Shown here: positions 1-64,000 of the stretch, piece by piece
Layout: every line of letters starts with the position of its first letter
Numbering within the stretch: position 1 is the first letter of the stretch
Virus record (IMG/VR): IMGVR_UViG_3300042402_002792
Source of the DNA: a virus
Lineage: Duplodnaviria > Heunggongvirae > Uroviricota > Caudoviricetes
DNA length: 64,000 bases
Direction: 5' to 3' (one strand)
The notes under the pieces: generated by a model
Seen by the model: the letters and a program-made list of their open reading frames with translations, nothing else
Database searches by the model: none
What the model was told of the DNA's origin: nothing
Position numbers and translations under genes: made by a program

Positions 1-57
1 TTACACGGGTGAATGGTTCCTATAACGATGGGGGAACTACTTTAACAAATTCAATAT

Positions 58-131
58 GTATCTCTAATGTAATGGCAGCATGACAGTCTCCAAAACTGTT
101 CGTCGGGGTTCGAGTCCCTGGAGGTACGCCA
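58..131 (+). tRNA. tRNA-Trp (anticodon CCA)
   Basis: Manual cloverleaf. Acceptor 58-64 GTATCTC pairs with 121-127. D-arm 67-81. Anticodon stem 83-87/95-99 with loop CTCCAAA. T-arm CGGGG-TTCGAGT-CCCTG. CCA is encoded. Confidence 0.6.
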
Positions 132-196
132 AACAAGGGCCGTGAGATAATATCAAGACGATCGGCGCTGGAGCACCTACCCAGCACAAATTTTAT

Positions 197-271
197 AGCC
201 GTGTAGCTCAGAGGAAGAGCAATCGCTTGATAAGCGATAGGTCGACATTTCGAAACTGTCCATGGCTACCA
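197..271 (+). tRNA. tRNA-Ile (anticodon GAT)
   Basis: Acceptor AGCCGTG pairs with CATGGCT including one G·U. D-arm GCTC/GAGC. Anticodon stem ATCGC/GCGAT with loop TTGATAA. T-loop TTCGAAA, with one mismatch in the T-stem. CCA is encoded. Confidence 0.55.
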
Positions 272-341
272 GTTTAGGATGCTAACAGCAAAGTTAAAAA
301 CTTTTCTTATGGTGAAAACAAAATGCATCCTGTTTTATTAT

Positions 342-415
342 TCCCGGATAGTGTAGTGGTAACACAACAGACTTTGACTCTGCTATTGTAGGTTCGATTC
401 CTACTCCGGGTGCCA
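342..415 (+). tRNA. tRNA-Gln (anticodon TTG)
   Basis: D-arm GTGT-AGTGGTAA-CACA. Anticodon loop CTTTGAC. T-arm GTAGG-TTCGATT-CCTAC. Acceptor TCCCGGA/TCCGGGT with a U1·U72 mismatch. CCA is encoded. Confidence 0.55.
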
Positions 416-420
416 GTTTT

Positions 421-495
421 GGATGTTTAGCTCAGAGGTAGAGCACCACGTCGACACCGTGAAGGTCAGTGGTTCAATCCCACTAACATCCACCA
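421..495 (+). tRNA. tRNA-Val (anticodon GAC); loop position 33 is C
   Basis: Perfect acceptor GGATGTT/AACATCC. D-arm GCTC-AGAGGTA-GAGC. T-arm AGTGG-TTCAATC-CCACT. Anticodon loop TCGACAC. Confidence 0.5.
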
Positions 496-523
496 AGTTA
501 AGGATACTAACAGCAAAACCCTT

Positions 524-600
524 TTCGCCTTGTAAGCGAGTGGTAGTTGGTTCGAATCCAACATTAGGCTCCAAGCCTGATTAGCTCATTTGGTAGAGCA
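524..600 (+). tRNA. Circularly permuted or split tRNA-Thr(TGT)-like gene. The 3' half (anticodon arm through CCA, 524-573) lies directly upstream of its cognate 5' half (acceptor plus D-arm, 575-600)
   Basis: Region 524-573 reads TTCGC-CTTGTAA-GCGAG, then variable region, then T-arm GTTGG-TTCGAAT-CCAAC, then acceptor-3' ATTAGGC-T-CCA. Region 575-600 reads GCCTGAT-TA-GCTC-ATTTGGTA-GAGC-A. The acceptor strands are complementary at 7 of 7 positions with one G·U. The break falls at tRNA position 26/27. The unit is flanked by the inverted repeat AGGATAC (502-508) and GTATCCT (610-616). Confidence 0.4.
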
Positions 601-626
601 CTTTAAAATGTATCCTGTTTTTCTAT

Positions 627-702
627 GGTGTTAGTAGTGTAGTGGTCTGCACATTGCTCTGTGAAAGCGATAGTATGGGATCGTTCCCCATCTAACACCC
701 CA
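627..702 (+). tRNA. tRNA-His (anticodon GTG) with an encoded G-1
   Basis: Extra G at 627 sits opposite discriminator C699. Acceptor GTGTTAG/CTAACAC. Anticodon stem TTGCT/AGCGA with loop CTGTGAA. T-arm ATGGG-ATCGTTC-CCCAT. CCA is encoded. Confidence 0.65.
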
Positions 703-708
703 ATCATT

Positions 709-784
709 GCCGCTTTAGCTGATGTGGTCATAGCACCGGTTTGAAGCACCGAGGAACGTGGTTCGATCCCACGAGGCGGCACCA
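709..784 (+). tRNA. tRNA-Phe (anticodon GAA)
   Basis: Acceptor GCCGCTT/AGGCGGC. D-arm GCTG..TAGC. Anticodon loop TTGAAGC. T-arm CGTGG-TTCGATC-CCACG. CCA is encoded. Confidence 0.6.
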
Positions 785-789
785 AACAT

Positions 790-864
790 ACCACTGTCGT
801 ATAATGGAGTATACTCCGGTCTACGAAACCGGCAATGGAGGTTCGATTCCTTCCAGTGGTGCCA
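790..864 (+). tRNA. tRNA-Arg (anticodon ACG)
   Basis: Acceptor ACCACTG/CAGTGGT. D-arm GTAT..ATAC. Anticodon stem CCGGT/ACCGG with loop CTACGAA. T-loop TTCGATT. CCA is encoded. Confidence 0.65.
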
Positions 865-1019
865 GTTTATGGGATAGACGATAGTTTTGAGTCCCGCCTA
901 GTCTAGCCGAGTGCGCCGCTCGGTGACAAAACAGTATGACTAAGAGCGGTCTGTTAAACTTGACTATTCGAGACAATCTAGCGAGTCCTCCCAGGAGGAT
1001 AGTTAGGCGCCCAACTTTT
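865..1019 (+). ncRNA. Unassigned structured non-coding segment of 155 nt inside the tRNA cluster. It is not tRNA-shaped
   Basis: No open reading frame is present. It contains local hairpins (CCGAG..CTCGG, TCCTCC..GGAGGA) and a repeated GATAGTT. It is probably co-transcribed with the flanking tRNAs. Confidence 0.25.
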
Positions 1020-1096
1020 GCCCTTATACGCTAATTGGTAACGCGAATGGATTTAAAATCCGTTGTCTGTAGGTTCGAATCCAACTAAGGGTACCA
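1020..1096 (+). tRNA. Class-I (short variable loop) tRNA with anticodon TAA, formally Leu(UUA)
   Basis: Acceptor GCCCTTA/TAAGGGT. D-arm CGCT-AATTGGTAA-CGCG. Anticodon stem ATGGA/TCCGT with loop TTTAAAA. Variable region is 5 nt. T-loop TTCGAAT. CCA is encoded. Confidence 0.45.
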
Positions 1097-1097
1097 T

Positions 1098-1172
1098 ACC
1101 GCTTTCGTATAATGGATAATACAGCAGGCTTCTACCCTGCGAATATGGGTTCGATTCCTCTAGGCGGTGCCA
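1098..1172 (+). tRNA. tRNA-Arg (anticodon TCT)
   Basis: Acceptor ACCGCTT/AGGCGGT. D-arm GTAT..ATAC. Anticodon stem GCAGG/CCTGC with loop CTTCTAC. T-loop TTCGATT. CCA is encoded. Confidence 0.6.
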
Positions 1173-1265
1173 TATAAGCAAACACATTAGTGAGAGAACG
1201 GTCATAGACCTTAGGGCTTAGCCTGCGGCATCGTTATTTACGGTGGCTAGTGTGTTTACTTATAT
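1173..1265 (+). ncRNA. Roughly 93-nt structured element: a long hairpin closed by a 15/16-bp terminal helix, lying between two tRNAs
   Basis: TAAGCAAACACATTAG (1175-1190) is complementary to CTAGTGTGTTTACTTA (1246-1261). The interior forms sub-hairpins (GGTC-ATA-GACC, AACG..CGTT). No open reading frame is present. Confidence 0.3.
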
Positions 1266-1342
1266 GCCCCTTTACGCTAATTGGTAGTGCGGATTCTCTC
1301 AAAAGGAGTTGGCTGTCTGTTCGAATCAGACAAGGGGTACCA
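1266..1342 (+). tRNA. Class-I tRNA with anticodon CAA, formally Leu(UUG). Paralog of the tRNA at 1020-1096
   Basis: Acceptor GCCCCTT/AAGGGGT. D-arm CGCT-AATTGGTAG-TGCG. Anticodon stem ATTCT/GGAGT with loop CTCAAAA. Perfect T-arm GTCTG-TTCGAAT-CAGAC. CCA is encoded. Confidence 0.45.
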
Positions 1343-1344
1343 AA

Positions 1345-1418
1345 GCTCTTATAGGTAAGTGGTATACCAGCACTTTGGTAAAGTGCAATCACAAGTTCAA
1401 TTCTTGTTAAGAGCACCA
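1345..1418 (+). tRNA. tRNA-Thr (anticodon GGT)
   Basis: Perfect acceptor GCTCTTA/TAAGAGC. D-arm GGTA-AGTGGTA-TACC. Anticodon stem GCACT/AGTGC with loop TTGGTAA. T-arm ACAAG-TTCAATT-CTTGT. CCA is encoded. Confidence 0.65.
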
Positions 1419-1430
1419 GGTAAATATTGT

Positions 1431-2096
1431 ATGATTTTTTTACCAGCATTTTGTGTAGATGATTTTTACAGCAATCCAGACGCAGTAAGAGAGTTTGCTC
1501 TAAAACAAGAATTTAGGTCATCTGAAGGTCGTTGGCCTGGAAAGAGAACTAGAGACTTATCCGAAATTGATCCTGCGTTTCACGAACAATTCGCTAAAAA
1601 AGTTTTTTCTTTATTTCTTGAAGATGTAAACGATGTTACCAGATATAATTTGAAAACCAGTTTTCAAATGGTACCTACTCTAGATCAAGATCCAAACTCG
1701 CCTAAAAATCAAGGATGGATTCATTTTGATGATCAAACTGTTTTCGCAGGCATTGTATATCTTTCACCTGATGCAAGACCAGAAAACGGAACTTCTATCT
1801 TTAAGCTGATTAACGAATCTACGTTAGATCACGATTCTACATGTAAACAAGATTTTTATACAGGTAAAGTCTCAGAAAATTATGACGAAACAATATCACG
1901 CCATAATGGATCGTATCTAGAAACAATTAGTTTTAATAATTTATATAATCGAATGATCTGCTTTGATCGCAGTCAACCCCATGGTGTAAAATCTTTTTAC
2001 ACTACAGGTGAGACTAGATTAACACAAGTGTTCTTTCTTATGGATTTCGAAACAACAGTAACACCCCCTATTATTAGGCATAAAAAATATTTATGA
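1431..2096 (+). CDS. 2OG-Fe(II) oxygenase superfamily-like protein, first of a tandem paralog family
   Basis: ORF 1359-2096 trimmed to the first ATG downstream of tRNA-Thr. An HFD motif and a distal FDRSQPHGV (H plus RxS) match the 2-His-1-carboxylate plus 2OG-binding pattern. Confidence 0.5.
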   Translation: MIFLPAFCVDDFYSNPDAVREFALKQEFRSSEGRWPGKRTRDLSEIDPAFHEQFAKKVFSLFLEDVNDVTRYNLKTSFQMVPTLDQDPNSPKNQGWIHFDDQTVFAGIVYLSPDARPENGTSIFKLINESTLDHDSTCKQDFYTGKVSENYDETISRHNGSYLETISFNNLYNRMICFDRSQPHGVKSFYTTGETRLTQVFFLMDFETTVTPPIIRHKKYL

Positions 2097-2656
2097 ACAC
2101 ATCAATTTTTAAAGATTACACTGTAATCGACAACGCATTAGAAAATCCATATGACTTAGTTAATCAAGCTAACTCAATAAATTACTACACTAATGAAACA
2201 AATTCATTTGAAGACTTTAATTTAAGTGTACAAAATAAACCACCTGGAATTTGGAGAGGTTACAGATCAGAAGAGCTTGATAAACTAGTTCCGGAGTTAT
2301 TTGCAAATATTACTAATCAAATTATTAGTAAGGTTTTAAATATACAGCAGTTTCAATATGTAGTAAGCTCTTATTTGCATAGAGGCGATCAATCTATTGA
2401 TAGTCAAGATTTATGGCATGTAGATAAAAATGTAGCATTTGCATTTGTACTATACCTAAATCATAATCCTCCGGCAAAAACGGGTACTTTATTAAAAATA
2501 AATCAAGAAATTGTTCCAATTGAGAATAAATTTAATAGACTCGTAGTGTATAATAGCTCTATAGAACACAGAGTTGAAAACTTTTTTGGAGATACATTTG
2601 AGTCTAGTAGACTAACACTTACAGGATTTATTCATAAGCTAGCAATTAGCTGTTGA
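2093..2656 (+). CDS. 2OG-Fe(II) oxygenase-like paralog
   Basis: 187-aa ORF with start/stop overlap to its neighbours. Motifs WHVDKN (HxD) and distal EHRV. Confidence 0.5.
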   Translation: MNTSIFKDYTVIDNALENPYDLVNQANSINYYTNETNSFEDFNLSVQNKPPGIWRGYRSEELDKLVPELFANITNQIISKVLNIQQFQYVVSSYLHRGDQSIDSQDLWHVDKNVAFAFVLYLNHNPPAKTGTLLKINQEIVPIENKFNRLVVYNSSIEHRVENFFGDTFESSRLTLTGFIHKLAISC

Positions 2657-3273
2657 CAATGTTTATTTTAGATAACTTTATTGATAGATACCACGCTGAT
2701 AAAATTGAACAAGAATTTTCTAGTAACAAATTTCCGTGGTATTATCTAGAACAATCATTGCCATTGCCAGCAGTAACTAGTTTTGTAAATACGTCAGTTT
2801 TTAGACATTCGTTTATTGTTGAAAATAAATCAAATTCGGATTATGTAAGTCTGTTAACTCCGTTCTTAGAAAAAATAACTAATATGTTTTCCAGTAAGAT
2901 TGAAGTAGCTTCAATTACTGCAAACTTCTTGACCCCAAATCAAGATCTTATTGGAAAACATATTATACCTCATTATGATGTAAAATATGAAAATAAAGTT
3001 TACAACGAATTTCAAACATACACAGGATTATATTATGTAAATGATAGTGATGGCGAAACTATCTTGTTTAACGAAAAACAAGATGATGAACCTATACTAT
3101 CATTTACTGAATTAGGTAGAGTAATTCCAAAGAAAAATAGATTTGTATTTTGGAACTCTCGGCACTATCATAGTGCTCCAGCATCAGCAACAAGGAATAG
3201 ATTCGTAATTAATTTTAATTTTATAGTTGAAAAAGGAAGTGTGGCAGAGCCCGGTTTATTGCAGCAGTCTTGA
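2653..3273 (+). CDS. 2OG-Fe(II) oxygenase-like paralog (PhyH-like pattern)
   Basis: 206 aa. Motifs HYD...HYHS...RxR. The 3' end overlaps the tRNA-Ser gene by about 39 nt. Confidence 0.5.
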   Translation: MTMFILDNFIDRYHADKIEQEFSSNKFPWYYLEQSLPLPAVTSFVNTSVFRHSFIVENKSNSDYVSLLTPFLEKITNMFSSKIEVASITANFLTPNQDLIGKHIIPHYDVKYENKVYNEFQTYTGLYYVNDSDGETILFNEKQDDEPILSFTELGRVIPKKNRFVFWNSRHYHSAPASATRNRFVINFNFIVEKGSVAEPGLLQQS

Positions 3274-3326
3274 AAACTGCCGGCTCCGAAAGGGGTCCGT
3301 GAGTTCGAATCTCACCGCTTCCACCA
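3235..3326 (+). tRNA. tRNA-Ser (anticodon TGA), class II
   Basis: Acceptor GGAAGTG/CGCTTCC. Anticodon stem GCAGT/ACTGC with loop CTTGAAA. 18-nt variable arm. T-arm GTGAG-TTCGAAT-CTCAC. CCA is encoded. Confidence 0.65.
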
Positions 3327-3332
3327 AATTAT

Positions 3333-3407
3333 CGCGGGGTACGTCAGTGGCAGACTATCGGGCTCATAACCCGAAAGACGGAGGTTCGAGTCCTTCCCCC
3401 GCAACCA
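3333..3407 (+). tRNA. Initiator tRNA-fMet (anticodon CAT)
   Basis: C1·A72 mismatch. Anticodon stem TCGGG/CCCGA (three G·C pairs next to the loop) with loop CTCATAA. T-arm GGAGG-TTCGAGT-CCTTC. CCA is encoded. Confidence 0.65.
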
Positions 3408-3412
3408 AATAT

Positions 3413-3511
3413 GCCGCCATAGCTTAATGGTAAAGAAGCGAGCTTATACCTCGCCAAAGCACAGGCCAGATAAGCCTGAGTGTGCAGGTTCGAGTCCTGC
3501 TGGCGGCACCA
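3413..3511 (+). tRNA. Oversized (99-nt) tRNA-like gene. The candidate anticodon arm is GCGAG-CTTATAC-CTCGC (anticodon TAT) and is followed by an unusually long (~29-nt) extra arm
   Basis: Perfect acceptor GCCGCCA/TGGCGGC and T-arm GCAGG-TTCGAGT-CCTGC. CCA is encoded. The interior contains a second hairpin, CAGGC-CAGATAA-GCCTG. Identity could not be resolved by eye. Confidence 0.35.
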
Positions 3512-3519
3512 AAATTTAT

Positions 3520-3597
3520 GTAGGGGTGGCAGAGAGGCCCAATGCAGTGGATTGCAAATCCGCAAAACCGTCGGTTCGAATCCGACTCCCTACTCCA
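3520..3597 (+). tRNA. tRNA-Cys (anticodon GCA)
   Basis: Acceptor GTAGGGG/TCCCTAC with discriminator U. Anticodon stem GTGGA/TCCGC with loop TTGCAAA. T-arm GTCGG-TTCGAAT-CCGAC. CCA is encoded. Confidence 0.55.
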
Positions 3598-3620
3598 TAA
3601 TAAAATATAAGTAGTATATT

Positions 3621-3697
3621 GCCCCGATGACGGAATTGGTATACGTGTTGGTCTTAGAAGCCAAATTTTGCGAGTTCGAGTCTCGCTTGGGGCACCA
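3621..3697 (+). tRNA. Class-I tRNA with anticodon TAG, formally Leu(CUA)
   Basis: Acceptor GCCCCGA/TTGGGGC. Anticodon stem TTGGT/GCCAA with loop CTTAGAA. Variable region is 5 nt. T-arm GCGAG-TTCGAGT-CTCGC. CCA is encoded. Confidence 0.45.
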
Positions 3698-3703
3698 AAT
3701 AAT

Positions 3704-3777
3704 GCGGGATTAGTTTAATGGTCAAACGAAACCTTGCCAAGGTTTAGTCAGGAGTTCGATTCTCCTATCCCGCTCCA
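3704..3777 (+). tRNA. tRNA-Gly (anticodon GCC)
   Basis: Perfect acceptor GCGGGAT/ATCCCGC. D-arm GTTT..AAAC. Anticodon stem AAACC/GGTTT with loop TTGCCAA. T-arm AGGAG-TTCGATT-CTCCT. CCA is encoded. Confidence 0.65.
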
Positions 3778-3792
3778 AACATGTAGGTTGCT

Positions 3793-5241
3793 ATGTATAA
3801 AATTGTTGTTGTTGGTGGAGGAACAGCTGGATTAATGGCTGCATCGTTTTTAAAATCTACATATGGTCCTCACGTAGATGTAACTGTAATCTATGATCAT
3901 AAAAATCCAGGAATAGGTGTTGGAGAAAGTTTAACTCCTATAATTTATGAATACTTAACTGCTGTCGGAATTACTAGAGAAGAACTTATTTTAAATGTTA
4001 ATGCTACAGTTAAATTAGGTTTAAAATTTAAGAACTGGTTAAATGACGGCGGGTACTACTGGCATCCATTTGTGCAAAAAGACTCACCTAGAAATGATAT
4101 CGATGCCGCATTTGATCTAGCACATAACACTTATGACTCAGATAATGGCTATAGTAGTTATTTTTTAGAATCAAATCGTATACCTAAACAATCCGGTACA
4201 CAGGCATTACATATTGATTCTGTTCTTTTTGCTAGATATATAGAACACAAATTTAAAGATAGAATTAATATTGTCGATGGTATTGTAGATGAAGTAAATG
4301 TAAGCGAACACAATCATATTACTCACGTTAGATTAACAGACGGTCGAGTATTTGACGGTAACTTTTTTGTTGATGCTAGCGGGATGCAGTATGCATTATT
4401 TAAACACTTAAATGTAAAATGGGTTGACAAATCAGACTGGCTACCAATTGATCGATGTATCCCAAATCCAGTTCCGTGGACATTTACAACACAGCCTACT
4501 TATACTACATCCGAAGCTAGCAAAGACGGATGGATATTACAAGTTCCGTTGAGTAATCGTTGGGGTACTGGGTACCTTTACTCTAGTCAATTTCAACAAG
4601 ATAACCGTGCTCACGATACATTTGATCAGTTTTTAAAAAATAACTACGGCACAGAACTTACAAGCTCAAGAGTAATTAAATTTAAAAGTGGCTTTTGGGA
4701 AGATCAATGGGTTGGTAATTGTATTGCTGTAGGATTGTCAAGTGGGTTTACCGAACCGTTAGAAGCTACAAACATACACCATGTTGTTTATCAATTATGG
4801 ATGTTTACTGAAATGTTTAATTTAGAAATACTTAATTACGATAGAAAAAAATATAATAAAATGATGACCAGTTTTTATAACAATGTCTATTTGTATCTTA
4901 GATTTTGTTATACTACAGGAAGAACCGATAGTGAATTTTGGAAATACATGACAGCAAACGTTCCCGAATCAGTTCGAGACTTAGAAGAAAAAATCTCACG
5001 TAACTCAATGAATACCTACTCATTACCAGGTACTGTGTTTTCGTATCATAACTTTACAAAAGTAGCTCACGGGTTAGGAAAAATTAATAGAATGAGCTAC
5101 CTAAACGAGCTCAGATTACGAAATATGATTGAACAAGCAAGGATTAAAGCAACTAAACTCAAAATTGAAAAATTAGTTGACTATGAGACTAGCATTGATC
5201 ATTTAGAATATATAAAATCGGTCCTTAACTCAACTGGATAG
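3793..5241 (+). CDS. FAD-dependent (tryptophan-type) halogenase-like protein
   Basis: 482 aa. N-terminal GxGxxG FAD-binding fold (VVVGGGTAGLMAASF) and a W-x-W/L-x-IP-like motif (DGWILQVP), giving an overall flavin-halogenase architecture. The 3' end overlaps the next tRNA. Confidence 0.55.
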   Translation: MYKIVVVGGGTAGLMAASFLKSTYGPHVDVTVIYDHKNPGIGVGESLTPIIYEYLTAVGITREELILNVNATVKLGLKFKNWLNDGGYYWHPFVQKDSPRNDIDAAFDLAHNTYDSDNGYSSYFLESNRIPKQSGTQALHIDSVLFARYIEHKFKDRINIVDGIVDEVNVSEHNHITHVRLTDGRVFDGNFFVDASGMQYALFKHLNVKWVDKSDWLPIDRCIPNPVPWTFTTQPTYTTSEASKDGWILQVPLSNRWGTGYLYSSQFQQDNRAHDTFDQFLKNNYGTELTSSRVIKFKSGFWEDQWVGNCIAVGLSSGFTEPLEATNIHHVVYQLWMFTEMFNLEILNYDRKKYNKMMTSFYNNVYLYLRFCYTTGRTDSEFWKYMTANVPESVRDLEEKISRNSMNTYSLPGTVFSYHNFTKVAHGLGKINRMSYLNELRLRNMIEQARIKATKLKIEKLVDYETSIDHLEYIKSVLNSTG

Positions 5242-5295
5242 AGTGCAAGTCTTCGAAACTTGAAGTTAGGGGTTCGAGTCCTCTAGGGCCGGCCA
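5219..5295 (+). tRNA. tRNA-Arg (anticodon TCG)
   Basis: Acceptor CGGTCCT/AGGGCCG. D-arm ACTC..GAGT. Anticodon stem CAAGT/ACTTG with loop CTTCGAA. T-arm AGGGG-TTCGAGT-CCTCT. CCA is encoded. The 5' end overlaps the last 23 nt of the halogenase CDS. Confidence 0.55.
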
Positions 5296-5298
5296 GTT

Positions 5299-5373
5299 GC
5301 CGCTGTAGTTCAATGGATAGAACAAGTTCCTCCTAAGAATTAGATGTAGGTTCGATTCCTGCCAGAGGCGCCA
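5299..5373 (+). tRNA. tRNA-Arg (anticodon CCT)
   Basis: Acceptor GCCGCTG/CAGAGGC with one mismatch. D-arm GTTC..GAAC. Anticodon stem AGTTC/GAATT with loop CTCCTAA. T-arm GTAGG-TTCGATT-CCTGC. CCA is encoded. Confidence 0.55.
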
Positions 5374-5379
5374 AACATG

Positions 5380-5408
5380 TTGACAACGAATCTGCTATTA
5401 TGTATAAT
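5380..5408 (+). promoter_or_regulatory. Perfect sigma70 consensus promoter TTGACA-N17-TATAAT. The predicted start coincides with the 5' end of the tRNA-like gene at 5415
   Basis: TTGACA at 5380-5385, a 17-nt spacer, TATAAT at 5403-5408. Confidence 0.55.
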
Positions 5409-5414
5409 TACATT

Positions 5415-5523
5415 GTAGCCGTAACGCAAATAGGCAAAGCTCCAATAGCAACATTGTATGTTGTGAGGGACGGGGTCGAATATAGTTCGGTAACCCATGG
5501 AGGTTCGAAGCCTCCCGGCTACA
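5415..5523 (+). tRNA. Oversized (109-nt) tRNA-like gene of unresolved identity. A candidate anticodon arm GCAAC-ATTGTAT-GTTGT would give anticodon TGT
   Basis: Perfect acceptor GTAGCCG/CGGCTAC and perfect T-arm GGAGG-TTCGAAG-CCTCC. No CCA is encoded. A long internal hairpin GGGTCGAA-TATAG-TTCGGTAACCC sits in the variable region. The D-region is irregular. Confidence 0.3.
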
Positions 5524-5536
5524 TAGGACATTAAAA

Positions 5537-6133
5537 ATGATTATAAGAAATGTATTTGATACCCCAGTTGTAATACATCATTGTCATGACGCAGAAATAT
5601 TTGCTAACAAATCTATCAGAGATAGTATAGAGTTTGTGTTTGGTCTAGAAGAAATTAGAGAAACTATTGATCCATCTCAAGTAGGAAATGCTTTTACAAC
5701 TTGCAATCATTTTGATAAATTTCCGTTGATCTCTATGCCCGGAACTGAAAACTTATCAGAATGGGTAGCTAGGAAAATATTAGAAAGCAGTAAACACTTT
5801 GGATTTGAAAATTCTACCAAAATAGAATTTTTGAGAACATGGATAAATCTTTACTTCTATGGTTGTGAAGGAACCTGCCATCATCATCCAACAGACATTG
5901 ACGGTGTGGGAATTTTTTATATAAAGGTTCCTTCTAATAGTAGCCAATTAGTTTTTATCCGTGACGGCATCGATGGTACTAAGATTAATCAATATCCACC
6001 AGAACAACTTGCGTTTCAACCTGTTGTACAAGGAGACCTGATTATTCACAATCCTAAGGTGCCACATGCTATTTCTCAACATAAAGCTCACGATTCACGA
6101 ATATGTTTTATATACGAGTTTAAATATCATTAA
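5537..6133 (+). CDS. Hypothetical protein, possibly a divergent 2OG oxygenase-like paralog
   Basis: 198-aa ORF. His-rich motifs (CHHHPTD ... VPHAISQH). An AAGGA-type ribosome-binding site is absent but the gene packing is tight. Confidence 0.4.
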   Translation: MIIRNVFDTPVVIHHCHDAEIFANKSIRDSIEFVFGLEEIRETIDPSQVGNAFTTCNHFDKFPLISMPGTENLSEWVARKILESSKHFGFENSTKIEFLRTWINLYFYGCEGTCHHHPTDIDGVGIFYIKVPSNSSQLVFIRDGIDGTKINQYPPEQLAFQPVVQGDLIIHNPKVPHAISQHKAHDSRICFIYEFKYH

Positions 6134-6222
6134 GGAGAGTTGGCAGAGTGGTAATGCACCGGATTGCTAATCCGCCGTTCATGAAAGTGGGCGCACAGGT
6201 TCGAGTCCTGTACTCTCCGCCA
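6134..6222 (+). tRNA. tRNA-Ser (anticodon GCT), class II
   Basis: Perfect acceptor GGAGAGT/ACTCTCC. Anticodon loop TTGCTAA. Long variable arm. T-arm ACAGG-TTCGAGT-CCTGT. CCA is encoded. Confidence 0.6.
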
Positions 6223-6233
6223 TTATTTGTTAT

Positions 6234-6815
6234 ATGAAAATATTTGATAAAGTTTTAGGTCAAAATGCTTTACAATCTTTACAAAAAGAGATTGTGCATA
6301 GCACAGCATTTCCATGGTATAAAACACTAACAACTTACGATTTGAAAGAACCGAATAGCATCAATGACTATAGTTGGTTTCACTTAGTATCAAAAGAAGG
6401 CGAAGTAGTTTCACAAGTCTATTCGTTGCTGTATCCTATGTTGCTATGTGCATTTGATAATATTAACGAACCTGTTAAAGATTTTATAAGATTACGGTTA
6501 GCATTGCAAACACCGATAGGTCAAAAGTTTGTAAATGATGCTCACACAGACTACGGCTTTGAACACAAGACAGCATTATTATATTTGAACACTTGCGATG
6601 GTAACACAATCATCTACAATGAAGCTTATGATCACAAATCGCAAATAAGTCCACTAGATTATTTAAATAACAACTTAAAAAATAATTTAACTGTATTAAG
6701 TGAAGTTGAACCAGTAGAAAATAGACTAGTGCTGTTTGATGGTTTACGTTATCATTCAAGTCAGCGTCCTATTAACTTTCCTTACAGAATTATTTTAAAC
6801 ATAAATTATAATTAA
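6234..6815 (+). CDS. 2OG-Fe(II) oxygenase-like paralog
   Basis: 193 aa. Motifs AHTD (HxD) and distal LRYHSSQR. Confidence 0.5.
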   Translation: MKIFDKVLGQNALQSLQKEIVHSTAFPWYKTLTTYDLKEPNSINDYSWFHLVSKEGEVVSQVYSLLYPMLLCAFDNINEPVKDFIRLRLALQTPIGQKFVNDAHTDYGFEHKTALLYLNTCDGNTIIYNEAYDHKSQISPLDYLNNNLKNNLTVLSEVEPVENRLVLFDGLRYHSSQRPINFPYRIILNINYN

Positions 6816-6823
6816 TATTTTAT

Positions 6824-6899
6824 TCCCTGATAGCTCAGTCGGTAGAGCGACGGACTGTTAATCCGCAGGTCCCTGGTTCGAGCCCAGGTCGGGGAGCCA
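6824..6899 (+). tRNA. tRNA-Asn (anticodon GTT)
   Basis: Acceptor TCCCTGA/TCGGGGA. D-arm GCTC-AGTCGGTA-GAGC. Anticodon loop CTGTTAA. T-arm CCTGG-TTCGAGC-CCAGG. CCA is encoded. Confidence 0.65.
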
Positions 6900-6914
6900 A
6901 ACAAAGAGGAAATT

Positions 6915-7232
6915 ATGAGCAAAGGTAGTAGACCTCGTCCATATAGTGTTAGTCAAAATACGTTTGCTAGCAACTACGATGCAATTTTTCGCAAGCCCGA
7001 TCCTAGGGTTCGAGAAGAATCTATTCAAGAAGACGAAGCATTTAAAGAATTAGAAAAAAGGAATACAATGAGTCCATCAGTAGAACAAATGAAACAAGGT
7101 ACGTGCGGGTGCGGCCGTAGCCCTACAGGAAACTGTTGTGGGTGGCATGCGCTAACAGAAGAACAATATCAGCAACGTAAAGAACTTTACGAAACTGGTA
7201 AAGCTGATTTGCAAGGTCGCGAAGTTAAGTAA
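6915..7232 (+). CDS. Hypothetical Cys-rich protein
   Basis: 105-aa ORF. Ribosome-binding site AAGAGGA. Cys cluster CGCGRSPTGNCCGWH. Confidence 0.45.
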   Translation: MSKGSRPRPYSVSQNTFASNYDAIFRKPDPRVREESIQEDEAFKELEKRNTMSPSVEQMKQGTCGCGRSPTGNCCGWHALTEEQYQQRKELYETGKADLQGREVK

Positions 7233-7235
7233 TCT

Positions 7236-7865
7236 TTGATGTTAAGCACAGTCCTTGATAAGATTAACACTGACGCTGTTCATTATCAACAGCAGGCCGT
7301 AAGCACTGACATTTTTTCTTGGGAAGAATTAGAACGCTTGTTAAATCTTAGGCCATTTGTTAATCATAAAAGATTTCACATACTTAATGATAAAAACTAC
7401 ACTTGGCATAATCCAGGATGGGCTAGTGACAATGGGTATCCTCCGTCTTTGATACAAGAAGAAATCAAAAAGTATGTTTGCTATTTGAGTGACTGTTCTA
7501 AAGTAAACAAATCAATTAATGAGTTGTGTAAACTGATTGAAAATCAGACAGGCAGCGAAGTTGATGCTCATGTTTATTTTTCGTTTTTCTATCAAGATCA
7601 AGACATAGAAAAATATATACACAAAGATAAATCTAATAATTTAATAATTCAAATTGATGGAGAGACTAACTTTAAGGTATTCGGGACTGATCGAAACAGC
7701 GATATTATCTTAGATGTAATTATGCAACCTGGGGATATGCTTTACATACCTGCAGGATATTGGCACGGTGCGCTAAGTCTGAGTCGTAGATTAAGCTTGA
7801 GTATTCCTATTAGTCCTCATCGAGTTGAAATACAAGAAGATAGACACTGGATACAATTAAAATGA
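7236..7865 (+). CDS. Cupin/JmjC-like protein
   Basis: 209 aa. A motif GDMLYIPAGYWHG typical of cupin/JmjC beta-barrel hydroxylases. Confidence 0.45.
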   Translation: MMLSTVLDKINTDAVHYQQQAVSTDIFSWEELERLLNLRPFVNHKRFHILNDKNYTWHNPGWASDNGYPPSLIQEEIKKYVCYLSDCSKVNKSINELCKLIENQTGSEVDAHVYFSFFYQDQDIEKYIHKDKSNNLIIQIDGETNFKVFGTDRNSDIILDVIMQPGDMLYIPAGYWHGALSLSRRLSLSIPISPHRVEIQEDRHWIQLK

Positions 7866-8479
7866 AATACGCTTACTTTAACCCTACTATTGTAGCAATG
7901 GACGATGTACCTGATGATATTTTTCAATGGTGTGTAAATGCTGTTGAGCAAGCACATCTCAGAGAAGATCTCAATGATGCTGGTAATCCAGTATTAAGTA
8001 TTCGAGGCGGCCAACAAGTACAAATACTGCCTAACGAAATGGGTATAGATATAGAGCCGTTGGCTAGATACATTGAAGATATATGCACTCAATATATTGA
8101 TTCTGTACGTGCAAGTGCCGGCATTACCGATGAATTGCCTGTTAAACCTGTATTAGTTAGTGCATGGACTTTAAAACAAGGTCCAGGAGACTATCAGGCA
8201 CTACATAGTCATGAAGCACACTTGAGCGGTAATATCTACATACAAGTTCCAGAACTTGATCTAGATTCTACTAATACAGATTCGTGTATTGAATTTAGAT
8301 TGCCTACTGTACGTAACCCGGCAAGATTTGTATTCACAGACACTTGGCGGTTCAAACCTGAACGTGCTAAAATAATAATGTTTCCTAGTTATCTTCCACA
8401 CACAGTTTATCCGTGGACGGGTAAAGGGCATAGAATTAGTTTAGCATGGGATGCCAAATTAATTGACAAGAGTATCTAA
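7862..8479 (+). CDS. 2OG-Fe(II) oxygenase-like protein
   Basis: 205 aa. Motifs HSHEAH ... PHTVYP ... RISLAWD (distal His plus RxS). Confidence 0.45.
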   Translation: MKYAYFNPTIVAMDDVPDDIFQWCVNAVEQAHLREDLNDAGNPVLSIRGGQQVQILPNEMGIDIEPLARYIEDICTQYIDSVRASAGITDELPVKPVLVSAWTLKQGPGDYQALHSHEAHLSGNIYIQVPELDLDSTNTDSCIEFRLPTVRNPARFVFTDTWRFKPERAKIIMFPSYLPHTVYPWTGKGHRISLAWDAKLIDKSI

Positions 8480-8491
8480 AAGATATATAAT
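8463..8491 (+). promoter_or_regulatory. Perfect sigma70 consensus promoter TTGACA-N17-TATAAT, placed upstream of tRNA-Thr, the structured RNA and tRNA-Gly
   Basis: TTGACA at 8463-8468, 17-nt spacer, TATAAT at 8486-8491. It is followed by AGACACA, as in the promoter at 10240. Confidence 0.55.
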
Positions 8492-8524
8492 AGACACAAG
8501 TTAGAAATTGTTCTTTAAAAATTT

Positions 8525-8599
8525 GCCGGATTAGCTCAGTGGTAGAGCAACCGCCTTGTAAGCGGTAGGTCGTCAGTTCAATCCCGACATCCGGCACCA
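8525..8599 (+). tRNA. tRNA-Thr (anticodon TGT)
   Basis: Perfect acceptor GCCGGAT/ATCCGGC. D-arm GCTC-AGTGGTA-GAGC. Anticodon stem ACCGC/GCGGT with loop CTTGTAA. T-loop TTCAATC. CCA is encoded. Confidence 0.65.
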
Positions 8600-8902
8600 A
8601 GAAAAACCCCGGTTTACTCTTTTACGTTATATAAAGAGCGTCCCTGTAACGATAGACCAGGGGGTACACTAGGACCTGACCTTACAGTCCCCGTTGGGGG
8701 ATACTGAAAACTGCCTAGGGTGAGGAACGCTAACCTCTTCCAAAAGAAGAAATACGTGGACAGAGTAACCGCTCAGTCTAGGGCTCATGTGGTGTGAGTA
8801 GCTAGACACTTTAATCAAATACATTTGGCTTAACTATAAGTTAAGTTGCAAGGACGGCACACCATCCGCAATGAAAAAGTGACAAGTGTGTTTGATTAAA
8901 GT
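8600..8902 (+). ncRNA. Highly structured ~300-nt non-coding RNA candidate lying between tRNA-Thr and tRNA-Gly
   Basis: No open reading frame. A 21-bp long-range helix (8802-8822 with 8879-8903). A perfect hairpin CTTAACT-ATA-AGTTAAG. Nested hairpins GTCTAGGGCTCA..TGAGTAGCTAGAC. CCCTG..CAGGG and CTCTTT..AAAGAG stems. This resembles the stable RNAs embedded in the T4 tRNA cluster. Confidence 0.35.
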
Positions 8903-8976
8903 GCGGGGTTAGTTTAATGGCAAAACAGCAGATTTCCAATCTTCGGTCGAGAGTTCGATTCTCTCACTCCGCTCCA
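8903..8976 (+). tRNA. tRNA-Gly (anticodon TCC)
   Basis: Acceptor GCGGGGT/ACTCCGC. D-arm GTTT..AAAC. Anticodon loop TTTCCAA. T-arm GAGAG-TTCGATT-CTCTC. CCA is encoded. Confidence 0.6.
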
Positions 8977-8987
8977 AAATATAAATT

Positions 8988-9620
8988 ATGGAATTAATAA
9001 CACATACAGCACCAAAACAAGGTATATCGTTTTTGGTAATTAAAAATTTATACTCTCAAAATGAGTTATTTTTAATCCAAAAAGAGTTAGACTTTCTTTG
9101 GAGTAGTCTTGCTTTTTCAAGAGATGAGGACTATCTAAATGTTGCAAAATTAGATGACGGATCAATATTAGGTAAAAGAAGTGGTGTTTGGTTAGATTTT
9201 TTCTATAACAAACGAGAAAGTTCTAGTATATTACGACTTAATCGAAAACCATTTTCAGACGATACAATAAGAAATACATTTGCTAATTTGAATCCATATC
9301 ATTTTCATTATCTTAAATTAGATTATGATAATACTTTACTTCAGTATTATGAAAATTCGGATTATTATAAACCGCACACTGATCATTCTATGTTTAGTTT
9401 AGTGACATGGTTTCATAAAGATCCAAAAAAATTTACTGGAGGAAATTTTAAGTTTACAGATTTAGACTATACAATTGAAATTGAAAATAATATGTGTGTA
9501 ATCTTTCCAAGTTTCTTGTGGCACGAAGTAGAAGAAATTAAAATAACAGAAACTAGTAAATATGAGCCAAATGGAAGATTTTCAATGACTCAATTTGTAG
9601 TGTATAATCCAACAAAATAG
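8988..9620 (+). CDS. 2OG-Fe(II) oxygenase (prolyl-4-hydroxylase-like pattern)
   Basis: 210 aa. Motifs HTD ... WHEV ... RFS (HxD...H...RxS). Confidence 0.55.
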   Translation: MELITHTAPKQGISFLVIKNLYSQNELFLIQKELDFLWSSLAFSRDEDYLNVAKLDDGSILGKRSGVWLDFFYNKRESSSILRLNRKPFSDDTIRNTFANLNPYHFHYLKLDYDNTLLQYYENSDYYKPHTDHSMFSLVTWFHKDPKKFTGGNFKFTDLDYTIEIENNMCVIFPSFLWHEVEEIKITETSKYEPNGRFSMTQFVVYNPTK

Positions 9621-9694
9621 GACCTTAGCTCAGTTGGTAGAGCGTCTGCCTTACACGCAGAATGTCGTCGGTTCGAACCCGGCAGGTCCTACCA
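9619..9694 (+). tRNA. tRNA-Val (anticodon TAC)
   Basis: Perfect acceptor AGGACCT/AGGTCCT. D-arm GCTC-AGTTGGTA-GAGC. Anticodon stem TCTGC/GCAGA with loop CTTACAC. T-loop TTCGAAC. CCA is encoded. Confidence 0.65.
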
Positions 9695-9701
9695 AAAAAT
9701 T

Positions 9702-9778
9702 CGGAGTGTAGCGCAGTCTGGTAGCGCACCTGGTTTGGGACCAGGGGGTCCAAGGTTCGAATCCTTGTACTCCGACCA
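9702..9778 (+). tRNA. tRNA-Pro (anticodon TGG)
   Basis: Acceptor CGGAGTG/TACTCCG. D-arm GCGC..GCGC. Anticodon stem CCTGG/CCAGG with loop TTTGGGA. T-arm CAAGG-TTCGAAT-CCTTG. CCA is encoded. Confidence 0.65.
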
Positions 9779-9794
9779 TATTTAAGGACTATGT

Positions 9795-9947
9795 ATGCCA
9801 ATGTATGAGACAACTGTAAGAACACCACAAGGTGAAGAAAAGAAGCGAATCTATGCGGATACACCGCAAGAGGCTAAAAAACTTTTTGAAACGTTGTACG
9901 GTGGTCCTCGAGCAGTTCCGTATATTCCAAAAATAGTCGCAAGTTAA
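9795..9947 (+). CDS. Small hypothetical protein of 50 aa
   Basis: Open reading frame MPMYETTVRTPQGEEKKRIYADTPQEAKKLFETLYGGPRAVPYIPKIVAS with an AAGGA ribosome-binding site 6 nt upstream. It sits between two tRNAs and was too short for the ORF track. Confidence 0.35.
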   Translation: MPMYETTVRTPQGEEKKRIYADTPQEAKKLFETLYGGPRAVPYIPKIVAS

Positions 9948-9948
9948 C

Positions 9949-10024
9949 GGGGGATTAGCTCAGCTGGGAGAGCGGTAGCTTTGCAAGCTATAGGTCAACG
10001 GTTCGATCCCGTTATCCTCCACCA
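9949..10024 (+). tRNA. tRNA-Ala (anticodon TGC)
   Basis: Acceptor GGGGGAT/ATCCTCC including a G3·U70. D-arm GCTC-AGCTGGGA-GAGC. Anticodon stem GTAGC/GCTAT with loop TTTGCAA. T-arm AACGG-TTCGATC-CCGTT. CCA is encoded. Confidence 0.65.
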
Positions 10025-10041
10025 ACAAACAGGAGAACGTA

Positions 10042-10242
10042 ATGAAAACGCAAGTTAAAACAAGACCCGTTCGCCTACGTAATATTCGGAATAATCAAGA
10101 AGTTATCTGCGATGATTATACCAATGTTCGGACTATCGACGGGCAGGACTTCGTTGAAGTCCATTTTGAAAATCAAACTCGTAAATTTTGGCTTAACAAA
10201 GCACCCTTACAAAAGGTAAAAGAGAAGTCCAAAAAGAGTTGA
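10042..10242 (+). CDS. Small basic hypothetical protein of 66 aa
   Basis: AGGAG ribosome-binding site 7 nt upstream of the ATG. Lys/Arg-rich. Confidence 0.5.
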   Translation: MKTQVKTRPVRLRNIRNNQEVICDDYTNVRTIDGQDFVEVHFENQTRKFWLNKAPLQKVKEKSKKS

Positions 10243-10268
10243 CAAAGATTAAGATCTATACTATAATA
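10240..10268 (+). promoter_or_regulatory. Perfect sigma70 consensus promoter TTGACA-N17-TATAAT driving a ~500-nt non-coding leader or RNA upstream of the TROVE-like gene
   Basis: TTGACA at 10240-10245, 17-nt spacer, TATAAT at 10263-10268. Confidence 0.55.
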
Positions 10269-10274
10269 GACACA

Positions 10275-10781
10275 TAGCAAGCAGAAATGCTTGTAGAGAG
10301 TTTTAGGATCGGTACAGCAACATTCATATTACTATGGATCGTTGGACCCTATGGTAGTCAGCTGGAGTTGAAAGGTTCGCCTGGAGACTGTGAAGGTTGC
10401 TATTGAAATAGACCAACAAGCACAGAGTGATGGCCTGTGTAAAATAAAAGCAGTCAACAACGATCCTGTTAGTTTTGGATGACTACAGCAATTTAAATCA
10501 ATCGAACTAAAGCTATAGAAGGTGGCCGCGGGGCACAGTAGAAATACTGTTTTAGAAATAGACGCTCAAGGAATAGCTAGGCCGGCAAAGCCCGGATATG
10601 ATTTACATACAGAAAAATATGTAATAGGCAACATGAATGTTGCTAGGGTCTGAGTGCCGTAATTGGTCAGACCAGAAAATAAACAAATTGGCACGATCAT
10701 CCTGTTAAAGTTTTAGAATGTTAACAGCAACTTTAAATTTTCAAGCATATCGAAAAAAAATACATTCTGTGAGGTAATAAA
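10275..10781 (+). ncRNA. Candidate ~500-nt structured non-coding RNA, possibly Y-RNA-like given its Ro60/TROVE-like neighbour, or a long structured 5' UTR
   Basis: No open reading frame of 60 aa or more on the plus strand across ~500 nt downstream of a consensus promoter. Multiple hairpins (CAAGCA-GAAA-TGCTTG, GGTCTGA..TCAGACC, GCAACAT..ATGTTGC). A T-loop-like GGTTCGCC. Two copies of the ATCCTGTTA..TAACAGCAA hairpin motif. Confidence 0.3.
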
Positions 10782-12191
10782 ATGAACGCATTTGTAAACG
10801 CAATCGCAAATCAAGAAGCCCGTACCGCAAACGGTATGAAGGCACGTAAGTCAACAGCTAAGGCTACCGTTGACCTGTTCTACAACATCGGTGCAAGCCG
10901 TGGTAAGGACATCACAGGCGACTTCACAGCCGCTTATGTGGAAAACGCAGACGTAGCATTACGCATCGCACAATGGGCACGTGATGTCCGAGGTGGTGCA
11001 GGTGAACGTCAACTGTTCCGTGATATTCTAGTTCATCTAGAAAAGCGTGACCCAGACGCCGCTTTGGCTCTTCTAAAGAAGATTCCAGAAGTTGGACGTT
11101 GGGATGACATCTTTGTCTTCACCAACCCTGTTCTGAAGTCAGCCGCTTATACCATGTTGGGCGATGCCCTTCGTGCTAATAACGGTCTGGCTGCAAAGTG
11201 GACCCCCCGTAAGGGTCAAATTGCCGCTGAGATTCGTGCCTTCTTTGGCATGACTCCGAAGCAATATCGTAAGAGCCTTGTTGCTCTTACCAAGGTGGTT
11301 GAAACCCAGATGTGTGCTAACGACTGGGATAACATCAACTTTAGCCATGTTCCTTCTGTGGCTGCTCGCAACTACAAGAAGGCATTCAACCGTCACACTC
11401 CTCTGTTCGCAGAGTATGTGGCCAAGTTGGTGGCAGGGGATAAGACTGTTAAGGTTAACGCCAGCGCAATCTTCCCACATGATGTCCTAAAGGGCATCGC
11501 ACACAGCTACACTAAGCTGAACAAGACAGAAACCGACCATGTGATTGCACAATGGGACGCTCTGCCTAACTATGTAGGTGACGCAAGTATCCTACCTCTA
11601 GTTGACGTTTCTGGTTCGATGACAACATCTGTTCCAGGTTCAACTGTTCGCTGTTTAGATGTAGCAGTCGGTCTAGGCTTGTATCTTGCAGATAAGAACA
11701 AGGGTGTGTTCAAGGACACGTTCTTGACTTTCTCAAGCAAGCCACAACTGGCTACTCTAAAGGGTAACATTGTTGCAAAGGTTGACCAAATGTCAAGTAG
11801 CAACTGGGAAATGAGCACTAACTTGCATGCCGCTATGGACAAGATCCTAAGCGTTGCAGTTAAGGGTTCAGTACCGGCTAGTGACATGCCAAAGATGTTA
11901 CTCATCTTGAGTGACATGCAGTTTAACCAATGTGCTCGTTTCGACGACTCAGCAATGCAAATGATTGAACGAAAGTTCGCAGATGCAGGTTACACTGTTC
12001 CGCAAATTGTTTTCTGGAACCTAAACAGTTCTGGCAACGTGCCTGTAAAGGCAGACAAGAGTGGCGCGGCACTGGTAAGTGGTTTTAGTCCAAGCATCAT
12101 GACAGCTCTGTTGTCAGCGGATATGGACCAATTCACTCCAGAAGGTATCATGATGAAGACTGTAATGGTTCCTCGTTATGACCTTAACTAA
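10782..12191 (+). CDS. Ro60/TROVE-like or DUF2828-like protein with a C-terminal vWA (MIDAS) domain
   Basis: 469 aa. MIDAS motif DxSxS (LVDVSGSMTT) within a vWA-like C-terminal half, and a helical N-terminal half. Noticeably GC-richer than its neighbours. AGGTAAT ribosome-binding site. Confidence 0.5.
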   Translation: MNAFVNAIANQEARTANGMKARKSTAKATVDLFYNIGASRGKDITGDFTAAYVENADVALRIAQWARDVRGGAGERQLFRDILVHLEKRDPDAALALLKKIPEVGRWDDIFVFTNPVLKSAAYTMLGDALRANNGLAAKWTPRKGQIAAEIRAFFGMTPKQYRKSLVALTKVVETQMCANDWDNINFSHVPSVAARNYKKAFNRHTPLFAEYVAKLVAGDKTVKVNASAIFPHDVLKGIAHSYTKLNKTETDHVIAQWDALPNYVGDASILPLVDVSGSMTTSVPGSTVRCLDVAVGLGLYLADKNKGVFKDTFLTFSSKPQLATLKGNIVAKVDQMSSSNWEMSTNLHAAMDKILSVAVKGSVPASDMPKMLLILSDMQFNQCARFDDSAMQMIERKFADAGYTVPQIVFWNLNSSGNVPVKADKSGAALVSGFSPSIMTALLSADMDQFTPEGIMMKTVMVPRYDLN

Positions 12192-12210
12192 AAAGTATTA
12201 ACTTTTGAAA

Positions 12211-12236
12211 TAGCACCTTCGGGTGCTATTTTTTTA
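12211..12236 (+). terminator. Rho-independent terminator
   Basis: Hairpin TAGCACC-TTCG-GGTGCTA followed by T7. Confidence 0.6.
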
Positions 12237-12238
12237 GG

Positions 12239-12267
12239 TTGACGTAGCCAAAGTTTGGTGCTATAAT
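12239..12267 (+). promoter_or_regulatory. Perfect sigma70-type promoter TTGACG-N17-TATAAT. The ATG at 12274 lies 6 nt after the -10 element, implying a leaderless transcript
   Basis: TTGACG at 12239-12244, 17-nt spacer, TATAAT at 12262-12267. Confidence 0.5.
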
Positions 12268-12465
12268 ATGTGTATGTACAAAGTAATAAACAAAGAAATA
12301 GAAACAGAATTTCCTAGCTTAGATGCGGCAATGGCCTATGCTAAGACTTTAGATGCTTTTGTTAGTATCACAGGAAGCGAATTTGAAATCGTAGGTAAGT
12401 TTGGCGTTGATGAAGTAGCTGATCCAAACTACGACGGATGGATATCTAGAAAACAAGGAGTGTAA
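12268..12465 (+). CDS. Small hypothetical protein, probably initiating at ATG 12274 as a leaderless mRNA
   Basis: 65-aa ORF. A second in-frame ATG at 12274 coincides with the predicted transcription start. Confidence 0.45.
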   Translation: MCMYKVINKEIETEFPSLDAAMAYAKTLDAFVSITGSEFEIVGKFGVDEVADPNYDGWISRKQGV

Positions 12466-12466
12466 A

Positions 12467-12958
12467 ATGCCGTGGATTGAAAATGTAAGTTTGGGAGATA
12501 TCCCAAAAGGTCGGCATCACCTTGCTGGCGAGAATAGTATGCTAATTCAGATTGTTGATCCCGGCATGGAGTTTCCTCACCCTATGCACAAGTTCAAAGA
12601 GACACATCGATTTCAGTTTCTGGACCTTGAGGTAGGTGATGCATTTGGTGAAGAATTTAAAGTCACCGATGCTCAGGCGGACCTACTTGTCAGACTATTA
12701 CAACATGCATTGGACAAAAGAATGAATGTAGTTGTTCACTGTGTTGCAGGAGTGTGCCGGTCGGGTGCGGTCTGTGAGGTTGGTGTAATGATAGGCTTTA
12801 ATGATACTGAAGTTTTTCGTAGTCCTAACTTAATGGTCAAGCATAAGATGATGAAAGTTTTAGGTTGGACTTATGATGAAAACGAAGCGCACACTATTAA
12901 TGGTGTAATTTTAGATTCTGGGCTTATTGTGCCTAAGAACTACGAAGGTGATATTTAA
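12467..12958 (+). CDS. Dual-specificity (Cys-based, CX5R) phosphatase
   Basis: VVVHCVAGVCRSGAV matches the VHCxAGxxRSG DSP/PTP P-loop signature. 163 aa. Confidence 0.65.
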   Translation: MPWIENVSLGDIPKGRHHLAGENSMLIQIVDPGMEFPHPMHKFKETHRFQFLDLEVGDAFGEEFKVTDAQADLLVRLLQHALDKRMNVVVHCVAGVCRSGAVCEVGVMIGFNDTEVFRSPNLMVKHKMMKVLGWTYDENEAHTINGVILDSGLIVPKNYEGDI

Positions 12959-12973
12959 AGAAAGGAGGGCAAG

Positions 12974-13579
12974 ATGCCTAGTGTATTTTTAGTTAGCGAC
13001 ACGCATTTCGGACATACCGGCGTCTGTCGCTTCACACGTAACGATGGTGTTACAAAGTTACGCCCATGGGATAGTCCTGAAGAAATGGACGAAGCTATGA
13101 TCAAGGCGTGGAACGAGCGAGTTAAACCCACTGACAAGGTCTACCACTTGGGCGATGTTGTCATCAACCGTAAGGCCATGTCAACGTTAGCTCGTTTAAA
13201 CGGCGACAAGGTTTTAATCCGCGGCAACCACGACATCTTCCGTGACGACGAGTACAGACAGTACTTTAGAGAATTACGTGCATACCATGTTATGAACGGA
13301 ATGATCTTAAGTCACATTCCTGTACATAGTGATAGCTTAGGACGTTTTGGAGTTAACATTCACGGACACTTACACGCAAACCGCGTTAAGAAGGCCCGTG
13401 GTGTTGATGCACGTACAGGAGAGATCTTATACAGCGATGAGAACGATGTTCGTTACCATTGTGTCTGCGTAGAGCAAACACCTAACTTTGCTCCTATATT
13501 GTTTGAAGAAGTAATTGCACGGATTGAAGCAGAAGGTGGCACAGTTGGTTTTAAAAACGGCAACGGCCCTACAATGTAA
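12974..13579 (+). CDS. Calcineurin-like metallophosphoesterase
   Basis: Motifs DTHFGH, GDVV, GNHD and GHLH. AAGGAGG ribosome-binding site. Confidence 0.65.
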   Translation: MPSVFLVSDTHFGHTGVCRFTRNDGVTKLRPWDSPEEMDEAMIKAWNERVKPTDKVYHLGDVVINRKAMSTLARLNGDKVLIRGNHDIFRDDEYRQYFRELRAYHVMNGMILSHIPVHSDSLGRFGVNIHGHLHANRVKKARGVDARTGEILYSDENDVRYHCVCVEQTPNFAPILFEEVIARIEAEGGTVGFKNGNGPTM

Positions 13580-13683
13580 AGAAAAAGAATGTCTTATCGT
13601 AAATATTATTTTAAACAAATGATTAGGACCGTTAAGGCATTCTTACTGTATACCAAAGGGTTTGTTTTAAATAGGAAAATATA

Positions 13684-14145
13684 ATGTCAAAATGTTATCA
13701 GTTAATCGGAGTACCGGCAAGCGGAAAAAGTACCTGGGCCGAAGCTCAAGACTGGGCGCATCTTTGTGCCCACATTAGCACAGACAAATGGGTAGAAATC
13801 TTTGCTAAAGAGATTGGCAGTACTTATAGTCAAGTGTTTACAGACTTTATGCCTACTGCTGTAGAACTTATGGCTAAAGAAGTTGTTGTTGCTCGAGACA
13901 TGGGACGAGATATTATTTGGGACCAAACTAGCACTACTGTAAAAAGTCGTACTAAGAAATTTGCTATGTTGCCAGATTATTATCATATTGCTGTGGTATT
14001 TAAAATACCCGAGCATAAAGAACTTTACCGCAGACTACTTAGCCGGCCAGGCAAGGATATTCCAGATCATGTTATTGCCAGCATGATTGCTAATTTCGAA
14101 ATGCCTACAGAAGAAGAAGGATTTAAAGAAATATGGTACGTATAA
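13684..14145 (+). CDS. Polynucleotide 5'-kinase, matching the T4 Pnk/PseT N-terminal kinase domain only
   Basis: Walker A GVPASGKSTWAEA compared with T4 Pnk GCPGSGKSTWAREF. IIWDQTSTT compared with T4 IISDTNLN. 153 aa, about the kinase-domain length. No HAD phosphatase domain is present. Confidence 0.6.
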   Translation: MSKCYQLIGVPASGKSTWAEAQDWAHLCAHISTDKWVEIFAKEIGSTYSQVFTDFMPTAVELMAKEVVVARDMGRDIIWDQTSTTVKSRTKKFAMLPDYYHIAVVFKIPEHKELYRRLLSRPGKDIPDHVIASMIANFEMPTEEEGFKEIWYV

Positions 14146-14876
14146 TTTTACTTTTATTATTTGTAACACAGAGTGCTTTTGCTCAGCAATGGACGTCAAT
14201 AGAATATTTTGATAAACCGATTCCGATTAAATTTTTTAAATCTGAAAAATCTGGTAAAAACCCTACAGTGTTAATAGTGCATGGAACAGCTGGCGTTTCG
14301 AACAGAGAAGAAAATTGGGCAAGATTTTTTCATAAAAATTCTTATAATGTGTTAATAGTTGATTTTAAAACAGGAAGATTTACTAGTCCACAAGATCGTA
14401 ATAAGGTAAATTTTGAAGGACTTGTTACGTGGACACATCAATGGTTAAAAGATCATCCAGAAGTAGACCCAAATAATATTACTTATATGGGACTAAGTTT
14501 AGGAGGATTTTTAGGTTTTTGGTTAGATAATACAGCCGCATTTAACAACTATATTTTGTTTTACCCAGGATGCTTTCATCTATTAAATAGAAGAGAAGGC
14601 CTTGTTGTAAAGGAAAGAATCAATCCTACATTAATAATATGGGGAGAATCGGACAGTTATGAAGAAGGAACTTACTGTCCTAGAGTTTTAAATAAAATGA
14701 ACGGAAAGGTTTCTGGGCATTCTATTCCTAATGCCGGACATGGATTTGATGGCGATAGATTTGTATCTTCATTTTCTGATCCAGCTAGCCCTAGTGGTCG
14801 AGCAAGTTTAGAACCAAATAACAATGCTTTAAATAGTTCTAGACAAAAAATAATAGAATTTTTATCAATTAAATAA
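14133..14876 (+). CDS. Secreted alpha/beta hydrolase (dienelactone-hydrolase-like)
   Basis: Signal peptide MVRIILLLLFVTQSAFA. GxSxG nucleophile elbow (GLSLGG). 247 aa. Confidence 0.5.
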   Translation: MVRIILLLLFVTQSAFAQQWTSIEYFDKPIPIKFFKSEKSGKNPTVLIVHGTAGVSNREENWARFFHKNSYNVLIVDFKTGRFTSPQDRNKVNFEGLVTWTHQWLKDHPEVDPNNITYMGLSLGGFLGFWLDNTAAFNNYILFYPGCFHLLNRREGLVVKERINPTLIIWGESDSYEEGTYCPRVLNKMNGKVSGHSIPNAGHGFDGDRFVSSFSDPASPSGRASLEPNNNALNSSRQKIIEFLSIK

Positions 14877-14879
14877 CAT

Positions 14880-15467
14880 ATGGATACTTTTGCAGAAATT
14901 TATTACCCAGAGTTAGTAGCTGATGTTCAAAACATATACTGGGATACTATTGATAAAATAGGTAAACAAACTGTAGGACGTACTATTAAAAGTATCACTA
15001 TTGATAAAGAAAATCCTGAACATTATCCATTGTGCCTTTTATATAAAAAATATGAATCAATTTTATCTCCCCATTTTTTACTTATTCATGTAACACCCAA
15101 ATTTACAACTCCGATACATTTAGACGGTGCGTTACCAACAAAACAAAGACAGACAAGTTTTAATATTCCTATAGAAGGATGCAACGGAGAGTGTGTAACT
15201 GAATTTTTTGATATTCCTGAAAATGACTTTTGGATAGATTATCCAAATGCAACTAGATTTTTAAAAGACGGCATTACCGAATCAAAAATCGGTGAATATC
15301 GATTAACTAGTAATCCAGTTTTAGTATGTCCTCAAACACCACATAGAGTCAACAATCTTCAAGGAACTGTTGATAGAATTACAGTTAGTTGGTCGTTAAG
15401 ACGAGACTGGTCATTTCGAAAAGCCTTTAATTTTTTTAAAGAACAAGGTCGACTTGTTTTAAATTAA
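14880..15467 (+). CDS. 2OG-Fe(II) oxygenase-like protein
   Basis: Motifs HLD ... PHRV ... RITVS (HxD, distal His, RxS). Confidence 0.4.
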   Translation: MDTFAEIYYPELVADVQNIYWDTIDKIGKQTVGRTIKSITIDKENPEHYPLCLLYKKYESILSPHFLLIHVTPKFTTPIHLDGALPTKQRQTSFNIPIEGCNGECVTEFFDIPENDFWIDYPNATRFLKDGITESKIGEYRLTSNPVLVCPQTPHRVNNLQGTVDRITVSWSLRRDWSFRKAFNFFKEQGRLVLN

Positions 15468-16289
15468 ACTATTTTCAATACTTGTTGTTATACTTTCGCC
15501 CAACGGTACACGCATAATACCATTTGGTCGTTTATAAAAATTATAAGATAAATCTTCAGTAGTTGCCAGCAGAGCACTGTCACTAGGGATTAGTTCTGTA
15601 TGTAGTTTACAGAATTTTTCTTGATAATGCTTTAGTGTTTCTGCTAATGATGTTATTGACATGTCTCTGCAAATTTTTAATGCTGATCTAAACACCCCAG
15701 GCCCCACATACCCAAATGTTTTTTGAAAAATTTCTAAATGCTGAATCGGTTTTTTACTAAAAATAATTCCAGATCTTAACTCTGGAATACCTAGATTTTT
15801 ACTAAAGCCTAATAAAACTATTTCGGTATTTTCAGGAATTGGTGTTTTAGTCAAACTAGTGCCTATGTATGCTCCGTCTAGTATGTGCATTTTGCTAGGC
15901 CAAGTTGTATTAACTACATTACCATCAACAGCACTAGGACATGATGCGTAACTAATTTCACAAGGGACTTTTTCATTTACTTCTAATCCGGCCTTGATAG
16001 TCTTAAGCCAGAAATAATCTCCTTGTAACAGATGTATATTCTTATACATTAGTCCTAGCGTTTCTAGACCTTGAGTAATGCCATTATTCATTAGATAAGA
16101 ATATCTAAATTGATCTAACTGTATTAACGGATTATACCATTCTTTAACTTCAGAACAAATATCATTTATTTCGGAGTTACCTATTGGTTCAACAAATCTA
16201 TCAACAATCTGAAGCTGATTAATAATACTAGGTAACCGAATAGGGGTTACTTTAGGAAAAGGATACTTTCCTTTTTGATCTAAAAACAT
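15459..16289 (-). CDS. PLP-dependent aminotransferase-like protein (short)
   Basis: 276 aa. SKNLGIPELRSG resembles the SKxxGxxGxRxG PLP-lysine motif of class I/II aminotransferases. Confidence 0.4.
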   Translation of the reverse strand: MFLDQKGKYPFPKVTPIRLPSIINQLQIVDRFVEPIGNSEINDICSEVKEWYNPLIQLDQFRYSYLMNNGITQGLETLGLMYKNIHLLQGDYFWLKTIKAGLEVNEKVPCEISYASCPSAVDGNVVNTTWPSKMHILDGAYIGTSLTKTPIPENTEIVLLGFSKNLGIPELRSGIIFSKKPIQHLEIFQKTFGYVGPGVFRSALKICRDMSITSLAETLKHYQEKFCKLHTELIPSDSALLATTEDLSYNFYKRPNGIMRVPLGESITTSIENSLI

Positions 16290-16299
16290 AGTTAACTTA

Positions 16300-17103
16300 T
16301 TAAGACTTTTTCGGTTTGCTAATTAATTTTGCTATCTGTCCTTCTAGGTCAAATTCCCACCAGCGATGAGTGTTAATTAATTCGCGTTGATTATGATGAT
16401 GGTTATTATGCCAACCAAACCCTAATGTGAGATAACCCACAAGTATGTTATTTTGACTAGTATCAGTCGTATCAAAATTACGATAGTTTAGGAAAGGTAT
16501 GTTCATGTGTGTTATACTACTGACAATATTTTCTCTTGTGTGTTCTAAAATAGCAGGCAGTAGATACAAACTTAGGGCTAGGCTAAGATCAATATATGCC
16601 AGTGCAAGGAAGACAATCCAGTTAATCTTTATAAAGTGTTTACTAATCCACATCAAGAACGGGTCTTTGAACACACGCCTTGAACAATAATTTTGTAAAC
16701 TAATAACCTTGTTAGTGCTTTCTTTTAGTCTGTAGATTAAAAAACTTTGTAGAAATCCATACTGACTAGGACTGCTAGGATCTGCAGGAAGATCTGATAT
16801 CTTATGATGCTTCTGATGAATAGCTACCCAAAAATGTATTGGAGCAAAGCCCCCTAACGTACTAAGAACAGCTAGGGTATACTCTACAGGTTTCCATGTT
16901 TCAAATTGTCTGTGGGCAAAAAGTTTATGACTACCTACACCGTTTCCTATAGGACCAACAAGGAACCATGCGAGCACGACCAACCACCAGTTGATTGTTA
17001 AATGCCCTAGATAAACAGCTATTAACATCATCACAGCTATGATGTGCATGGGCAACCAGTATCTCCAAAAATATCTATTCATAGTATTAAAAAATATTGT
17101 CAT
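16300..17103 (-). CDS. Membrane fatty-acid desaturase
   Basis: Three His boxes (HKLFAHRQF, HQKHHK, HNNHHH) and multiple transmembrane segments. Confidence 0.65.
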   Translation of the reverse strand: MTIFFNTMNRYFWRYWLPMHIIAVMMLIAVYLGHLTINWWLVVLAWFLVGPIGNGVGSHKLFAHRQFETWKPVEYTLAVLSTLGGFAPIHFWVAIHQKHHKISDLPADPSSPSQYGFLQSFLIYRLKESTNKVISLQNYCSRRVFKDPFLMWISKHFIKINWIVFLALAYIDLSLALSLYLLPAILEHTRENIVSSITHMNIPFLNYRNFDTTDTSQNNILVGYLTLGFGWHNNHHHNQRELINTHRWWEFDLEGQIAKLISKPKKS

Positions 17104-17129
17104 ACAGTATTTAACCTATAAATATTTTC

Positions 17130-18614
17130 ATGAAGAAAAATATACATGCATTGCTTATTGGAAGTATTGATTTTGATTTAGTATCTCGGCCTATAGGATT
17201 ATTTAGACTTAGAACTGCTGCTGAAGATCAAGGATTTGATGTTGAGGTAATTGACTATAGTTGGTGTATTAGCGAAAATGAAATGTTAGCCATATGTGAT
17301 CACTGTATAGGAGACAATACATTAGTCTTTGGAATTAGCGGTGTCTGGTGGTCATTTTTAGGTCTAGACGCAGGTACAAAAAAACATTCATGGGCGTGTG
17401 AAAGTTTTTTTAATACATTTAAGAAAAAATATCCGCATGTAAAAATAGTACTAGGGTCGCCGCCAACTGGAATGAATATACCTCGAGTGTTAAAAGATAA
17501 TTCTGATTGGGTTTTTAGCGGATTTTCTGATCAAAGTTTTCCAGAACTGCTTAAAAAACTATCTGGACAAGATTCTACTTTAAAATATTTTAAAGAAAAT
17601 AATCATTATGTAGTTAATAGTAATAGAGATCATATAACGCACGACATGTCAACAATACAGACAAAATGGAAAAAATCTGATGGGTGGACTGAACATCAAC
17701 CTATCCCATTAGAGTTAAGTAGAGGTTGTATTTTTAAATGCGCTTTTTGTAACCATCCATTTCTTGGAAAAAAGTCTTTTGACTATATTAGATCGTCAGA
17801 AAGCATTGCAGACGAATTATCACAAAATTATGAGTTGTTCGGGACTACTAGATACCTATTACTTGATGACACTATGAATGATAGTTTAGAAAAGTTAGAC
17901 CGATTAGACAAGGCTATTGAATTATCTAAAATTCCAAATTTTGAATTCTGTGCCTATATTAAACCAGAAACAATCGTTGCTAACCCTAGCATGATTGAAA
18001 AATTAAAACATCTAGGGTTAAGAGGCGGCTTTGTCGGTATCGAAAGTTTTAATATGCCAGCTAGAAAGATCATAGGAAAAGGGATGGATATTGACAAAGT
18101 TAACGACGTGTGTGCTAAACTAGTATCTCAAAGTAACGCAAAACTTTTTTGTAGTTTAATTTTAGGTCTACCTGGTGATAAATTAGAAGATGCTGATAAA
18201 TGGTTAGACTTTCTAAAAGCAAATAAAAACGATCTTTATTCTTGCTGGAATATGCATCCTTTAGGAATTATGGGAGAGGTTGGAGAGAATGGCGCAAGTT
18301 TAATCGAAAAAAATCCAGAAAAATTTGGATACACATTACTAGGATTTAATCCATCTCAAAATATATGGAATTGGAAGAATGAGAATATGTCTAATATCTC
18401 AGCCAGTCTTAAAGCCAATCAGTTTAGACATAACAGTGCAGGGTATGTAACTGCCGGAGGGTGGGCTGTTGGTAGTCACTGGTATATAGGATCCAGTGAC
18501 GATGTCATTGATAATCAAGAGTTAAAATTAGATAGGCTTGCTAAAGCTACTTCTGCTATTAGTGTTGACCGTAAAAAACAGATTTTGCAATTTTTAAATT
18601 ATTTTGAAAAATAA
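17130..18614 (+). CDS. B12-binding-domain radical SAM enzyme
   Basis: 494 aa. CxxxCxxC (RGCIFKCAFCNH) following an N-terminal Rossmann-like, B12-binding-type region. Confidence 0.55.
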   Translation: MKKNIHALLIGSIDFDLVSRPIGLFRLRTAAEDQGFDVEVIDYSWCISENEMLAICDHCIGDNTLVFGISGVWWSFLGLDAGTKKHSWACESFFNTFKKKYPHVKIVLGSPPTGMNIPRVLKDNSDWVFSGFSDQSFPELLKKLSGQDSTLKYFKENNHYVVNSNRDHITHDMSTIQTKWKKSDGWTEHQPIPLELSRGCIFKCAFCNHPFLGKKSFDYIRSSESIADELSQNYELFGTTRYLLLDDTMNDSLEKLDRLDKAIELSKIPNFEFCAYIKPETIVANPSMIEKLKHLGLRGGFVGIESFNMPARKIIGKGMDIDKVNDVCAKLVSQSNAKLFCSLILGLPGDKLEDADKWLDFLKANKNDLYSCWNMHPLGIMGEVGENGASLIEKNPEKFGYTLLGFNPSQNIWNWKNENMSNISASLKANQFRHNSAGYVTAGGWAVGSHWYIGSSDDVIDNQELKLDRLAKATSAISVDRKKQILQFLNYFEK

Positions 18615-19369
18615 AATTTTATAAACCATGCAGGTATATCTAATTCCCACCATTTATGTCCTAATTTCCAATTATTAGGATCAGCATGATGATTATTGTG
18701 CCAACCTTCTCCCATGGTAAGATATCCAGCCCATAAACTATTTGTTGCTTGATCTTTTTCTAAATTATAATTTTTATAACCGTGTAAATGACAATACCAA
18801 TTTACAAACAAGTTGGCTTCGATTTTCCATAAAACAGCAGCTGGCACAAATACATACCAAAATGCCTTACTGCTAACAGCAAGTATCACAGTGAAAACTA
18901 TTATTAAAATTTTATAGTAATGCTGATCATACCAAAGTAAAAATTTATCACGTAGCAAATCTCTGTATATTTTCATTTGCAATACTTTTTGTCTTTGTTC
19001 TAAAGTAAGTTCCCAACCTATTACAGTATTCCAAAAACCAGTAGTAGGACCGTGGACATCTTTATCTTCTCCCTGGTCGCTGTGTTTATGATGGTGTCTA
19101 TGACTTATAGCAAATTTTAAAGGGCTATGATTGACTTGAAAGATACTTAAAAAAATTATTAAATTATTTTTAAACTTGCTGCCTGCTTCAAAACTACGAT
19201 GACTTACAAGTCGATGGTGTAAACTTAGACACATGTGATTAAATCTAATCATGAACCATAACGGAATTAACCAAAGCCAATCTGCACCCTTATACATTAG
19301 ATAAAAACCAGTTAAGGTTAATATCCAAAACACAATGACAGTAAACTGATATTTAGAAATACGACTCAT
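18599..19369 (-). CDS. Membrane fatty-acid desaturase
   Basis: His boxes HRLVSH, HRHHH and HNNHH. Transmembrane N-terminus. Confidence 0.65.
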   Translation of the reverse strand: MSRISKYQFTVIVFWILTLTGFYLMYKGADWLWLIPLWFMIRFNHMCLSLHHRLVSHRSFEAGSKFKNNLIIFLSIFQVNHSPLKFAISHRHHHKHSDQGEDKDVHGPTTGFWNTVIGWELTLEQRQKVLQMKIYRDLLRDKFLLWYDQHYYKILIIVFTVILAVSSKAFWYVFVPAAVLWKIEANLFVNWYCHLHGYKNYNLEKDQATNSLWAGYLTMGEGWHNNHHADPNNWKLGHKWWELDIPAWFIKFYFSK

Positions 19370-19379
19370 TCAATTTAGA

Positions 19380-20165
19380 TTAAACAGTAGATTCTTTTTT
19401 CATAAAGAAGTGTTTTATCATAAAAGCAGGCGGGTCTATTTCATACCATCTTTCACCTTGCCACCAGCGGCCGGGATTAGCATGATGATTGTTATGCCAT
19501 CCTTCACCTAAAGCTAAAATACTAGCTAGCCAGTTATTATGACTTAGATCTTTTACTTCATAGCGTCGATACCCTAACTGCCACTTGCCAGTAAGATGAG
19601 GAAGTACGCCAATTGCCGCTGCTCCGTGGAAACACCCTATTGCAGGTAAGCAATAGGCAAATGCGGCCAATTTCCAATCTATTAGTGCAAGTATCAAGAT
19701 CGTAAAAAAGTTTAAAGCAAAATAATTTCTATGAACGAATCGCATAGAAGCAGTTTTAAGAAAGGGTACAACATGTCGTTTAGGCATAGATAACGGAGCC
19801 CAAACTGTAAACCATGTTTTAATCCAACCATCTCTAGCAGGATTGTGTGGATCTCGATTAGTATCACTAGTTGTGTGATGTAATCGATGAACGCTACACC
19901 ACATTGCAGGACTTCCTAAACTTGTAAAAATACTCGAAATTAAAAGTATCTTTTCTTTAATAGGTGTTGTTTCAAAACTCTTGTGGCTATAATACCTGTG
20001 AAGTGCTACATTTACTCCAACGATCCCAGTCCATAAAAAACATAAAAATCCTATAAGAGGCCATGTCCACGTAGGGTTATAAAATAACCATACAACTCCT
20101 GCGGTTGCAATAACATGATTTGTTACATGTAATATGCGAAATTTAGTAATATTATTAAAACTCAT
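19380..20165 (-). CDS. Membrane fatty-acid desaturase
   Basis: His boxes HRYYSH, HRLHH and HNNHH. Confidence 0.65.
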   Translation of the reverse strand: MSFNNITKFRILHVTNHVIATAGVVWLFYNPTWTWPLIGFLCFLWTGIVGVNVALHRYYSHKSFETTPIKEKILLISSIFTSLGSPAMWCSVHRLHHTTSDTNRDPHNPARDGWIKTWFTVWAPLSMPKRHVVPFLKTASMRFVHRNYFALNFFTILILALIDWKLAAFAYCLPAIGCFHGAAAIGVLPHLTGKWQLGYRRYEVKDLSHNNWLASILALGEGWHNNHHANPGRWWQGERWYEIDPPAFMIKHFFMKKESTV

Positions 20166-20190
20166 ACCTGTGCCTCTTTTATACTGGTAT

Positions 20191-20814
20191 TTATTTTTTC
20201 CGCCATTCAGGTTTTAGAACTCCGGTTCTTACAATGTAATCTTTGTGTGTATGTGTAACCCTACCCATCATTGCATAAACCCAATCGATATTAGATATTG
20301 TATTAGCAGGTATTTCGCACAGCGTATAAAAATCATATCTATTGTTTATTTCTGGAACTACTTTTATCCCAAAAGCATCAAATGCCCGGTGACGTTTTTT
20401 TTCTGTAATTGTGTGCCATCTAAGTTTTCCTCGAGATTCTGAATAAGAAAACATTTCTAACCAAAGTAACCGTAATCCTCCGTTTGACATTACATTTATT
20501 TTAGGATCTGCTTTTAAATAAGAAACCACCCAACCGTCATTCCACTCTTGAGGAAGATCATATCTAATAGCTACATATGCTAATAGTTGTTCTTCCTGAA
20601 AAATTCCCATCAATATATGATCAGTATCTTCTTCTGACAAATAATATTTTTCAACAGCAGAAAACCATAAGTCTGTCATTTTATAAAAATGCTCATCTTT
20701 AGATATACCTTCTCCTGTTTTTTTAGTCTGCTTTTTAGATATAGAATCAAAATTTCTATAATATATGTCTTTAATTTGAAAAAAATGATCTCGAGTTAGT
20801 ATTTTTACCTGCAT
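20191..20814 (-). CDS. Hypothetical protein
   Basis: 207-aa ORF in the minus-strand operon. Confidence 0.4.
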   Translation of the reverse strand: MQVKILTRDHFFQIKDIYYRNFDSISKKQTKKTGEGISKDEHFYKMTDLWFSAVEKYYLSEEDTDHILMGIFQEEQLLAYVAIRYDLPQEWNDGWVVSYLKADPKINVMSNGGLRLLWLEMFSYSESRGKLRWHTITEKKRHRAFDAFGIKVVPEINNRYDFYTLCEIPANTISNIDWVYAMMGRVTHTHKDYIVRTGVLKPEWRKK

Positions 20815-21344
20815 GGTTTATTCCATTCTTTAAGAACATTTTTATCACCGTAGTATAGTACATGTTGATAACAATCCGATGCATCTCCTTCACAGACCCA
20901 GATGTTTTCTCCTACAAAAAAATCTAAATTAATTTTTTTTAAATCTGAGATCATTTTATAAAATAATCTTTTATTTTTATTACGTGTAATAATTGCTATT
21001 CTAAAATTTGGTTGTTGCTTGCACCAAGAAATTTGTTCAGAAATCATTTCATATAATCCATCATTGATTGACTTTTGAACTGCTGTAACCCTAGGATATT
21101 GCCATGTCCTATTTAAAATTCTATAAGATCCTACAGGCCACCAATCTCGTCTATAGACTGTACTAAAGATTGTAGGATCTTGAGTTTGATTTTTTTTAAA
21201 ATATGTTAATATTTCTTGCTCATCTAAATTGAAACGTTCATCGCTATAATTTAAAGCAAGTTTGCTAGGCAAAGTTGATTGTATTTTCTTATACTGTTCG
21301 AAAACATAACGTCGAGGATCTCGACTGTCAAATAATTCTACCAT
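20805..21344 (-). CDS. Hypothetical protein
   Basis: 179-aa ORF whose start/stop overlaps its neighbours. Confidence 0.4.
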   Translation of the reverse strand: MVELFDSRDPRRYVFEQYKKIQSTLPSKLALNYSDERFNLDEQEILTYFKKNQTQDPTIFSTVYRRDWWPVGSYRILNRTWQYPRVTAVQKSINDGLYEMISEQISWCKQQPNFRIAIITRNKNKRLFYKMISDLKKINLDFFVGENIWVCEGDASDCYQHVLYYGDKNVLKEWNKPCR

Positions 21345-21349
21345 AAATC

Positions 21350-22099
21350 TTAATAGGTATCAAGATGTGATATACCTATTTTTTCTCTAAAGTCATCAGT
21401 AAATTTGCCGTCAATTCTTAAACTATATGTATAGGTTGATATGGCATCACCGCCGTGCCAGTCTAAACTATTAAAAAAGGCAGCTGGGGTATCTATATAA
21501 GTTTTTTCTTTAGTATCAGGATCTAATAGCCAAAACTTTTTTTTACCAGTAGGGTTAATCCAAACAAATTCTTCCCTATGTGGGAAATATTTAGGAGCAT
21601 CTCGATGTACTTGTAAAGTACAATCGTGTTCATTTAAAAAGAATACTATTCTACCTACATCTTCAAAAATTTTAATTTGATAAATCCATTCTAGTAATTT
21701 TGGGAAGTGTTCAGCATTTTCAGTAACTTCTGTATGTTCTGATCTGCCTTTTAAAAAATAATTTTCTAATCTTTTTTCTGGAGGCATATCACGTAATGTT
21801 ACCACTCTACTAGCATTGTACATTTCTTCGTACAGTTTAAAAAACACAGCACGTTGATCCCAATTAAGAGAATTAAAAATTTCTTTATCAAACTCATCAT
21901 GAGAAATTTTGTATTGTTTTGCTAAATCCATAAAAGATTTGCGTTGTTGAAGGTCCCCTAATCCTACACCATATATAGTAGTGCTTGTTTTACTTTTAGC
22001 TAGACCATAACATATTTCTTTATGTAAGGATTGTAAGGTACTTAGATCAATAAAATTAGTTAAATCAATATAGGATTGATTGTTTATACCCTTTAACAT
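21350..22099 (-). CDS. 2OG-Fe(II) oxygenase-like protein
   Basis: Motifs HRD ... WHGG (HxD plus distal His). Confidence 0.4.
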   Translation of the reverse strand: MLKGINNQSYIDLTNFIDLSTLQSLHKEICYGLAKSKTSTTIYGVGLGDLQQRKSFMDLAKQYKISHDEFDKEIFNSLNWDQRAVFFKLYEEMYNASRVVTLRDMPPEKRLENYFLKGRSEHTEVTENAEHFPKLLEWIYQIKIFEDVGRIVFFLNEHDCTLQVHRDAPKYFPHREEFVWINPTGKKKFWLLDPDTKEKTYIDTPAAFFNSLDWHGGDAISTYTYSLRIDGKFTDDFREKIGISHLDTY

Positions 22100-22102
22100 A
22101 AA

Positions 22103-22552
22103 TTACATTTCTTCTATTTTATTCCATGCTGATTCTAGATCATCAAAAGTTGTAGCAAGAGTTAACGGTAAAAAATAATCACCAGTTTTTTGAAAACTCT
22201 GGATCCCACTTAATTTTAAATAAGCTGCTCGTTTATTAGCGTAGTCTGTAAACCACGGTGTATCAGCAATAGATAACAAATCATCAACAGAATTAAACAC
22301 TGTTATAGTATAAGAAGTATCAACAGAATTGTCTCTTGAAAAATACGTTACAATTCCATTTGGTTTCTCTCTAAACTCTAACATTGCTACTGCCAAATCT
22401 TGATAAACTTGTGCGTTATAATACTGAAGCGGAACAATTGGATTATTGTCGGCATCTAAATTATTTTTTTGAAAAATACCTGTTACGCCGTCTAGTCCTT
22501 TATAAACAAGTCCGGGAACAGATGAAACATACTTTGTAAAAGAAATAAACAT
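22103..22552 (-). CDS. Hypothetical protein, paralog of the gene at 23505-23966
   Basis: Shared motif ADNNPIVPLQYYNAQVY compared with ADNQPIIPNQYFNKQVF. CAGGAG ribosome-binding site. Confidence 0.45.
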   Translation of the reverse strand: MFISFTKYVSSVPGLVYKGLDGVTGIFQKNNLDADNNPIVPLQYYNAQVYQDLAVAMLEFREKPNGIVTYFSRDNSVDTSYTITVFNSVDDLLSIADTPWFTDYANKRAAYLKLSGIQSFQKTGDYFLPLTLATTFDDLESAWNKIEEM

Positions 22553-22635
22553 GATTTTCTCCTGATTTGTAACTATTTAGCGATTGATAATTCACTTTAT
22601 TTTTTTCTGAAAAATTTCAAAATAAATATTGTACT

Positions 22636-23508
22636 ATGCAAGATAAAATTTACTTAGATGAAATACCTCACAATCATGCTGTTGACCGATACATCATGGA
22701 TGTAACTGGATCTAAAGAAAAGTGGTTAGCTGTAAAACATAGCTTAGTTAAAAATAAAGCCAAACTGAAAATTTTAGATTATAATCACGAAGCCCTGTCA
22801 GCTGATACTTTAGAAGCTATTCAACGATTTGGGTTTCATGGATGGACCAATAAGAGTATTTTACAACCAAACATTTCTAAATATGGAGGATTAAGCTTTG
22901 TTTATAATCCTAAACATCTAGACGAAATGGACAAAAACTCTAGTACGTTGGGTACAAGTAGAAACACTATAGATCAGTTTTATGATTATAATACTACAAA
23001 TACACCAAATCTAAAAAATAGCTATTTAGACACATATAGTTTTACTGAAAATACAGATTTAAGAAATTTTGGTTATATTAAAGATTTTCTAGATAGTAGA
23101 TCAAAAAGAACGCTTATTAGAAGTCGACTAGGTGTTATCAAAGCAGGAAATCCTAATTTTAAATTTAACGAATATGCATGGCATAGAGACGAGCAAATAT
23201 GTGTAAACATACGTATAAACATACCTATTGTTACAGAATTAGATTATCTGTTTCAATTAAGAGATGAAGAACCCTATCACTTAGAGACAGGGTATGCTTA
23301 TACATGGGACACTACTCACCCGCATAGGGTATATCATTTTGCTGAAACTACTAAAGATAGGATACATTTTGTATTAGGATATAGTCCGTGGTTTGATTTT
23401 GATAAAGAAAATCAATGCTGGATAAAAAATGAGTTTTGGGGTAAACACCCTATACAAATGGTTATGGACGGTGATATATTTTCAGGATTAGAGCTAGTTG
23501 ACAATTAG
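22636..23508 (+). CDS. 2OG-Fe(II) oxygenase-like protein
   Basis: 290 aa. Motifs HRD ... HPHRVYHF ... RIHF. Confidence 0.4.
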   Translation: MQDKIYLDEIPHNHAVDRYIMDVTGSKEKWLAVKHSLVKNKAKLKILDYNHEALSADTLEAIQRFGFHGWTNKSILQPNISKYGGLSFVYNPKHLDEMDKNSSTLGTSRNTIDQFYDYNTTNTPNLKNSYLDTYSFTENTDLRNFGYIKDFLDSRSKRTLIRSRLGVIKAGNPNFKFNEYAWHRDEQICVNIRINIPIVTELDYLFQLRDEEPYHLETGYAYTWDTTHPHRVYHFAETTKDRIHFVLGYSPWFDFDKENQCWIKNEFWGKHPIQMVMDGDIFSGLELVDN

Positions 23509-23966
23509 TCTAAAGATGATGCTGAATCTTCAAACATTTGAGCTGCAACAGCATAATTTGGAGGAAGTTCAGTAAGTTGCTGAGAAGAAAATTTAGCTGT
23601 CATAGTAACATCAATAAGATTTAAAAAATTTTGTCTAGCAGTGTTAAACGATGCTCTTTCCTCTGTTTGTAACAGTTCTCGATACTTTACATCATTTTTG
23701 TAAACTTGTAAGGTTATTATTTCGCTGTTTGCAGGATTAACATACGTATCATAATTGATAAAATCGCCGTCTGAAAAGCAGTTTCTAAAATTTCTTGCAG
23801 CATTCATCCACTCCATGAATACCTGCTTGTTAAAGTATTGGTTAGGGATAATAGGCTGATTATCCGCCGAATTATTTTCAGTAGAAATAATTTCTGCTAC
23901 CATCTGTAAGGGTATATATTTTGCATCAGGGGAGTTAGGTGACCACTTACTAATTATCAAAAACAT
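23505..23966 (-). CDS. Hypothetical protein, paralog of the gene at 22103-22552
   Basis: 153 aa with a conserved N-terminal motif shared with its paralog. Confidence 0.45.
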   Translation of the reverse strand: MFLIISKWSPNSPDAKYIPLQMVAEIISTENNSADNQPIIPNQYFNKQVFMEWMNAARNFRNCFSDGDFINYDTYVNPANSEIITLQVYKNDVKYRELLQTEERASFNTARQNFLNLIDVTMTAKFSSQQLTELPPNYAVAAQMFEDSASSLD

Positions 23967-24055
23967 GATTTAAATTCCTTTTAACACACGTATATTTATT
24001 ATCAACCTAATAATTGAAGGTAAAGCTGACCTTTTAAACTGCGTACTTTTTACTA

Positions 24056-25210
24056 TTATTCTTCAAATAATCTAGTAACTATGACTTCGTCGTTCAATAG
24101 TTGTTCTTTATCTTTATTAAAGAAAATAACCATTGCAGTTGTGTCTAATGAATTTTTTCTAGCAATTGGGACCATTACTTGACTTTTTATGTGTTTGAAT
24201 ACTTGTTGGACTGATTTTGAATTTTCAATGTCTTTCCATTTTATGTTTTTAGATAATCTTTCTCTATCATTTAGCAAATAGATTCTAGAAATAAATCCAT
24301 TTATTTTGTATGTTGACAAATCGGAGTTGTAAGGAAATTTATTTGTATAACATTCTATAGTTAACGAATGCTGAGTGTATTCTAGTGCTTTTGATGCGGC
24401 AATATAAGACATATGTCCGTGTAAGCGAAAATTAATTTCTATACAAAAAAATTGATTATCTTTAACTTTAAGCTCAATATGTGTAGGTCCAAACTGATGA
24501 TTCAATACATTTAACCATCCTGTTACTGCTTTATATATAGCATCAATAAGAAGCACTTCTTCATGAGGATCAATTAATTGTATCTTGTGCTTCCATATTT
24601 TTTCATCATTATTCCTTATATATTTCCAAACTGCAACTAGTTTATGTTTCCCCTCGCTACTAACTAAATCTACACCATACTCCTCACCTTCAAAATACTG
24701 AGAAATAAAATATTTTCCATTTTCATCTTTTGGATTATATGTGTCTCTAAAATAAACATCTACACATCCGCCTGTTAATTTTATGTCATAAGGTTTAACA
24801 ATACAATTTTTATATTGTTCTATAAATTCTTTAAAATTGTTTTTAGAAGAATTTTGTCCTAATAATTGGTACAAATGAAACTTATCGTATCTTTCATTGG
24901 AAAAAGTTTTGTCGTTCGATTTATCTAAACTTAACAGTTCATCTATAAGGTCTTTACACTGTTGAGCAGATTCTGTGCAAGCAAATGAAAATAATATGTT
25001 GTGTTTAAATGATTGTATTTCATTTAAAAATTTTTCTGGAGTTTCAAAAATAAAACAAGTTTTATAAAGATAAGATTCTACTTTGTTAAAATGAGTATGA
25101 AAAGATTCTTTTGAACTAAAAATATGAATAGGAATGATTCCGTAGTTAGCACTTACCGCTGCTATGGAATTATGAGACATAAAACCATCTATAATAAGAG
25201 AGTATTTCAT
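24056..25210 (-). CDS. ATP-grasp family enzyme
   Basis: 384 aa. C-terminal ...CIEINFRLHG (catalytic E-x-N plus R of ATP-grasp). Glycine-rich ATP-binding region. Confidence 0.5.
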   Translation of the reverse strand: MKYSLIIDGFMSHNSIAAVSANYGIIPIHIFSSKESFHTHFNKVESYLYKTCFIFETPEKFLNEIQSFKHNILFSFACTESAQQCKDLIDELLSLDKSNDKTFSNERYDKFHLYQLLGQNSSKNNFKEFIEQYKNCIVKPYDIKLTGGCVDVYFRDTYNPKDENGKYFISQYFEGEEYGVDLVSSEGKHKLVAVWKYIRNNDEKIWKHKIQLIDPHEEVLLIDAIYKAVTGWLNVLNHQFGPTHIELKVKDNQFFCIEINFRLHGHMSYIAASKALEYTQHSLTIECYTNKFPYNSDLSTYKINGFISRIYLLNDRERLSKNIKWKDIENSKSVQQVFKHIKSQVMVPIARKNSLDTTAMVIFFNKDKEQLLNDEVIVTRLFEE

Positions 25211-25836
25211 TATATGTTATTTTTTTCTATTACAAATTTATTATATTTGTTATAAGACATTTCTATAAGATTTAAAAATTTATTATAATTGTTAATTTTT
25301 CCTCTAATAATTCCTAAAACTTTTTTTCCGTTTGGGACAGTTGCACCGTGTTTGCAACTATAATTATTAAAAGCAAACACGTTTGCATCGGGTGGTAAAT
25401 CTATATACTTAGAACGATTTTCATACTTAATAAAAAATGAAGGGTCTTCTTGTATTAGTACAAATCTAAATCTAAAATCCGTTTCTTGGTCGTACACTTT
25501 TTGATCCATATGTGCAGGAACAGCTATTTTATTACACCACAGACTTATAGTTTCAACTTCTATAGGAAGATATTCATTTAATATGTTAATTTCTTCAATT
25601 AACAACTCTTTAATATCTAAGAACTTTCCAGGATATAAGATTTTCGATTCATCAACATCTTCTTTTTTATAGCACAACATTCCTTCCCAGAATTCGGGAA
25701 TTTTGCTATCACTAGGCTTGCTTATTGATTCTTTGTGCGTTAAAAAAATATCTAAGATTTTATCTTTATATCTAAAAGGCAAGTAAGGAATAGCCAACGG
25801 CAAAAAAAATACATCATTAACATTTAAATTAGACAT
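25210..25836 (-). CDS. 2OG-Fe(II) oxygenase-like protein (Asp/Asn beta-hydroxylase-like pattern)
   Basis: Motifs AHMD ... KHGATVP. AGGAG ribosome-binding site upstream. Confidence 0.35.
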   Translation of the reverse strand: MSNLNVNDVFFLPLAIPYLPFRYKDKILDIFLTHKESISKPSDSKIPEFWEGMLCYKKEDVDESKILYPGKFLDIKELLIEEINILNEYLPIEVETISLWCNKIAVPAHMDQKVYDQETDFRFRFVLIQEDPSFFIKYENRSKYIDLPPDANVFAFNNYSCKHGATVPNGKKVLGIIRGKINNYNKFLNLIEMSYNKYNKFVIEKNNI

Positions 25837-25912
25837 TGCTCCTATTTATAAAAGTTTAATTTGGTTATTGTTAGCTACGATTTTTACTAGTAAAATTTGA
25901 AGATATAAGTAC

Positions 25913-25941
25913 TTGACTAAAGAAAAACAATTGTGTATAAT
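25913..25941 (+). promoter_or_regulatory. Perfect sigma70 consensus promoter TTGACT-N17-TATAAT, with an ATG 6 nt downstream (leaderless)
   Basis: TTGACT at 25913-25918, 17-nt spacer, TATAAT at 25936-25941, ATG at 25948. Confidence 0.5.
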
Positions 25942-25947
25942 AATAAA

Positions 25948-26499
25948 ATGACTAAGATTTCAAAAAGCCTCCAACGGAATACATTTCAAAAGAAAAATTA
26001 CCTTGAGCGACAAGCTGAGAAAGGTAAAACTCCGGAAAACGACGAAGACACTCGTGCTATGCAAGAGTACTATGAATCTTGGGATGCCAACGAAGAGCAA
26101 AAAGAAGCAGATCCAAAATGGTACGAATACAATCTCGAAGCAGACTTACGTACTACCGATTGGATTTTGGAGAAAGTTAGAGCAGACGAACTCTATGCTC
26201 AAAACTTGTATGCGGCAATGTGTAACAATGATTTCATCAAACGTGAAATGTGGCCTATTCTCAAAGACCAAAAATGGTCATGTTCATGGCGCTACGCTGG
26301 TGGAATTGTTGCTCACATGCGTCAAGAAGGCGACTACATCGACTGGTATTGTAGCGGTATTCGAAATGACTACGATGATGAGAAAGAAAACAAACTAGCA
26401 GGCGGTCGTAACTATGCGCCCGAAAGTGTAGTTACTGAAGAAATTGAAAATGACCTGTATAAATTAGGCTGGTTAGTAGTAAAGGATAACAATGAATAG
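25948..26499 (+). CDS. Acidic hypothetical protein
   Basis: The ORF track starts at GTG 25933 inside the -10 element. The first ATG at 25948 is preferred. 183 aa. Confidence 0.45.
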   Translation: MTKISKSLQRNTFQKKNYLERQAEKGKTPENDEDTRAMQEYYESWDANEEQKEADPKWYEYNLEADLRTTDWILEKVRADELYAQNLYAAMCNNDFIKREMWPILKDQKWSCSWRYAGGIVAHMRQEGDYIDWYCSGIRNDYDDEKENKLAGGRNYAPESVVTEEIENDLYKLGWLVVKDNNE

Positions 26500-26872
26500 A
26501 ATTGAAGGTAAAAAAGATCACGGTTGGGGATTTGAAATAGCATGGGCTAACAAAGACAAGTACTGCGGTAAGTTACTAATATTCAATAATCCCGGAGCAA
26601 AAACTAGTATGCATTTTCATAAAGAACGCGAGAAAAGCTGGTTTATTAATGCAGGTGTTTTTCAATTGAGATACATTGATATTAAAACTGCAGAACTTAA
26701 ACAGTTAACTCTTAAAGAAGGCGACACACATACTATGCCTCCTTTAACTCCGCATCAACTTATAGCTATGAGTCCTGAAGCTATGATCATTGAAGTAAGC
26801 ACACCCGAAGTAGAAAATGATAACTACAAAATAGGACCAGGAGATAGTGATGGAAAGAACATACCTAGCTGA
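26492..26872 (+). CDS. Cupin-domain protein
   Basis: 126 aa. SMHFHKEREKSWF...GD conserved cupin motifs. Confidence 0.45.
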   Translation: MNRIEGKKDHGWGFEIAWANKDKYCGKLLIFNNPGAKTSMHFHKEREKSWFINAGVFQLRYIDIKTAELKQLTLKEGDTHTMPPLTPHQLIAMSPEAMIIEVSTPEVENDNYKIGPGDSDGKNIPS

Positions 26873-27017
26873 AGAAATCTTTGAAGATATACCCGGAGAT
26901 CCGGATAATGTTATTATGAAGTTTCCTCCGGACCTTATTAAAGAATTAGGATGGAAAGAAGGTGATTCTATTGATGTTAAACTTGAAAATGGCGCAATCG
27001 TATTGCAAAGGATATAA
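26850..27017 (+). CDS. AbrB/MazE-fold (SpoVT/AbrB-like) small DNA-binding protein
   Basis: 55 aa. KFPPDLIKELGWKEGDSIDVKLENGAIVLQ resembles the MazE/AbrB looped-hinge-helix domain. It overlaps the upstream gene by 23 nt and its stop overlaps the infA ATG. Confidence 0.4.
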   Translation: MERTYLAEEIFEDIPGDPDNVIMKFPPDLIKELGWKEGDSIDVKLENGAIVLQRI

Positions 27018-27238
27018 TGGCTAAAAATTCAGAGTTAATTGAACTTACAGGCAAAGTAGACGAAGTACTTCCTAACTCTACATTTAGGGTTAGGGTTGAT
27101 AACACAGCAAGTATAGTACTGTGTTATATGGGCGGTAGACTTAAACAAAACAAAATTAAAGTGATTCTAGGCGATAAGGTTAAAATAGAAATTAGCCCAT
27201 ATGACCTCACAAAGGGCAGAATAACTTATAGGATGTAA
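27017..27238 (+). CDS. infA: Translation initiation factor IF-1
   Basis: 73 aa. GKVDEVLPNSTFRVRVDN...ILGDKVKIEISPYDLTKGRITYR aligns along its length with bacterial IF-1 (GTVLETLPNTMFRVELENG...[23 protein letters not shown]). Confidence 0.8.
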   Translation: MAKNSELIELTGKVDEVLPNSTFRVRVDNTASIVLCYMGGRLKQNKIKVILGDKVKIEISPYDLTKGRITYRM

Positions 27239-27239
27239 T

Positions 27240-27902
27240 ATGAACACCATACTCGAACGTGTAAATTTTGTCTGCAAGAACGTTCGAGAAATTAATCGAA
27301 CGGGTGTTACATTTAAAAAACTTATAACTTCTATGAGGTCTCTGTTTAAACAACAGAACTTTGACCTTACAATCAAAACTAAAAAAGACAAATATCTAGA
27401 GTCTTTTGAGTTCTATGTTAATGCGTATTACGATCCAGAAGACGACTTTAATAATGATACTCCTATCGAAGTTATCATACACCATAACTTTGACGATGTT
27501 AGCGTGTTTACCAGTAGCCAATTAACAGACTTTCTTATACAGATTTACGATGCTACAGTACATGAGTATCGTCATCAACAACAAAGTGCCTCTAGAAATT
27601 ATCAAACATACAGCAGTCATATACAATCACCTTACGAAGAATATCTAACAGATCCTGATGAAGTAGACGCTTATGCACTTAGTATCGCCATAGAACTGCT
27701 AAGATTTATGCACAAAGAAAGAGCCAAAAAATACCTAACTAGAATACGCACTTTGGCTAAAATGCGTGTGGATAATGGTTATGTTAGTCCAAATTTAAAA
27801 GCCTATGTTGAACACTTTGGCATTAATGATACAACCAAAAAGTTATCCAAAAAGGTATATAAGCATCTAGATGCTATTGACAAAGAACAAATTTTCATGT
27901 AA
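27240..27902 (+). CDS. Hypothetical protein
   Basis: 220-aa ORF. Confidence 0.4.
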   Translation: MNTILERVNFVCKNVREINRTGVTFKKLITSMRSLFKQQNFDLTIKTKKDKYLESFEFYVNAYYDPEDDFNNDTPIEVIIHHNFDDVSVFTSSQLTDFLIQIYDATVHEYRHQQQSASRNYQTYSSHIQSPYEEYLTDPDEVDAYALSIAIELLRFMHKERAKKYLTRIRTLAKMRVDNGYVSPNLKAYVEHFGINDTTKKLSKKVYKHLDAIDKEQIFM

Positions 27903-27935
27903 AATAACGCTATCATAACACAGTTAGAGAGCGAC

Positions 27936-28625
27936 ATGAGCCAAACTTTTCCCACCCGTCGTGTACTTGAACTTGCCTGTGCGGCACAACGAACTAACAA
28001 AGAATACCTTAAAGAAAATCAAAGTGTCTTTGACAACGAAGGCAAGTTCCTTTTTGTCAAACACACTAACAAAGGACTTGTCCGTTGGGCGTTAGGTATC
28101 GATCGTGCAGGAATAGCGCAAGAATTTGCACCTCAAGATATATTTGTTGAGGACTGCGATAAAGAACAGGCAGACGAAATTCAAAAGTATTTTCGTAGAC
28201 TGATGTTTTCGGCTATTAAGGGCGACAACGAATTTCAAACCGAAGTCAATGCCTTGCTTAACGAAGCAGAAGTACCTGCTAACAAGATTGGCTACATTGC
28301 CTGCTTGCCTAGCGTTTATCTTAAAGACTCATCTCGAAACAGTTTTGAAAAACGTATTCGTGGCCTAGATGAAGGGTATGTTGCAGATGTAGATAAATGG
28401 ATTACTGATCGAGACTGCGAAATTGTACAATGCATCCGTTCAAAAAACTTTGATGCTTTCAATGTTGATGCTATTATAGATAATAAACTAACCAGCTGGT
28501 TTAGCAAATTTGAAATTAAAATTGGACCAGCTGTCCTTGTTAAAGGCAAAGTCAAAGAACACAGTCATAACTGGTTAACCAAAAAGTCTACTACTAGACT
28601 TAATTACGTAAAGATTGCACAATGA
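27936..28625 (+). CDS. Hypothetical protein
   Basis: 229-aa ORF. Confidence 0.4.
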   Translation: MSQTFPTRRVLELACAAQRTNKEYLKENQSVFDNEGKFLFVKHTNKGLVRWALGIDRAGIAQEFAPQDIFVEDCDKEQADEIQKYFRRLMFSAIKGDNEFQTEVNALLNEAEVPANKIGYIACLPSVYLKDSSRNSFEKRIRGLDEGYVADVDKWITDRDCEIVQCIRSKNFDAFNVDAIIDNKLTSWFSKFEIKIGPAVLVKGKVKEHSHNWLTKKSTTRLNYVKIAQ

Positions 28626-28867
28626 ATCGTCTAAAAGAAATTTTAAGTTTCCTTAAATGGCAGGTCCGTCAATGGAAATGGCACGACTATCTTTGGTTTG
28701 CAGCCTGCTTCATGGTTAGCTTTGACTTTGAAAACAAAGGTACCGTATTTGTTATTGGTATTACCATTGCCGTAATTATGATACTCAGTACCTTGACTAA
28801 GTGGCAATGGAATAATTGGAAGCGTGAGCGTGAAGAACTACTTAAAACTATTAAGGATGGAAAGTAA
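28622..28867 (+). CDS. Small membrane protein
   Basis: 81 aa with two hydrophobic helices. Confidence 0.4.
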   Translation: MNRLKEILSFLKWQVRQWKWHDYLWFAACFMVSFDFENKGTVFVIGITIAVIMILSTLTKWQWNNWKREREELLKTIKDGK

Positions 28868-29307
28868 TGTACACCGAAGAAGAATATGATGCATTTGCTG
28901 AAAAAATGGAAGAAGCCTATCCTAAACTATTTCAAGAGCCCTATGGAGGATTTTGCGTAGGACCAGGTTGGTGGCCTATTATCGAAACACTTAGTAGACA
29001 GATTCATCATCATGTTGAATGGAAGCAAAATCAACTTGAAAAATACAAACAAGGTAACGGTTGCCCTGATGTAACAGTAAATCAAATTAAAGAAAAGTTT
29101 GGCGGTCTACGTTTCTACTACAGTGGTGGTGACGACGAAGTATCTGGTATGGTTCGTATGGCTGAAGCATGGGCTGAACATACTTGTGAAGAATGTGGTG
29201 CCCCCGGTAAGAGCCGAGATAGTGGGTGGATTAAGACTCTGTGTGATCATCACGAAGCAGAGCGTCAACAACGAAACAAAGAATATGAAAATCAAATTAG
29301 TCAGTGA
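28867..29307 (+). CDS. Hypothetical protein with a Cys-rich C-terminus
   Basis: 146 aa. CEECGAP...CDHH motif. Confidence 0.4.
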   Translation: MYTEEEYDAFAEKMEEAYPKLFQEPYGGFCVGPGWWPIIETLSRQIHHHVEWKQNQLEKYKQGNGCPDVTVNQIKEKFGGLRFYYSGGDDEVSGMVRMAEAWAEHTCEECGAPGKSRDSGWIKTLCDHHEAERQQRNKEYENQISQ

Positions 29308-30133
29308 TCTACATTTAGAGTTCTCTGACATCAATATTAAAAACGATGAAGGCTGCGATGTCCTAATCCTTTCTGGCGACATTATGATCGCTGAAGAACT
29401 CTACGATCATCCTGAAACCAGCTACAACATGTATTCAAATGTAAATCTAGCGGATCTCGGACGTAAGCAACAGCGTGTTCAAGTGTTCCGTGACTTCTTA
29501 AAGCGTGTGAGCTTTCAGTTCCCGCATGTGGTATACGTTGCAGGCAATCATGAGTTCTATCACGGCAAATGGGAACGCACACTAAAAGTTCTGCATGACG
29601 AGTGCGCTAAGTTTCCCAACGTCTACTTTTTAGAGCAAGAGTCTAAGACCATCGATGATGTTACCTTTATTGGTGGCACACTTTGGACTGACATGAACAA
29701 AGGTGATCCTTTGACTCTGCATGCCGTTCGAGACATGATGAGTGACTTCCGTGTAATTCTCAAAGAGAATGAAGGCTACACTAGACTCAAGCCCGCAGAC
29801 ACTTGCGTTCGTCATAAGAAGATGTTACAATACATCAGAACAGTGGTTGCAGAACAACATGATAGAAAGTTTGTAGTAGTTGGACATCACAGTCCCAGCA
29901 AGCTGTCAACTCATGAACAGTATGCTAATGAACACTTGATGAATGGTGCTTACAGCAGTGACTTGAGCGAGTTCATTATGGATCACCCACAGATTAAATT
30001 GTGGACACATGGACATACACATCATCCTTTTGACTATGTCCTTGGGGAGACACGTATTGTTTGTAACCCTCGTGGCTATGAAGGCTATGAGCCAGAGAGT
30101 GGCTGGAACCCTAACATTGTACTGGAGATATAA
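29285..30133 (+). CDS. Calcineurin-like metallophosphoesterase
   Basis: The ORF track's 29099 start was trimmed to ATG 29285 (MKIKLVSDLHLEF). Motifs GDxx, GNHE and GHTH. Confidence 0.55.
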   Translation: MKIKLVSDLHLEFSDINIKNDEGCDVLILSGDIMIAEELYDHPETSYNMYSNVNLADLGRKQQRVQVFRDFLKRVSFQFPHVVYVAGNHEFYHGKWERTLKVLHDECAKFPNVYFLEQESKTIDDVTFIGGTLWTDMNKGDPLTLHAVRDMMSDFRVILKENEGYTRLKPADTCVRHKKMLQYIRTVVAEQHDRKFVVVGHHSPSKLSTHEQYANEHLMNGAYSSDLSEFIMDHPQIKLWTHGHTHHPFDYVLGETRIVCNPRGYEGYEPESGWNPNIVLEI

Positions 30134-30268
30134 ATGGAACCGAATATTGCAGAAATGCTAAGAAGCACAGCTAAAAATATGAGTGAACTTTTTCTTATGT
30201 TAGCTAATAGAGTTGAACAGTTAGAACAAGAAAATCAAGAACTTAGAGAAAAACTGGAACAAAAATGA
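30134..30268 (+). CDS. Small coiled-coil protein of 44 aa
   Basis: MEPNIAEMLRSTAKNMSELFLMLANRVEQLEQENQELREKLEQK. ATGA overlap with the next gene. Confidence 0.35.
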   Translation: MEPNIAEMLRSTAKNMSELFLMLANRVEQLEQENQELREKLEQK

Positions 30269-30714
30269 AAATTGGTCTTAGTTACAGCCGTTGCGTTCGA
30301 GACATTGTAGAAGGCAAAGTTGATATTGCCGATGTGCTTGTTATTATTGCTCGCACAGATTTTGATCCTAATAACAACGAGCAATGGCAAGGCATTTGGG
30401 AAGGTTATGCTGGCGGCAGTAATCGTGGCAGTATGATTAGAATGTTTGCTGGCTCAAATCCTGAATGGAGTAATTATGGAGACGAGGATGAAGACCTTTT
30501 CCGTAGTGTCAGTATTGAACTTTACGACTCAGGTAAACTACACCAACCTCGCAAGTTTGGTGCTCATCCTCGGCGACTGCCTTACTACTGGCTTAATACT
30601 TTCTTGCCTGACGACGAATTAGATAGTAACCCTGCGGCAAAAAAAGCATTTGAAAAATTTCAAATGCTTGCAGGGTTAACTAATGGCAAACCATTTCAAA
30701 CGGAGCACGAGTGA
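30265..30714 (+). CDS. Hypothetical protein
   Basis: 149-aa ORF. Confidence 0.4.
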   Translation: MKIGLSYSRCVRDIVEGKVDIADVLVIIARTDFDPNNNEQWQGIWEGYAGGSNRGSMIRMFAGSNPEWSNYGDEDEDLFRSVSIELYDSGKLHQPRKFGAHPRRLPYYWLNTFLPDDELDSNPAAKKAFEKFQMLAGLTNGKPFQTEHE

Positions 30715-31427
30715 CTACCTCGATCATATCTCAGATAATGAATCGTCAACACATTGACACTATTGATAATCTTTTTAAAAATGAATATCGAGAAGATCCT
30801 ATTAAGCTCGATGTTAATCCTCTAGTATTGAGTGTGCGTCTTAAAAAGATTCGAGAAGAAAATCCTAATCAGTGGTTTCGATTAGAAAGTCCTGAAGTCA
30901 AAGCTAGACTAATGGGCGATGACTTTAACGAAGCTGAAGATATTAAGGACTATTACAGTAAAAAATTAATGTGGACTAGTCTTAAAGACACAAAACTCAG
31001 TGACTATAGAACTCATTTGATGAGTTATCTTGCACATCCAAAGACTGTTTTATCTCGCAAAGAAGCAGGCATGATTGTATCACTGCCCTATTTTTATGCA
31101 GAAGATCAAGTAATGGATTCGATTGCTAAAAACTATCTTGTCACAGACTGTCCAGATGTTCGCCCAAACTTGAATAAATTTACTAGACAAATGGTCTTTA
31201 TTCATAGTACTAAACGGTGGGTTAACAGAAAACAATTTATATTTTACTGGTTTGCAGATGACAATAGATTTGTGTATAATATACAGCTAGAGGAAGGTAA
31301 CCTCTTGCGTAAATTTTTTGAAGACGTAGTGTTAACACAATCAACCACTACATTCGAAACACATATCGCCAAAGTTGATTACCCGTTTGATTATTACAAA
31401 ATGTTTGATTTTAGGATGGTAAAATGA
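30711..31427 (+). CDS. Hypothetical protein
   Basis: 238-aa ORF. Confidence 0.4.
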   Translation: MTTSIISQIMNRQHIDTIDNLFKNEYREDPIKLDVNPLVLSVRLKKIREENPNQWFRLESPEVKARLMGDDFNEAEDIKDYYSKKLMWTSLKDTKLSDYRTHLMSYLAHPKTVLSRKEAGMIVSLPYFYAEDQVMDSIAKNYLVTDCPDVRPNLNKFTRQMVFIHSTKRWVNRKQFIFYWFADDNRFVYNIQLEEGNLLRKFFEDVVLTQSTTTFETHIAKVDYPFDYYKMFDFRMVK

Positions 31428-31600
31428 TTAGAGTAATAATTCTTTTTATTCTGTTGACACTAATGACTTTTGGTGCAATTTGGGGGGTGAAGAAATTATC
31501 CGGACAGCAGATTATAGACTTGACTCGTATCGGCATTTATGCTATAATTAGCTCATCTGTTGCAGTTGCACTGATGTTTATTTTGGTTGAAATTTTTTAA
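31424..31600 (+). CDS. Small two-helix membrane protein of 58 aa
   Basis: MIRVIILFILLTLMTFGAIWG...ALMFILVEIF. ATGA overlap with the upstream gene. It contains an internal promoter for the SPFH gene. Confidence 0.4.
   Translation: MIRVIILFILLTLMTFGAIWGVKKLSGQQIIDLTRIGIYAIISSSVAVALMFILVEIF
31520..31548 (+). promoter_or_regulatory. Perfect sigma70 consensus promoter TTGACT-N17-TATAAT, upstream of the SPFH-ClpP genes
   Basis: TTGACT at 31520-31525, 17-nt spacer, TATAAT at 31543-31548. Confidence 0.5.
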
Positions 31601-31609
31601 GGATTTATA

Positions 31610-32404
31610 ATGAAACATATTGCTACTCTTTCTCTTATTGCCGCTGCAATTCTGGCCACCGGTTGTACCCGTATTGAAACCGGTGAGGTCGGAGTTCGCG
31701 TTGGTTTTGATAAACAAGTTAAACCAGGTGAGCTCCAACCAGGCTCGTTTAATCAGGTGCTGATCGGTGATGTGTTGACCTTCCCCTACAAGGACGTCAA
31801 CGTTGTGATTGAAAACATGACTCCTGTGGCCAAAGACAACAGCACCATGAAAGATCTCGACGCTGTGGTTGTTTACAACATCAACAAGGATCAAGCGTCT
31901 GAACTGTATAGTTCTAAGAACCGCAGTTTCCACGCAGACTTCAAAGGCGACACTTACCTGATGTATAACTACATCGTGCAAAATGCTCGTAATGCAGTGT
32001 ACAAGGCTGCTCGAAAATACGAAGCATTGGACATGGCCGATAACCGTGACAATATGGAAACTTTCATCAAGGAAGAAATTACTCGCAACCTTGCTGAAGA
32101 AAAACTGGACGGTAGTATCACTATTACACAGGTCATGATTCGTAATGTTCTGCCTGCTGATTCAGTTGTGGCTAGTGCCAACGAATTGGTTCGTAGCAAG
32201 AACGAACTCAAGCAGAAAGAGATCGAAGTTAAGACTGCCGAAGCAGAAGCACGTCGAATGGCTGCTCTAGCTAACAATAGTTCTAGTTCCATTGCGTTCA
32301 TGAATGCTCAGGCTGCTCTTAATATCTCCGAGGGTATTAAGAATGGCAAGGTGCAGACTATTGTTGTGCCCAGCAACATGACCAGTTTGATGTTGCCGAA
32401 ATAA
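31610..32404 (+). CDS. SPFH/band-7 (stomatin/prohibitin-like) lipoprotein
   Basis: Lipobox LATGC in the signal peptide. SPFH-like body with a C-terminal coiled coil (EVKTAEAEARRMAALA). GC-richer than neighbours. Confidence 0.55.
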   Translation: MKHIATLSLIAAAILATGCTRIETGEVGVRVGFDKQVKPGELQPGSFNQVLIGDVLTFPYKDVNVVIENMTPVAKDNSTMKDLDAVVVYNINKDQASELYSSKNRSFHADFKGDTYLMYNYIVQNARNAVYKAARKYEALDMADNRDNMETFIKEEITRNLAEEKLDGSITITQVMIRNVLPADSVVASANELVRSKNELKQKEIEVKTAEAEARRMAALANNSSSSIAFMNAQAALNISEGIKNGKVQTIVVPSNMTSLMLPK

Positions 32405-32419
32405 CTAAGGAAAAATAAT

Positions 32420-33010
32420 ATGCCTAATCTTGTACCCATGGTTATCGAGCAAGAAGCTCGAGGAGAACGTAGTTATGACATCTACAGTCGACTGCTTAAA
32501 GATCGTATTGTAATGTTAGACACAGATGTAAATGAGCATAGTGCTAGTTTACTGATTGCACAGTTGTTATTTTTAGAAAGTCAAGGAAATGAAGACATCA
32601 ACTTCTTTATCAACAGCCCAGGCGGAGTCGTTACTGCGGGAATGGCAATATACGATACAATGCAGTTTATTAAACCCGATGTTAGCACCATTGTTATGGG
32701 CCAGGCTTGCAGTATGGGCAGTCTCCTTGCCACAGCAGGAGCCCCAGGCAAGCGAAAAATGCTGCCAAACGCCCGACACATGATTCATCAGCCCTCGGGA
32801 GGTGCTCGCGGACAAGCTACAGACATGCAGATTCAAGTTGAAGAAATCTTAAAAATGAAGAAATCTTTAACCGATATCTATGTCAAGCACAATTCTAAGG
32901 GTAAAACTTTTGCACAGTTTAGCCACGATATGGAACGTGATAAGTTTATGAGTGCTGAAGAAGCTTTAGACTACGGTTTGATTGACGAAATTGTAGATAA
33001 ACGCTCATAA
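32420..33010 (+). CDS. clpP: ATP-dependent Clp protease proteolytic subunit
   Basis: 196 aa. Catalytic Ser (GQACSMGS), His (MIHQP) and Asp context. Conserved N-terminus ...[16 protein letters not shown]. Confidence 0.8.
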
Positions 33011-33066
33011 AGTGCGTACATAATAGAAATAGGCACAGCACTTAAATATTTAAAATAGGAGAGGCT

Positions 33067-33792
33067 GTGTCTAGAAAACCGTTTAATTGGTCGTTGTTGG
33101 ACAGAGATAACTTGTACACAATGATGTACGAGTTAAAACCCTTTGTAGTGGGCAAACGTTTAGCCGTTCGAGCCCTACAAAAACTCCTCTCTGATCACTT
33201 AAAATATTATTTGCCCATTAGAGTTCGAATGGATCATGACTCTACACACGAAAAGGGGCTAGTATATATCGGTGGCGCATACTATTCTTATCATGATCAA
33301 GAAGAACATAGGCAGATAGAAATTGTCTTCAGCTATAAATCCAAAGATGCTACACTAGTATTATCAGATCATCGATGGGGGAGAATGTGCAAACTGTTTG
33401 CAGATACAATCTTGCACGAAGTTGTCCATATGCGACAATATCGAACTAGAAATTTCAAAGATATTCCGGGCTACCTAAGCACAGCATATTATGCTAGAGA
33501 TCGTCGAGAGCAAGAATACTACGGTCATAAAGACGAAATGGGTGCATTTGCCTTTAACATTGCCTGCGAGTTAAATGACAAATTTGGCAACGATTTTGAC
33601 GCAGCCAAGCACTATTTGGACAGCAATCTATCTAAACGTGCCAAAAAGTCCTGCTGGCACAAGTATATGAAAACATTTGATTGGAACCATAACCATCCAG
33701 TTATACGCTCTATGAAAAAGAAAATTATCCGAAACTTACCCTATGCCCAAATAGGCAAGCCATTTAAAACGCCAGACTACTTGACCTATTAA
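33067..33792 (+). CDS. Putative zinc metalloprotease (HExxH)
   Basis: 241 aa. GTG start with an AGGAG ribosome-binding site. LHEVVHMRQY zincin motif. Confidence 0.4.
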   Translation: MSRKPFNWSLLDRDNLYTMMYELKPFVVGKRLAVRALQKLLSDHLKYYLPIRVRMDHDSTHEKGLVYIGGAYYSYHDQEEHRQIEIVFSYKSKDATLVLSDHRWGRMCKLFADTILHEVVHMRQYRTRNFKDIPGYLSTAYYARDRREQEYYGHKDEMGAFAFNIACELNDKFGNDFDAAKHYLDSNLSKRAKKSCWHKYMKTFDWNHNHPVIRSMKKKIIRNLPYAQIGKPFKTPDYLTY

Positions 33793-33809
33793 TTTATTGA
33801 TGTTATAAT
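33781..33809 (+). promoter_or_regulatory. sigma70-type promoter TTGACC-N17-TATAAT, upstream of the ligase gene
   Basis: TTGACC at 33781-33786, 17-nt spacer, TATAAT at 33804-33809. TAGGAG ribosome-binding site at 33828. Confidence 0.5.
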
Positions 33810-33839
33810 TAGACATTGATAAACTAATAGGAGTTCACC

Positions 33840-35153
33840 GTGAGCGATCCCTGTCATAGTGTTGTTTGGGCACTAGAAACTCACCCTAGCCGCCTTAACA
33901 AAGAAGGCATTATAGAAGTTCAAATGAACGAAGGTAACGATGAGTTCTTTGCAGGATGTCGTCTTGCACTAGATCCTATGATTACTTTTGGACTTAAACA
34001 AATACCGGAGAAAACAAATGAAGACGGCCTTGGCTTATCTTGGGATGCTTTTAATAGTGTTGCTCAGCGTTTATGTAATCGTGAGCTCACAGGCAATGTT
34101 GCCAGGAGTGCCGTTGAAGCTCTAATGAATACAGCAACTAATTCCGAATGGAATGGTTGGTATAGACGCATTCTTATCAAAGATTTGCGTTGCGGTGTTA
34201 GCGAAAAAACTATTAATAAAGTTGTAAAGAAGGTTAAAAAATATGCTATTCCTACTTTCGAATGTCAGCTTGCTCACGATAGTGCTAATCATGAATCGAA
34301 AGTATCTGGAAAGAAACTTATCGAAGTTAAACTCGACGGCGTCCGTGTTATCACTATTGCTTATCCAGACGGGCGTGTTGATCAGTATAGCCGCAACGGT
34401 AAAGAACTTGTAAATTTTCCTCACATTAAAGAACAGCTCAGTGAAGTAGCCAAAGGCTTTGACATACCTTACGTGCTCGATGGTGAGGTAATGAGTAGCT
34501 CATTCCAGGATCTTATGAAACAGGTTCACCGTAAGAGCGATGTTCAGAGTAAGGATGCTATTCTTTATCTGTTTGACATAATGCCTTTGGTAGATTTTAA
34601 GAAAGGCTTTAGCAATTTGTTGCAGACAGAGCGCAGTGGATTACTGCAAAGTTGGCATGAACTTGAAGAAAAAAACTTGCCTAACATTCGTGTACTTGAA
34701 CACGAGCTGGTAGATCTTGATACTGAGGCAGGTCGTAATCTGTTTAAAGAGATTAATCGTGATGCTATCGATAATGGTTACGAAGGTATTATGATTAAGG
34801 ATCCCGATGCGCCATATGAATGTAAACGTAGTACAGCTTGGCTCAAACTCAAGCCGTTTATCGAAGTATCGCTAACTGTTACGGCTGTAGAAGAAGGCAC
34901 TGGTCGTAATGTAGGTAAATTGGGTGCCTTGGTATGTGAAGGTATTGATGATGGAAAAGGTATATCCGTTAATGTTGGTAGCGGCTTTACTGATGCTAAT
35001 CGGGATGATTATTGGACGAGTCGTGAAGAAGTGGTTGGCAAAGTCGTGGAAGTACGGGCTGACGCAATCACTCAGAATCAAGACGGTTCTTATTCGTTAC
35101 GTTTTCCGCGGTTTATACGCTTCAGGGGGTTTAAAGATGGCGAGAAAATTTAA
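33840..35153 (+). CDS. ATP-dependent DNA ligase
   Basis: 437 aa. Adenylation motif I KxDGxR (VKLDGVRVI) and a downstream OB-domain-like region. GTG start. Confidence 0.7.
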   Translation: MSDPCHSVVWALETHPSRLNKEGIIEVQMNEGNDEFFAGCRLALDPMITFGLKQIPEKTNEDGLGLSWDAFNSVAQRLCNRELTGNVARSAVEALMNTATNSEWNGWYRRILIKDLRCGVSEKTINKVVKKVKKYAIPTFECQLAHDSANHESKVSGKKLIEVKLDGVRVITIAYPDGRVDQYSRNGKELVNFPHIKEQLSEVAKGFDIPYVLDGEVMSSSFQDLMKQVHRKSDVQSKDAILYLFDIMPLVDFKKGFSNLLQTERSGLLQSWHELEEKNLPNIRVLEHELVDLDTEAGRNLFKEINRDAIDNGYEGIMIKDPDAPYECKRSTAWLKLKPFIEVSLTVTAVEEGTGRNVGKLGALVCEGIDDGKGISVNVGSGFTDANRDDYWTSREEVVGKVVEVRADAITQNQDGSYSLRFPRFIRFRGFKDGEKI

Positions 35154-35385
35154 TATTAGACGGAGTATGAACAAGGATATTGTCTATGGTGCTTTGTTAG
35201 AATTAAGTCAAAATCAACGTGTCTGGCACGAAAGTTCTGTTAGTCCCGAATACAGCAAGTTGACTGAAGAAGGCAGAGAAGCTATCATTCATGTCATTGA
35301 AGAAATGTTCCGTGGACTTCAAACTATTCATCAGTTAGAAATTAAGGAAGAAGCCAAACGACAAACTCTCGAGGCACTACGATGA
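35137..35385 (+). CDS. Small hypothetical protein
   Basis: ORF 34924-35385 trimmed to ATG 35137 (MARKFNIRRS...), which overlaps the ligase stop. Confidence 0.4.
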   Translation: MARKFNIRRSMNKDIVYGALLELSQNQRVWHESSVSPEYSKLTEEGREAIIHVIEEMFRGLQTIHQLEIKEEAKRQTLEALR

Positions 35386-35606
35386 AATTTATTCAACAAG
35401 TATCAAAAATACGAACAGTGAGACAAGGTGATAGTAAGTTTATGCTCAACGACGGTCTAGTGATATGCCCTAGAGCAGGATTTGAAATTAACGAACACTG
35501 CCCACGAGAATATCGACAGATTATTGCTGCCTGTATTGATCAAGGTTGGCTTAAACCCGTTGCTCATGTGTACGGCAAAGAACTAACAATGGATGCATTA
35601 CGATGA
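35382..35606 (+). CDS. Small hypothetical protein
   Basis: 74 aa with overlapping start/stop. Confidence 0.4.
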   Translation: MKFIQQVSKIRTVRQGDSKFMLNDGLVICPRAGFEINEHCPREYRQIIAACIDQGWLKPVAHVYGKELTMDALR

Positions 35607-35803
35607 GCTCAGTCAGCAATGTTACAGCACGTATTAACGAAATTTATCGTTATAACGAAATTAAAAAAGCAGATATTCGACTAGAACAACAGCGTGTTGA
35701 CGAGCGCAGAATTAAATATCAAAAAGAGGTCGAAGAACAAAAACGAATTGAAATGAATCGTAGAATGAATCGGCCTGGACAGAATGTAGATAGGATGGCT
35801 TGA
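35603..35803 (+). CDS. Small basic coiled-coil protein
   Basis: 66 aa. Confidence 0.4.
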   Translation: MSSVSNVTARINEIYRYNEIKKADIRLEQQRVDERRIKYQKEVEEQKRIEMNRRMNRPGQNVDRMA

Positions 35804-35807
35804 TTAA

Positions 35808-35993
35808 ATGATAAAGATAGAAAAGGATCAAATATGGACTTCTCAAAATAGAACAGAATTTCATATAGACGATATTAGAGAAACAGAAAAAGGTGTGTGG
35901 ATACACTATACTAATACCTTTACTCAGCAGACATATAGTTGTCTTGAGGAAGCATTTAGACAAAGATTTTACCCGGTAATGAACCGGGGTTAA
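35808..35993 (+). CDS. Small hypothetical protein
   Basis: 61 aa. Confidence 0.35.
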   Translation: MIKIEKDQIWTSQNRTEFHIDDIRETEKGVWIHYTNTFTQQTYSCLEEAFRQRFYPVMNRG

Positions 35994-36015
35994 ATATATT
36001 TTTAAAGGAGATAAT

Positions 36016-36702
36016 ATGTTTGGAACAGCTTATACAGGCGGAGTAGTTTATCGTTCTGCCAGTGAAATTAATTCAGCTATGGGTCGTGTCTACGGACATA
36101 TGAGTCTTGCTGTATTAACTAGCATGATTGTCAGCTACTTTGTGGGCACTAGTCCAGAGTTGCTACAATTTTTCTTTACAGGTGTAATGAAATGGATTGT
36201 GATTTTTGCACCGTTAGTGGCTATTTTTGCCTTTGCGTTTGCATCAGAAAAATTTAGCAAAACAGGATTGCAGGCATTCTTGCACGGCTTTGCAGCTCTA
36301 ATGGGACTTAGCTTTGCCACAATTTTTGCAGTATTCACTATGGGCAGTATTGTTAGTGCCTTTATGGGTGCGGCTATATTGTTTGCAGTAATGAGCGGCT
36401 ATGGTTATTTTACTAAGAAAGATCTTAGCGGTGTTGGACAATTCATGTTTATTGGATTGATTGCTATCATTATTGCCAGCATTGTGAATATTTTTATTGG
36501 CAGCACGGTTATGCAGATGGTAATTTCAGCATTGGCTATTATCATCTTCTTAGGGCTAACTGCCTACGATACTCAACGAATTCGTGAAATGGTTAGTATT
36601 GATAATACCGGCCGTGAGGAAGTAATCGGCGCATTGACTCTATATATGGATTTTATCAACTTGTTTATCAACTTGTTACAACTGTTTGGCGATAGAAAAT
36701 GA
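36016..36702 (+). CDS. Bax-inhibitor-1/YccA (TMBIM) family membrane protein
   Basis: 228 aa with 7 predicted transmembrane helices. AAAGGAG ribosome-binding site. Confidence 0.5.
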   Translation: MFGTAYTGGVVYRSASEINSAMGRVYGHMSLAVLTSMIVSYFVGTSPELLQFFFTGVMKWIVIFAPLVAIFAFAFASEKFSKTGLQAFLHGFAALMGLSFATIFAVFTMGSIVSAFMGAAILFAVMSGYGYFTKKDLSGVGQFMFIGLIAIIIASIVNIFIGSTVMQMVISALAIIIFLGLTAYDTQRIREMVSIDNTGREEVIGALTLYMDFINLFINLLQLFGDRK

Positions 36703-37136
36703 TACGTGAATTTATCAATATTGTAGAAGGCATTCGCATCACTGACGATTGGTTCAAAGACGGTGGGTTCAAAACCTACAAACGTCCAGCCAAAGAGCGT
36801 TATGAGATTGCCAGCGAACCCGGCACTATCGACACACTGGAAGGTCCGGTTAAGTATCCAAAAGGATTCTACATCATGACCGGGCCAAAAGGTGAACAGT
36901 ATCCTATCAGTCCAGAGAAGTTTAACGATCTTAAAGATGATCTAGGTGATGGTGTTTGCACACCAAAAAAGATCATCAAAGTGGCTAAACTAGCAGATCA
37001 CTCCGGAACAGTTGACACAAGTTGGGGAGAGAAGTTACACTATAATCCAGGCGAAGACGTTGTTGTTCGTCATGGTGAGAACGACTACGGTGTTGTTAAG
37101 AAAGACATATTCGCACAAACATACGAGAAAATGTAA
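36699..37136 (+). CDS. Hypothetical protein
   Basis: 145-aa ORF. Confidence 0.4.
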   Translation: MIREFINIVEGIRITDDWFKDGGFKTYKRPAKERYEIASEPGTIDTLEGPVKYPKGFYIMTGPKGEQYPISPEKFNDLKDDLGDGVCTPKKIIKVAKLADHSGTVDTSWGEKLHYNPGEDVVVRHGENDYGVVKKDIFAQTYEKM

Positions 37137-37972
37137 TGGCACAAAGAAGCAATTATTGGTCATGCAGTAAATTTGCAGACTGGGTTCGTGGAACACCTAA
37201 GGCAGGTGCTAAAACTTCGGACGGGTGGCACGAATGGGAAGTTGAAGCAAAACGATACAATCCCGTTCGCTACTGGATTGCAGAAGAAGCCTTAGACGCC
37301 ATACAGAACTTTATCTGGTGGCCAGTAGATAGGATTTATGATGTCAAGTACTATATTAATAACCGTTGGGTTAGTCGGACTCATAGTCTTACTGCTCACC
37401 CTCGCGACATCAAACCCGGCCAGTGGCAGGATGTTGGTAACAGGTTTCTTCCCTGCTTGTTCAACGAACTTGTAGACTTTGTTGAAATTGAATCTGCATG
37501 GAGCCACATTGCATGGGGTGATGCCAAAGATAAAGCCAAATACAATGCTCCCTTCTGGGCAAGTGGGTGGTTCCGTTGGCGTGTGTGGCGCTGTCCACAA
37601 GCCGGCATTGACCACCTTGATTGGGCAATGACACTGACCAACACTGACTGGTGTGAACCTGACGATCCAGAATATGGCAAACCTACATTACAAGCAGAAC
37701 GTGCAAAAGAAATCAAAGAACTCTACACTTGGTGGACTGTGACCTATCGTGCTCGCCCTGATCCATATGATGCAAGTGGGTGGACTGAATACTGCGAACA
37801 GGCACGGTTGCTCAACGATGGCAGACTATTTGGCAGCAAGAAGACTCCTGAACTTGAAGAACTCAGCACACGCTCACATGAACTGCTACAGAAGATTGAA
37901 GCAGAATACGCTGCCGAAGATGAAGCTATGATGATCCGACTAATCAAGGCACGTGACAGTCTTTGGACATAA
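37136..37972 (+). CDS. Hypothetical Trp-rich protein
   Basis: 278-aa ORF. Confidence 0.4.
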   Translation: MAQRSNYWSCSKFADWVRGTPKAGAKTSDGWHEWEVEAKRYNPVRYWIAEEALDAIQNFIWWPVDRIYDVKYYINNRWVSRTHSLTAHPRDIKPGQWQDVGNRFLPCLFNELVDFVEIESAWSHIAWGDAKDKAKYNAPFWASGWFRWRVWRCPQAGIDHLDWAMTLTNTDWCEPDDPEYGKPTLQAERAKEIKELYTWWTVTYRARPDPYDASGWTEYCEQARLLNDGRLFGSKKTPELEELSTRSHELLQKIEAEYAAEDEAMMIRLIKARDSLWT

Positions 37973-38047
37973 AAGTCTAATTTTGTAATCATTTTGTAAT
38001 CTCTTTGTGTTTAAATAATTATATCACTAACACAAGGAGACTTACAG

Positions 38048-39048
38048 TGAAAAAACTATTTGCTATTCTATTAGCCTCGGTGGCTATGTCAGTTCAAGCT
38101 GATATCACAGGCGCAGGCGCAACGTTCCCGTTTCCAATCTATGCCAAATGGGCTGAAGGATATAAGAAAGCCACAGGTAACAGTTTAAACTATCAAAGTA
38201 TTGGTAGTTCTGGTGGTATTAGACAAATCAACGCAAAGACCGTCGACTTTGGTGCAACGGACGCTCCAGTAAGTGGAGAGAACTTAGACAAGATGGGACA
38301 AGTACAGTTTCCAGCAATCATCGGCGGAACAGTGCCAGTTGTCAACTTAGATGGTATCAAGCCCGGCGAACTAAAGATCACTGGACCTGTTATGGCTGAA
38401 GTATTCATGGGCAACATCACTAAGTGGAATGATCCTAAGTTAGTAGCATTGAATCCAGGCAAAACATTACCTAACACAGAAATCACTGTTGTCCATCGTG
38501 CTGATGGATCAGGAACAACATTTAACTGGACAGACTATCTTGCTACAGTAAGTCCTGAGTGGCTAGCTAAAGTAGGTCGTGGTGCCGCAGTTAAATGGCC
38601 CTCACCAAATAGTGTAGGTGGCAAAGGCAATGAAGGTGTTGCTGCCAACGTGAATCGTATCAAAGGCTCAATTGGTTATGTAGAGTATGCTTATGTTAAG
38701 AAGAACAACATGGTGTTTCTACAACTACAAAACAAGTCAGGTAAGTTTGTTAGTCCAGATGACCTAACATTTGCTGCCGCAGCCGATGGTGCTGATTGGT
38801 TTAGTGTCCCCGGTATGGGATTAAGCATTGTGGATCAGAAGAATCCTAATGCATGGCCAGTAAGTTCAGCAAGTTTTATCATTATGTACAAAGAGCCAAA
38901 AAACAAAGCCACTAGCGATGAAGTATTAAAGTTCTTTGATTGGGCATTTAAGAATGGTAAAAAGGATGCCATAGATTTAGACTATGTTCCATTACCGGAT
39001 GCACTAACAAAGCAAATACGTGAACGTGTTTGGACACAAATTAAATAA
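38048..39048 (+). CDS. pstS: Periplasmic phosphate-binding protein PstS
   Basis: The ORF track's 38005 start was trimmed to GTG 38048 (AAGGAG ribosome-binding site 7 nt upstream). Signal peptide MKKLFAILLASVAMSVQA. Conserved PstS motifs (GATFPFPIYAKWA, SGGI, GATDAP, GSIGYVEYAY). GC-richer than neighbours. Confidence 0.8.
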
Positions 39049-39131
39049 TATTGTGTAAACGATTAAAGGGGCTACCGCGTTATATATATGTAGGATATAA
39101 ATTTCTACATTAACCAAAAAGGAAACTTATC

Positions 39132-39374
39132 ATGAAATTGATCGCAACTTTAATCGCTACTATGTTTGCCGCTACTGCTTTTGCTCAAGCACCAGCTAAG
39201 AAAGAAGAAAAGAAAGTGGAAGCTAAGCCTGCTGTTACTGCACCGGCTCCAGCTGCTAGTACTCCTGCACCCAGCGCACCTGCTGCCAAAGCAGACACTA
39301 AAAGCGAAGCCAAAGCCGCTCCCGCTAAAAAGGACGACAAAAAGCCTGCTGACGCAGCTCCAGCTAAGAAGTGA
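39132..39374 (+). CDS. Secreted Ala/Pro/Lys-rich low-complexity protein
   Basis: 80 aa. Signal peptide MKLIATLIATMFAATAFAQA followed by PAPA/AKK repeats. Confidence 0.45.
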   Translation: MKLIATLIATMFAATAFAQAPAKKEEKKVEAKPAVTAPAPAASTPAPSAPAAKADTKSEAKAAPAKKDDKKPADAAPAKK

Positions 39375-39544
39375 TCTTGAAGACGGCGAAGATTGTTTCT
39401 GTGAAGAATTAGCCCTTCACGTTTCATATCGCCGTCCAGAATTAGTTCAGGATAGTAAAATCGTTGATGACGATGAAAAACTGCCCGAACATATTCGTTG
39501 GAAACTATTTTTAGCTAGGCAATTAGCATTAGTAAAATACAGAG

Positions 39545-39575
39545 AAGCCCATGGTTAAGCCCTGGGCTTTTTTGT
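39545..39575 (+). terminator. Rho-independent terminator
   Basis: Hairpin AGCCCA..TGGGCT followed by T6. Confidence 0.5.
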
Positions 39576-39603
39576 GTAAATAAAATATCAAAAGGAGACT
39601 GCT

Positions 39604-39870
39604 ATGAAATTATTAGCCGCGTTAGTATTAGGATTATCATTAGGTCTAGCACAAGCTAGCGAACCTGCTAAAAAGCCAGAAGGCGAAACTAAAGATGTTA
39701 AAGTTGGTAACAAGACTCAAGAAGTCCGTGTGCCAAAGTCTGCTAAAATTGACTGTAAAGTAGAAGCAAACAAGGACAAGACTGAGTGCAAGAAGCAACC
39801 AAAAGAAATGCCAAAGATTGATAAACCAGTAGTCAAAGAAGAACCAAAAAAAGAATCAGCTAAGAAGTAA
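39604..39870 (+). CDS. Secreted Lys-rich small protein
   Basis: 88 aa. Signal peptide MKLLAALVLGLSLGLAQA. AAAGGAG ribosome-binding site. Confidence 0.5.
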   Translation: MKLLAALVLGLSLGLAQASEPAKKPEGETKDVKVGNKTQEVRVPKSAKIDCKVEANKDKTECKKQPKEMPKIDKPVVKEEPKKESAKK

Positions 39871-39878
39871 GCTGTTGT

Positions 39879-39911
39879 AACCTGTAGATTTAACTCTACA
39901 GGTTTTCTTTT
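39879..39911 (+). terminator. Rho-independent terminator
   Basis: 10-bp perfect hairpin AACCTGTAGA-TTTAAC-TCTACAGGTT followed by TTCTTTT. Confidence 0.65.
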
Positions 39912-39940
39912 GACTAATTATCTGCGTATATAAATAATCG

Positions 39941-40642
39941 ATGAGAATTTGTATACTTGCATCTCCAAGAACCGGTAGCCAGCATTTAGCTGAGATTATA
40001 AGAAGATCATATCCTAATATGACAGACTGCCTAGAGCCGTTTACTGATAGTGATTTCCTAAGAGATATAGAATTAAAAAATAATCAAATTATTCTATCAA
40101 CAAATAAAAAATATAAATCTGTTAGACAGCGTGTTGAAACTGTTTGTAATTTCATTGATAAGTCCGATTCAAATCAAAATTTAGTATTAAGATTATTTTT
40201 ATTAGATTATATAGAATCTTTTTTACCCCAAATTGTTTACTTTCTTAAAAAAAATAATTTTAAATTTTTAGTTCTAAAAAGAGACTTGTCGGAACAATTA
40301 TTAAGTTGGGCTATTGCAAGAACCACAGACAAATATAATACCGTTACTAAAGGTTATGATATTGGGCAGAAATTTAAAGTTACAGACTTTCACAGTGTTC
40401 AATGGTTGTTTAATCAACAAAAAGAATTTGATAGAAGATTAAGTGCCTTAGATATCGAATACAAAACTATCCATTATACTACATTATATCAAGACTTAGA
40501 ACAGTTATTGAATATTCAAGTTAATCAAACTAGTCTCACTCTTAAAAAACAAGTTGTAGGTAACCATTACGATTATATAGAAAATGCAGAGCAAGTAAAA
40601 GAAATTATAGAGAATATTACAAATGGAACAAAAATATATTAA
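39941..40642 (+). CDS. Sulfotransferase-family (Stf0-like) protein
   Basis: 233 aa. N-terminal PAPS-binding-like P-loop (ILASPRTGSQHL). A TATAAATA late-promoter-like motif sits at about 39921. Confidence 0.4.
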   Translation: MRICILASPRTGSQHLAEIIRRSYPNMTDCLEPFTDSDFLRDIELKNNQIILSTNKKYKSVRQRVETVCNFIDKSDSNQNLVLRLFLLDYIESFLPQIVYFLKKNNFKFLVLKRDLSEQLLSWAIARTTDKYNTVTKGYDIGQKFKVTDFHSVQWLFNQQKEFDRRLSALDIEYKTIHYTTLYQDLEQLLNIQVNQTSLTLKKQVVGNHYDYIENAEQVKEIIENITNGTKIY

Positions 40643-41573
40643 ATTAGTACATTCAAATCCCGACCACGAAAACTGGTTTGTAGTCAACTGGTGTTTGGGT
40701 AATACTTGCAATTTTGAGTGTAGTTATTGCCCAGCTGCACTACACGACGGATCAAAACGTTGGCCAGATCCTCAAGTAATTAAAAATTTTATTGCTCGTG
40801 TTAAAGATCATTTTTTTCATAAAAATATCTATTTTGAATTTACAGGTGGCGAAGTTACCATGTACAAGCACTTTACTGAAATTTGTCAATTTTGTGCAGA
40901 CATGGGAATCAAAGTAGGATTGATCAGCAACGGTTCTCGAACTATTCGATACTGGGAAGAAAACAAACAGTTCTTTGATCACGTATGTCTAAGCTTCCAC
41001 CCGGAGTTTGCTGATGAAAAACATTTTGTTGAGGTAGTTAAGACCTTGCACAAAGATGTAAGAACTCATGTTAACATTATGATGAGTCCAGAAAAGTTTG
41101 ACTATTGCTATGCTGTAGCTAACAAAGTTAAAAACTTAGGAAATATAAGCATGGCCTTACAGCCGTTAATTCACGACTTTGGTGACACACTTTATAATTA
41201 CAGCGAATTCCAAAAAAAGATCTTTGATAAACAGCACGAACTAATTACCAAACATATTAAGTTTGATCAGTCGTTTGATTATTATAGAGGTGCTATGAAG
41301 ATGGTCAATGAAGAAGGACAATCGATGATTTCTAGCGCACATAGATTTATCAGTGATAAAACTAATGACTGGTCCAACTGGAATTGCTACGCTGGTGTAG
41401 AACAGCTGATAGTTGATATGGACGGATCAATCTATCGAGGATGGTGCAAGATGGGAGGAGCAATAGGCAATATTGCCGATCATGTGTTTGATTTACCAAC
41501 TGAACCTATTCAATGTCAAAAAACAATGTGCCATTGTAATTTTGATATTATGTGTACTAAAGAAAAAATTTAA
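40623..41573 (+). CDS. Radical SAM enzyme (family A) with a C-terminal Cys-rich, SPASM-like tail
   Basis: CxxxCxxC (CNFECSYC). C-terminal block AGVEQLIVDMDGSIYRGWCKMGGAIGN...CQKTMCHCNFDIMC, shared with the gene at 46080-47135. Confidence 0.6.
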   Translation: MEQKYIKLVHSNPDHENWFVVNWCLGNTCNFECSYCPAALHDGSKRWPDPQVIKNFIARVKDHFFHKNIYFEFTGGEVTMYKHFTEICQFCADMGIKVGLISNGSRTIRYWEENKQFFDHVCLSFHPEFADEKHFVEVVKTLHKDVRTHVNIMMSPEKFDYCYAVANKVKNLGNISMALQPLIHDFGDTLYNYSEFQKKIFDKQHELITKHIKFDQSFDYYRGAMKMVNEEGQSMISSAHRFISDKTNDWSNWNCYAGVEQLIVDMDGSIYRGWCKMGGAIGNIADHVFDLPTEPIQCQKTMCHCNFDIMCTKEKI

Positions 41574-42391
41574 AAAAAGGCAACATTCATTGCATCAACA
41601 TCTTTTTGAGTCTTATAAAGATGTGTTGCAAATTTTGTAACATCCCAGGATGCAATAGATTGAGTTGTTATTATATTAGCTAACTGATCGCTTAGTATGT
41701 TTCGATTAATTTTACTAATATGATTTACTCTATAGTCTAACCCTGGAGTCTTTGCATTTGAAGATAGCATATATTGGTGTAAAGACGAACTGCTAAATTC
41801 ATTACTGCTAATATCTGCTAGTGTATCAGTTTCATTTAGTATAGGAAAAAAGTTATCAGTAGCAGTTACTAACTTGTTTAATTGACTAATCTTTTTTCCT
41901 TCTTCTGGAGAACGAAAACATTTTAAAACAATCACTTTGTTTGTTATATTATGCTGACTCCACACTTTTAAAAACGATGCTAATTTTAAAATATTGTAAT
42001 TAAGAGAAGGATGTAATACTTCTTCCATAGCCCATAATGCATGATCTTTATTTTCTTTAATCCATTGTTGTTCTCGGCGGCTTCTTAAATCTACTACATC
42101 TAATAAATTATAGAAAATACCTAGACTAGGATCCGGCATATTCCATGCATATAATCTTTGCTCGTTAGTTAATGCAAAAACAAATATGTCTTCTTTGTCG
42201 TATTCTTCGTTTATCAAATATTGATGAAATCTCATCATGGTAAAATTTAAACCACTGCCAGATACAGCATGATTAATTGAAGGTACATTTAACTTTTGTC
42301 CTAAATATGTAGACCAGTGTAATGGACTAACTTCTTTTAGTACCCAGTCATAACCGGCAAAACTGTCTCCAAATACAACTACTTTCTTCAT
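41570..42391 (-). CDS. SGNH/GDSL-like hydrolase family protein (paralog 1)
   Basis: N-terminal MKKVVVFGDSFAGY (GDSx block I). Paralogous to the gene at 42388-43197. Confidence 0.4.
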   Translation of the reverse strand: MKKVVVFGDSFAGYDWVLKEVSPLHWSTYLGQKLNVPSINHAVSGSGLNFTMMRFHQYLINEEYDKEDIFVFALTNEQRLYAWNMPDPSLGIFYNLLDVVDLRSRREQQWIKENKDHALWAMEEVLHPSLNYNILKLASFLKVWSQHNITNKVIVLKCFRSPEEGKKISQLNKLVTATDNFFPILNETDTLADISSNEFSSSSLHQYMLSSNAKTPGLDYRVNHISKINRNILSDQLANIITTQSIASWDVTKFATHLYKTQKDVDAMNVAFF

Positions 42392-43197
42392 AAAGGGCCT
42401 CGTGTATTACTCAATCTTACAACTTCATCTTTAGTATTATAAATGTTTTTAATAAAATGATTAGAATCGAATCCGTTAGTGCTGTTATTTTTAAATATTT
42501 CATAAACTAGTCTAACTAAAATTTCTCTGTTTACTTTTGAAAAATGATTCATTCTAGGATCATTGCCGCCGATACATTGAGCAAACATTTCGTAACTAGC
42601 AAATTCATCTATGGATAATTTATACAATGAATTTTCTTTTTCTAATATAGGAAAAAAATTACTATTAGGTTTTATTATCTCATTGAGAGATTCGATGTGT
42701 TGATCAAAATATATACCAAATACACGCATAACCAGTAACTTGTTAGTTAAATGAGAGTCGGCCCAAACTTTTAAAGTAGCAAACGTCTGTACTAACTCAA
42801 AATTTAACCCTTGATTAGCACAACTCATTTGATACCACTCAAAACTCTTTATATTATTTTTAAGCCATCTCTTTTCATGTCTAGTATAAAAAGGATTATG
42901 CAGAGCACCAGGTGCTACACCTAGACTAGGATGTGGCATGGTTTTTGTGTAAGATCTCGAAACTGGGTCACTTGTTAAAAATATAATGTAATCTTCAGAA
43001 TCGTATTCTTCAGACAAATAGTATTCAAAAAACATATGTAACGAATAAGATAAACTACTACCCGCTATACCATACATAAGTAAAGGTAAATTGAGCTTGT
43101 TGGCTAATTCAGTAGTCCAGGAGCAGGTAATATCACCTGCTTCTACACCCTTAGAATAATTAGCAAAGCTATCACCAAATACTACTAGCTTCTTCAT
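42388..43197 (-). CDS. SGNH/GDSL-like hydrolase family protein (paralog 2)
   Basis: N-terminal MKKLVVFGDSFANY. Start/stop overlap with neighbours. Confidence 0.4.
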   Translation of the reverse strand: MKKLVVFGDSFANYSKGVEAGDITCSWTTELANKLNLPLLMYGIAGSSLSYSLHMFFEYYLSEEYDSEDYIIFLTSDPVSRSYTKTMPHPSLGVAPGALHNPFYTRHEKRWLKNNIKSFEWYQMSCANQGLNFELVQTFATLKVWADSHLTNKLLVMRVFGIYFDQHIESLNEIIKPNSNFFPILEKENSLYKLSIDEFASYEMFAQCIGGNDPRMNHFSKVNREILVRLVYEIFKNNSTNGFDSNHFIKNIYNTKDEVVRLSNTRGPL

Positions 43198-44711
43198 CTT
43201 AGACCGTGTTCTTTATAATATTCTTCACAGAGGTAATAAAATTCAAACATTTCAGGAAATATTTCTAAAAAGTCTTTACCACGACGCTCTTTAATTTTAT
43301 TTACAAAGTCGTAGAAATATGCTCTGCTATCTAAATCAAAAGGTGTACGTTCAGGAATAGCCATTGACTTTGCTTCATGCGAAAGGAAATAAGAAGAATA
43401 TTCTGTCCATGATCCAGAATGTTTAGCTCTTATACCTCTAGCTCGCATAGCCCTAATATCAGTGTCATTTTTAAATGAATGATCTAAAATAAACTGGTTG
43501 GTAATTTCAAAATACTTTGCATACTCTGCTGGCAATATGTGAGGATTGTGATGTCTAGGGAACGACACAAGATTAGGATATAAACCTAAATTAAACCCGT
43601 GTGTATCAATTTTCTTCTGTACCCAGTAGGCAAAATCAGGCATAGTAGTGATACTGAAAGTATTAATAGCTGCTTGGAATCCCATGCTAAAATTATCAGG
43701 ATTAAGACCAAACTTGTCTCTGTTTCCTAGAATATAATCAATGTTTCTTTCAAATCGTTCCCATGACAAGTTCTGTCTAATATACTCTGCTCTAACGCCT
43801 ACTGATTCCATACTAGGCTGTAATCTTACATATAGATGCTTAGTTAGTCTAGGTAGGAATCCTAAAAATCGATCTAACAAATCTGCTCTAGTATTCATAT
43901 TAGATAATATACCTAGTTCAACGTGTCGATCACGTTTGCCTAAATCTTCATAAGCATTGATTAATTTTTCCATCACTTCGTAAAATTTTGGCATGTATGT
44001 AGGTTCGCCACCTAGTATGTTAATATTACGGGTTGAGTGTCTTCCTACATCGTAGAACCACTCCCAGAATACTTTCTCAAGTTTTTCTGGTGCAGCAGGG
44101 AATTGTTTTTCAACATCTTCTTTATTAAGCTCACCGTATTTTAACAGTTCGGAAACCCATTGACTACTGTAGTGTACAGAACAATAGGTACATTTTAAAT
44201 CACAAGTATTACCTAAAATTATTTCTAACATGTCAACTTTGTCAGACATTAATAAAGGATGTCCATAATGAAGTTCATCTGCTGTCTGAGGAACGTTATC
44301 TAAATGAAATTGATATACATCATTAACTATGTTCGGATGCAGTTTTTTATCTTCAATTAAAACCTCGTTAACAAATCGTTTTAAACCAGTTCTCGGAGGA
44401 TTAGTTTTATTAGCTTCTAATCTAAGACAAGATTCACAATCAACATGAGTTATACCTAGCAATTTTTCTTTTCTACGATCTTGCTCATACGGCAAATTTT
44501 GTATGGCATTGATACCATGCAACTCTATGTCTTGTTCAGTGATTACCTGTTTAGGTGTTCTACAGCAGTTGCGAATATGGCCACTTTGTAGATTAACAAT
44601 AGGATAATTCCATTTAAAGGCACAAGCAACGTTATCTATTTCTAATTTCTGACCAAAGTGGATTACCTGTTCGACAACAGCCTTTGGAGGCGTACTCTGA
44701 TTATCATACAT
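43194..44711 (-). CDS. Radical SAM enzyme (family B) with an N-terminal Cys-rich domain
   Basis: 505 aa. CDLKCTYCSVHYSSQW core. N-terminal NCCRT...CESC motif shared with the genes at 44704-46083 and 47164-48426. Confidence 0.6.
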   Translation of the reverse strand: MYDNQSTPPKAVVEQVIHFGQKLEIDNVACAFKWNYPIVNLQSGHIRNCCRTPKQVITEQDIELHGINAIQNLPYEQDRRKEKLLGITHVDCESCLRLEANKTNPPRTGLKRFVNEVLIEDKKLHPNIVNDVYQFHLDNVPQTADELHYGHPLLMSDKVDMLEIILGNTCDLKCTYCSVHYSSQWVSELLKYGELNKEDVEKQFPAAPEKLEKVFWEWFYDVGRHSTRNINILGGEPTYMPKFYEVMEKLINAYEDLGKRDRHVELGILSNMNTRADLLDRFLGFLPRLTKHLYVRLQPSMESVGVRAEYIRQNLSWERFERNIDYILGNRDKFGLNPDNFSMGFQAAINTFSITTMPDFAYWVQKKIDTHGFNLGLYPNLVSFPRHHNPHILPAEYAKYFEITNQFILDHSFKNDTDIRAMRARGIRAKHSGSWTEYSSYFLSHEAKSMAIPERTPFDLDSRAYFYDFVNKIKERRGKDFLEIFPEMFEFYYLCEEYYKEHGLR

Positions 44712-46083
44712 ATGTTAGTTCTTTTAATTTTGCAAATTCAGGGAATGTCTTATACCATGTGGTTCCTCGACGTTGGTCAAGTTTGTCAAAGAACGCAACA
44801 AAATTTTTCCCCCAGGTTGGATTATTAACCATATTTAAATTTTGTTCTATACTAAGGTCTTTAACCTTTTGTAGGCTACGTATAAAATATTGTATGCTTT
44901 TTATTTGCCACTCGTCTATACTCACTACTTGAAATAATCTAAGTGATGTTAAGCAATCATCAATATGAGGGATAACTTCTAAAGGAATAAAATCTAGATT
45001 AAATTCTTTTGGCCAATCTACAGATGCCCAGTTTAGTTTGATCGGTTTCTTATATTTTAAGAAAATCTCTCTAACAAAGTCAATATAATTCTTCATCGAA
45101 GGGATAGTTACTAACTGAACTGCTGGCAAAAACTGAACTTCAATATGACTGCAAGTCATGTATTTTTCTACATTTTCTTTCCACTGAGCCCACTCAGTAC
45201 CAAATCTTACATATTCTAATTGTTCTTCGGTATTTTCTCCGCTTATCTGCACATGTATGTTAAAATATTTTGATAATTTTTTTGAATATTCTAAAAACCT
45301 ATCTAGCAAATGTGATGGTGTATTACCGTTAGTAACGATTGATAAGCCTTTTTTATCTATTGTTGTTTGATCTAATATTAAAGACATGCGATCGCCTATC
45401 TCTAGCATCTTGTCTAAGTATCTAAAAAAGTCTTTAATTATTAGTGGCTCACCACCAATAAAGTTTACATGGGGCAATGTAGGCCAGGCTTCTTCAAAAT
45501 ATTCCCAAAACGTTTTTACAAGTGGAGAATCAAAATCGTTTTCCCAGGTTAGGTAAACATCTTCTCCGTATTTTCTTTTTTCAGCAGCCCATAAACTACT
45601 AAAGTAATCTGAACAATATATACACTTTGAATCACAGGTATTGCCTAATACAATTTCTAGTACTCGAGTATTTTTACTAGTATAAAATGTGTCCCAGGGA
45701 GCATTATCAGCATTTATATCAGATCCGTCTGGTGGAACATTAGGGTGACTTTTTCTTAGTTCATAAAGCATAGCATGTGATGTCCTTTTACTTTGAAGGC
45801 CTTTGTCTTCTAGTTTCCAACACACACCACAGTCTCCAGGTCGTTTACCAGCAAGCATATCTTTTCTACGCTGTACAACATGACGAGGATTCCAAAACAA
45901 ATTTGTACCTTGATCTGCTACTTCTTCGTCAGTAACTTCTAAAGGAGCTGTTCTACAACAATAATTTACAGCATTACGTTGAGGAAAAAATTGTACATAA
46001 TTCCATGCCTGGTCACACATTGTGTCAGTTCTTGCATAGATTTGATTGTCTTGCTCTTGTTTAATATTAATTGTTTTTGTCAT
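44704..46083 (-). CDS. Radical SAM enzyme (family B)
   Basis: 459 aa. CDSKCIYCSDYFSSLW core. N-terminal YCCRT...CGVCW motif. Confidence 0.6.
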   Translation of the reverse strand: MTKTINIKQEQDNQIYARTDTMCDQAWNYVQFFPQRNAVNYCCRTAPLEVTDEEVADQGTNLFWNPRHVVQRRKDMLAGKRPGDCGVCWKLEDKGLQSKRTSHAMLYELRKSHPNVPPDGSDINADNAPWDTFYTSKNTRVLEIVLGNTCDSKCIYCSDYFSSLWAAEKRKYGEDVYLTWENDFDSPLVKTFWEYFEEAWPTLPHVNFIGGEPLIIKDFFRYLDKMLEIGDRMSLILDQTTIDKKGLSIVTNGNTPSHLLDRFLEYSKKLSKYFNIHVQISGENTEEQLEYVRFGTEWAQWKENVEKYMTCSHIEVQFLPAVQLVTIPSMKNYIDFVREIFLKYKKPIKLNWASVDWPKEFNLDFIPLEVIPHIDDCLTSLRLFQVVSIDEWQIKSIQYFIRSLQKVKDLSIEQNLNMVNNPTWGKNFVAFFDKLDQRRGTTWYKTFPEFAKLKELTYV

Positions 46084-47135
46084 TTCCTATCACCAAAGAG
46101 AATATAATCTTCTTTAGTATATCCTTCCATAATTTCACTACCAGAATTAGCTGTAGGTTTACTATTTTTATTGTCAAGGCCGCCTCTAATAGGAACTATA
46201 GCCCATGTACAGTAGTCTACAAAATACGGCAATTCTTTTAACTCTTGTTCTAAACTTAATGTCTCTTCTCGATTATGAGGGGCCATCATAAATTTTATTT
46301 CTAAATGACCTAGACCACCATGCTCTGCTTTTTCTTTAGCAATAGCTTCAATGACCTTAACAAGTTTAGGTCTATCATAAAATTCAAAGTGTACACTAAT
46401 ATTCAAATCACCGTAGTGTATAATTTCTTTATAATAGTCTGGCTTGCGACTACCGTTGCTATGCAAACTTACGTGATGTCCCATGGCGTTTAAATAACGC
46501 AACCAGTCTAAAAAATCTTTGTTAGCAGTAGGTTCACCGCCACTAATGATAAAATTTACACTTTCCCCTTTGGTAAATCTTTCTTCTATAAGCGAAGTAG
46601 CTTGCATAAGTTCTTCTAAAGATTTATGCGGATCAGTATTATTATGAATCCAGGGCCAGCAGTAACTACAATCGTAATTGCAACGTCGGCCTATCTCCCA
46701 GTACACTTGTTTTTGTGTACTAGCATGAGTACGTTCCATTGCTACAAATTGTACTAGATCGTTATTTCTATGTTCATTTAGGGGTTCTAAATTGTGACTT
46801 TTGCGTAACAATGGTTTAAATTCTATATTACTAACTTTGGGTATAAACAAATCTGCACCACAACTACATATATTTCTTTTGCAATCTATCCAATCGTTTG
46901 GTACTGTAAAGTCATCCCATACACTACCTAATTTTCCGCCCACCCGGCAACTAGCAGTCCACACGCCGCCGTCCATATCAATAAACAAACTGTCAACACC
47001 TGCACCACATTTCCAGTTTGCAAGATAATTTAATTTTGCGCCAACAAGTTCGTCTGTACTCCAATCTCGCCATGTGCCATCTTTATCATATGTTCTAATT
47101 GGTTTACCTGGAGTGAAATCTGCATTATGTGTCAT
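46080..47135 (-). CDS. Radical SAM enzyme (family A)
   Basis: 351 aa. CNYDCSYCW core. C-terminal GAGVDSLFIDMDGGVWTASCRVGGKLGS...CKRNICSCGADLF block paralogous to the gene at 40623-41573. Confidence 0.6.
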   Translation of the reverse strand: MTHNADFTPGKPIRTYDKDGTWRDWSTDELVGAKLNYLANWKCGAGVDSLFIDMDGGVWTASCRVGGKLGSVWDDFTVPNDWIDCKRNICSCGADLFIPKVSNIEFKPLLRKSHNLEPLNEHRNNDLVQFVAMERTHASTQKQVYWEIGRRCNYDCSYCWPWIHNNTDPHKSLEELMQATSLIEERFTKGESVNFIISGGEPTANKDFLDWLRYLNAMGHHVSLHSNGSRKPDYYKEIIHYGDLNISVHFEFYDRPKLVKVIEAIAKEKAEHGGLGHLEIKFMMAPHNREETLSLEQELKELPYFVDYCTWAIVPIRGGLDNKNSKPTANSGSEIMEGYTKEDYILFGDRK

Positions 47136-47163
47136 AGTAGATTATTTATTGCTATATATTAAC

Positions 47164-48426
47164 ATGACAAATAAAATATGTCCTTTGCCGTGGAATCAAT
47201 TAATGATTCAGCAGAACGGAGACTTTAGATTGTGCTGTCAATGTGTACATCCTCCTTTTGGTAAGACAGATATGCGTATTCAGGAACAGTCTATAAATGA
47301 TGCACGTAACAGTGAACTTCACCAACGGGTGCGGACTCAGATGCTTGCAGGAGAAGAGCCCACAGAATGTAAGTTATGCTGGGATGAAGAAAGCCATGGG
47401 CTGAGTAGTAAACGACTTCACATGCTCAAACATTACCCTATAGACAAAATTAAACAAACTACATCGGGCTACATAGACGTAAATGAATTTCCGTTATTGT
47501 ATCTCGATCTGCGATTTGGGAACTTATGTAACATGAAGTGTCGAAGTTGTGGCCCGGCAGATAGCAGTCTTTGGTACGAAGATGTAGAAGCTGTTAATCC
47601 GCCCGAGTATATCGCGTTTGATTTTTACCTGTCTAAACAGTATCAGCTAAAGAAGATTAACAATACGTGGACCTTAAAGGACGATGACTTTGCATGGTAT
47701 GAAAGTGAATCGTTTTGGGATATGATGCAACACATAGTTCCGCAAATAGATAGGCTATACCTAACAGGTGGGGAGCCGTTAATTAATAAAGCACAATGGC
47801 GATTGCTAGACCTGTGTATTGAATTGGGGGTTAGCAATAAGATTGTATTAGAATACAACAGTAATATGACACGAGTTCCCGATACAGCTTTTGATATATG
47901 GAAACAGTTTAAAGAAGTACACATCGGTTGCAGTATTGATGCGGTGGAAGATTTAGCCTACTATATTCGTTATCCAGGCAAGTGGGACGATATACAAGCT
48001 AACATTATTAAATTAGGTAACGCAGATTGCCGCAACTTAGTTGCAAAATTTTCACCCACTATTAGTGTGTTTAATATTTTAGGATTCCTTGAGCTTGTTG
48101 ATTGGCTACACTCTAATCCTCTACCAAGAATTAGGGTAGTACCGTCGTTTCATATTTTGGAAGGACCGGGATTCCAAAATATACAATCTCTACCAAAAGA
48201 AACCAAAGATTGGATAGTAGTACAGTACAACGAATGGTATGCTGGCGCTCCGTGGCGTATGCGCCACAAAACTCAATTCGATACTATTTTAAGTTATATG
48301 CAGGCGCAGGATCGTAGTCATTTACTAGCAGACTTAAAAGAACATACTGCAAAATTGGACAACCATCGTAACCAACAGCTAGCAGACTACGTTCCTTGGC
48401 TAGCCAAAATATTAGAAAACACTTGA
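47164..48426 (+). CDS. Radical SAM enzyme (family B)
   Basis: The ORF track's 47074 start was trimmed to ATG 47164 (MTNKICPLPW). N-terminal LCCQC...CKLCW motif. Core CNMKCRSCGPADSSLW. Confidence 0.55.
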   Translation: MTNKICPLPWNQLMIQQNGDFRLCCQCVHPPFGKTDMRIQEQSINDARNSELHQRVRTQMLAGEEPTECKLCWDEESHGLSSKRLHMLKHYPIDKIKQTTSGYIDVNEFPLLYLDLRFGNLCNMKCRSCGPADSSLWYEDVEAVNPPEYIAFDFYLSKQYQLKKINNTWTLKDDDFAWYESESFWDMMQHIVPQIDRLYLTGGEPLINKAQWRLLDLCIELGVSNKIVLEYNSNMTRVPDTAFDIWKQFKEVHIGCSIDAVEDLAYYIRYPGKWDDIQANIIKLGNADCRNLVAKFSPTISVFNILGFLELVDWLHSNPLPRIRVVPSFHILEGPGFQNIQSLPKETKDWIVVQYNEWYAGAPWRMRHKTQFDTILSYMQAQDRSHLLADLKEHTAKLDNHRNQQLADYVPWLAKILENT

Positions 48427-48451
48427 CGTAACCCACTGTTGACTGTATAAT
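48423..48451 (+). promoter_or_regulatory. sigma70-type promoter TTGACG-N17-TATAAT
   Basis: TTGACG at 48423-48428, 17-nt spacer, TATAAT at 48446-48451. AAGGAG ribosome-binding site at 48471 before ATG 48484. Confidence 0.5.
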
Positions 48452-48483
48452 ATACATATTGTTTAACGCAAAGGAGCATCCAA

Positions 48484-49665
48484 ATGGCAACTAAACTCAA
48501 AAAAGAATCTATTGCACTTCGTGAAAAAGCCAAACGTGACTACAGTCCAAGTTGGGTTGGTTGCGAGTCTTGGGATGAGAATAAGTTCCTGCGTTTCTTT
48601 CACAGTTCTATGCAATACTATCGTATGGAATCTACGGGCAAAGAACTCAAAAGCAAAGTTATTGACTGGATGGGCAAGAATGGTTACGACAAAAAGACTA
48701 TTGCTAGTTTTAAGAAAACTAAAGACAATCGTTGCTCTCTGACTGTAGGTTCTATTGCTGCCTGTTTGCTTAAAGGCATGCCTAGTACACGCCCTGACTT
48801 TAATAACGGTCGTGACACTGCCACTTGGTTAGGTGCAGAGATTGCTAAGATTATTGATGAAGGTAAGAACGACATTGATGAAGAAGCAGTTAAGGCAGCT
48901 GAAGATGCAAAGCCTGCCGTCTACGTTCCTAGTATCCAAGAACGTGTTCGAGAAGCAGCCTATCTAATGACTGAAGAAATTGAAGATGCTTATCAAAGTT
49001 TCAGTCAAGATCCCGAAAACTTTGATCCCAAGGCATTTAAGATTCTTAACTTGCTCAAAGGTAAGGGAGCTAAGGCAGCTCACGCACGTATTATTCGTGA
49101 TTACTATGCTCGCGATCTTGCAGAGCTTAATGAACTTGCTAGCGGCAATGCTGACGAACAGTTGAAAGAAGGTTACAAGCATCGTAGCCGTAAGCAGATC
49201 AAGGCGTTTATTGCATTCTTGCAGGAAATTGAAAGTGCCTGCAACATGCTGATGCAAGAAGCTAAAGTTAACAAAAAGCCTCGCAAAACTAAAGCAGTTA
49301 GCAAGGACAAGCTGGTAGCAAAGCTCAAGTACAAGAAGACTGACGAGCCGCTGAAGCTGGTTAGTGTTAACCCTGCAGACATTGTTGGTGCTCAAGAGCT
49401 GTGGATTTACAATAGTAAAACTCGTAAATTGGGCAAGTATGTAGCAGAAGAATTTAAAGAGTTGGGTATTAAAGGCACTACAATTACCGGTTTTAGTGAA
49501 ATGAAATCTGTACAAAAGACATTACGTAAGCCTGCAGATCAACTTAAAGAGTTCAAAGCCGCAGGCAAAGTAGCACTACGCAAGTTTTTAGAAGACATTA
49601 ATGCTGTAGATACTAAAATGAATGGTCGCATTAATGAAGAAACTATTCTACTTAAAGTAGCATAA
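48484..49665 (+). CDS. Hypothetical protein
   Basis: 393 aa. Good ribosome-binding site. GC-richer than neighbours. Confidence 0.5.
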   Translation: MATKLKKESIALREKAKRDYSPSWVGCESWDENKFLRFFHSSMQYYRMESTGKELKSKVIDWMGKNGYDKKTIASFKKTKDNRCSLTVGSIAACLLKGMPSTRPDFNNGRDTATWLGAEIAKIIDEGKNDIDEEAVKAAEDAKPAVYVPSIQERVREAAYLMTEEIEDAYQSFSQDPENFDPKAFKILNLLKGKGAKAAHARIIRDYYARDLAELNELASGNADEQLKEGYKHRSRKQIKAFIAFLQEIESACNMLMQEAKVNKKPRKTKAVSKDKLVAKLKYKKTDEPLKLVSVNPADIVGAQELWIYNSKTRKLGKYVAEEFKELGIKGTTITGFSEMKSVQKTLRKPADQLKEFKAAGKVALRKFLEDINAVDTKMNGRINEETILLKVA

Positions 49666-49709
49666 AATAGTTCAGGCCATGGATAAATACTCAAAAGAGA
49701 GTATTTTCT

Positions 49710-51050
49710 ATGGCCATTAATGTTTTTGAACCACTAAAATTTAGTACGCAAGGTATTATCGATCTTGCTACAAAACAGTCTTTGGTTGTCACAGACGGTA
49801 AAATTACCGTAGACACCGTTGAACCAAAAAAGGATATTGCCTTTGTTGGATCTAGCTTTGCTGATGTAGAAGGCAAAGGAATCAAATGGTCCGACGGTAA
49901 AAAGAATAAAGGACTAAGTTACAAAAAATCAAAACTAAGTTCTGATCTTAGTTTAAATCTTGTAGAAGAACAAGATTATCAAATTGGCGACACTTCTGTT
50001 CTTAGCTTCTCAGAACTAGGTCCTACTGTTACAAAAAGTAATCTTAAACAATTAGGAACTCTCAAATCATTAAAAGTATCCGGCGATGTTATCTTAGGAG
50101 AATTTGCTGGTTTTTACAGTGAACTAAATCGTTTAGGTATTAACACAGAAACACCTGCGGGTGCGTTAGGTGTATTTGAAAACGGTGTTGATATGTTCTT
50201 CGGCAGTAATAAAATTGATACTGCTACACTAGGTACTATCGGCAACGATCATTTAGAACTAGTTACAGATAGCACAGTAAGAATCACTGTAGCTAATAAC
50301 GGTGATGTTAGAGTACACGGAAAACTCTACGCTGAAGAAGTTATCACAGCAAGATCTAGCCCATTAGTATTTCAAGAAACAGACACTAGTACAAATTACG
50401 GTAAAGGTATAGTTTGGTCTAAGATTCGTGGTAGTATAAAACAATTTGTTTTACAAGCTAGCCCAGATAGAATTTGGTCTACAGAACACATTGACCTACA
50501 GGGTGGTAAGCATTTTAGTATTGACAATATGCCAGTGCTGGCCTATACCGAACTAGGATCAACAGTTACCGAAAGTTCTTTACAAAAGTTAGGTGTTCTT
50601 AGAGAATTACAAGTAGCTGGAGATGCCGCAGTTACTAGAACCTTATCAACTACTAGATTAAGTATAGGTAACACTAGCCTTGTTGATAATGAACTACATG
50701 CTTATGGAGATCTAAAAATAGGTCGCCATGAAAGCACAGAGATTAGTTTAGGTCAAAATATAGTAATTGGTAACTCAGAAAACTATGCAAGAACAGTGTC
50801 AGTATATGGTAACCTTACTGTAGGAGTTGCACAACCAGATCCAGGTTTTGCGTTGACAGTAGCAGGTCCAGTTAGCATAGATAATAAAAAATTCTTAAAA
50901 GGAATTACAAAACCAACACAAGGTCAATATAACAAAGGCGACATTGTGTGGAATACCGATCCTAAGGCTACAGATTATATCGGTTGGGTTTGTGTAACTT
51001 CAGGTGAACCAGGACACTGGTTGCCGTTTGGTATGATTGCTAGCCAGTGA
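49710..51050 (+). CDS. Putative virion structural or fibre-like protein with an internal duplicated motif
   Basis: 446 aa. The repeat FSELGPTVTKSNLKQLGTLKSLKVSGD matches YTELGSTVTESSLQKLGVLRELQVAGD. Gly/Thr/Val-rich beta-type composition. Confidence 0.4.
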   Translation: MAINVFEPLKFSTQGIIDLATKQSLVVTDGKITVDTVEPKKDIAFVGSSFADVEGKGIKWSDGKKNKGLSYKKSKLSSDLSLNLVEEQDYQIGDTSVLSFSELGPTVTKSNLKQLGTLKSLKVSGDVILGEFAGFYSELNRLGINTETPAGALGVFENGVDMFFGSNKIDTATLGTIGNDHLELVTDSTVRITVANNGDVRVHGKLYAEEVITARSSPLVFQETDTSTNYGKGIVWSKIRGSIKQFVLQASPDRIWSTEHIDLQGGKHFSIDNMPVLAYTELGSTVTESSLQKLGVLRELQVAGDAAVTRTLSTTRLSIGNTSLVDNELHAYGDLKIGRHESTEISLGQNIVIGNSENYARTVSVYGNLTVGVAQPDPGFALTVAGPVSIDNKKFLKGITKPTQGQYNKGDIVWNTDPKATDYIGWVCVTSGEPGHWLPFGMIASQ

Positions 51051-51625
51051 TAGCATGGGCAATAGGCAACGGACAAAGTCGTTTAAGTTTTGATTTAACA
51101 TCAATAACAGACTATACTGTTGGTTGTAACGCACTTTATCGAGATTTTTATTCTAGTGAACTAGTAGCGGTTGATCGTAGAATGGTCGCAGAAATACTAA
51201 CTAGTTCTTATGCTAACCCTGTATACACAAGACCCGATTGGTGTAATGAGTTTAGGGATTCGCGGGTGCGATCTTTGCCAGACATACCGTTCACTGGTCC
51301 TCAAAAAGCTGACATACCATTTCACTGGAACAGCGGACCGTACGCTATCCTGTTAGCCTGTTTACAATATCCTAAAGAAATTAATTTAGTAGGTTTTGAT
51401 CTTTGGGGTGATCAACAACTAGTTAACAACGTCTACAAAGGTACTAGTAATTACGACCCTGTTTCTCATCGGGCTATTGATCCTAGTCATTGGATTTATC
51501 AATTTAAAAAAATCACTACTCATTTTAATTCTATACATTTCATACAACACCAAACGATCAATTGGGCGATTCCGGACGAGTGGACCAGCATCAAGAACTT
51601 GACAATTAAATACTTTCCTGTATAA
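51047..51625 (+). CDS. Hypothetical protein
   Basis: 192-aa ORF with ATGA overlap to the upstream gene. Confidence 0.4.
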   Translation: MIAWAIGNGQSRLSFDLTSITDYTVGCNALYRDFYSSELVAVDRRMVAEILTSSYANPVYTRPDWCNEFRDSRVRSLPDIPFTGPQKADIPFHWNSGPYAILLACLQYPKEINLVGFDLWGDQQLVNNVYKGTSNYDPVSHRAIDPSHWIYQFKKITTHFNSIHFIQHQTINWAIPDEWTSIKNLTIKYFPV

Positions 51626-51711
51626 TTACTACAGCGGCCTTATACGTCATTCAACCCGCTATATAAATTCTGCATGTCGTCAAACTTGCTCATACATTAA
51701 GGAGACTAGAG

Positions 51712-52239
51712 ATGGCAAAATATCTTTCAACAAAAACTTACGGCAACGACAGAGGTCTGTCATGCTGCTTTAGACAATGGCGATCTACCCATTCACATTG
51801 TTCTTTACTTCACGGTTATTCAATTGGTATTCGATTGGTATTCGAATCTGACACGTTAGATGATCGTAATTGGGTTATGGACTTTGGCGGACTTAAAGCA
51901 TTTAAAGAATGGTCAGAGTGGCAATTCGATCATACATTAGTCATCGGTAAAGACGATCCAGAACGTGGAACATTTGTAGAACTAAACAAAATTCAAGGCG
52001 GTTTCAAAAACATGGGCATCATTGATCTACGTATTGTAGACGGTGTTGGTTGTGAACTGTTTGCTGAACTTGCTTATCGTACAATGAATGAAATTTTACA
52101 AGCTTACAAAGAAGGTCGAGGATGGACTCATCCAGATGGTCGTGTATTTGAAGCAAGGTATCCTACTGGTCAAAGTGTTCGACTTCGTTCAGCAGAAGTA
52201 TTTGAACACGAAGGTAATTCAGCTACTTACGAAGGCTGA
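51712..52239 (+). CDS. 6-pyruvoyl-tetrahydropterin synthase (PTPS/QueD)-like protein
   Basis: 175 aa. Cys...His-Gly motif (HSHCSLLHGYS) and PTPS-like size and fold. AGGAG ribosome-binding site. Confidence 0.45.
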   Translation: MAKYLSTKTYGNDRGLSCCFRQWRSTHSHCSLLHGYSIGIRLVFESDTLDDRNWVMDFGGLKAFKEWSEWQFDHTLVIGKDDPERGTFVELNKIQGGFKNMGIIDLRIVDGVGCELFAELAYRTMNEILQAYKEGRGWTHPDGRVFEARYPTGQSVRLRSAEVFEHEGNSATYEG

Positions 52240-52934
52240 TGTTAAACGTTATTTGTTTAAAACACGGGATCAAATATGGTCCCGAGTATGTTAACAATCT
52301 TTACAATATGATTCAGAGGCACTTAACTGTGCCTCATCGTTTTGTTTGTTTTACTGAAGACGTCTCAGGATTAGATCCTAAAATTGAAATTAAACCGTTA
52401 GACGGTCCCAAACTAAAAGGTTGGTGGTGGAAACCTTATCTTTTTAAACAAGGTCATTTTCCAAACGGGGATACTAATCTATTTTTTGATTTAGACATGG
52501 TCATAATCAAAAACATTGATAATATAGCACAATATATGCCTGACAGCTTTGTAGGACTTAGAGATGTTGGCCGTGTATTTCAAAGAGGTAATGATCGATT
52601 AGGCAGTGCTGTATTAAAATGGGCAGCAAATCAGTATTCAGAAATATGGACTCAATTAGAATCTAACCCCCAGTATGCTGGTCAGTTTCACGGAGATCAA
52701 GATTATATCTGGTGCTTCCATAGAGACAAAATAAAATTTTTTCCAGATAAATGGATTATGAGCTACAAGTGGGAAGTTAGAGATCGGACAGAACTTGTTC
52801 GTATAAATGGACGTTTTAACTTCGATACGGTTAAAGATGTAACACCTGATCCAGATACTAGTGTACTAGCGTTTCACGGCAGTCCAGATCCTCACGAAGT
52901 TAAAGATCCGATTATAGTTGACAACTGGCGATAA
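52239..52934 (+). CDS. Hypothetical protein
   Basis: 231-aa ORF. Confidence 0.4.
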   Translation: MLNVICLKHGIKYGPEYVNNLYNMIQRHLTVPHRFVCFTEDVSGLDPKIEIKPLDGPKLKGWWWKPYLFKQGHFPNGDTNLFFDLDMVIIKNIDNIAQYMPDSFVGLRDVGRVFQRGNDRLGSAVLKWAANQYSEIWTQLESNPQYAGQFHGDQDYIWCFHRDKIKFFPDKWIMSYKWEVRDRTELVRINGRFNFDTVKDVTPDPDTSVLAFHGSPDPHEVKDPIIVDNWR

Positions 52935-52946
52935 ATCGTCTATAAT
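52918..52946 (+). promoter_or_regulatory. Perfect sigma70 consensus promoter TTGACA-N17-TATAAT, with an ATG 6 nt downstream (leaderless)
   Basis: TTGACA at 52918-52923, 17-nt spacer, TATAAT at 52941-52946, ATG at 52953. Confidence 0.5.
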
Positions 52947-52952
52947 TGTAGT

Positions 52953-54002
52953 ATGTTACACACAGAGACTACTATGACAAAACGTATCGGATTTGCTTGT
53001 AAATGGATTGATAATCCTACTCAAGTAGATGGCATTAAACCCAAAGATGATTGTAAAAAATACAATACCGGATCAACTACTGTTGCTTGGTTAAATAGAC
53101 AAAGCAAAGATGTAGCTGTTGAAAAACTATGGAACCTTATGAAAGGTAACATTGAATCTACTCGTTTGCTAGTTGAAAGGGTAGGTAATTTAAATGAAAA
53201 TCTTAGAATGGTACGACTCAGTAGCGATATCCTTCCTGTGTACACTGAGCCAACTTGGTCTTGGTTTTATAGGCAGTCCGATGTTAGAAGTTACGCCGAA
53301 CGATTTTTCGGAGAAGTCGGATCTCTGGCTAGGAAGAATTCTGTTAGGCTTAGCTTCCATCCTGGTCAGTTTTGCGTGTTGGCATCTGCTGACCCTGATA
53401 TTGTAAACAGATCCATTGAGGAATTTGAATATCATGCAGATATGGCGAGATGGATGGGGTTTGGTCAAAGATATCAGGACTTTAAGATCAACGTCCACAT
53501 CTCCGGTAGAGCCGGTCCAGAAGGTATTCGGTCTGCCCTCAAACGCCTTACCCCCGAAGCAAGAAACTGCATTACCATCGAAAACGAAGAAATGTCCTGG
53601 GGACTCGATTCAACCCTCGAGCTCGCAGGGGATCTCGCTTTGGTGTTAGACATACACCATCACTGGATTCGAGAAGGCGAGTATATCCATCCGAATGATG
53701 ATCGAGTTAAGAGAGTTATTGATAGTTGGCGTGGTGTTCGCCCAGTTTGCCATTACAGTGTGAGTCGAGAAGATGTCTTAGTTGCTCACTGTAATATAAC
53801 ACTCCCCGATCATAAGAGCCTCTTAGAATCAGGACATAAAAAACAAAAACTGCGAGCCCATAGTAATTTCTATTGGAACACCGCAGTTAATGAATGGGCA
53901 TTAGGCTTTACCGAAACTCACGATATCATGTGTGAATCTAAAGCAAAGAACCTAGCTAGTTTTGCACTGCATCAGCAGGCTACAACTTTAGGTCTTTTGT
54001 GA
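52953..54002 (+). CDS. TIM-barrel endonuclease-like protein (UV-damage endonuclease UvdE-like)
   Basis: 349 aa. N-terminal RIGFACKWID resembles the UvdE start. Overall length and predicted fold are consistent. This is an uncertain call. Confidence 0.3.
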   Translation: MLHTETTMTKRIGFACKWIDNPTQVDGIKPKDDCKKYNTGSTTVAWLNRQSKDVAVEKLWNLMKGNIESTRLLVERVGNLNENLRMVRLSSDILPVYTEPTWSWFYRQSDVRSYAERFFGEVGSLARKNSVRLSFHPGQFCVLASADPDIVNRSIEEFEYHADMARWMGFGQRYQDFKINVHISGRAGPEGIRSALKRLTPEARNCITIENEEMSWGLDSTLELAGDLALVLDIHHHWIREGEYIHPNDDRVKRVIDSWRGVRPVCHYSVSREDVLVAHCNITLPDHKSLLESGHKKQKLRAHSNFYWNTAVNEWALGFTETHDIMCESKAKNLASFALHQQATTLGLL

Positions 54003-54305
54003 TTTAGGCTTACGTGGAGCACGTGGCTGTTTTGGAGCAGGTGCTGCCTTAGGTGCTTTTGGCTTTGCTGGTGCTTTTGGCTTTGCTGGTGCTTTTGGCT
54101 TTGCTGGTTTAGCAGGTGCTGCCTCAACTACTGCCGCAGGTACAACCGCTTCTGGAACAACTACGACCGCATCAACTACTGCTGGTGCTGCCTCAATAAC
54201 CGGGGCTGCTTCTACTTTATACGGTGCCTCTGGGACTGCTTCTGGCTTTTTGCCTGTGAAGAATTCTGCAATTTTCTTGAACATTCTATGTTCCTCCTTA
54301 GGCAA
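53988..54305 (-). CDS. Histone H1-like Lys/Ala/Pro-rich DNA-binding protein
   Basis: 105 aa. C-terminal (AKPKAP)x3 plus KPK repeats, encoded by a perfect 18-bp x3 tandem repeat. Confidence 0.45.
   Translation of the reverse strand: MPKEEHRMFKKIAEFFTGKKPEAVPEAPYKVEAAPVIEAAPAVVDAVVVVPEAVVPAAVVEAAPAKPAKPKAPAKPKAPAKPKAPKAAPAPKQPRAPRKPKSQKT
54053..54106. repeat. Perfect tandem repeat (18 bp x 3) within a coding sequence
   Basis: GTGCTTTTGGCTTTGCTG repeated three times, encoding AKPKAP on the minus strand. Confidence 0.8.
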
Positions 54306-54328
54306 TTATTTATAAGCTAAATATAAAC

Positions 54329-54898
54329 ATGCCATTTAATTTTATAAAAAACGTTGTTTTAAATGAAAATACTCCTAGTAAAGAGCTAGAGTTATTACCG
54401 TTACCTTATTCAAAAGGTGATTTAGAACCTTCTATATCGGAAGATACTATCAACTATCACTATGGCAAACTAGCAAAGACCTATGTGGATCGTTACAATG
54501 CTAGAGAGGGCGACTTAGACTTTAATGAAGCTGGTGCATTCCTGCATAATATCCTATTTCCACAGTACAAGAAACCCAACGGTAAGAATGATCCAGATGG
54601 TAGCGCCAGTGAGTTTATCACTAAACATTTTAAGACATTTGCTAACTTTAAAGAAGAATTTAGCAAAGTAGCAATGGGCATACAAGGATCGGGCTGGGCA
54701 TATCTTGCTAAAGATGGTAAGATCAAAACAATTAAGAATCATCAGATCAAAAACGACATTGTTCTTTTAATAGATTGGTGGGAACATGCTTGGGCTCTTG
54801 ATTATCAAAGTGACAAAAAGAAGTACTTAGAAAATCAGTGGAAAATTATCAACTGGAATGTTATTAGTGCTAGATTAGGATTAGTTACAAACGACTAA
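54329..54898 (+). CDS. Fe/Mn superoxide dismutase family protein
   Basis: 189 aa. Metal-ligand positions are conserved: H in NYHYGK, H in FLHNILF, and D-x-x-x-H in IDWWEHAW (compare the DVWEHAYY signature). Confidence 0.5.
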   Translation: MPFNFIKNVVLNENTPSKELELLPLPYSKGDLEPSISEDTINYHYGKLAKTYVDRYNAREGDLDFNEAGAFLHNILFPQYKKPNGKNDPDGSASEFITKHFKTFANFKEEFSKVAMGIQGSGWAYLAKDGKIKTIKNHQIKNDIVLLIDWWEHAWALDYQSDKKKYLENQWKIINWNVISARLGLVTND

Positions 54899-55172
54899 TA
54901 TCTCTAGTACTAGATACTGGCATATCCCATATTAGGCGTCGCTCGACGCCTTTCTTTTGAGCAAACCGTTTGGCATCACAATGCTCACAACAATGAAAGT
55001 AGTTGTTGTTTAGTCGCTTGGGGCTAATCTTTTCTTTTGGTCTACGAAAAGTTTCGCCACAATTGTCGCAGCGGAACAATACTAGTGTTTGTGTTCTACT
55101 ATACTCGTGTATAACACCTGTTTTACTAGGTCTATGATATATGTTAACTTCTTTTTCTGTGCCTAAGAACAT
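54885..55172 (-). CDS. Small zinc-finger protein
   Basis: 95 aa. CDNCGETF...CCEHCD four-Cys motifs. Confidence 0.4.
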   Translation of the reverse strand: MFLGTEKEVNIYHRPSKTGVIHEYSRTQTLVLFRCDNCGETFRRPKEKISPKRLNNNYFHCCEHCDAKRFAQKKGVERRLIWDMPVSSTRDISRL

Positions 55173-55230
55173 AAAAGTATTTACATTAGGGTTATAAAAA
55201 TTTTAGGTAAATATCAAAAGAGGACAAAAA

Positions 55231-55554
55231 ATGATCACAGTTACTGAGACTGCTGCTGACAAAATTAAAGATATCTTAGCAGAAGAAAACAACCCAGGCG
55301 CCAAATTACGTATGTTTGTACAAGGAGGCGGGTGTTCAGGATTTAGTTATGGCTTTACTATCGACGATAAACTAGCCGAAGACGACTGGGATATTGAAGC
55401 TAACGGTGTACATGTCCTTGTAGATTCTATGAGTGCTCAATATTTAGAAGGTGCAATTGTAGACTACAAAGAAGAATTAATGGGTTCAAATTTTACAATC
55501 AAGAACCCAAATGCAACAACAACATGCGGTTGCGGATCTAGTTTCGGGGTATAA
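55231..55554 (+). CDS. IscA/HesB-family Fe-S cluster insertion protein
   Basis: 107 aa. C-terminal CGCGSSF signature and conserved [15 protein letters not shown] ribosome-binding site. Confidence 0.75.
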
Positions 55555-55555
55555 T

Positions 55556-58500
55556 ATGGCAAGACAAGAAATTGATATCGGTGTACAAGGTAATGACGGC
55601 ACAGGCGACAGTATTCGTGAAGCCTTTAGAAAAGTTAACGAAAATTTAAGCGATCTATATGCAGTCATAGGAGAAGGTGATTTAATTAAATCTACTAGTT
55701 TAGATGACTTTCCTAGCTCATATGCTCCTAATCAAATATTTGTTGTTAACGATCCCGGTGATGCAGTACTTGCTAAAACCATTGTAGGCACTAATGGTAT
55801 TAGCATTGACAATACTAACGAAGACGAATTAATTATCAGTGCTGGTGGTGCAAAGTTAAATGGTGACTTAACGCCTAGTCTCGGTGCTCCGCTAAATGCT
55901 AACAGTCTACCTATTGGTCGTGTTGGTGAGCCAAATGCTACAAATGTAAACCTTTTTAACAGTGTTCACGGTACTAATATAACCGTTGACGATCTTGCTG
56001 TTACCAAAGGATACGCTGACCGCAGATATTTACAATCATCAGGCGGGTCAGGTGCTGGCCAGATTCGTATTAGAACTGAACCAGTTGATCAATCAGAATA
56101 TACACAAACTATCGAAGCCTATCAAAATGGTAATATTAAAATTACAGGTCACGGATACGATAGTGGTAGTGATGGTATTGCTTTTAAATATTATTCAACT
56201 GGTTCATCTGCAACCGGCCTAGTTGAGGGGACAACTTATTATTTAAAATATGTAAACACTGTTGAATTAAGTGTACATCCTACATTTGACGATGCTAGAG
56301 CAAATCCTGGAACTAATAGAATAGCTATTCCCACAGGATCAGGATCAGGTGTACAAACTCTTACAGATGCGTTTTTAGACACGTCTATACCAGGTAATTT
56401 CTTAACCAACGAAGCATTACCTAGAATAAGCACAGTTCGACGTCAAGGCGATGTAATGGCCGGTCCGTTATATTTGTCAGATCATCCTGAGCCGTTAAAC
56501 GAAAATCCTATACCGGCAGTAACAGGTGCTAATCCAGATTTTCAAGCTGCTACAAAATATTACGTTGACAATAACAGTTTTGCTAGCAATATTAATTTAT
56601 TTGTAAGCACATCAGGTGACGATGATCAAACAAATACTCCTCCTGGTAAGGAAGGTAGAGCGTTAGCTTATGCCTATGAAACACTAGGAGCAGCTTGCCG
56701 TAAAGCTGAAGAATTGATTGAACTAGCAGCAAACGAACCTGGACCTTATAGACAGCGTCTAGCATTTACAGTAGGCGGAGAAACTACTAACAGTCAAGTT
56801 CAGTCAGTAGCTATAACTGGTGGCACTGGTTATAGTGCTGTTGAAATATTACTATCTAAAAATAGAGAATATATTCGAGCTGAAGTTATCGGATATATCA
56901 ATTCTACTTTCCCTAATTTTAATTACGACGAAGAACTGTGTTCTCGAGATGTAGGATTAATTATCGACGCTGTAATTTTAGATGTATTATTTGATAGTAA
57001 TCATCAATCAATTAATGCAGGTCGATCATATTTTAGTAATTTAAGTGCTAGAATTGCTAGCGGAAATCAAAAAACTGAAACACTTGCTGGTATTAATTAT
57101 GCTAAATCATTGGCAGATTATGTACTACAAAAAATTAATCCGCCGGTAAGTTACCAGTCAGTATATACAAGACAAAGTGATCTTATTAACAGTAACAGCA
57201 CACAACGAACTCTTGTTGGGACAAAATTTAATGTAATTACTGGAATTATAAACAACGGTTTATCGTCAACTCCAAACATTGATTATGGTACTGGATTAGT
57301 ATCATTTGTGGTAAACAACGGTGGACAAGGATATGTTGATCAAGGTAATCCAACAAACATTGATATTATTCCCGGTAAAATTGTTCGAGGTATAAATTCT
57401 GAAGCTGTTGCTAGAGTTGTTAGTTATACCGCAGGTGTAACAACTGATACTATAGAATGTACACTTCTAACACCATTTAATTTTAGTGTAGCTGAAGAAA
57501 TTGAATTTGCCGAGGCTAACAAAGTTTATCAAATTACAATTAGACCCGAAAGTGGAATTTATTACGAAGACTATCCTATTAGAGTTCCTGCTAACGTAAC
57601 TATTAGAGGCGATGATTTCCGCAGAACAATTATACGTCCTAAAGATCGTGCAAGTCAAAGCCCATGGATTGAGACTTATTTTTACAGAGATACAAATTTT
57701 GACGGCTTAGATCTTGCTCCTACATACTATCCTGAAGCAGTTAGATTGCTTGAAGATAACAAAGACTTCTTAAAGAGAGAGGTTATTGCATGGATTGCTG
57801 CTCAAGTGTCAGGTAACATATCACCGTTTACGTCTGGCTTTACTTACAATCAAGGTAAGTGCTCTCGTGATGTAGGATTAATTGTCGACGCATTAATTCA
57901 AGACATTAAGTATGGTGGCAATGCTTCAACTTATGACGCTTCATCATTATATTATAACGGTGTTACAAGTAAGATTACTGGGCAAGAAGCACAGACCGCA
58001 GCAGCACTTACACAATTAAAAACTATTGTTGTAAACTTTGTTTTAACTAACACTGCATACACTGCACTTCAGGCAGCAGTTAGTCAAACTATTACAGCTC
58101 CTGCAAGTGAGGCTGGTGCTGTTACTAAATCAAATACATTGTTAACCAGTGTAGCTAGTGTAGTATCAACTGGATTATCTGCCTTGCCAGCTACTTATGA
58201 TAGTCCTAGATATGGATATCATTACTTAACAGATACTACAAGGGTTATGGATTTAGGTCCGTCATACACAAATGAAGGCGGTTACGTAAACTCTGCTAAG
58301 TTGTTAGAAATAAACAAAGAATATATTAAGGCAGAAGTTACAGCATTTGTGTCTGCACAACCTGGTGTTATATCTTTTGATACTGCAAAAAGTTCTAGAG
58401 ACACAGGATTAATATTAGATGCAATTATTGCAGATTTACGAGCAGGTGGACGAATTAATGCTGTAAGCACAGCAGCAACATTCTTAAATTCAGCGCCTAC

Positions 58501-61500
58501 TGTTACACAGGCAGCATGTATTGCTGGCATGAATCATATTAATACAATTGCACAAAAAATTATTTTAAACCAAGCACCAACTGTAACTTATCAAAGTTCC
58601 GTAGCGCAAATTTTAAACAATACACTCACTGCTGAAACTGGCAGTGGTGCTGATATTACTAATTTAGTAAGTACAGTAGTATTTGCATTTAATCCTAGTT
58701 TTAATCCTCCAAAGAATAATTCTAATGTTGACGTATTCTTGTTTAATGATGCAGTGAGGGTTAGTAATATAACAGCACAAGGACATGGCGGTTTTATGTG
58801 TGTCCTTGATCCGTCTGGATCAATTGGATCTAAGAGTCCGTATGTACAAGAAAGTGGATGTTTTTCTAAAAGTATTAATAGACAAACGTTTGCAGGTGGT
58901 ATGTTTATCGACGGCTTCTGTGGAAGATTGAAAACTAAGATCACTAATGTCAGTGGATTAAACTTAACACTGTCAGGATTAACTTATCGTAGACCTGTGG
59001 CGCCAGCAGCGTTTTATTATAACGGATTCCGTTATCAAGTTGATAACATTAAATCTTATAATGCAGGTACTGGAGTAGCTGTTATTGAATTAAATCCAAC
59101 TACACCATGGACAAATGGCAACCTTAATATTATTTTAGAAACCCCCGGCAATCGATCAATGCTAGCTAATGACTTTACACAAGTTAACGACTTAGGCTAC
59201 GGTATTGTTGCACACAACACTGGATTAACAGAGCAAGTTTCAACATTTACATATTACTGTCATACTGCTTATCTTGCCAGTTACGGTGGACAGATTCGTT
59301 CTGTTGCTGGGTCAAATGCACAAGGTAATTACGGTCTTAAGGCCATTGGTGCTGATCCAACCGAAATTCCAGACCAGGTATCATTATCTCAAAATATGAC
59401 GCAGGTAGCTAAGGTCTATCGTTTTGACGACTTTAGTGCTGACAATCAAAAGAATGACATTGAACTATATGTTAAACGATATGCATATATTCCTAGTTCA
59501 ATTAGTGAAATTGAAATTGATCATAACAACGGTAGTATTTCAAGATATGAACTTAGAACTATTACTAGAACTGGTTTAAATGAAAGTCAATACACTTATC
59601 GAATCACAGGTGTAACACAAGCATCAACTGCTGTAGTTACAGTCATGGGTACATTACCTTTAACTATTACAGGTATTACTAGAGCTAGTCCAGCTGAAGT
59701 AACTGTCAGCGGTAGTCATGGAATGACAAATGGTGACTTTGTAACAATTACTGGTGTTGTAGGTATGACTCAGATCAACAACGGTAGTTACTACATTAAG
59801 TCTACCGGTGCTAGTACTTTTGAATTATATACTGACGACACACTAATTCCAGAATTAGATAGCGTTAACTTTACTTCTTATGCTAGTGGTGGTACTGTTG
59901 AAAGTCCTATTAAATTTTACAAAGGTGACAGAATTGCTATCAGCGGTGTAGGAGGTATGACGCAACTTAACGGAAACAAATACTATGCTAAACCGTTAAC
60001 ATATAAAACATTCGAACTATATGCTGACTACAATCCTGCTACTGATACACTAAGTAGTCCTATTAACTCCACAGCATTTACTGCTTATACAAGTGGTGGT
60101 ACTGTAAATGAAAAATTCACTTATAATATTTCAGCTATAACTAAAGCTAATCCTGCACAGGTTACATTTAGTGAAAACCATCACTTCATTGACGGCGACC
60201 TTGTAAAAATTGAAAGTGTAGCTGGCATGATACAGATTACCGGATTGTACTATGTCAAACGTAATGGCGCAAATACTATTCAACTTTATCAAGATCCTAC
60301 ACTAGCTACAACAGTTGACAGCACTTCTTTTAGTACCTACACTAGCGGTGGTACTTGCTTCGGTGGTAAAGAAATATTGTTACTGAGCATTAGCACAAAT
60401 TCAAACGATAACAGAGAAGCTAACGGTTTTACTACTCAATTACATGATCACATGAACATCGGAATTCGAGAATTACAAAACTTTAGATTCAATGAAGTTG
60501 AGAACGTAAACCCAACTAGACCTAGTACTGCTTTAGAATTTGATGCAACGTTACCGGATGTTTATAGGATTATTGCCTATGGTACTAGTCTTGCAGACGG
60601 ATCAAAGTTACCTGCTAATAGTGCCGTTCTAAGTGCAGATACTTCTTTTGTTTATATTAAGCCAACTAGCGATCCAACTAAAATTACCACAGTAGATCCT
60701 GATAATGGTGCAAAAACTATGGGGTCATTAGTTGGAGATGATAAAGTTGCTATCTTTGAAATCTCTGGTGCAGAAAATGCATCTAAACGTGATTTGTTAA
60801 ACACTGGTACACTGCTTTTTGCATGGAACGGTAAAATGCATCGAATTACCGGCTATACTCCGGCTGTAGGAATGGTGCCACCATATATCAGTTTTACTGA
60901 TGTAACTGACAACAATAATTACGGAACAAGTACTGGTCTTAATCGAGTCCTTAGTGGCTCAAGTTCTACTGTATTGCGAGCAGGTTTACCAGCAGGCTCA
61001 ACCGCTAGTATCACAGTTAAAATTTCAACATGTCGAGCAACTGGTCATGATTTCTTAGATATAGGAACTGGTGGTTACAATACTACAAACTATCCTAGTG
61101 CAATCTTTGGTAATCCTAGTCAAGGTCCTACACAAGAAAACGAAGTCACTGAATTATTAAAAGGTCGTGTATTCTATGTAACAACAGATCAAGACGGTGT
61201 GTTCCGTGTAGGTCGATTCTTTACAGTTGACCAGGGTACTGGTACTGTTACGTTCTCAGCTAGTATTGCTCTAAGCAACTTAGACGGTATTGGATTTAAG
61301 CGTGGTGTTACTGTTGCTGAATTCTCAACAGATGCAACAATGACTAATAATGCTACCGATACTGTTCCAGTACAGTCAGCAATTAGAGGATATATTGACA
61401 AACGACTAGGTTTAGATCATAGTGGTAATACTGTTCCAGTACCAAACTTAATCGGTTCTGGTTACTTACCGCTTAACGGTGCGCTACCTATGAAAGCTAA

Positions 61501-63010
61501 CTTTAATGCAGGCGGCTTTAATATTCAAAACCTAGCAGCACCTATGGATCCGTCGGAAGCAGCTACCAAACTGTATGTTGATAATTTAGTTGGATTGAAC
61601 GACGAATTATCTGAGCTAACAGATATGGCTATTCTAAATGCCGCATCTGGTGATGTGTTAATGTTTACAGGTGGCAATTTAAATGCTGTCAGTGCAACTA
61701 TAAGTGGAGATATTGTACCTACTTACACTAGTTTATATGCTTCACCGTTAGTAGGTGGTATTACCAGTGCTCCAACAATTGACTCAGGCATTGCTGGAAC
61801 TAGTAATATATTTGTATCTGGTGGTATTGTTGTCGACGATATTACTGGTTTCCCAACAGTTGGTTATATTCAAATCAACGGAGAAATTTTCCAATACACA
61901 GGAATTACAGCGCCGAGTAATAGATTTGATGGTATCACAAGAGCAAAATACAGTACCAGTGCAGCAATTCATGCAGGCGGATCTATTGTTAAAAGTGTGG
62001 AACATGCAAGATTAGATTTACAATATGCACCTTTAAGTATTGTTAATGCTGATGTAAGTCTCACAGCAGCTATTGCACAAAGTAAATTGGCAATGACTGC
62101 GGCTACTACCCGTGCTAATGCTACAGGCATTACACAAGCAGATAGAGGCTTAGCAAGTTTTGACAGTGCTAATTTTGAAATTACTAACGGATGGGTTGGT
62201 ATTAAAGCTGGTGGTGTTACATTAAGTGAAATAGCAAATATTACTGATGCTAGAATATTAGGTAACTTTACAGGATCAGCGGCAGCACCGCAAGAACTAA
62301 CAGCATCAACTGTTGGTACAAAATCACTTGAAGCTTTGTTTACTTCTAACGGTGCATTGACTAGAACTGGTTCTGAAACATTCGCTGTAGTTGGAATTAC
62401 AACTAACGGAGCTAACGACAGCATTGTAAAAACATCCGGTAGTGGTACTATAGATGTTAAAGGGTTGTTAATTAACGGTAGTAATGCACTAACGCACAGT
62501 AGTACAACTATTAAACTAACTACACCAGGCGGTATTGATATAATAAGTGCTAGCGGTACAGCTAATAATGCTACTCCAGTAACTATATTAGGACAGTGGG
62601 CTTTAGGTACTAATGCTACATTACAAGCAACATTTGCTGACTTAGCAGAATTTTACAGCAGTGATCAAATATATGAGCCAGGAACAGTTTTAGTATTTGG
62701 TGGCGATGCTGAAGTAACTACTACTAATATATTCGGCGATACTAGAGTAGCTGGTGTTGTGTCAACAGAACCAGGCTTTATGATGAATGGTGAGCTTGCA
62801 GGTACTAGAGCATGTATTGCACTACAAGGGCGTGTACCATGTAAAGTCGTAGGTAAAGTTAAAAAAGGTGACTTACTAACAACGGCTGGAGTACTAGGTC
62901 ATGCTGCTAAAGCTATAAATCCTCAAGTAGGTACACTAATAGGTAAAGCATTACAAGATAAAGATTACTCCGAAGCTGGTGTAATCGAAGTTGCAGTGGG
63001 GCGTGTATAA
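55556..63010 (+). CDS. Giant virion structural (fibre/adhesin-like) protein of 2484 aa with internal ~75-aa tandem repeats
   Basis: The ORF track's 55511 start was trimmed to the ATG after the IscA stop. N-terminal GDSIREAFRKVNENLSDLY motif shared with the next gene. Gly/Thr/Ser/Asn/Val-rich. Three tandem repeats span about 59660-60360. Confidence 0.55.
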   Translation: MARQEIDIGVQGNDGTGDSIREAFRKVNENLSDLYAVIGEGDLIKSTSLDDFPSSYAPNQIFVVNDPGDAVLAKTIVGTNGISIDNTNEDELIISAGGAKLNGDLTPSLGAPLNANSLPIGRVGEPNATNVNLFNSVHGTNITVDDLAVTKGYADRRYLQSSGGSGAGQIRIRTEPVDQSEYTQTIEAYQNGNIKITGHGYDSGSDGIAFKYYSTGSSATGLVEGTTYYLKYVNTVELSVHPTFDDARANPGTNRIAIPTGSGSGVQTLTDAFLDTSIPGNFLTNEALPRISTVRRQGDVMAGPLYLSDHPEPLNENPIPAVTGANPDFQAATKYYVDNNSFASNINLFVSTSGDDDQTNTPPGKEGRALAYAYETLGAACRKAEELIELAANEPGPYRQRLAFTVGGETTNSQVQSVAITGGTGYSAVEILLSKNREYIRAEVIGYINSTFPNFNYDEELCSRDVGLIIDAVILDVLFDSNHQSINAGRSYFSNLSARIASGNQKTETLAGINYAKSLADYVLQKINPPVSYQSVYTRQSDLINSNSTQRTLVGTKFNVITGIINNGLSSTPNIDYGTGLVSFVVNNGGQGYVDQGNPTNIDIIPGKIVRGINSEAVARVVSYTAGVTTDTIECTLLTPFNFSVAEEIEFAEANKVYQITIRPESGIYYEDYPIRVPANVTIRGDDFRRTIIRPKDRASQSPWIETYFYRDTNFDGLDLAPTYYPEAVRLLEDNKDFLKREVIAWIAAQVSGNISPFTSGFTYNQGKCSRDVGLIVDALIQDIKYGGNASTYDASSLYYNGVTSKITGQEAQTAAALTQLKTIVVNFVLTNTAYTALQAAVSQTITAPASEAGAVTKSNTLLTSVASVVSTGLSALPATYDSPRYGYHYLTDTTRVMDLGPSYTNEGGYVNSAKLLEINKEYIKAEVTAFVSAQPGVISFDTAKSSRDTGLILDAIIADLRAGGRINAVSTAATFLNSAPTVTQAACIAGMNHINTIAQKIILNQAPTVTYQSSVAQILNNTLTAETGSGADITNLVSTVVFAFNPSFNPPKNNSNVDVFLFNDAVRVSNITAQGHGGFMCVLDPSGSIGSKSPYVQESGCFSKSINRQTFAGGMFIDGFCGRLKTKITNVSGLNLTLSGLTYRRPVAPAAFYYNGFRYQVDNIKSYNAGTGVAVIELNPTTPWTNGNLNIILETPGNRSMLANDFTQVNDLGYGIVAHNTGLTEQVSTFTYYCHTAYLASYGGQIRSVAGSNAQGNYGLKAIGADPTEIPDQVSLSQNMTQVAKVYRFDDFSADNQKNDIELYVKRYAYIPSSISEIEIDHNNGSISRYELRTITRTGLNESQYTYRITGVTQASTAVVTVMGTLPLTITGITRASPAEVTVSGSHGMTNGDFVTITGVVGMTQINNGSYYIKSTGASTFELYTDDTLIPELDSVNFTSYASGGTVESPIKFYKGDRIAISGVGGMTQLNGNKYYAKPLTYKTFELYADYNPATDTLSSPINSTAFTAYTSGGTVNEKFTYNISAITKANPAQVTFSENHHFIDGDLVKIESVAGMIQITGLYYVKRNGANTIQLYQDPTLATTVDSTSFSTYTSGGTCFGGKEILLLSISTNSNDNREANGFTTQLHDHMNIGIRELQNFRFNEVENVNPTRPSTALEFDATLPDVYRIIAYGTSLADGSKLPANSAVLSADTSFVYIKPTSDPTKITTVDPDNGAKTMGSLVGDDKVAIFEISGAENASKRDLLNTGTLLFAWNGKMHRITGYTPAVGMVPPYISFTDVTDNNNYGTSTGLNRVLSGSSSTVLRAGLPAGSTASITVKISTCRATGHDFLDIGTGGYNTTNYPSAIFGNPSQGPTQENEVTELLKGRVFYVTTDQDGVFRVGRFFTVDQGTGTVTFSASIALSNLDGIGFKRGVTVAEFSTDATMTNNATDTVPVQSAIRGYIDKRLGLDHSGNTVPVPNLIGSGYLPLNGALPMKANFNAGGFNIQNLAAPMDPSEAATKLYVDNLVGLNDELSELTDMAILNAASGDVLMFTGGNLNAVSATISGDIVPTYTSLYASPLVGGITSAPTIDSGIAGTSNIFVSGGIVVDDITGFPTVGYIQINGEIFQYTGITAPSNRFDGITRAKYSTSAAIHAGGSIVKSVEHARLDLQYAPLSIVNADVSLTAAIAQSKLAMTAATTRANATGITQADRGLASFDSANFEITNGWVGIKAGGVTLSEIANITDARILGNFTGSAAAPQELTASTVGTKSLEALFTSNGALTRTGSETFAVVGITTNGANDSIVKTSGSGTIDVKGLLINGSNALTHSSTTIKLTTPGGIDIISASGTANNATPVTILGQWALGTNATLQATFADLAEFYSSDQIYEPGTVLVFGGDAEVTTTNIFGDTRVAGVVSTEPGFMMNGELAGTRACIALQGRVPCKVVGKVKKGDLLTTAGVLGHAAKAINPQVGTLIGKALQDKDYSEAGVIEVAVGRV
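59660..60360 (+). repeat. Three tandem in-frame coding repeats of about 230 nt inside the giant structural gene
   Basis: Protein repeats I(T/S)xIT(R/K)A(S/N)PA(E/Q)VT.S..H...GD.V.I..V.GM.Q(I/L)NG..YY.K....FELY.D...(V/I)(D/N)S..FT.YTSGGT occur three times. Confidence 0.55.
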
Positions 63011-64000
63011 TGACAAAACAAATAGTTAACTTAGGTGTAGCTAATAAAGGCAACGGAGATCCTATCCGTACAGCATTTGATAAAGTTAATCAAAACTTTA
63101 CAGAACTTTATAATGCTATAGGATTAGGAGATGGTAATCTCAACATAGGAGCATTTGAGTTTTCAGGTAGCACTATGACTACAACTGACAGCAGTGACAT
63201 TGTCATTGCTCAACGAACTCAAATTACCAGCAACTTAACTGTACAGGGAGACATACTTCCTTCAGTAGCCAACGGTGGAGATCTAGGAAGTTTGACTAGG
63301 CCATGGCGAAGTTTGTATGTTAGCAATTCAACAATTTATCTTGGAAGCACACCATTAAGTGTTGATGCAGGCGGAAATATTTTAATTGATGGTAATGTCT
63401 ACGGCGGCGGTGGCGATAGCCTAACCAGCAGCAACGACATCGATATCACCATCAACAATGATGATAGTAGTAGTTACACATGGAATTACGGTAACACTGG
63501 TACATTAACGCTACCAAACAGTCAAACTATAGACGCTTCATCATCGACTATCTTAACGGTAGGTTCAACTGATGCTCGTTTACATTTAGATTCATTCAAT
63601 CAAGTAGCAAAGATAACAGCCAAGAAATCTTTTAACAGGAATTTTTATAGTGGCGGTAGTGAAACGTTTACCTATGCTGAAGGAACGGTGACTGTTCAGT
63701 TTTTAGATAATACCAATTTATATTTTAGAGAACTATTGTCAAGACTCGAAAGTCACTTTAATGGAAACGATAATTTTGCTTTTGACTACAGCAATGTTGT
63801 CTTAACAATAAACACCGAGGGAGAAAATCTAGCATCGACTGTGACTAATGTCACTAGTGATTTTGCTGACCCGCCAACATTTACCATAACACTGGAAACA
63901 CTCCACCCAGAACCTATAACAATAACTGATATCACAATTGATTACGATTACAATAATACCATTGGTTTAGATGTAGACGGTGATTATTTTGGAATAGCCA
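63010..64000 (+). CDS. Second structural protein (partial, continues beyond the window), paralogous at its N-terminus to the giant protein
   Basis: Begins MTKQIVNLGVANKGNGDPIRTAFDKVNQNFTELYNAIG, compared with MARQEIDIGVQGNDGTGDSIREAFRKVNENLSDLYAVIG. TAATG overlap with the upstream gene. Confidence 0.5.
   Translation, partial: MTKQIVNLGVANKGNGDPIRTAFDKVNQNFTELYNAIGLGDGNLNIGAFEFSGSTMTTTDSSDIVIAQRTQITSNLTVQGDILPSVANGGDLGSLTRPWRSLYVSNSTIYLGSTPLSVDAGGNILIDGNVYGGGGDSLTSSNDIDITINNDDSSSYTWNYGNTGTLTLPNSQTIDASSSTILTVGSTDARLHLDSFNQVAKITAKKSFNRNFYSGGSETFTYAEGTVTVQFLDNTNLYFRELLSRLESHFNGNDNFAFDYSNVVLTINTEGENLASTVTNVTSDFADPPTFTITLETLHPEPITITDITIDYDYNNTIGLDVDGDYFGIA

What the first reader, a model, noticed from the sequence alone, without database searches (positions are those of the whole stretch)
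502..616. Circularly permuted tRNA-Thr(TGT)-like gene, with the 3' half encoded directly upstream of the 5' half and flanked by an inverted repeat
Positions 524-573 encode an anticodon arm (loop CTTGTAA), variable loop, canonical T-arm, the 3' acceptor strand ATTAGGC, a discriminator and CCA. One nucleotide later, positions 575-600 encode the matching 5' acceptor strand GCCTGAT plus a perfect D-arm, ending at tRNA position 26. The two pieces are mutually complementary (7 of 7 acceptor pairs) but distinct from the intact tRNA-Thr(TGT) at 8525-8599. They are bracketed by AGGATAC at 502-508 and GTATCCT at 610-616, which could juxtapose the ends. Permuted tRNA genes are known in a red alga and in archaea. 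A phage example, or a frozen tandem-duplication and deletion intermediate, would be unusual. The phage also encodes end-healing enzymes and a ligase.
Basis: seen in the sequence. Interest (0 to 1): 0.7.

Follow-up and report, generated by a model that had tools for sequence, protein, structure and literature searches.

The report
Phage tRNA-mimic RNA with Ro-like partner
What looks like a scrambled tRNA gene is one of five small RNA genes in this giant phage that share a common "handle" and accompany a Ro60-like protein gene; this copy carries a full tRNA look-alike, and the same apparently undescribed RNA family occurs in many phages, including Felix O1-like, Listeria and mycobacterial phages.

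Summary
Positions 524-573 and 575-600, joined in tRNA order, are called a 76-nt tRNA-Thr(tgt) by ARAGORN. The native order is not called.

It is not a decoding tRNA gene, and it is not a decaying duplication. It is a conserved structured RNA of about 115 nt (501-618).
- 84 homologues were found in IMG/VR loci (75 distinct sequences). 97% of pair cells are paired, and 25 of 28 pairs show double compensatory changes.
- Across homologues the "anticodon" takes at least 17 values. The orthologous site in a close relative has TAT and no CCA.

The tRNA-like body hangs on a handle: a 6-7 bp terminal stem, the motif ACAGCAA, an A-rich linker and a UGU tail. Four other RNAs in the window share this handle (276-333, 10305-10469, 10476-10705, 10715-10770). 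Three of them lie between a perfect promoter and ORF 10782-12191. That ORF is DUF2828+DUF7788, and its predicted fold best matches Ro60.

Handle RNAs lie next to this gene in Listeria, E. coli, Mycobacterium, Campylobacter and Synechococcus phages.

Best reading: a Y-RNA-like (YrlA-like) tRNA mimic that partners a Ro60-like protein. This is a new variant of a known kind. It is not in Rfam 15, and I found it in no paper I could search. The handle also resembles Dictyostelium Class I RNAs.

The parts
501..618 (+). E2: the complete handle-plus-tRNA-mimic RNA gene (the finding). It lies between tRNA-Val (ends 495) and tRNA-His (starts 628).
   Evidence: Covariance model R1 scores it 129.5 bits. 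There are 84 homologues with E<1e-10. Covariation is shown.
501..507 (+). Handle, 5' strand of the terminal stem (AGGATAC). It pairs with 610-616.
   Evidence: Helix 1 is 99.8% paired, and 6 of 7 pairs show double changes across 75 sequences.
510..516 (+). Handle motif ACAGCAA, single-stranded, two nt after the stem.
   Evidence: It is shared by E1-E5. It is also present next to DUF2828 genes in loci that were fetched by protein similarity alone.
526..538 (+). Anticodon-like hairpin: 3 bp (CGC/GCG) closing the 7-nt loop CTTGTAA.
   Evidence: The pairs covary. Loop positions 32, 33, 37 and 38 are conserved as C, U, A, A. Positions 34-36 are variable.
539..540 (+). tRNA positions 42-43. They pair with 601-602 (positions 28 and 27) and complete a nicked anticodon stem.
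   Evidence: 20 of 20 homologues are paired here, with 5 and 6 double changes.
546..562 (+). T arm: GTTGG-TTCGAAT-CCAAC.
   Evidence: The helix is 99.5% paired.
563..581 (+). 7-bp acceptor stem (ATTAGGC/GCCTGAT) closed by the loop TCCAA (570-574).
   Evidence: All 7 pairs show double changes and the helix is 97.9% paired. The loop sequence is not conserved.
584..600 (+). D arm GCTC-ATTTGGTA-GAGC plus A600 (tRNA position 26).
   Evidence: Positions 26 and 44 change together: U44/A26 here, A44/G26 in L039, L085 and L104.
601..618 (+). tRNA positions 27-28 (C601, T602), the A-rich 3' linker, the 3' strand of the terminal stem GTATCCT (610-616) and the GU of the UGU tail.
276..333 (+). E1: a short handle RNA. 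Stem GGATGC/GCATCC, motif TAACAGCAA, and one hairpin TTTTC-TTATGGT-GAAAA. It lies between tRNA-Ile and tRNA-Gln.
   Evidence: families D13 and D20; 33.8 bits. Rfam RF01414 scores it 25.1 bits. An orthologue is at L099:572-625.
10239..10267 (+). Consensus sigma-70-type promoter, TTGACA-17-TATAAT (12 of 12 matches), upstream of E3.
10305..10469 (+). E3: a handle RNA with a ~150-nt insert (stem GGATCG/CGATCC, motif GTACAGCAA).
   Evidence: It is conserved in the same position in relatives.
10476..10705 (+). E4: a handle RNA with a ~210-nt insert (stem GGATGA/TCATCC, motif CTACAGCAA).
10715..10770 (+). E5: a short handle element (stem GAATGT/ACATTC, motif TAACAGCAA). It ends 4 nt before the GAGG ribosome-binding site of the Ro-like gene.
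   Evidence: (29.8 bits). The same element lies directly upstream of the start codon, 12-18 nt away in the eight relatives with both coordinates on record.
10782..12191 (+). Ro60-like protein gene, 469 aa. Pfam DUF2828 + DUF7788; PHROG 850 'RNA-binding protein'.
   Evidence: AlphaFold2 model: pLDDT 72.5, pTM 0.75. The five best Foldseek PDB hits are all Ro60/Rsr, E 3.7e-6 to 2e-4.
12207..12232 (+). Intrinsic-terminator-like hairpin after the Ro-like gene.

Best explanation
Positions 501-618 encode a stable non-coding RNA of about 115 nt. It belongs to a widespread, phage-restricted family that works like a bacterial Y RNA of the YrlA type.

The RNA has two modules.

(1) A handle. It consists of a 6-7 bp helix joining the 5' and 3' ends, the single-stranded motif ACAGCAA two nucleotides after the 5' strand, an A-rich 3' linker and a UGU tail. 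I infer that the handle is the binding site for the Ro60-like protein encoded at 10782-12191.

(2) A cargo. In this RNA the cargo is a complete tRNA mimic with a T arm, a 7-bp acceptor stem closed by a loop, a D arm, and an anticodon arm whose 5' strand is nicked. Positions 27-28 come from the 3' segment and positions 29-31 from the 5' segment. The handle leaves the L-shaped body at that nick.

The RNA is transcribed within the tRNA cluster. It is presumably released by the same enzymes that process the flanking tRNA-Val and tRNA-His.

By analogy with Ro60-Y RNA complexes, the tRNA-shaped module would either tether the Ro-like ring to factors that recognise tRNA shape, or gate access to the ring. 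The likely role is tRNA and other RNA surveillance or repair during infection. Phosphatase and kinase genes follow the Ro-like gene here, and RtcB and an RNA ligase follow it in Listeria phage cka15.

Shown: the fold, its conservation, the shared handle, the linkage to the gene, and the Ro60-like fold of the protein. Inferred: protein binding to the handle, the processing route, and the cellular role.
For: - **Topology.** The tRNA-like arrangement is confirmed.
- **YrlA resemblance.** Rfam's YrlA model aligns its tRNA-like core (model positions 23-87) to 538-605, at 33.4 bits and E = 1.2e-5 in the local search.
- **Family size.** More than 120 IMG/VR loci match a handle-plus-T-loop pattern. 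84 covariance-model hits have E<1e-10.
- **Covariation.** 97.3% of cells are paired, against 65% in shuffles and about 40% when partners are slid. 25 of 28 pairs show double changes, in 602 cells. An independent MAFFT alignment gives the same picture.
- **Shared handle.** Five RNAs in the window share the handle, and their stems differ by compensatory changes: GGATGC, GGATAC, GGATCG, GGATGA, GAATGT.
- **Operon.** Promoter, E3, E4, E5, gene and terminator lie in a row. In relative L098, E2-E3-E4-E5-gene are contiguous.
- **Linkage from the RNA side.** In 24 of 72 loci found by the RNA pattern alone, the DUF2828 gene lies within the fetched stretch, always on the same strand. It is downstream in 21, and within 800 nt in 11. 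Where at least 8 kb downstream was available, 8 of 12 loci had it.
- **Linkage from the protein side.** Loci fetched by protein similarity alone carry handles beside the gene in Listeria cka15, E. coli VpaE1, Mycobacterium phage Crossroads, Campylobacter F355 and Synechococcus BUCT-ZZ01, and a variant handle (ACAGCAC) in Stenotrophomonas DLP_6.
- **Protein fold.** The five best PDB matches are Ro60/Rsr, aligned over the full length. HHpred of the Listeria orthologue also points to Rsr (PMC12282133).
- **Precedent.** YrlA RNAs are tRNA mimics encoded beside Ro60 genes (PMC4201824). A phage Ro60 binds phage Y-like RNAs and host PNPase (PMC12135203).
Against: - No direct evidence of expression, of the RNA ends, or of protein binding exists for this phage.
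- E2 lies 10.2 kb from the Ro-like gene, beyond the 4 kb typical of YrlA.
- The hit to Rfam YrlA is far below the gathering score (33.4 against 69 bits).
- The Ro60-binding motif GNCGAAN0-1G is absent.
- The protein is not a Pfam TROVE member, and its similarity to Ro60 rests on a medium-confidence model (pLDDT 72.5; TM 0.4-0.53).
- The A4 alignment was fitted to the model's structure, which inflates the pairing percentages.
- The function of even the canonical YrlA tRNA-like domain is unknown.
Confidence: 0.75

Rival explanations
1. A functional circularly permuted tRNA-Thr gene. The terminal helix brings positions 28 and 29 together, the handle is excised and the ends ligated, and RNase P plus a 3' nuclease open the acceptor loop to give a decoding tRNA-Thr(UGU).
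For: - The un-permuted sequence is a good tRNA-Thr(tgt) by ARAGORN.
- This copy has G1-C72, C2-G71, G35, U36 and an encoded U73-CCA. That these are tRNA-Thr identity elements is my own knowledge and was not tested.
- 29 of 29 family members with an intact hairpin are also called tRNA once un-permuted.
- Closing loops starting with NCCA are enriched: 7 of 62, against about 1.6% expected.
- Kinase and phosphatase genes lie nearby.
Against: - Orthologues with the same acceptor stem have TAT (L099, same syntenic site) and TGA (L008). The family shows at least 17 anticodons, with no matching change of identity elements.
- CCA is absent from L099 (TTCAA) and from most members (TTCAT, GAAA, ATC).
- Some subtypes have no anticodon loop.
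- The same handle carries non-tRNA inserts (E1, E3, E4, E5), and its ACAGCAA motif is conserved, unlike an intron to be discarded.
- No bulge-helix-bulge motif is present, and no RNA ligase was found among the ORFs I scanned.
- The phage already has an intact tRNA-Thr(tgt).
Confidence: 0.04
2. A dead remnant: a tandem duplication of tRNA-Thr followed by deletions, leaving the 3' part of copy 1 and the 5' part of copy 2, with no function.
For: - Adjacent tRNA genes do give weak YrlA-like hits, for example 386-444 at 19.3 bits.
- A tandem duplicate would automatically give complementary acceptor strands.
- The anticodon arm is 13 of 13 identical to that of tRNA-Thr at 8552 (family D17).
Against: - The arrangement is conserved in at least 75 distinct sequences from very different phages, with double compensatory changes in every helix.
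- It is syntenic in relatives.
- It is embedded in a handle shared with other RNAs.
Confidence: 0.01
3. A tRNA-shaped decoy or substrate that acts on its own. The RNA soaks up or diverts host enzymes that target tRNA (anticodon nucleases, toxins, modification enzymes). Alternatively it is cut by RNase P in the acceptor loop into a two-piece, CCA-ended tRNA mimic, as seen for M. smegmatis YrlA. In this reading the Ro-like protein is dispensable or only a stabiliser.
For: - The complete anticodon stem-loop has conserved C32, U33, A37 and A38 but a rapidly changing triplet, even between close relatives.
- The acceptor stem is a conserved 7 bp. This is the feature that allowed RNase P to cleave M. 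smegmatis YrlA, followed by CCA addition (PMC4201824).
- Many short handle RNAs carry only an anticodon-loop-like hairpin, CTTNTAA.
- NCCA is enriched at the start of closing loops.
Against: - It does not explain the conserved handle or its strict linkage, on the same strand, with the DUF2828 gene.
- Triplet variability could simply be neutral.
- No nuclease target is identified.
Confidence: 0.15

Closest known systems
YrlA (Y RNA-like A; Rfam RF02553) of bacteria and mycobacteriophages, partner of the Ro60 orthologue Rsr
   Same: - Both are modular: a helix formed by the 5' and 3' ends, plus a tRNA-like domain in permuted order (variable loop, T arm, acceptor stem closed by a loop, D arm, closed by the anticodon-stem pairs 27-43 and 28-42).
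- Both are encoded on the same strand as a Ro60-type gene, often several paralogous RNAs per locus (YrlA and YrlB).
- The 7-bp acceptor matches that of M. smegmatis YrlA.
- Rfam's model aligns to the tRNA-like core.
   Different: - The score is well below Rfam's gathering threshold: 33 bits here and 24-42 bits in relatives, against 69.
- The handle has ACAGCAA instead of GNCGAAN0-1G.
- A full anticodon hairpin with a 7-nt loop is present, whereas YrlA is described as mimicking only the D arm, T arm and acceptor (PMC4201824).
- The partner protein is DUF2828/DUF7788, not Pfam TROVE.
- This copy lies 10 kb from the gene, inside a tRNA cluster.
Dictyostelium Class I RNAs (Rfam RF01414)
   Same: - The handle architecture matches: a conserved 5' G, a short terminal stem with compensatory variation, a conserved motif containing ACAGCAA directly after the 5' strand, a variable middle that is often a single hairpin, a total length of 42-65 nt, and a C-UGU 3' end (PMC7919456).
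- Rfam's model hits E1 at 25.1 bits. It also hits 11 short handle RNAs in 65 kb of other phage loci at 23.6-31.4 bits, always over the full model length.
   Different: - All scores are below the gathering score of 41.5.
- The spacing between stem and ACAGCAA is 2 nt in phages and 3 nt in Dictyostelium.
- The known direct binder in Dictyostelium is an RRM protein (CIBP/Rnp1A).
- No tRNA-like cargo is known in Dictyostelium.
- Class I RNAs were reported as restricted to dictyostelids.
- Homology is untested, and convergence is possible.
Circularly permuted tRNA genes of Cyanidioschyzon merolae and some other algae and archaea
   Same: The 3' part of the tRNA is encoded upstream of the 5' part on the same strand. 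A helix can join the outer ends. Once un-permuted, the sequence passes a tRNA detector.
   Different: - In those genes the termini form a bulge-helix-bulge motif that is cut by the splicing endonuclease and ligated to give a decoding tRNA (my own knowledge).
- Here there is a plain 7-bp helix with a conserved single-stranded motif, the anticodon is not conserved, CCA is usually absent, and the same helix carries non-tRNA inserts.
Thermus phage phiLo Ro60 (phiRo60) with Yrl1 and Yrl2
   Same: A phage-encoded Ro60-fold protein has two or more small structured RNAs encoded immediately upstream on the same strand. Binding and recruitment of host PNPase were shown experimentally (PMC12135203).
   Different: phiRo60 is a canonical Ro60 homologue and its RNAs carry the CGAA motif. 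No tRNA-like domain or ACAGCAA motif is reported for them. A sequence search with the DUF2828 protein or its profile does not reach any Ro60 chain in the PDB.

Membership tests
YrlA (Rfam RF02553) | Reaches the Rfam gathering score (69 bits) | tested here: not met
   33.4 bits at 538-605, covering model positions 23-87 only. Relatives score 24-42 bits.
YrlA (Rfam RF02553) | A tRNA-like domain with a T arm, an acceptor stem closed by a loop and a D arm, joined to a terminal helix through the anticodon-stem pairs | tested here: met
   The 27-43 and 28-42 pairs form in 20 of 20 homologues and show double changes.
YrlA (Rfam RF02553) | The GNCGAAN0-1G motif in the 5' strand of the Ro60-binding module (PMC4201824) | tested here: not met
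   By inspection of 501-525, there is no CGAA outside the T loop. The conserved motif is ACAGCAA.
YrlA (Rfam RF02553) | Encoded within about 4 kb of a Ro60 (TROVE) orthologue, on the same strand | tested here: inconclusive
   The strand is the same, but E2 is 10.2 kb from a gene that is Ro60-like by fold only. In relatives the distance is 24-800 nt in 11 loci. E3-E5 are adjacent to the gene in the window.
YrlA (Rfam RF02553) | Bound by the Ro60 orthologue in vivo | not testable with these tools
   This needs immunoprecipitation or CLIP.
Circularly permuted tRNA genes | The 3' half lies upstream of the 5' half, and the re-joined sequence is a canonical tRNA | tested here: met
   ARAGORN calls the re-joined sequence tRNA-Thr(tgt), 76 nt.
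Circularly permuted tRNA genes | A bulge-helix-bulge motif at the junction of the termini, for endonuclease and ligase processing | tested here: not met
   The termini form a plain 7-bp helix. It is flanked by linkers of 18 nt on the 5' side (508-525) and 7 nt on the 3' side (603-609). No 3-nt bulges are present.
Circularly permuted tRNA genes | The anticodon and acceptor identity are conserved among orthologues, as expected of a decoding tRNA | tested here: not met
   The triplet is TGT here, TAT in L099 and TGA in L008, all with an identical acceptor stem. The family shows at least 17 anticodons.
Circularly permuted tRNA genes | A mature, contiguous, aminoacylated tRNA is detectable | not testable with these tools
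   This needs RNA-seq, circular RT-PCR or acid gels.
Dictyostelium Class I RNA (Rfam RF01414), for the handle and E1 | Reaches the Rfam gathering score (41.5 bits) | tested here: not met
   E1 scores 25.1 bits. The best phage element scores 31.4 bits.
Dictyostelium Class I RNA (Rfam RF01414), for the handle and E1 | A 5' G, a short terminal stem, a conserved motif next to the 5' strand, and a CUGU 3' end (PMC7919456) | tested here: met
   All of E1-E5 show G(G/A)ATnn, two nt, ACAGCAA, then nnAT(C/T)C followed by TGT. The motif spacing differs from Dictyostelium by 1 nt.
Ro60 / TROVE proteins (for ORF 10782-12191) | Matches Pfam TROVE, or Ro60 by sequence | tested here: not met
   Pfam gives DUF2828 + DUF7788 only. 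No Ro60 chain is found by phmmer or hmmsearch against the PDB.
Ro60 / TROVE proteins (for ORF 10782-12191) | A helical-repeat (HEAT) domain followed by a vWA domain, superposable on Ro60 | tested here: met
   The model has N-terminal helices followed by an alpha/beta vWA domain. The five best Foldseek hits are 1yvp_A, 9nfa_A, 2nvo, 9nf8_A and 9nen, with E 3.7e-6 to 2e-4, probability 1.00 and TM 0.40-0.53.

The most novel reading that the evidence does not exclude
The handle (short terminal stem, ACAGCAA, UGU tail) is the universal ligand of DUF2828-type Ro60-like proteins. It defines a modular RNA platform on which phages display exchangeable cargoes: whole tRNA mimics, bare anticodon-loop mimics, larger domains, and the leader of the protein's own mRNA. 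Dictyostelium Class I RNAs would then be eukaryotic members of the same family, and would pair with a DUF2828 protein. [quoted passage not shown]
Probability: 0.2. Interest if true: 0.9.

Novelty: new variant of a known kind. Interest (0 to 1): 0.72.

Why it matters
- **A possible RNA partner for a common orphan phage protein.** DUF2828 / PHROG 850 is present in 706 of 50,697 deposited phage genomes, including the Felix O1-like, A511/P100-like and KVP40-like groups and mycobacteriophages whose records call it a Ro-like RNA-binding protein. It has no known RNA partner and no described function.
- **A wider Y RNA concept.** The concept would extend to a second protein family and a second recognition motif.
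- **Better annotation of phage tRNA clusters.** Unannotated gaps in these clusters can hold RNA genes rather than junk or pseudo-tRNAs.
- **Modular design.** One handle carries many cargoes, including a full tRNA mimic with a fast-changing anticodon triplet. This suggests an RNA-based system for engaging tRNA-recognising enzymes during infection.
- **Tractable tests.** E. coli, Listeria and M. smegmatis phages all carry the system.
- **A lead on Dictyostelium Class I RNAs.** If the resemblance reflects homology, an abundant RNA class whose mechanism is unknown would gain a candidate partner.

Tried and rejected
- **Megablast of 250-900 against deposited phages.** No match. The phage has no close sequenced isolate.
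- **Loci search with ORF 1359-2096, to fetch relatives of the E2 neighbourhood.** Only 3 loci came back, two of them through overlap with a tRNA.
- **Strict pattern across the acceptor loop (TCCAA).** It returned mostly ordinary adjacent tRNA pairs and a single true homologue, L008. This shows that tandem tRNAs can imitate part of the signal.
- **Sequence and profile searches of the protein against the PDB.** No Ro60 chain was found. NCBIfam gave nothing. Only the fold comparison linked the protein to Ro60.
I rejected it in favour of the nicked stem, because the outer two pairs do not covary whereas 27-43 and 28-42 do.
- **AlphaFold-database fold search, to ask whether dictyostelids encode DUF2828.** The library was not available.
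- **Literature searches.** 'DUF2828' returned five papers, judged irrelevant by title and abstract. A search on permuted tRNA and phage and three on TROVE, Y RNA or Ro-like proteins and phage RNAs found no description of this RNA family. The supplement of PMC4201824, which lists its 22 phages, is not held. A bulk catalogue of about 10,000 viral candidate RNAs (PMC10690425) may contain members without recognising them.
- **Bacterial and archaeal genomes.** The pattern gave only 52 hits in 596 Gb. About 7 are convincing, and these lie on MAG contigs that may be phage. The family is essentially viral.
- **RNA ligase in the window.** None was found among the 30 ORFs I scanned. The only ligase has the domains of an ATP-dependent DNA ligase.
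Full report
**Context**

The first 10 kb of the window is a phage tRNA cluster. ARAGORN finds 25 tRNAs, all on the + strand. The window comes from a metagenomic contig of about 364 kb, so this is a jumbo phage. No close relative exists among deposited phage genomes.

**The observation**

- A hairpin TTCGC-CTTGTAA-GCGAG (524-540).
- TGGTA, then a canonical T arm (546-562).
- ATTAGGC-T-CCA-A-GCCTGAT (563-581).
- TA, then a perfect D arm (584-599) and A600.
- All of this is enclosed by AGGATAC and GTATCCT. The first is at 501-507, one base off the stated coordinates. The second is at 610-616 as stated.

When 575-600 is placed in front of 524-573, ARAGORN calls a 76-nt tRNA-Thr(tgt). It does not call the native order. 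The observation therefore stands.

**First clue that this is not a tRNA gene**

An Rfam scan reports a sub-threshold match of 538-605 to YrlA, the bacterial Y-RNA-like tRNA mimic. The score is 33.4 bits and E = 3e-4 over 11 kb. The match covers exactly the tRNA-like core of the model: a stem, the T arm, the closed acceptor and the D arm.

YrlA RNAs consist of a Ro60-binding helix formed by the two RNA ends plus a domain that mimics the tRNA T arm, acceptor stem and D arm. They are encoded beside Ro60 genes. One of them, from M. smegmatis, has a 7-bp acceptor, is cut by RNase P and receives CCA (PMC4201824).

**A shared handle**

The flanks of the element recur at 276-333: AGTTTA-GGATGC-TAACAGCAAA ... 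GCATCC-TGTTTT. Here they enclose only a small hairpin.

Three more copies of the same frame lie at 10305-10469, 10476-10705 and 10715-10770. Each has a 6-bp stem, two nucleotides, ACAGCAA, a variable insert, an A-rich stretch, the complementary strand and TGT. The five stems differ by compensatory changes: GGATGC, GGATAC, GGATCG, GGATGA and GAATGT.

The last three RNAs follow a perfect TTGACA-17-TATAAT promoter (10239-10267). They precede ORF 10782-12191, which is followed by a terminator-like hairpin.

**The protein**

- The ORF is Pfam DUF2828 + DUF7788 and PHROG 850 'RNA-binding protein'.
- tblastn finds it in 706 deposited phage genomes. These include Felix O1-like coliphages, Listeria A511-type phages, Campylobacter, Vibrio, Bacillus, Staphylococcus and Enterococcus phages, and Mycobacterium phages of 68-77 kb. 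Several records annotate it as a 'Ro-like RNA binding protein'.
- Sequence and profile searches do not reach Ro60 in the PDB.
- An AlphaFold2 model (pLDDT 72.5, pTM 0.75; helical repeats followed by a vWA domain) has Ro60 or Rsr as its five best Foldseek matches over the full length: 1yvp_A at E 3.7e-6, then 9nfa_A, 2nvo, 9nf8_A and 9nen.
- HHpred of the Listeria orthologue CKA15_055 also points to Rsr. The authors of that study suspected, but did not identify, Y RNAs upstream of it (PMC12282133).

**The family**

Parsing shows the same layout throughout: handle, anticodon-like hairpin, variable loop, T arm, closed 7-bp acceptor, D arm, handle.

A 20-sequence MAFFT alignment gives 96-97% paired cells, and 16-17 of 28 pairs show double changes. 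Shuffled and slid controls score far lower.

A covariance model built from that alignment finds 84 hits at E<1e-10 in 100 sources.
- On those hits, 97.3% of cells are paired, against 65% in shuffles.
- 25 of 28 pairs show double changes, in 602 cells.
- Caveat: this alignment is fitted to the model.

**Where the tRNA topology is broken**

By contrast, G540-C601 and A539-T602 (tRNA pairs 43-27 and 42-28) are paired in 20 of 20, with 6 and 5 double changes.

So the anticodon stem is nicked. Positions 27-28 come from the 3' segment and positions 29-31 from the 5' segment. The handle exits at that nick. Positions 26 and 44 also change together (U44/A26 against A44/G26), as in real tRNAs.

**Why it is not a decoding tRNA**

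- The orthologous locus L099 has the same gene order: tRNA-Ile, E1, tRNA-Gln, tRNA-Val, E2, tRNA-His, tRNA-Phe. Its E2 has the loop CTTATAA and the closing loop TTCAA, so it has no TGT and no CCA.
- L008 has the identical acceptor stem with CTTGAAA, plus compensatory changes in the hairpin.
- Across 62 parsed members, 51 are called tRNA once un-permuted, with at least 17 different anticodons. Loop positions 32, 33, 37 and 38 stay C, U, A, A.
- Closing loops range from 3 to 37 nt and only 7 of 62 begin with NCCA. That is more than chance, but far from conserved.
- Some subtypes lack the 7-nt loop altogether and close the anticodon stem YrlA-fashion, for example L041 and L055.

**Linkage with the protein**

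From the RNA side:
- In 24 of 72 loci found through the RNA pattern alone, the DUF2828 gene lies within the fetched stretch.
- It is always on the same strand. It is downstream in 21 loci and within 800 nt in 11.
- Where at least 8 kb downstream was available, 8 of 12 loci carry it.
- In L098 the E2 orthologue, E3, E4, E5 and the gene are contiguous.

From the protein side, loci fetched only by protein similarity carry handles next to the gene:
- Listeria cka15: three RNAs after a TTGACA/TATCAT promoter, 75-340 nt upstream of the gene.
- E. coli phage VpaE1: three RNAs among the tRNAs just downstream, one of them tRNA-like.
- Mycobacterium phage Crossroads: three RNAs just downstream, one tRNA-like, in a GC-rich genome and still with TAACAGCAA.
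- Campylobacter F355: two RNAs upstream.
- Synechococcus BUCT-ZZ01: one RNA upstream, plus a tRNA-like RNA just downstream.
- Stenotrophomonas DLP_6: a leader element with the variant motif ACAGCAC.

In bacterial and archaeal genomes the pattern is rare: 52 hits in 596 Gb, of which about 7 are convincing.

**Mechanism**

Shown:
- a conserved, structured, modular RNA;
- a handle shared by five RNAs in the window;
- operon-level linkage to a gene whose product has a Ro60-like fold.

Inferred, by analogy with Ro60-Y RNA complexes (PMC4201824, PMC12135203):
- the handle binds the Ro-like protein;
- the tRNA-shaped cargo tethers or gates that protein with respect to factors that recognise tRNA shape;
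- E2 is released from the tRNA-cluster transcript by the tRNA-processing enzymes acting on its neighbours.

E5-type elements end a few nucleotides before the ribosome-binding site of the gene in many relatives. This suggests that the protein regulates its own translation.

The neighbourhood supports an RNA-repair or RNA-surveillance setting. A PTP-like phosphatase, a metallophosphoesterase and an AAA_33 kinase lie directly downstream here. RtcB and an RNA ligase lie downstream in cka15.

A variant I cannot exclude is cleavage by RNase P at 574/575. In this copy that would expose U73-CCA after removal of one A.

**Comparison with known families**

The element works like YrlA but fails its membership tests. 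It is below the gathering score, it lacks the GNCGAA motif, and its partner belongs to a different protein family. It also has an additional complete anticodon hairpin.

It shares gene order with the permuted tRNA genes of algae and archaea, but not their bulge-helix-bulge junction or a conserved anticodon.

The handle matches no Rfam family above threshold. It does resemble Dictyostelium Class I RNAs: a 5' G, a short covarying stem, an adjacent motif containing ACAGCAA, a length of 42-65 nt and a CUGU end (PMC7919456).
- Rfam's Class I model hits E1 at 25.1 bits.
- It also hits 11 short handle RNAs in 65 kb of other phage loci at 23.6-31.4 bits, always over the full model length.
- That is far more hits than one family among 4227 should give by chance, although each hit is below the gathering score.
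- I could not test whether this reflects homology, because the AlphaFold-database library was unavailable.

**Verdict**

The permuted tRNA-like arrangement is real and under selection. It is the cargo of a Y-RNA-like molecule, not a tRNA-Thr gene and not a relic. The family, its ACAGCAA handle and its pairing with DUF2828 proteins appear to be undescribed: they are absent from Rfam 15 and from the literature I could search. I therefore rate it a new variant of a known kind, of considerable interest.

Noticed in passing
window 276-333, 10305-10469, 10476-10705, 10715-10770: Four further RNA genes share the handle of the finding (terminal stem, ACAGCAA, UGU tail) but carry other inserts. E3 and E4 (about 150 and 210 nt of unknown structure) and the leader element E5 are conserved in the same order upstream of the Ro-like gene in relatives. 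E1 is conserved in the same syntenic slot of the tRNA cluster in the orthologous locus L099.
   Followed up: partly
window 276-333; L086:3598-3659, L018:2747-2865, L056:1129-1362, L099:572-625, L058:3160-3222, L048:3324-3384: Short handle RNAs of phages are repeatedly hit over the full model length by Rfam's Dictyostelium Class I RNA model, at 23.6-31.4 bits against a gathering score of 41.5. The shared features are a 5' G, a short stem, ACAGCAA next to the 5' strand, and a C-UGU end. Whether this is homology or convergence is undecided. [quoted passage not shown]
   Followed up: partly
L044:826-884, L099:1165-1222, L048:3324-3382, L021:1205-1260 and many others: Many short handle RNAs (48-65 nt) carry a single hairpin whose 7-nt loop reads CTTNTAA. 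That is an isolated anticodon-loop look-alike, as if only the anticodon arm of a tRNA were displayed on the handle.
   Followed up: no
window 3413-3508: Rfam finds a 96-nt tRNA here (59.5 bits) that default ARAGORN misses. It has a long variable arm and the anticodon loop CTTATAC (triplet TAT). With introns allowed, ARAGORN forces it into tRNA-Ala(cgc) with a 4-nt intron. Its identity is unclear.
   Followed up: partly
window 865-1019 and 1173-1265: Two unannotated gaps in the tRNA cluster fold into stable structures (-46.9 and -32.0 kcal/mol). They have no handle and no Rfam match, and may be further small RNAs.
   Followed up: no
window 1359-9620: The tRNA cluster is interleaved with about eight paralogous 2OG-Fe(II) oxygenase, JmjC or DUF6445 genes and a tryptophan-halogenase-like flavoprotein gene (3793-5241). 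This is an unusual companionship for tRNA genes and might reflect RNA or protein modification.
   Followed up: no
window 12467-14145: Directly downstream of the Ro-like gene lie a PTP/DSP-like phosphatase, a metallophosphoesterase and an AAA_33 (polynucleotide-kinase-like) P-loop protein. Together they look like a possible RNA end-healing set. Similar neighbours (a kinase, metallophosphoesterases, RtcB, an RNA ligase) occur next to the gene in DLP_6, Crossroads and Listeria cka15.
   Followed up: partly
window 40623-48426 and 17130-18614: Six radical SAM genes, one with a SPASM domain, are clustered at 40.6-48.4 kb, and another lies at 17.1 kb beside fatty-acid-desaturase-like genes.
   Followed up: no
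L133:3424-3830 (Listeria phage cka15, CKA15_059-061): The region reported to give up to 67% of phage transcripts (PMC12282133) lies 1.2 kb upstream of the Ro-like gene, behind its own strong promoter. It has no ACAGCAA handle. It is a different, still unexplained abundant RNA. The three handle RNAs lie in the unannotated stretch 4664-4926.
   Followed up: partly
L053:6948-7355; L061:307-783; L018:1620-1705: Loci that carry handle RNAs also hold other RNA genes. L053 and L061 each carry a tmRNA gene: Rfam reports it in L053 (permuted tmRNA model 97.4 bits, beta-tmRNA model 95.4 bits) and ARAGORN reports it in L061. L018 carries a Hatchet ribozyme (68.6 bits) about 1 kb from four handle RNAs.
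   Followed up: no
Listeria phage cka15 protein CKA15_055 (L133:5001-6521): The DUF2828 Ro-like protein was detected by mass spectrometry in purified virions, with 57% sequence coverage (PMC12282133). It may therefore be packaged and injected, possibly together with its RNAs.
   Followed up: no

What the first reader, a model, noticed from the sequence alone, without database searches (positions are those of the whole stretch)
865..8902. Stable-RNA-like structured segments embedded in the tRNA clusters
Three ORF-free segments (865-1019, 1173-1265, 8600-8902) between tRNAs show strong local and long-range base pairing. Examples are a 15/16-bp closing helix at 1175-1190 with 1246-1261, and a 21-bp helix at 8802-8822 with 8879-8903. 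There are multiple perfect hairpins. They are probably co-transcribed with the tRNAs. The promoter at 8463-8491 directly precedes tRNA-Thr plus the 300-nt RNA. They may be processed into small stable RNAs, by analogy to the two stable RNAs of unknown function in the T4 tRNA region.
Basis: partly seen in the sequence, partly recalled or inferred. Interest (0 to 1): 0.55.

Follow-up and report, generated by a model that had tools for sequence, protein, structure and literature searches.

The report
New structured RNAs inside phage tRNA arrays
The gaps between tRNA genes of this uncultivated jumbo phage hold at least four conserved, intricately folded small RNAs of unknown function and no known family, a much richer version of the two unexplained stable RNAs in the tRNA cluster of phage T4.

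Summary
The three segments are real structured RNAs, not chance folds. Relatives from about 225 IMG/VR loci show they are four independent modules.

- S1 (868-1014) is about 145 nt.
- S2 (1173-1265) is a roughly 90-nt four-way junction.
- The "300-nt RNA" is two units. S3A (8600-8812) is about 210 nt with ten helices, three of them pseudoknot contacts. S3B (8808-8902) is a three-way junction.

All four show compensatory base changes. For S3A, 31 of 44 pairs covary and 91% of cells are paired, against 36-49% in slid controls. S3B has 18 of 24 pairs with compensatory changes, and S1 has 9 of 21. G·U pairs far outnumber A·C on the tRNA strand. The modules abut same-strand tRNAs and change neighbours between phages. 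A perfect sigma-70 promoter precedes tRNA-Thr/S3A.

Nothing matches Rfam, ARAGORN, T4 rnaC/rnaD or GenBank phages. S3A has at least 126 distinct sequences and is essentially restricted to phage contigs.

They are most likely cut out of tRNA operon transcripts by the tRNA-processing enzymes and act in trans. The function is unknown.

The same array holds a separate Y-RNA-like element family, and 2.2 kb downstream of S3A lies a gene whose predicted fold matches Ro60. Transcripts were not tested.

The parts
868..1014 (+). S1: conserved structured RNA of about 145 nt in spacer 865-1019. It has a long helix (CGAUAGUU../..GACUAUUCG), inner helices and a 3' hairpin. Invariant motifs are AUAGACG, GAGUCC (twice), UGACA, UAAACU, CGAGACAA and GAUAGUU.
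   Evidence: nhmmer finds 30 hits, 23 distinct. RNAalifold gives 21 pairs, 9 with compensatory changes. In helices G·U+U·G number 89 against 1 A·C+C·A. A same-strand tRNA lies within 20 nt upstream in 18 of 25 and downstream in 21 of 25.
1173..1265 (+). S2: roughly 90-nt four-way junction. An 18-pair closing stem (1173-1191 with 1246-1264, one C·A mismatch) encloses three hairpins.
   Evidence: z = -4.74. Seven distinct homologues; hairpins 1 and 3 and the outer stem covary. All 10 of 10 are flanked by tRNAs on both sides, and the tRNA identity varies. The homologue set is biased, because it was found with a pattern taken from the closing stem.
8600..8812 (+). S3A: roughly 210-nt multi-pseudoknotted RNA. 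Helices in window coordinates: H1 8617-8622/8633-8638; PK1 8639-8641/8649-8651 with 8642-8646/8658-8662; H3 8663-8665/8679-8681; PK2 8669-8673/8714-8718; H4 8685-8692/8696-8706; H5 8719-8725/8734-8740; PK3 8727-8729/8755-8757; H6 8763-8766/8771-8774; H7 8776-8787/8795-8807 with the invariant loop UGUGGUG.
   Evidence: CM R1 gives 51 hits. 91.3% of cells are paired against 36-49% in slid controls, 31 of 44 pairs have compensatory changes, and 0 of 500 shuffles reach the observed score. Pseudoknot variants are listed, with the self-versus-cross control. 160 hits, 126 distinct. More than 120 IMG/VR stretches.
8808..8902 (+). S3B: roughly 85-90-nt three-way junction. Closing stem AAUCAAAUACA/UGUGUUUGAUU, hairpin GCUUAACU-AUA-AGUUAAGU, conserved junction UGUAAGGAC, and a second helix enclosing CACC...AAAAG.
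   Evidence: 65 hits, 50 distinct. 24 pairs, 18 with compensatory changes. G·U 132 against A·C 14. It occurs apart from S3A between other tRNAs, for example L067 3914-3998. In 53 of 57 a tRNA follows within 20 nt.
8463..8491 (+). Sigma-70-type promoter TTGACA-17-TATAAT, 34 nt upstream of tRNA-Thr(tgt).
   Evidence: 12/12 match. A perfect promoter lies 19-34 nt before the tRNA block preceding S3A in 11 of 62 distinct loci.
8525..8599 (+). tRNA-Thr(tgt). Its CCA end abuts S3A.
   Evidence: In relatives S3A starts 0-3 nt after a tRNA.
8903..8976 (+). tRNA-Gly(tcc). Its 5' end defines the 3' end of S3B, where RNase P would cut.
790..864 (+). tRNA-Arg(acg), upstream boundary of S1.
1020..1172 (+). 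tRNA-Leu(taa) and tRNA-Arg(tct), lying between S1 and S2.
1266..1342 (+). tRNA-Leu(caa), downstream boundary of S2.
276..331 (+). Context, not part of the finding: a short P0 element. It has the stem AGGAUGC/GCAUCCU and the motif UAACAGCAA.
501..616 (+). Context: a long P0 element (P1). It encloses a circularly permuted tRNA-like domain: an anticodon-like hairpin, a T arm, a closed acceptor stem and a D arm.
   Evidence: Rfam YrlA scores 33.4 bits here. A homologue scores 41.2 bits over the full model. All are below the gathering score of 69.
10715..10768 (+). Context: a P0 element in the 5' UTR, directly before the Shine-Dalgarno sequence and ATG of the Ro60-like gene.
10782..12191 (+). Context: Ro60-like protein (Pfam DUF2828 + DUF7788; PHROG 850 'RNA-binding protein').
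   Evidence: AlphaFold2 model with pLDDT 91. The Foldseek top 10 hits are all Ro60/TROVE, E 1.8e-7 to 2.1e-4, TM-score (query) 0.37-0.64, 0.53-0.64 for the eight best.

Best explanation
S1, S2, S3A and S3B are genes for four unrelated, previously undescribed families of structured non-coding RNA. They behave as cassettes within the tRNA arrays of a clade of uncultivated jumbo phages that appears to be freshwater.

Proposed mechanism: each module is transcribed as part of a tRNA operon, here from the consensus promoter at 8463-8491 for tRNA-Thr, S3A, S3B and tRNA-Gly. RNase P cutting at the 5' end of the next tRNA sets the module's 3' end. The endo- and exonucleases that mature the 3' CCA end of the preceding tRNA set its 5' end. 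The compact folds (long terminal stems in S2 and S3B, three pseudoknots in S3A) then let the excised pieces persist as discrete small RNAs that act in trans.

The most likely job is as protein-binding or scaffold RNAs within the phage's own translation and RNA-maintenance module. That module comprises about 26 tRNAs in this window, a Ro60-like protein, a metallophosphatase, a polynucleotide-kinase-like protein and a ligase.

Shown: the structures are real and selected at the RNA level on the tRNA strand; the boundaries coincide with tRNA ends; the modules are independent and shuffle between positions; they belong to no known family.

Inferred: co-transcription, excision, stability and action in trans. 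The molecular target is unknown.
For: Covariation:
- S3A has 31 of 44 pairs with compensatory changes and 91.3% of cells paired, against 36-49% when partners are slid. None of 500 shuffles reaches the observed score.
- S3B has 18 of 24 pairs with compensatory changes.
- S1 has 9 of 21.
- S2 hairpins 1 and 3 covary.

Strand: G·U outnumbers A·C by 89 to 1 in S1, 132 to 14 in S3B and 134 to 64 in S3A.

Boundaries: S3A begins 0-3 nt after a tRNA. S2 is flanked by tRNAs on both sides in 10 of 10. S3B is followed by a tRNA in 53 of 57. S1 has a tRNA upstream in 18 of 25 and downstream in 21 of 25. All are on the same strand, and the identity of the neighbouring tRNA varies.

Modularity: S3A and S3B occur apart in L067, L035, L062 and others.

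Transcription signal: the promoter is a 12/12 match, and a perfect promoter recurs in 11 of 62 distinct loci.

Precedent: T4 has tRNA-Arg | rnaD | rnaC with gaps of 1 and 6 nt.

Context: the Ro60-like fold, the PNK-like and phosphatase genes, and DUF2828 genes abutting tRNA arrays in the unrelated phages GEP101 and BUCT-ZZ01.
Against: - No transcript data were available, so expression, ends and stability are all inferred.
- S3A is preceded directly by a tRNA in only 69 of 132 distinct copies. It is followed by something unidentified in 92 of 132. Processing therefore cannot depend on tRNAs alone.
- S1 is not more stable than shuffled sequence.
- The S2 homologue set is small and was found with a biased pattern.
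- PK1 and PK3 of S3A rest on a handful of variant classes, and the formal control is modest.
- No functional partner has been shown. About 30 of 105 S3A loci have more than 5 kb of downstream sequence with no Ro60-like gene in it.
Confidence: 0.6

Rival explanations
1. Some modules, chiefly S2 and S3B, which have a long 5'-3' stem closing an internal module, are Y-RNA-type partners of the Ro60-like protein encoded at 10782-12191. They would tether or gate it, as Y RNAs do for Ro60/Rsr.
For: - The protein's predicted fold matches Ro60/TROVE over its full length.
- Y RNAs are 80-130 nt, with a long stem and an internal loop, and are encoded near Ro60 on the same strand (PMC4201824).
- Thermus phage Ro60 binds two Y-like RNAs encoded upstream of its gene (PMC12135203).
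- A Listeria phage with a DUF2828 protein has abundant ncRNAs within 2 kb upstream of that gene (PMC12282133).
- S3A and S3B lie 2.2 kb upstream of the gene on the same strand.
Against: - S1, S2, S3A and S3B all lack the GNCGAA/CGAA motif. That check was my own reading of the sequences.
- None matches Rfam Y RNA or YrlA models.
- A better candidate ligand exists in the same array. The P0 stem plus UAACAGCAA motif also sits in the 5' UTR of the Ro60-like gene and frames tRNA-like domains. S1-S3 lack that motif.
- Linkage to the gene is loose.
Confidence: 0.17
2. The modules are decoys or mimics that soak up host anti-phage RNases or RNA-modifying enzymes aimed at tRNA or rRNA, protecting the phage's translation.
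For: - They sit among phage tRNAs and RNA-repair-type genes, a setting linked to conflicts over the translation apparatus (PMC7824862).
- Neighbouring P0 elements display anticodon-stem-loop look-alikes.
Against: - S1, S2, S3A and S3B show no detectable resemblance to tRNA, rRNA or any Rfam family.
- A decoy would be expected to copy its target.
Confidence: 0.1
3. S3A is a catalytic RNA, either a self-cleaving ribozyme that frees the 3' end of the upstream tRNA (as HDV-like theta ribozymes do) or a tRNA-end-binding ribozyme.
For: - It has a dense multi-pseudoknot fold.
- It starts 0-3 nt after a tRNA in many loci.
- Theta ribozymes are found adjacent to viral tRNAs in gut phages (PMC10879173, abstracts).
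- The invariant loop UGUGGUG contains UGGU, the complement of the tRNA 3' end ACCA. That is my own reading.
Against: - The first 5-7 nt after the tRNA are variable and unpaired, whereas an HDV-like P1 helix begins at +1.
- No hit to any Rfam ribozyme model.
- About half the copies do not follow a tRNA.
Confidence: 0.06
4. The modules are structured spacers that act only in cis. They would insulate neighbouring tRNAs from misfolding or provide nuclease entry sites, and would be degraded after processing.
For: They always lie within tRNA arrays on the same strand.
Against: - An insulator does not need long invariant single-stranded motifs or three pseudoknots kept across at least 126 distinct sequences.
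- Most tRNAs in these arrays are only 1-10 nt apart and manage without such spacers.
Confidence: 0.05
5. They are DNA-level elements, such as miniature mobile elements with terminal inverted repeats or recombination sites. Alternatively they are decayed tRNA genes or chance folds.
For: - The modules move between positions in the array.
- S2 and S3B have terminal inverted repeats.
Against: - G·U strongly exceeds A·C.
- Compensatory changes occur in internal hairpins and pseudoknots.
- Orientation always matches the tRNAs.
- No tRNA signal from ARAGORN or Rfam.
Confidence: 0.02

Closest known systems
Phage T4 species 1 and species 2 stable RNAs (rnaC, 139 nt; rnaD, 119 nt)
   Same: They are small structured RNAs of unknown function encoded in a phage tRNA cluster. 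They sit on the tRNA strand and abut a tRNA and each other with gaps of 1 and 6 nt.
   Different: - No sequence similarity to S1, S2, S3A or S3B.
- T4 has two RNAs at the end of one cluster. This phage clade has many module families that shuffle among tRNAs.
- S3A is larger and pseudoknotted.
Bacterial and phage Y RNAs (YrlA/YrlB, Yrn1, phiLo Yrl1/2) with Ro60/Rsr
   Same: - The RNAs are encoded near a Ro60-type gene on the same strand.
- S2 and S3B share the Y RNA outline of a long terminal stem plus an internal module and fall in the 80-130 nt size range.
   Different: - No GNCGAA/CGAA motif, no tRNA-like domain and no Rfam match.
- The protein here is the divergent DUF2828 branch, not a canonical TROVE protein.
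- The P0/P1 elements fit the Y RNA model better than S1-S3 do.
GOLLD and ROOL large ornate RNAs
   Same: From my own knowledge, these are elaborately folded non-coding RNAs of unknown function that are often found beside tRNA genes in phages and prophages.
   Different: - They are much larger. From memory, roughly 580-800 nt.
- No Rfam hit here, even at E up to 10.
HDV-like theta ribozymes adjacent to phage tRNAs (PMC10879173)
   Same: They are pseudoknotted RNAs adjacent to viral tRNA genes. S3A also sits immediately 3' of a tRNA.
   Different: - Theta ribozymes are minimal HDV-like ribozymes. From my own knowledge of HDV-like folds, the P1 helix starts at +1.
- S3A is 210 nt with a variable, unpaired 5' end, and matches no ribozyme model.

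Membership tests
T4-type stable RNAs of a tRNA cluster (rnaC/rnaD) | Encoded within a phage tRNA cluster, on the same strand, directly abutting tRNAs | tested here: met
T4-type stable RNAs of a tRNA cluster (rnaC/rnaD) | Sequence or structure homology to rnaC or rnaD | tested here: not met
   nhmmer with --max on the T4 locus gives only noise, E 5.9-9.3 or nothing. CM R1 finds nothing in L227.
T4-type stable RNAs of a tRNA cluster (rnaC/rnaD) | Accumulates as a discrete stable RNA processed from the tRNA precursor | not testable with these tools
   No transcript data. Only a promoter and boundaries at tRNA ends.
Y RNA / YrlA (Rfam RF02553) | Encoded near a Ro60 orthologue on the same strand (within 4 kb in Chen et al. 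2014) | tested here: inconclusive
   S3A and S3B lie 2.2 kb upstream on the same strand. S1 and S2 lie about 9.6 kb away. The protein has a Ro60 fold but belongs to DUF2828, not TROVE. Linkage is loose across loci.
Y RNA / YrlA (Rfam RF02553) | Long stem formed by the 5' and 3' ends, plus a large internal loop or module; 80-130 nt | tested here: inconclusive
   Met by S2 and S3B. Not met by S3A, which has no supported closing helix. S1 is about 145 nt.
Y RNA / YrlA (Rfam RF02553) | Ro-binding motif GNCGAA(N)G / CGAA near the 5' end | tested here: not met
   Absent on direct reading of S1, S2, S3A and S3B (alignments). Motif definition.
Y RNA / YrlA (Rfam RF02553) | Reaches the Rfam gathering score | tested here: not met
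   No hit in S1-S3 at E up to 10. Only the separate P1 element scores, at 33-41 bits against a gathering score of 69.
tRNA, tmRNA, RNase P RNA, 6S, SRP RNA, known ribozymes and riboswitches, GOLLD, ROOL (Rfam 15; ARAGORN) | Match to the family covariance model or to ARAGORN | tested here: not met
   The best hit is whalefall-1 at 11.4 bits, E 3.7.
HDV-like theta ribozyme | Immediately 3' of a phage tRNA | tested here: inconclusive
   True for 69 of 132 distinct S3A copies and for the window copy.
HDV-like theta ribozyme | Nested double pseudoknot with P1 starting at +1 | tested here: not met
   The first 5-7 nt are variable and unpaired. No Rfam HDV-type hit.
HDV-like theta ribozyme | Self-cleavage | not testable with these tools
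   Needs an in vitro assay.

The most novel reading that the evidence does not exclude
S3A is a new class of large functional RNA with a defined biochemical activity: a ribozyme, a module that binds tRNA 3' ends, or the RNA core of a phage RNP. It would work together with the smaller modules and the Ro60-like protein as a phage-encoded system that manages tRNA and RNA quality during infection. If so, the tRNA-cluster 'stable RNAs' known since T4 would be components of a machine rather than by-products.
Probability: 0.12. Interest if true: 0.85.

Novelty: new variant of a known kind. Interest (0 to 1): 0.62.

Why it matters
The two stable RNAs in the T4 tRNA cluster have had no assigned function for decades. 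This phage clade offers a far richer data set of the same kind.

- It provides several RNA families with hundreds of natural sequence variants, giving structure models at base-pair resolution.
- One family is a 210-nt RNA with three pseudoknots, a level of complexity usually seen in ribozymes, riboswitches or RNP cores.
- The neighbouring Ro60-like gene and Y-RNA-like elements suggest concrete binding experiments.

Even if the function stays unknown, these are new RNA families that could be added to Rfam, and they would improve annotation of phage tRNA regions.

Tried and rejected
- **Rfam.** Gathering thresholds on the whole window, E up to 5 on 1-10200, and E up to 10 on each segment alone. 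Nothing for S1-S3.
- **ARAGORN.** No tRNA or tmRNA in the segments.
- **GenBank phages.** Megablast matched only tRNAs. Distant blastn with 8600-8902 found nothing at E up to 1.
- **T4 rnaC/rnaD.** No similarity.
- **Long closing helix for S3A.** The MFE pairs 8610-8627 with 8754-8771. I rejected this because 5' CGGUUUAC and 3' GUAACCG do not covary, while the competing local hairpins H1 and H6 do.
- **RNase P-like reading of GGACAGAGUAACCGCUC.** Rejected, because that stretch forms a covarying local hairpin and no RNase P model matches.
- **Mis-spaced pattern.** My first IMG/VR pattern had NNNN where NNN was needed, and returned mostly chance hits.
- **Relatives through the DUF6445 ORF at 1431-2096.** Only 8 distant loci, no use for S1 or S2.
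- **Clustering of inter-tRNA spacers.** Single linkage collapsed 552 of the 778 distinct spacers into one cluster, because the spacers are mosaics.
- **Sequence profile of the protein against PDB.** Only weak Ro60 hits, E 0.3-1.4. The fold search was needed.
- **Supplements of the 10,006-csRNA paper (PMC10690425).** Not held, so I could not check whether pieces of these RNAs are among its unnamed candidates. Its IMG/VR motifs are at most 151 nt long.

Full report
**What the window is**

The first 10 kb hold 25 ARAGORN tRNAs plus one more found only by Rfam, all on the + strand. They are interleaved with ORFs for 2OG-Fe(II) oxygenase-type proteins and a tryptophan-halogenase-like enzyme.

GenBank phages share only tRNA-sized matches with this region. 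IMG/VR holds hundreds of relatives. A search with the protein at 10782-12191 gave 387 confirmed loci, on contigs up to 356 kb. An identical protein lies on a 364-kb contig. The window therefore comes from an uncultivated jumbo phage. I infer a freshwater origin only from scattered hints, so it is not established.

**Checking the observation**

The three spacers lie exactly between tRNAs. Single-sequence folding gives these results:

| Segment | Energy | z-score | Shuffles folding as well |
|---|---|---|---|
| S2 (1173-1265) | -32.0 kcal/mol | -4.74 | 0 of 200 |
| S3 (8600-8902) | -101.7 kcal/mol | -4.83 | 0 of 100 |
| S1 (865-1019) | -46.9 kcal/mol | -1.75 | 10 of 200 |

S1 is therefore not significant by energy alone.

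The quoted helices exist with small offsets.

The promoter at 8463-8491 is a perfect TTGACA-17-TATAAT match. It is one of three perfect matches in 12.3 kb, all on the + strand.

**Comparative analysis: four modules, not three**

BLAST and nhmmer against the related loci show that 8600-8902 is two units. S3A (8600-8812) and S3B (8808-8902) occur at separate places in several phages. In L067, for example, S3A is at 4931-5139 and S3B at 3914-3998, between tRNA-Gly(gcc) and tRNA-Arg(tcg).

I also searched with a pattern from the S2 stem. Over the resulting 227 loci the counts were:

| Module | nhmmer hits | Distinct sequences |
|---|---|---|
| S3A | 160 | 126 |
| S3B | 65 | 50 |
| S1 | 30 | 23 |
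| S2 | 10 | 7 |

**S3A**

A covariance model built from 13 sequences and a hand-derived nested structure found 51 copies in the first 94 sources. The pair counts on that alignment are:
- 91.3% of cells form standard pairs, against 36-49% when partners are slid by 1-3 columns.
- 31 of 44 pairs show changes on both sides.
- None of 500 shuffles reaches the observed covariation score.

The alignment was fitted to the model, which favours the structure. The slid controls and the raw MAFFT alignment show the same compensatory patterns.

Three further contacts cross the nested helices:
- **PK1** appears as CGU/ACG, GGUG/CACC, GGUA/UACC and GGC/GCC.
- **H3** appears as GGU/ACC, CGGUG/UACCG, CGGCG/UGCCG and CAGGUG/CACCUG. 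Its loop pairs downstream to form PK2.
- **PK2** appears as CUAGG/CCUAG, CCAGG/CCUGG, CAAUGC/GCAUUG and UUGGAU/AUCACAA.
- **PK3** joins the H5 loop to a downstream strand. It appears as ACG/CGU, UAUAACG/UGUUAUG, UACAUCG/UGAUGUG, ACAUU/AAUGU and GCA/UGC.

I ran a crude control comparing each sequence's own strands with strands taken from other sequences. It is clear for PK2 and H3 and modest for PK1 and PK3.

The MFE closing helix of S3A is not supported by covariation. The local hairpins that compete with it are.

The 3' third (GGACAGAGUAAC.GCUCAGUCUAGGGC...UGUGGUG...GUAGCUAGACAC) is nearly invariant apart from compensatory changes in its stems.

**S3B, S1 and S2**

- **S3B** is a three-way junction. 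18 of its 24 predicted pairs have compensatory changes.
- **S1** has a long helix and a 3' hairpin, with 9 of 21 predicted pairs compensatory. More covariation is visible by eye in the inner helices, which MAFFT misaligns.
- **S2** is a four-way junction. Hairpins 1 and 3 and the outer stem covary among seven distinct sequences. That set was retrieved through the conserved stem and is therefore biased.

**RNA, not DNA, and on the tRNA strand**

Within the helices G·U+U·G outnumber A·C+C·A:

| Module | G·U + U·G | A·C + C·A |
|---|---|---|
| S1 | 89 | 1 |
| S3B | 132 | 14 |
| S3A | 134 | 64 |

DNA palindromes would show no such asymmetry.

**Boundaries and mobility**

- S3A starts 0-3 nt after the CCA end of a tRNA, usually Thr-tgt but also Asn-gtt, Leu-tag or Ala-tgc. 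A same-strand tRNA directly precedes it in 69 of 132 distinct copies.
- S2 has a same-strand tRNA within 20 nt on both sides in 10 of 10.
- S3B is followed by a tRNA in 53 of 57.
- S1 has a tRNA upstream in 18 of 25 and downstream in 21 of 25.

The identity of the flanking tRNAs varies, so each module is an independent cassette. In 92 of 132 S3A copies the downstream neighbour is neither a tRNA nor S3B, so further unclassified modules exist.

A perfect sigma-70 consensus lies 19-34 nt upstream of the tRNA block preceding S3A in 11 of 62 distinct loci. It scores at least 10/12 in 19 of 62.

**Comparison with known RNAs**

Nothing in Rfam 15 matches, even when each segment is searched alone at E up to 10. 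ARAGORN finds no tRNA or tmRNA.

T4 has the same architecture, tRNA-Arg | rnaD | rnaC with gaps of 1 and 6 nt, but no similarity.

One scan of 185,579 species-representative genomes gave a single true S3A, on a 5.5-kb contig binned as Polynucleobacter that is most likely phage DNA. A large survey of IMG/VR structured RNAs reported motifs of at most 151 nt. Its files could not be checked.

**Context that bears on mechanism**

The protein at 10782-12191 belongs to Pfam DUF2828 + DUF7788 and to PHROG 850, 'RNA-binding protein'. A sequence profile gave only weak Ro60 hits. A confident AlphaFold2 model (pLDDT 91) changes that. Its ten best PDB matches are all Ro60/TROVE proteins aligned over their full length, with E 1.8e-7 to 2.1e-4 and query TM-scores of 0.37-0.64, 0.53-0.64 for the eight best.

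Homologues are common in cultured phages and are sometimes annotated 'Ro-like'. In Felixounavirus GEP101 and in Synechococcus phage BUCT-ZZ01 the gene again abuts a tRNA array. For a Listeria phage, abundant ncRNAs within 2 kb upstream of the homologous gene have been proposed to be Y RNAs (PMC12282133).

A separate element family, which I call P0, is present three times in the window. It has a covarying 7-bp stem followed by UAACAGCAA.
- 276-331 is the short form.
- 501-616 is the long form. It encloses a circularly permuted tRNA-like domain and gives sub-threshold YrlA hits.
- 10715-10768 lies directly before the Shine-Dalgarno sequence and ATG of the Ro60-like gene.

These are documented. 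P0, not S1-S3, is the best candidate for a Y-RNA-like ligand. S1-S3 lack its motif, and they also lack the CGAA motif of known Y RNAs.

**Explanation**

The best-supported reading is that S1, S2, S3A and S3B are genes for new structured RNAs. They would be transcribed with the tRNAs, released by the tRNA-processing machinery, and then act in trans. I give this a confidence of 0.6. Structure, strand, boundaries and modularity are shown. Transcription, excision, stability and target are inferred.

The rivals I weighed are:
- Y-RNA-type partners of the Ro60-like protein (0.17)
- decoys for host nucleases (0.10)
- a ribozyme role for S3A (0.06)
- purely cis-acting spacers (0.05)
- DNA-level elements or chance folds (0.02)

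**Verdict**

The finding is real and was understated. These are new RNA families of a kind known only from poorly understood precedents. S3A is complex enough to deserve experimental work.

Noticed in passing
window 276-331, 501-616, 10715-10768; about 128 distinct copies in loci L001-L226: A repeated RNA element, which I call P0. Its form is (U)AGGAUNN-UAACAGCAA-[insert]-AAAAU-NNAUCCU-G. The stem covaries at three positions: AGAAUGU/ACAUUCU, AGGAUAC/GUAUCCU, AGGAUAG/CUAUCCU, AGGAUGC/GCAUCCU and AGGUUAU/AUAACCU. One variant always sits in the 5' UTR of the Ro60-like gene. Others lie between tRNAs and are followed by a U tract. This suggests a shared protein-binding site, serving both Y-RNA-like small RNAs and autoregulation of the gene.
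   Followed up: partly
window 501-616 (and L003 1375, L006 7878, L014 730, L024 1508, L071 8110 and others): Long P0 elements enclose a circularly permuted tRNA-like domain: an anticodon-like hairpin, a T arm, a closed acceptor stem and a D arm. Some close the acceptor with a GNRA loop. The window copy reads ..GGCUCCAAGCC.., which keeps a CCA. Rfam YrlA scores 33-41 bits, below the gathering score of 69.
   Followed up: partly
short P0 elements, e.g. L015 442, L010 2928, L023 2218, L067 1163: The small hairpin inside many short P0 elements looks like an anticodon stem-loop. UUGA-CUUUUAA-UCAA has the shape of a tRNA-Lys(UUU) anticodon arm, and CUAGA-CUUGUAA-UCUAA is Thr(UGU)-like. These could be decoys or substrates for anticodon-directed enzymes.
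   Followed up: no
window 10782-12191: The DUF2828/DUF7788 protein has a full-length Ro60 fold (HEAT-repeat ring plus vWA domain). Homologous genes abut tRNA arrays in the unrelated cultured phages Felixounavirus GEP101 and Synechococcus phage BUCT-ZZ01, and 706 GenBank phage records hold a match.
   Followed up: partly
window 3413-3508: A 96-nt tRNA that ARAGORN missed in its default run and Rfam scored at 59.5 bits. It has anticodon UAU (Ile) and a long extra arm of about 25 nt. ARAGORN-nt tRNA-Ile(tat) genes in many related loci. A class-II-like tRNA-Ile is unusual.
   Followed up: partly
window 5380-5408, 8463-8491, 10239-10267 (12/12) and 12239-12267 (11/12); terminator 12207-12232: Perfect sigma-70 consensus promoters, all on the + strand, punctuate the tRNA/oxygenase region. 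A strong intrinsic terminator follows the Ro60-like gene.
   Followed up: partly
window 1431-9620: At least six paralogous ORFs of about 190-220 aa match 2OG-Fe(II) oxygenase or DUF6445 families. With a tryptophan-halogenase-like gene (3793-5241), they are interleaved with the tRNAs. The pattern hints at RNA- or protein-modifying enzymes tied to the tRNA module.
   Followed up: no
window 12974-13579, 13684-14145, 33840-35153: A metallophosphatase, a polynucleotide-kinase-like protein and an ATP-dependent ligase lie downstream of the Ro60-like gene. Together they look like an RNA-repair toolkit.
   Followed up: no
S3A loop 8788-8794 (UGUGGUG) and S3B 8861-8867 (CACACCA): The invariant S3A hairpin loop is complementary to the near-invariant CACCA of S3B. 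It is also complementary to the ACCA 3' end of tRNAs. This could be a kissing contact or a tRNA-end binding site. Both partners are invariant, so covariation cannot test it.
   Followed up: no
L086 7722-7922 (-) and L087 2939-3139: A second, divergent S3A-like copy (44 bits) lies about 90 nt from the main copy. S3A can therefore be duplicated in tandem.
   Followed up: no
L005 4268-4439: An S3A copy lacks its 5' half, which is replaced by tRNA-like sequence. This looks like recombination between a tRNA and the RNA module.
   Followed up: no
L067 5140-5266 and many other loci: In 92 of 132 distinct S3A copies the downstream neighbour is neither a tRNA nor S3B. These arrays hold 778 distinct inter-tRNA spacers of 45-450 nt, so more unclassified RNA modules probably exist.
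   Followed up: partly
window 132-196: This 65-nt spacer between tRNA-Trp and tRNA-Ile has one homologue (L105) and only weak predicted structure. Its status is unclear.
   Followed up: partly
L233 (CAYVBV010000120.1): The only true S3A among 185,579 species-representative genomes lies on a 5.5-kb contig binned as Polynucleobacter. One protein relative is labelled 'Ralstonia phage'. Both are weak hints of a betaproteobacterial host.
   Followed up: no
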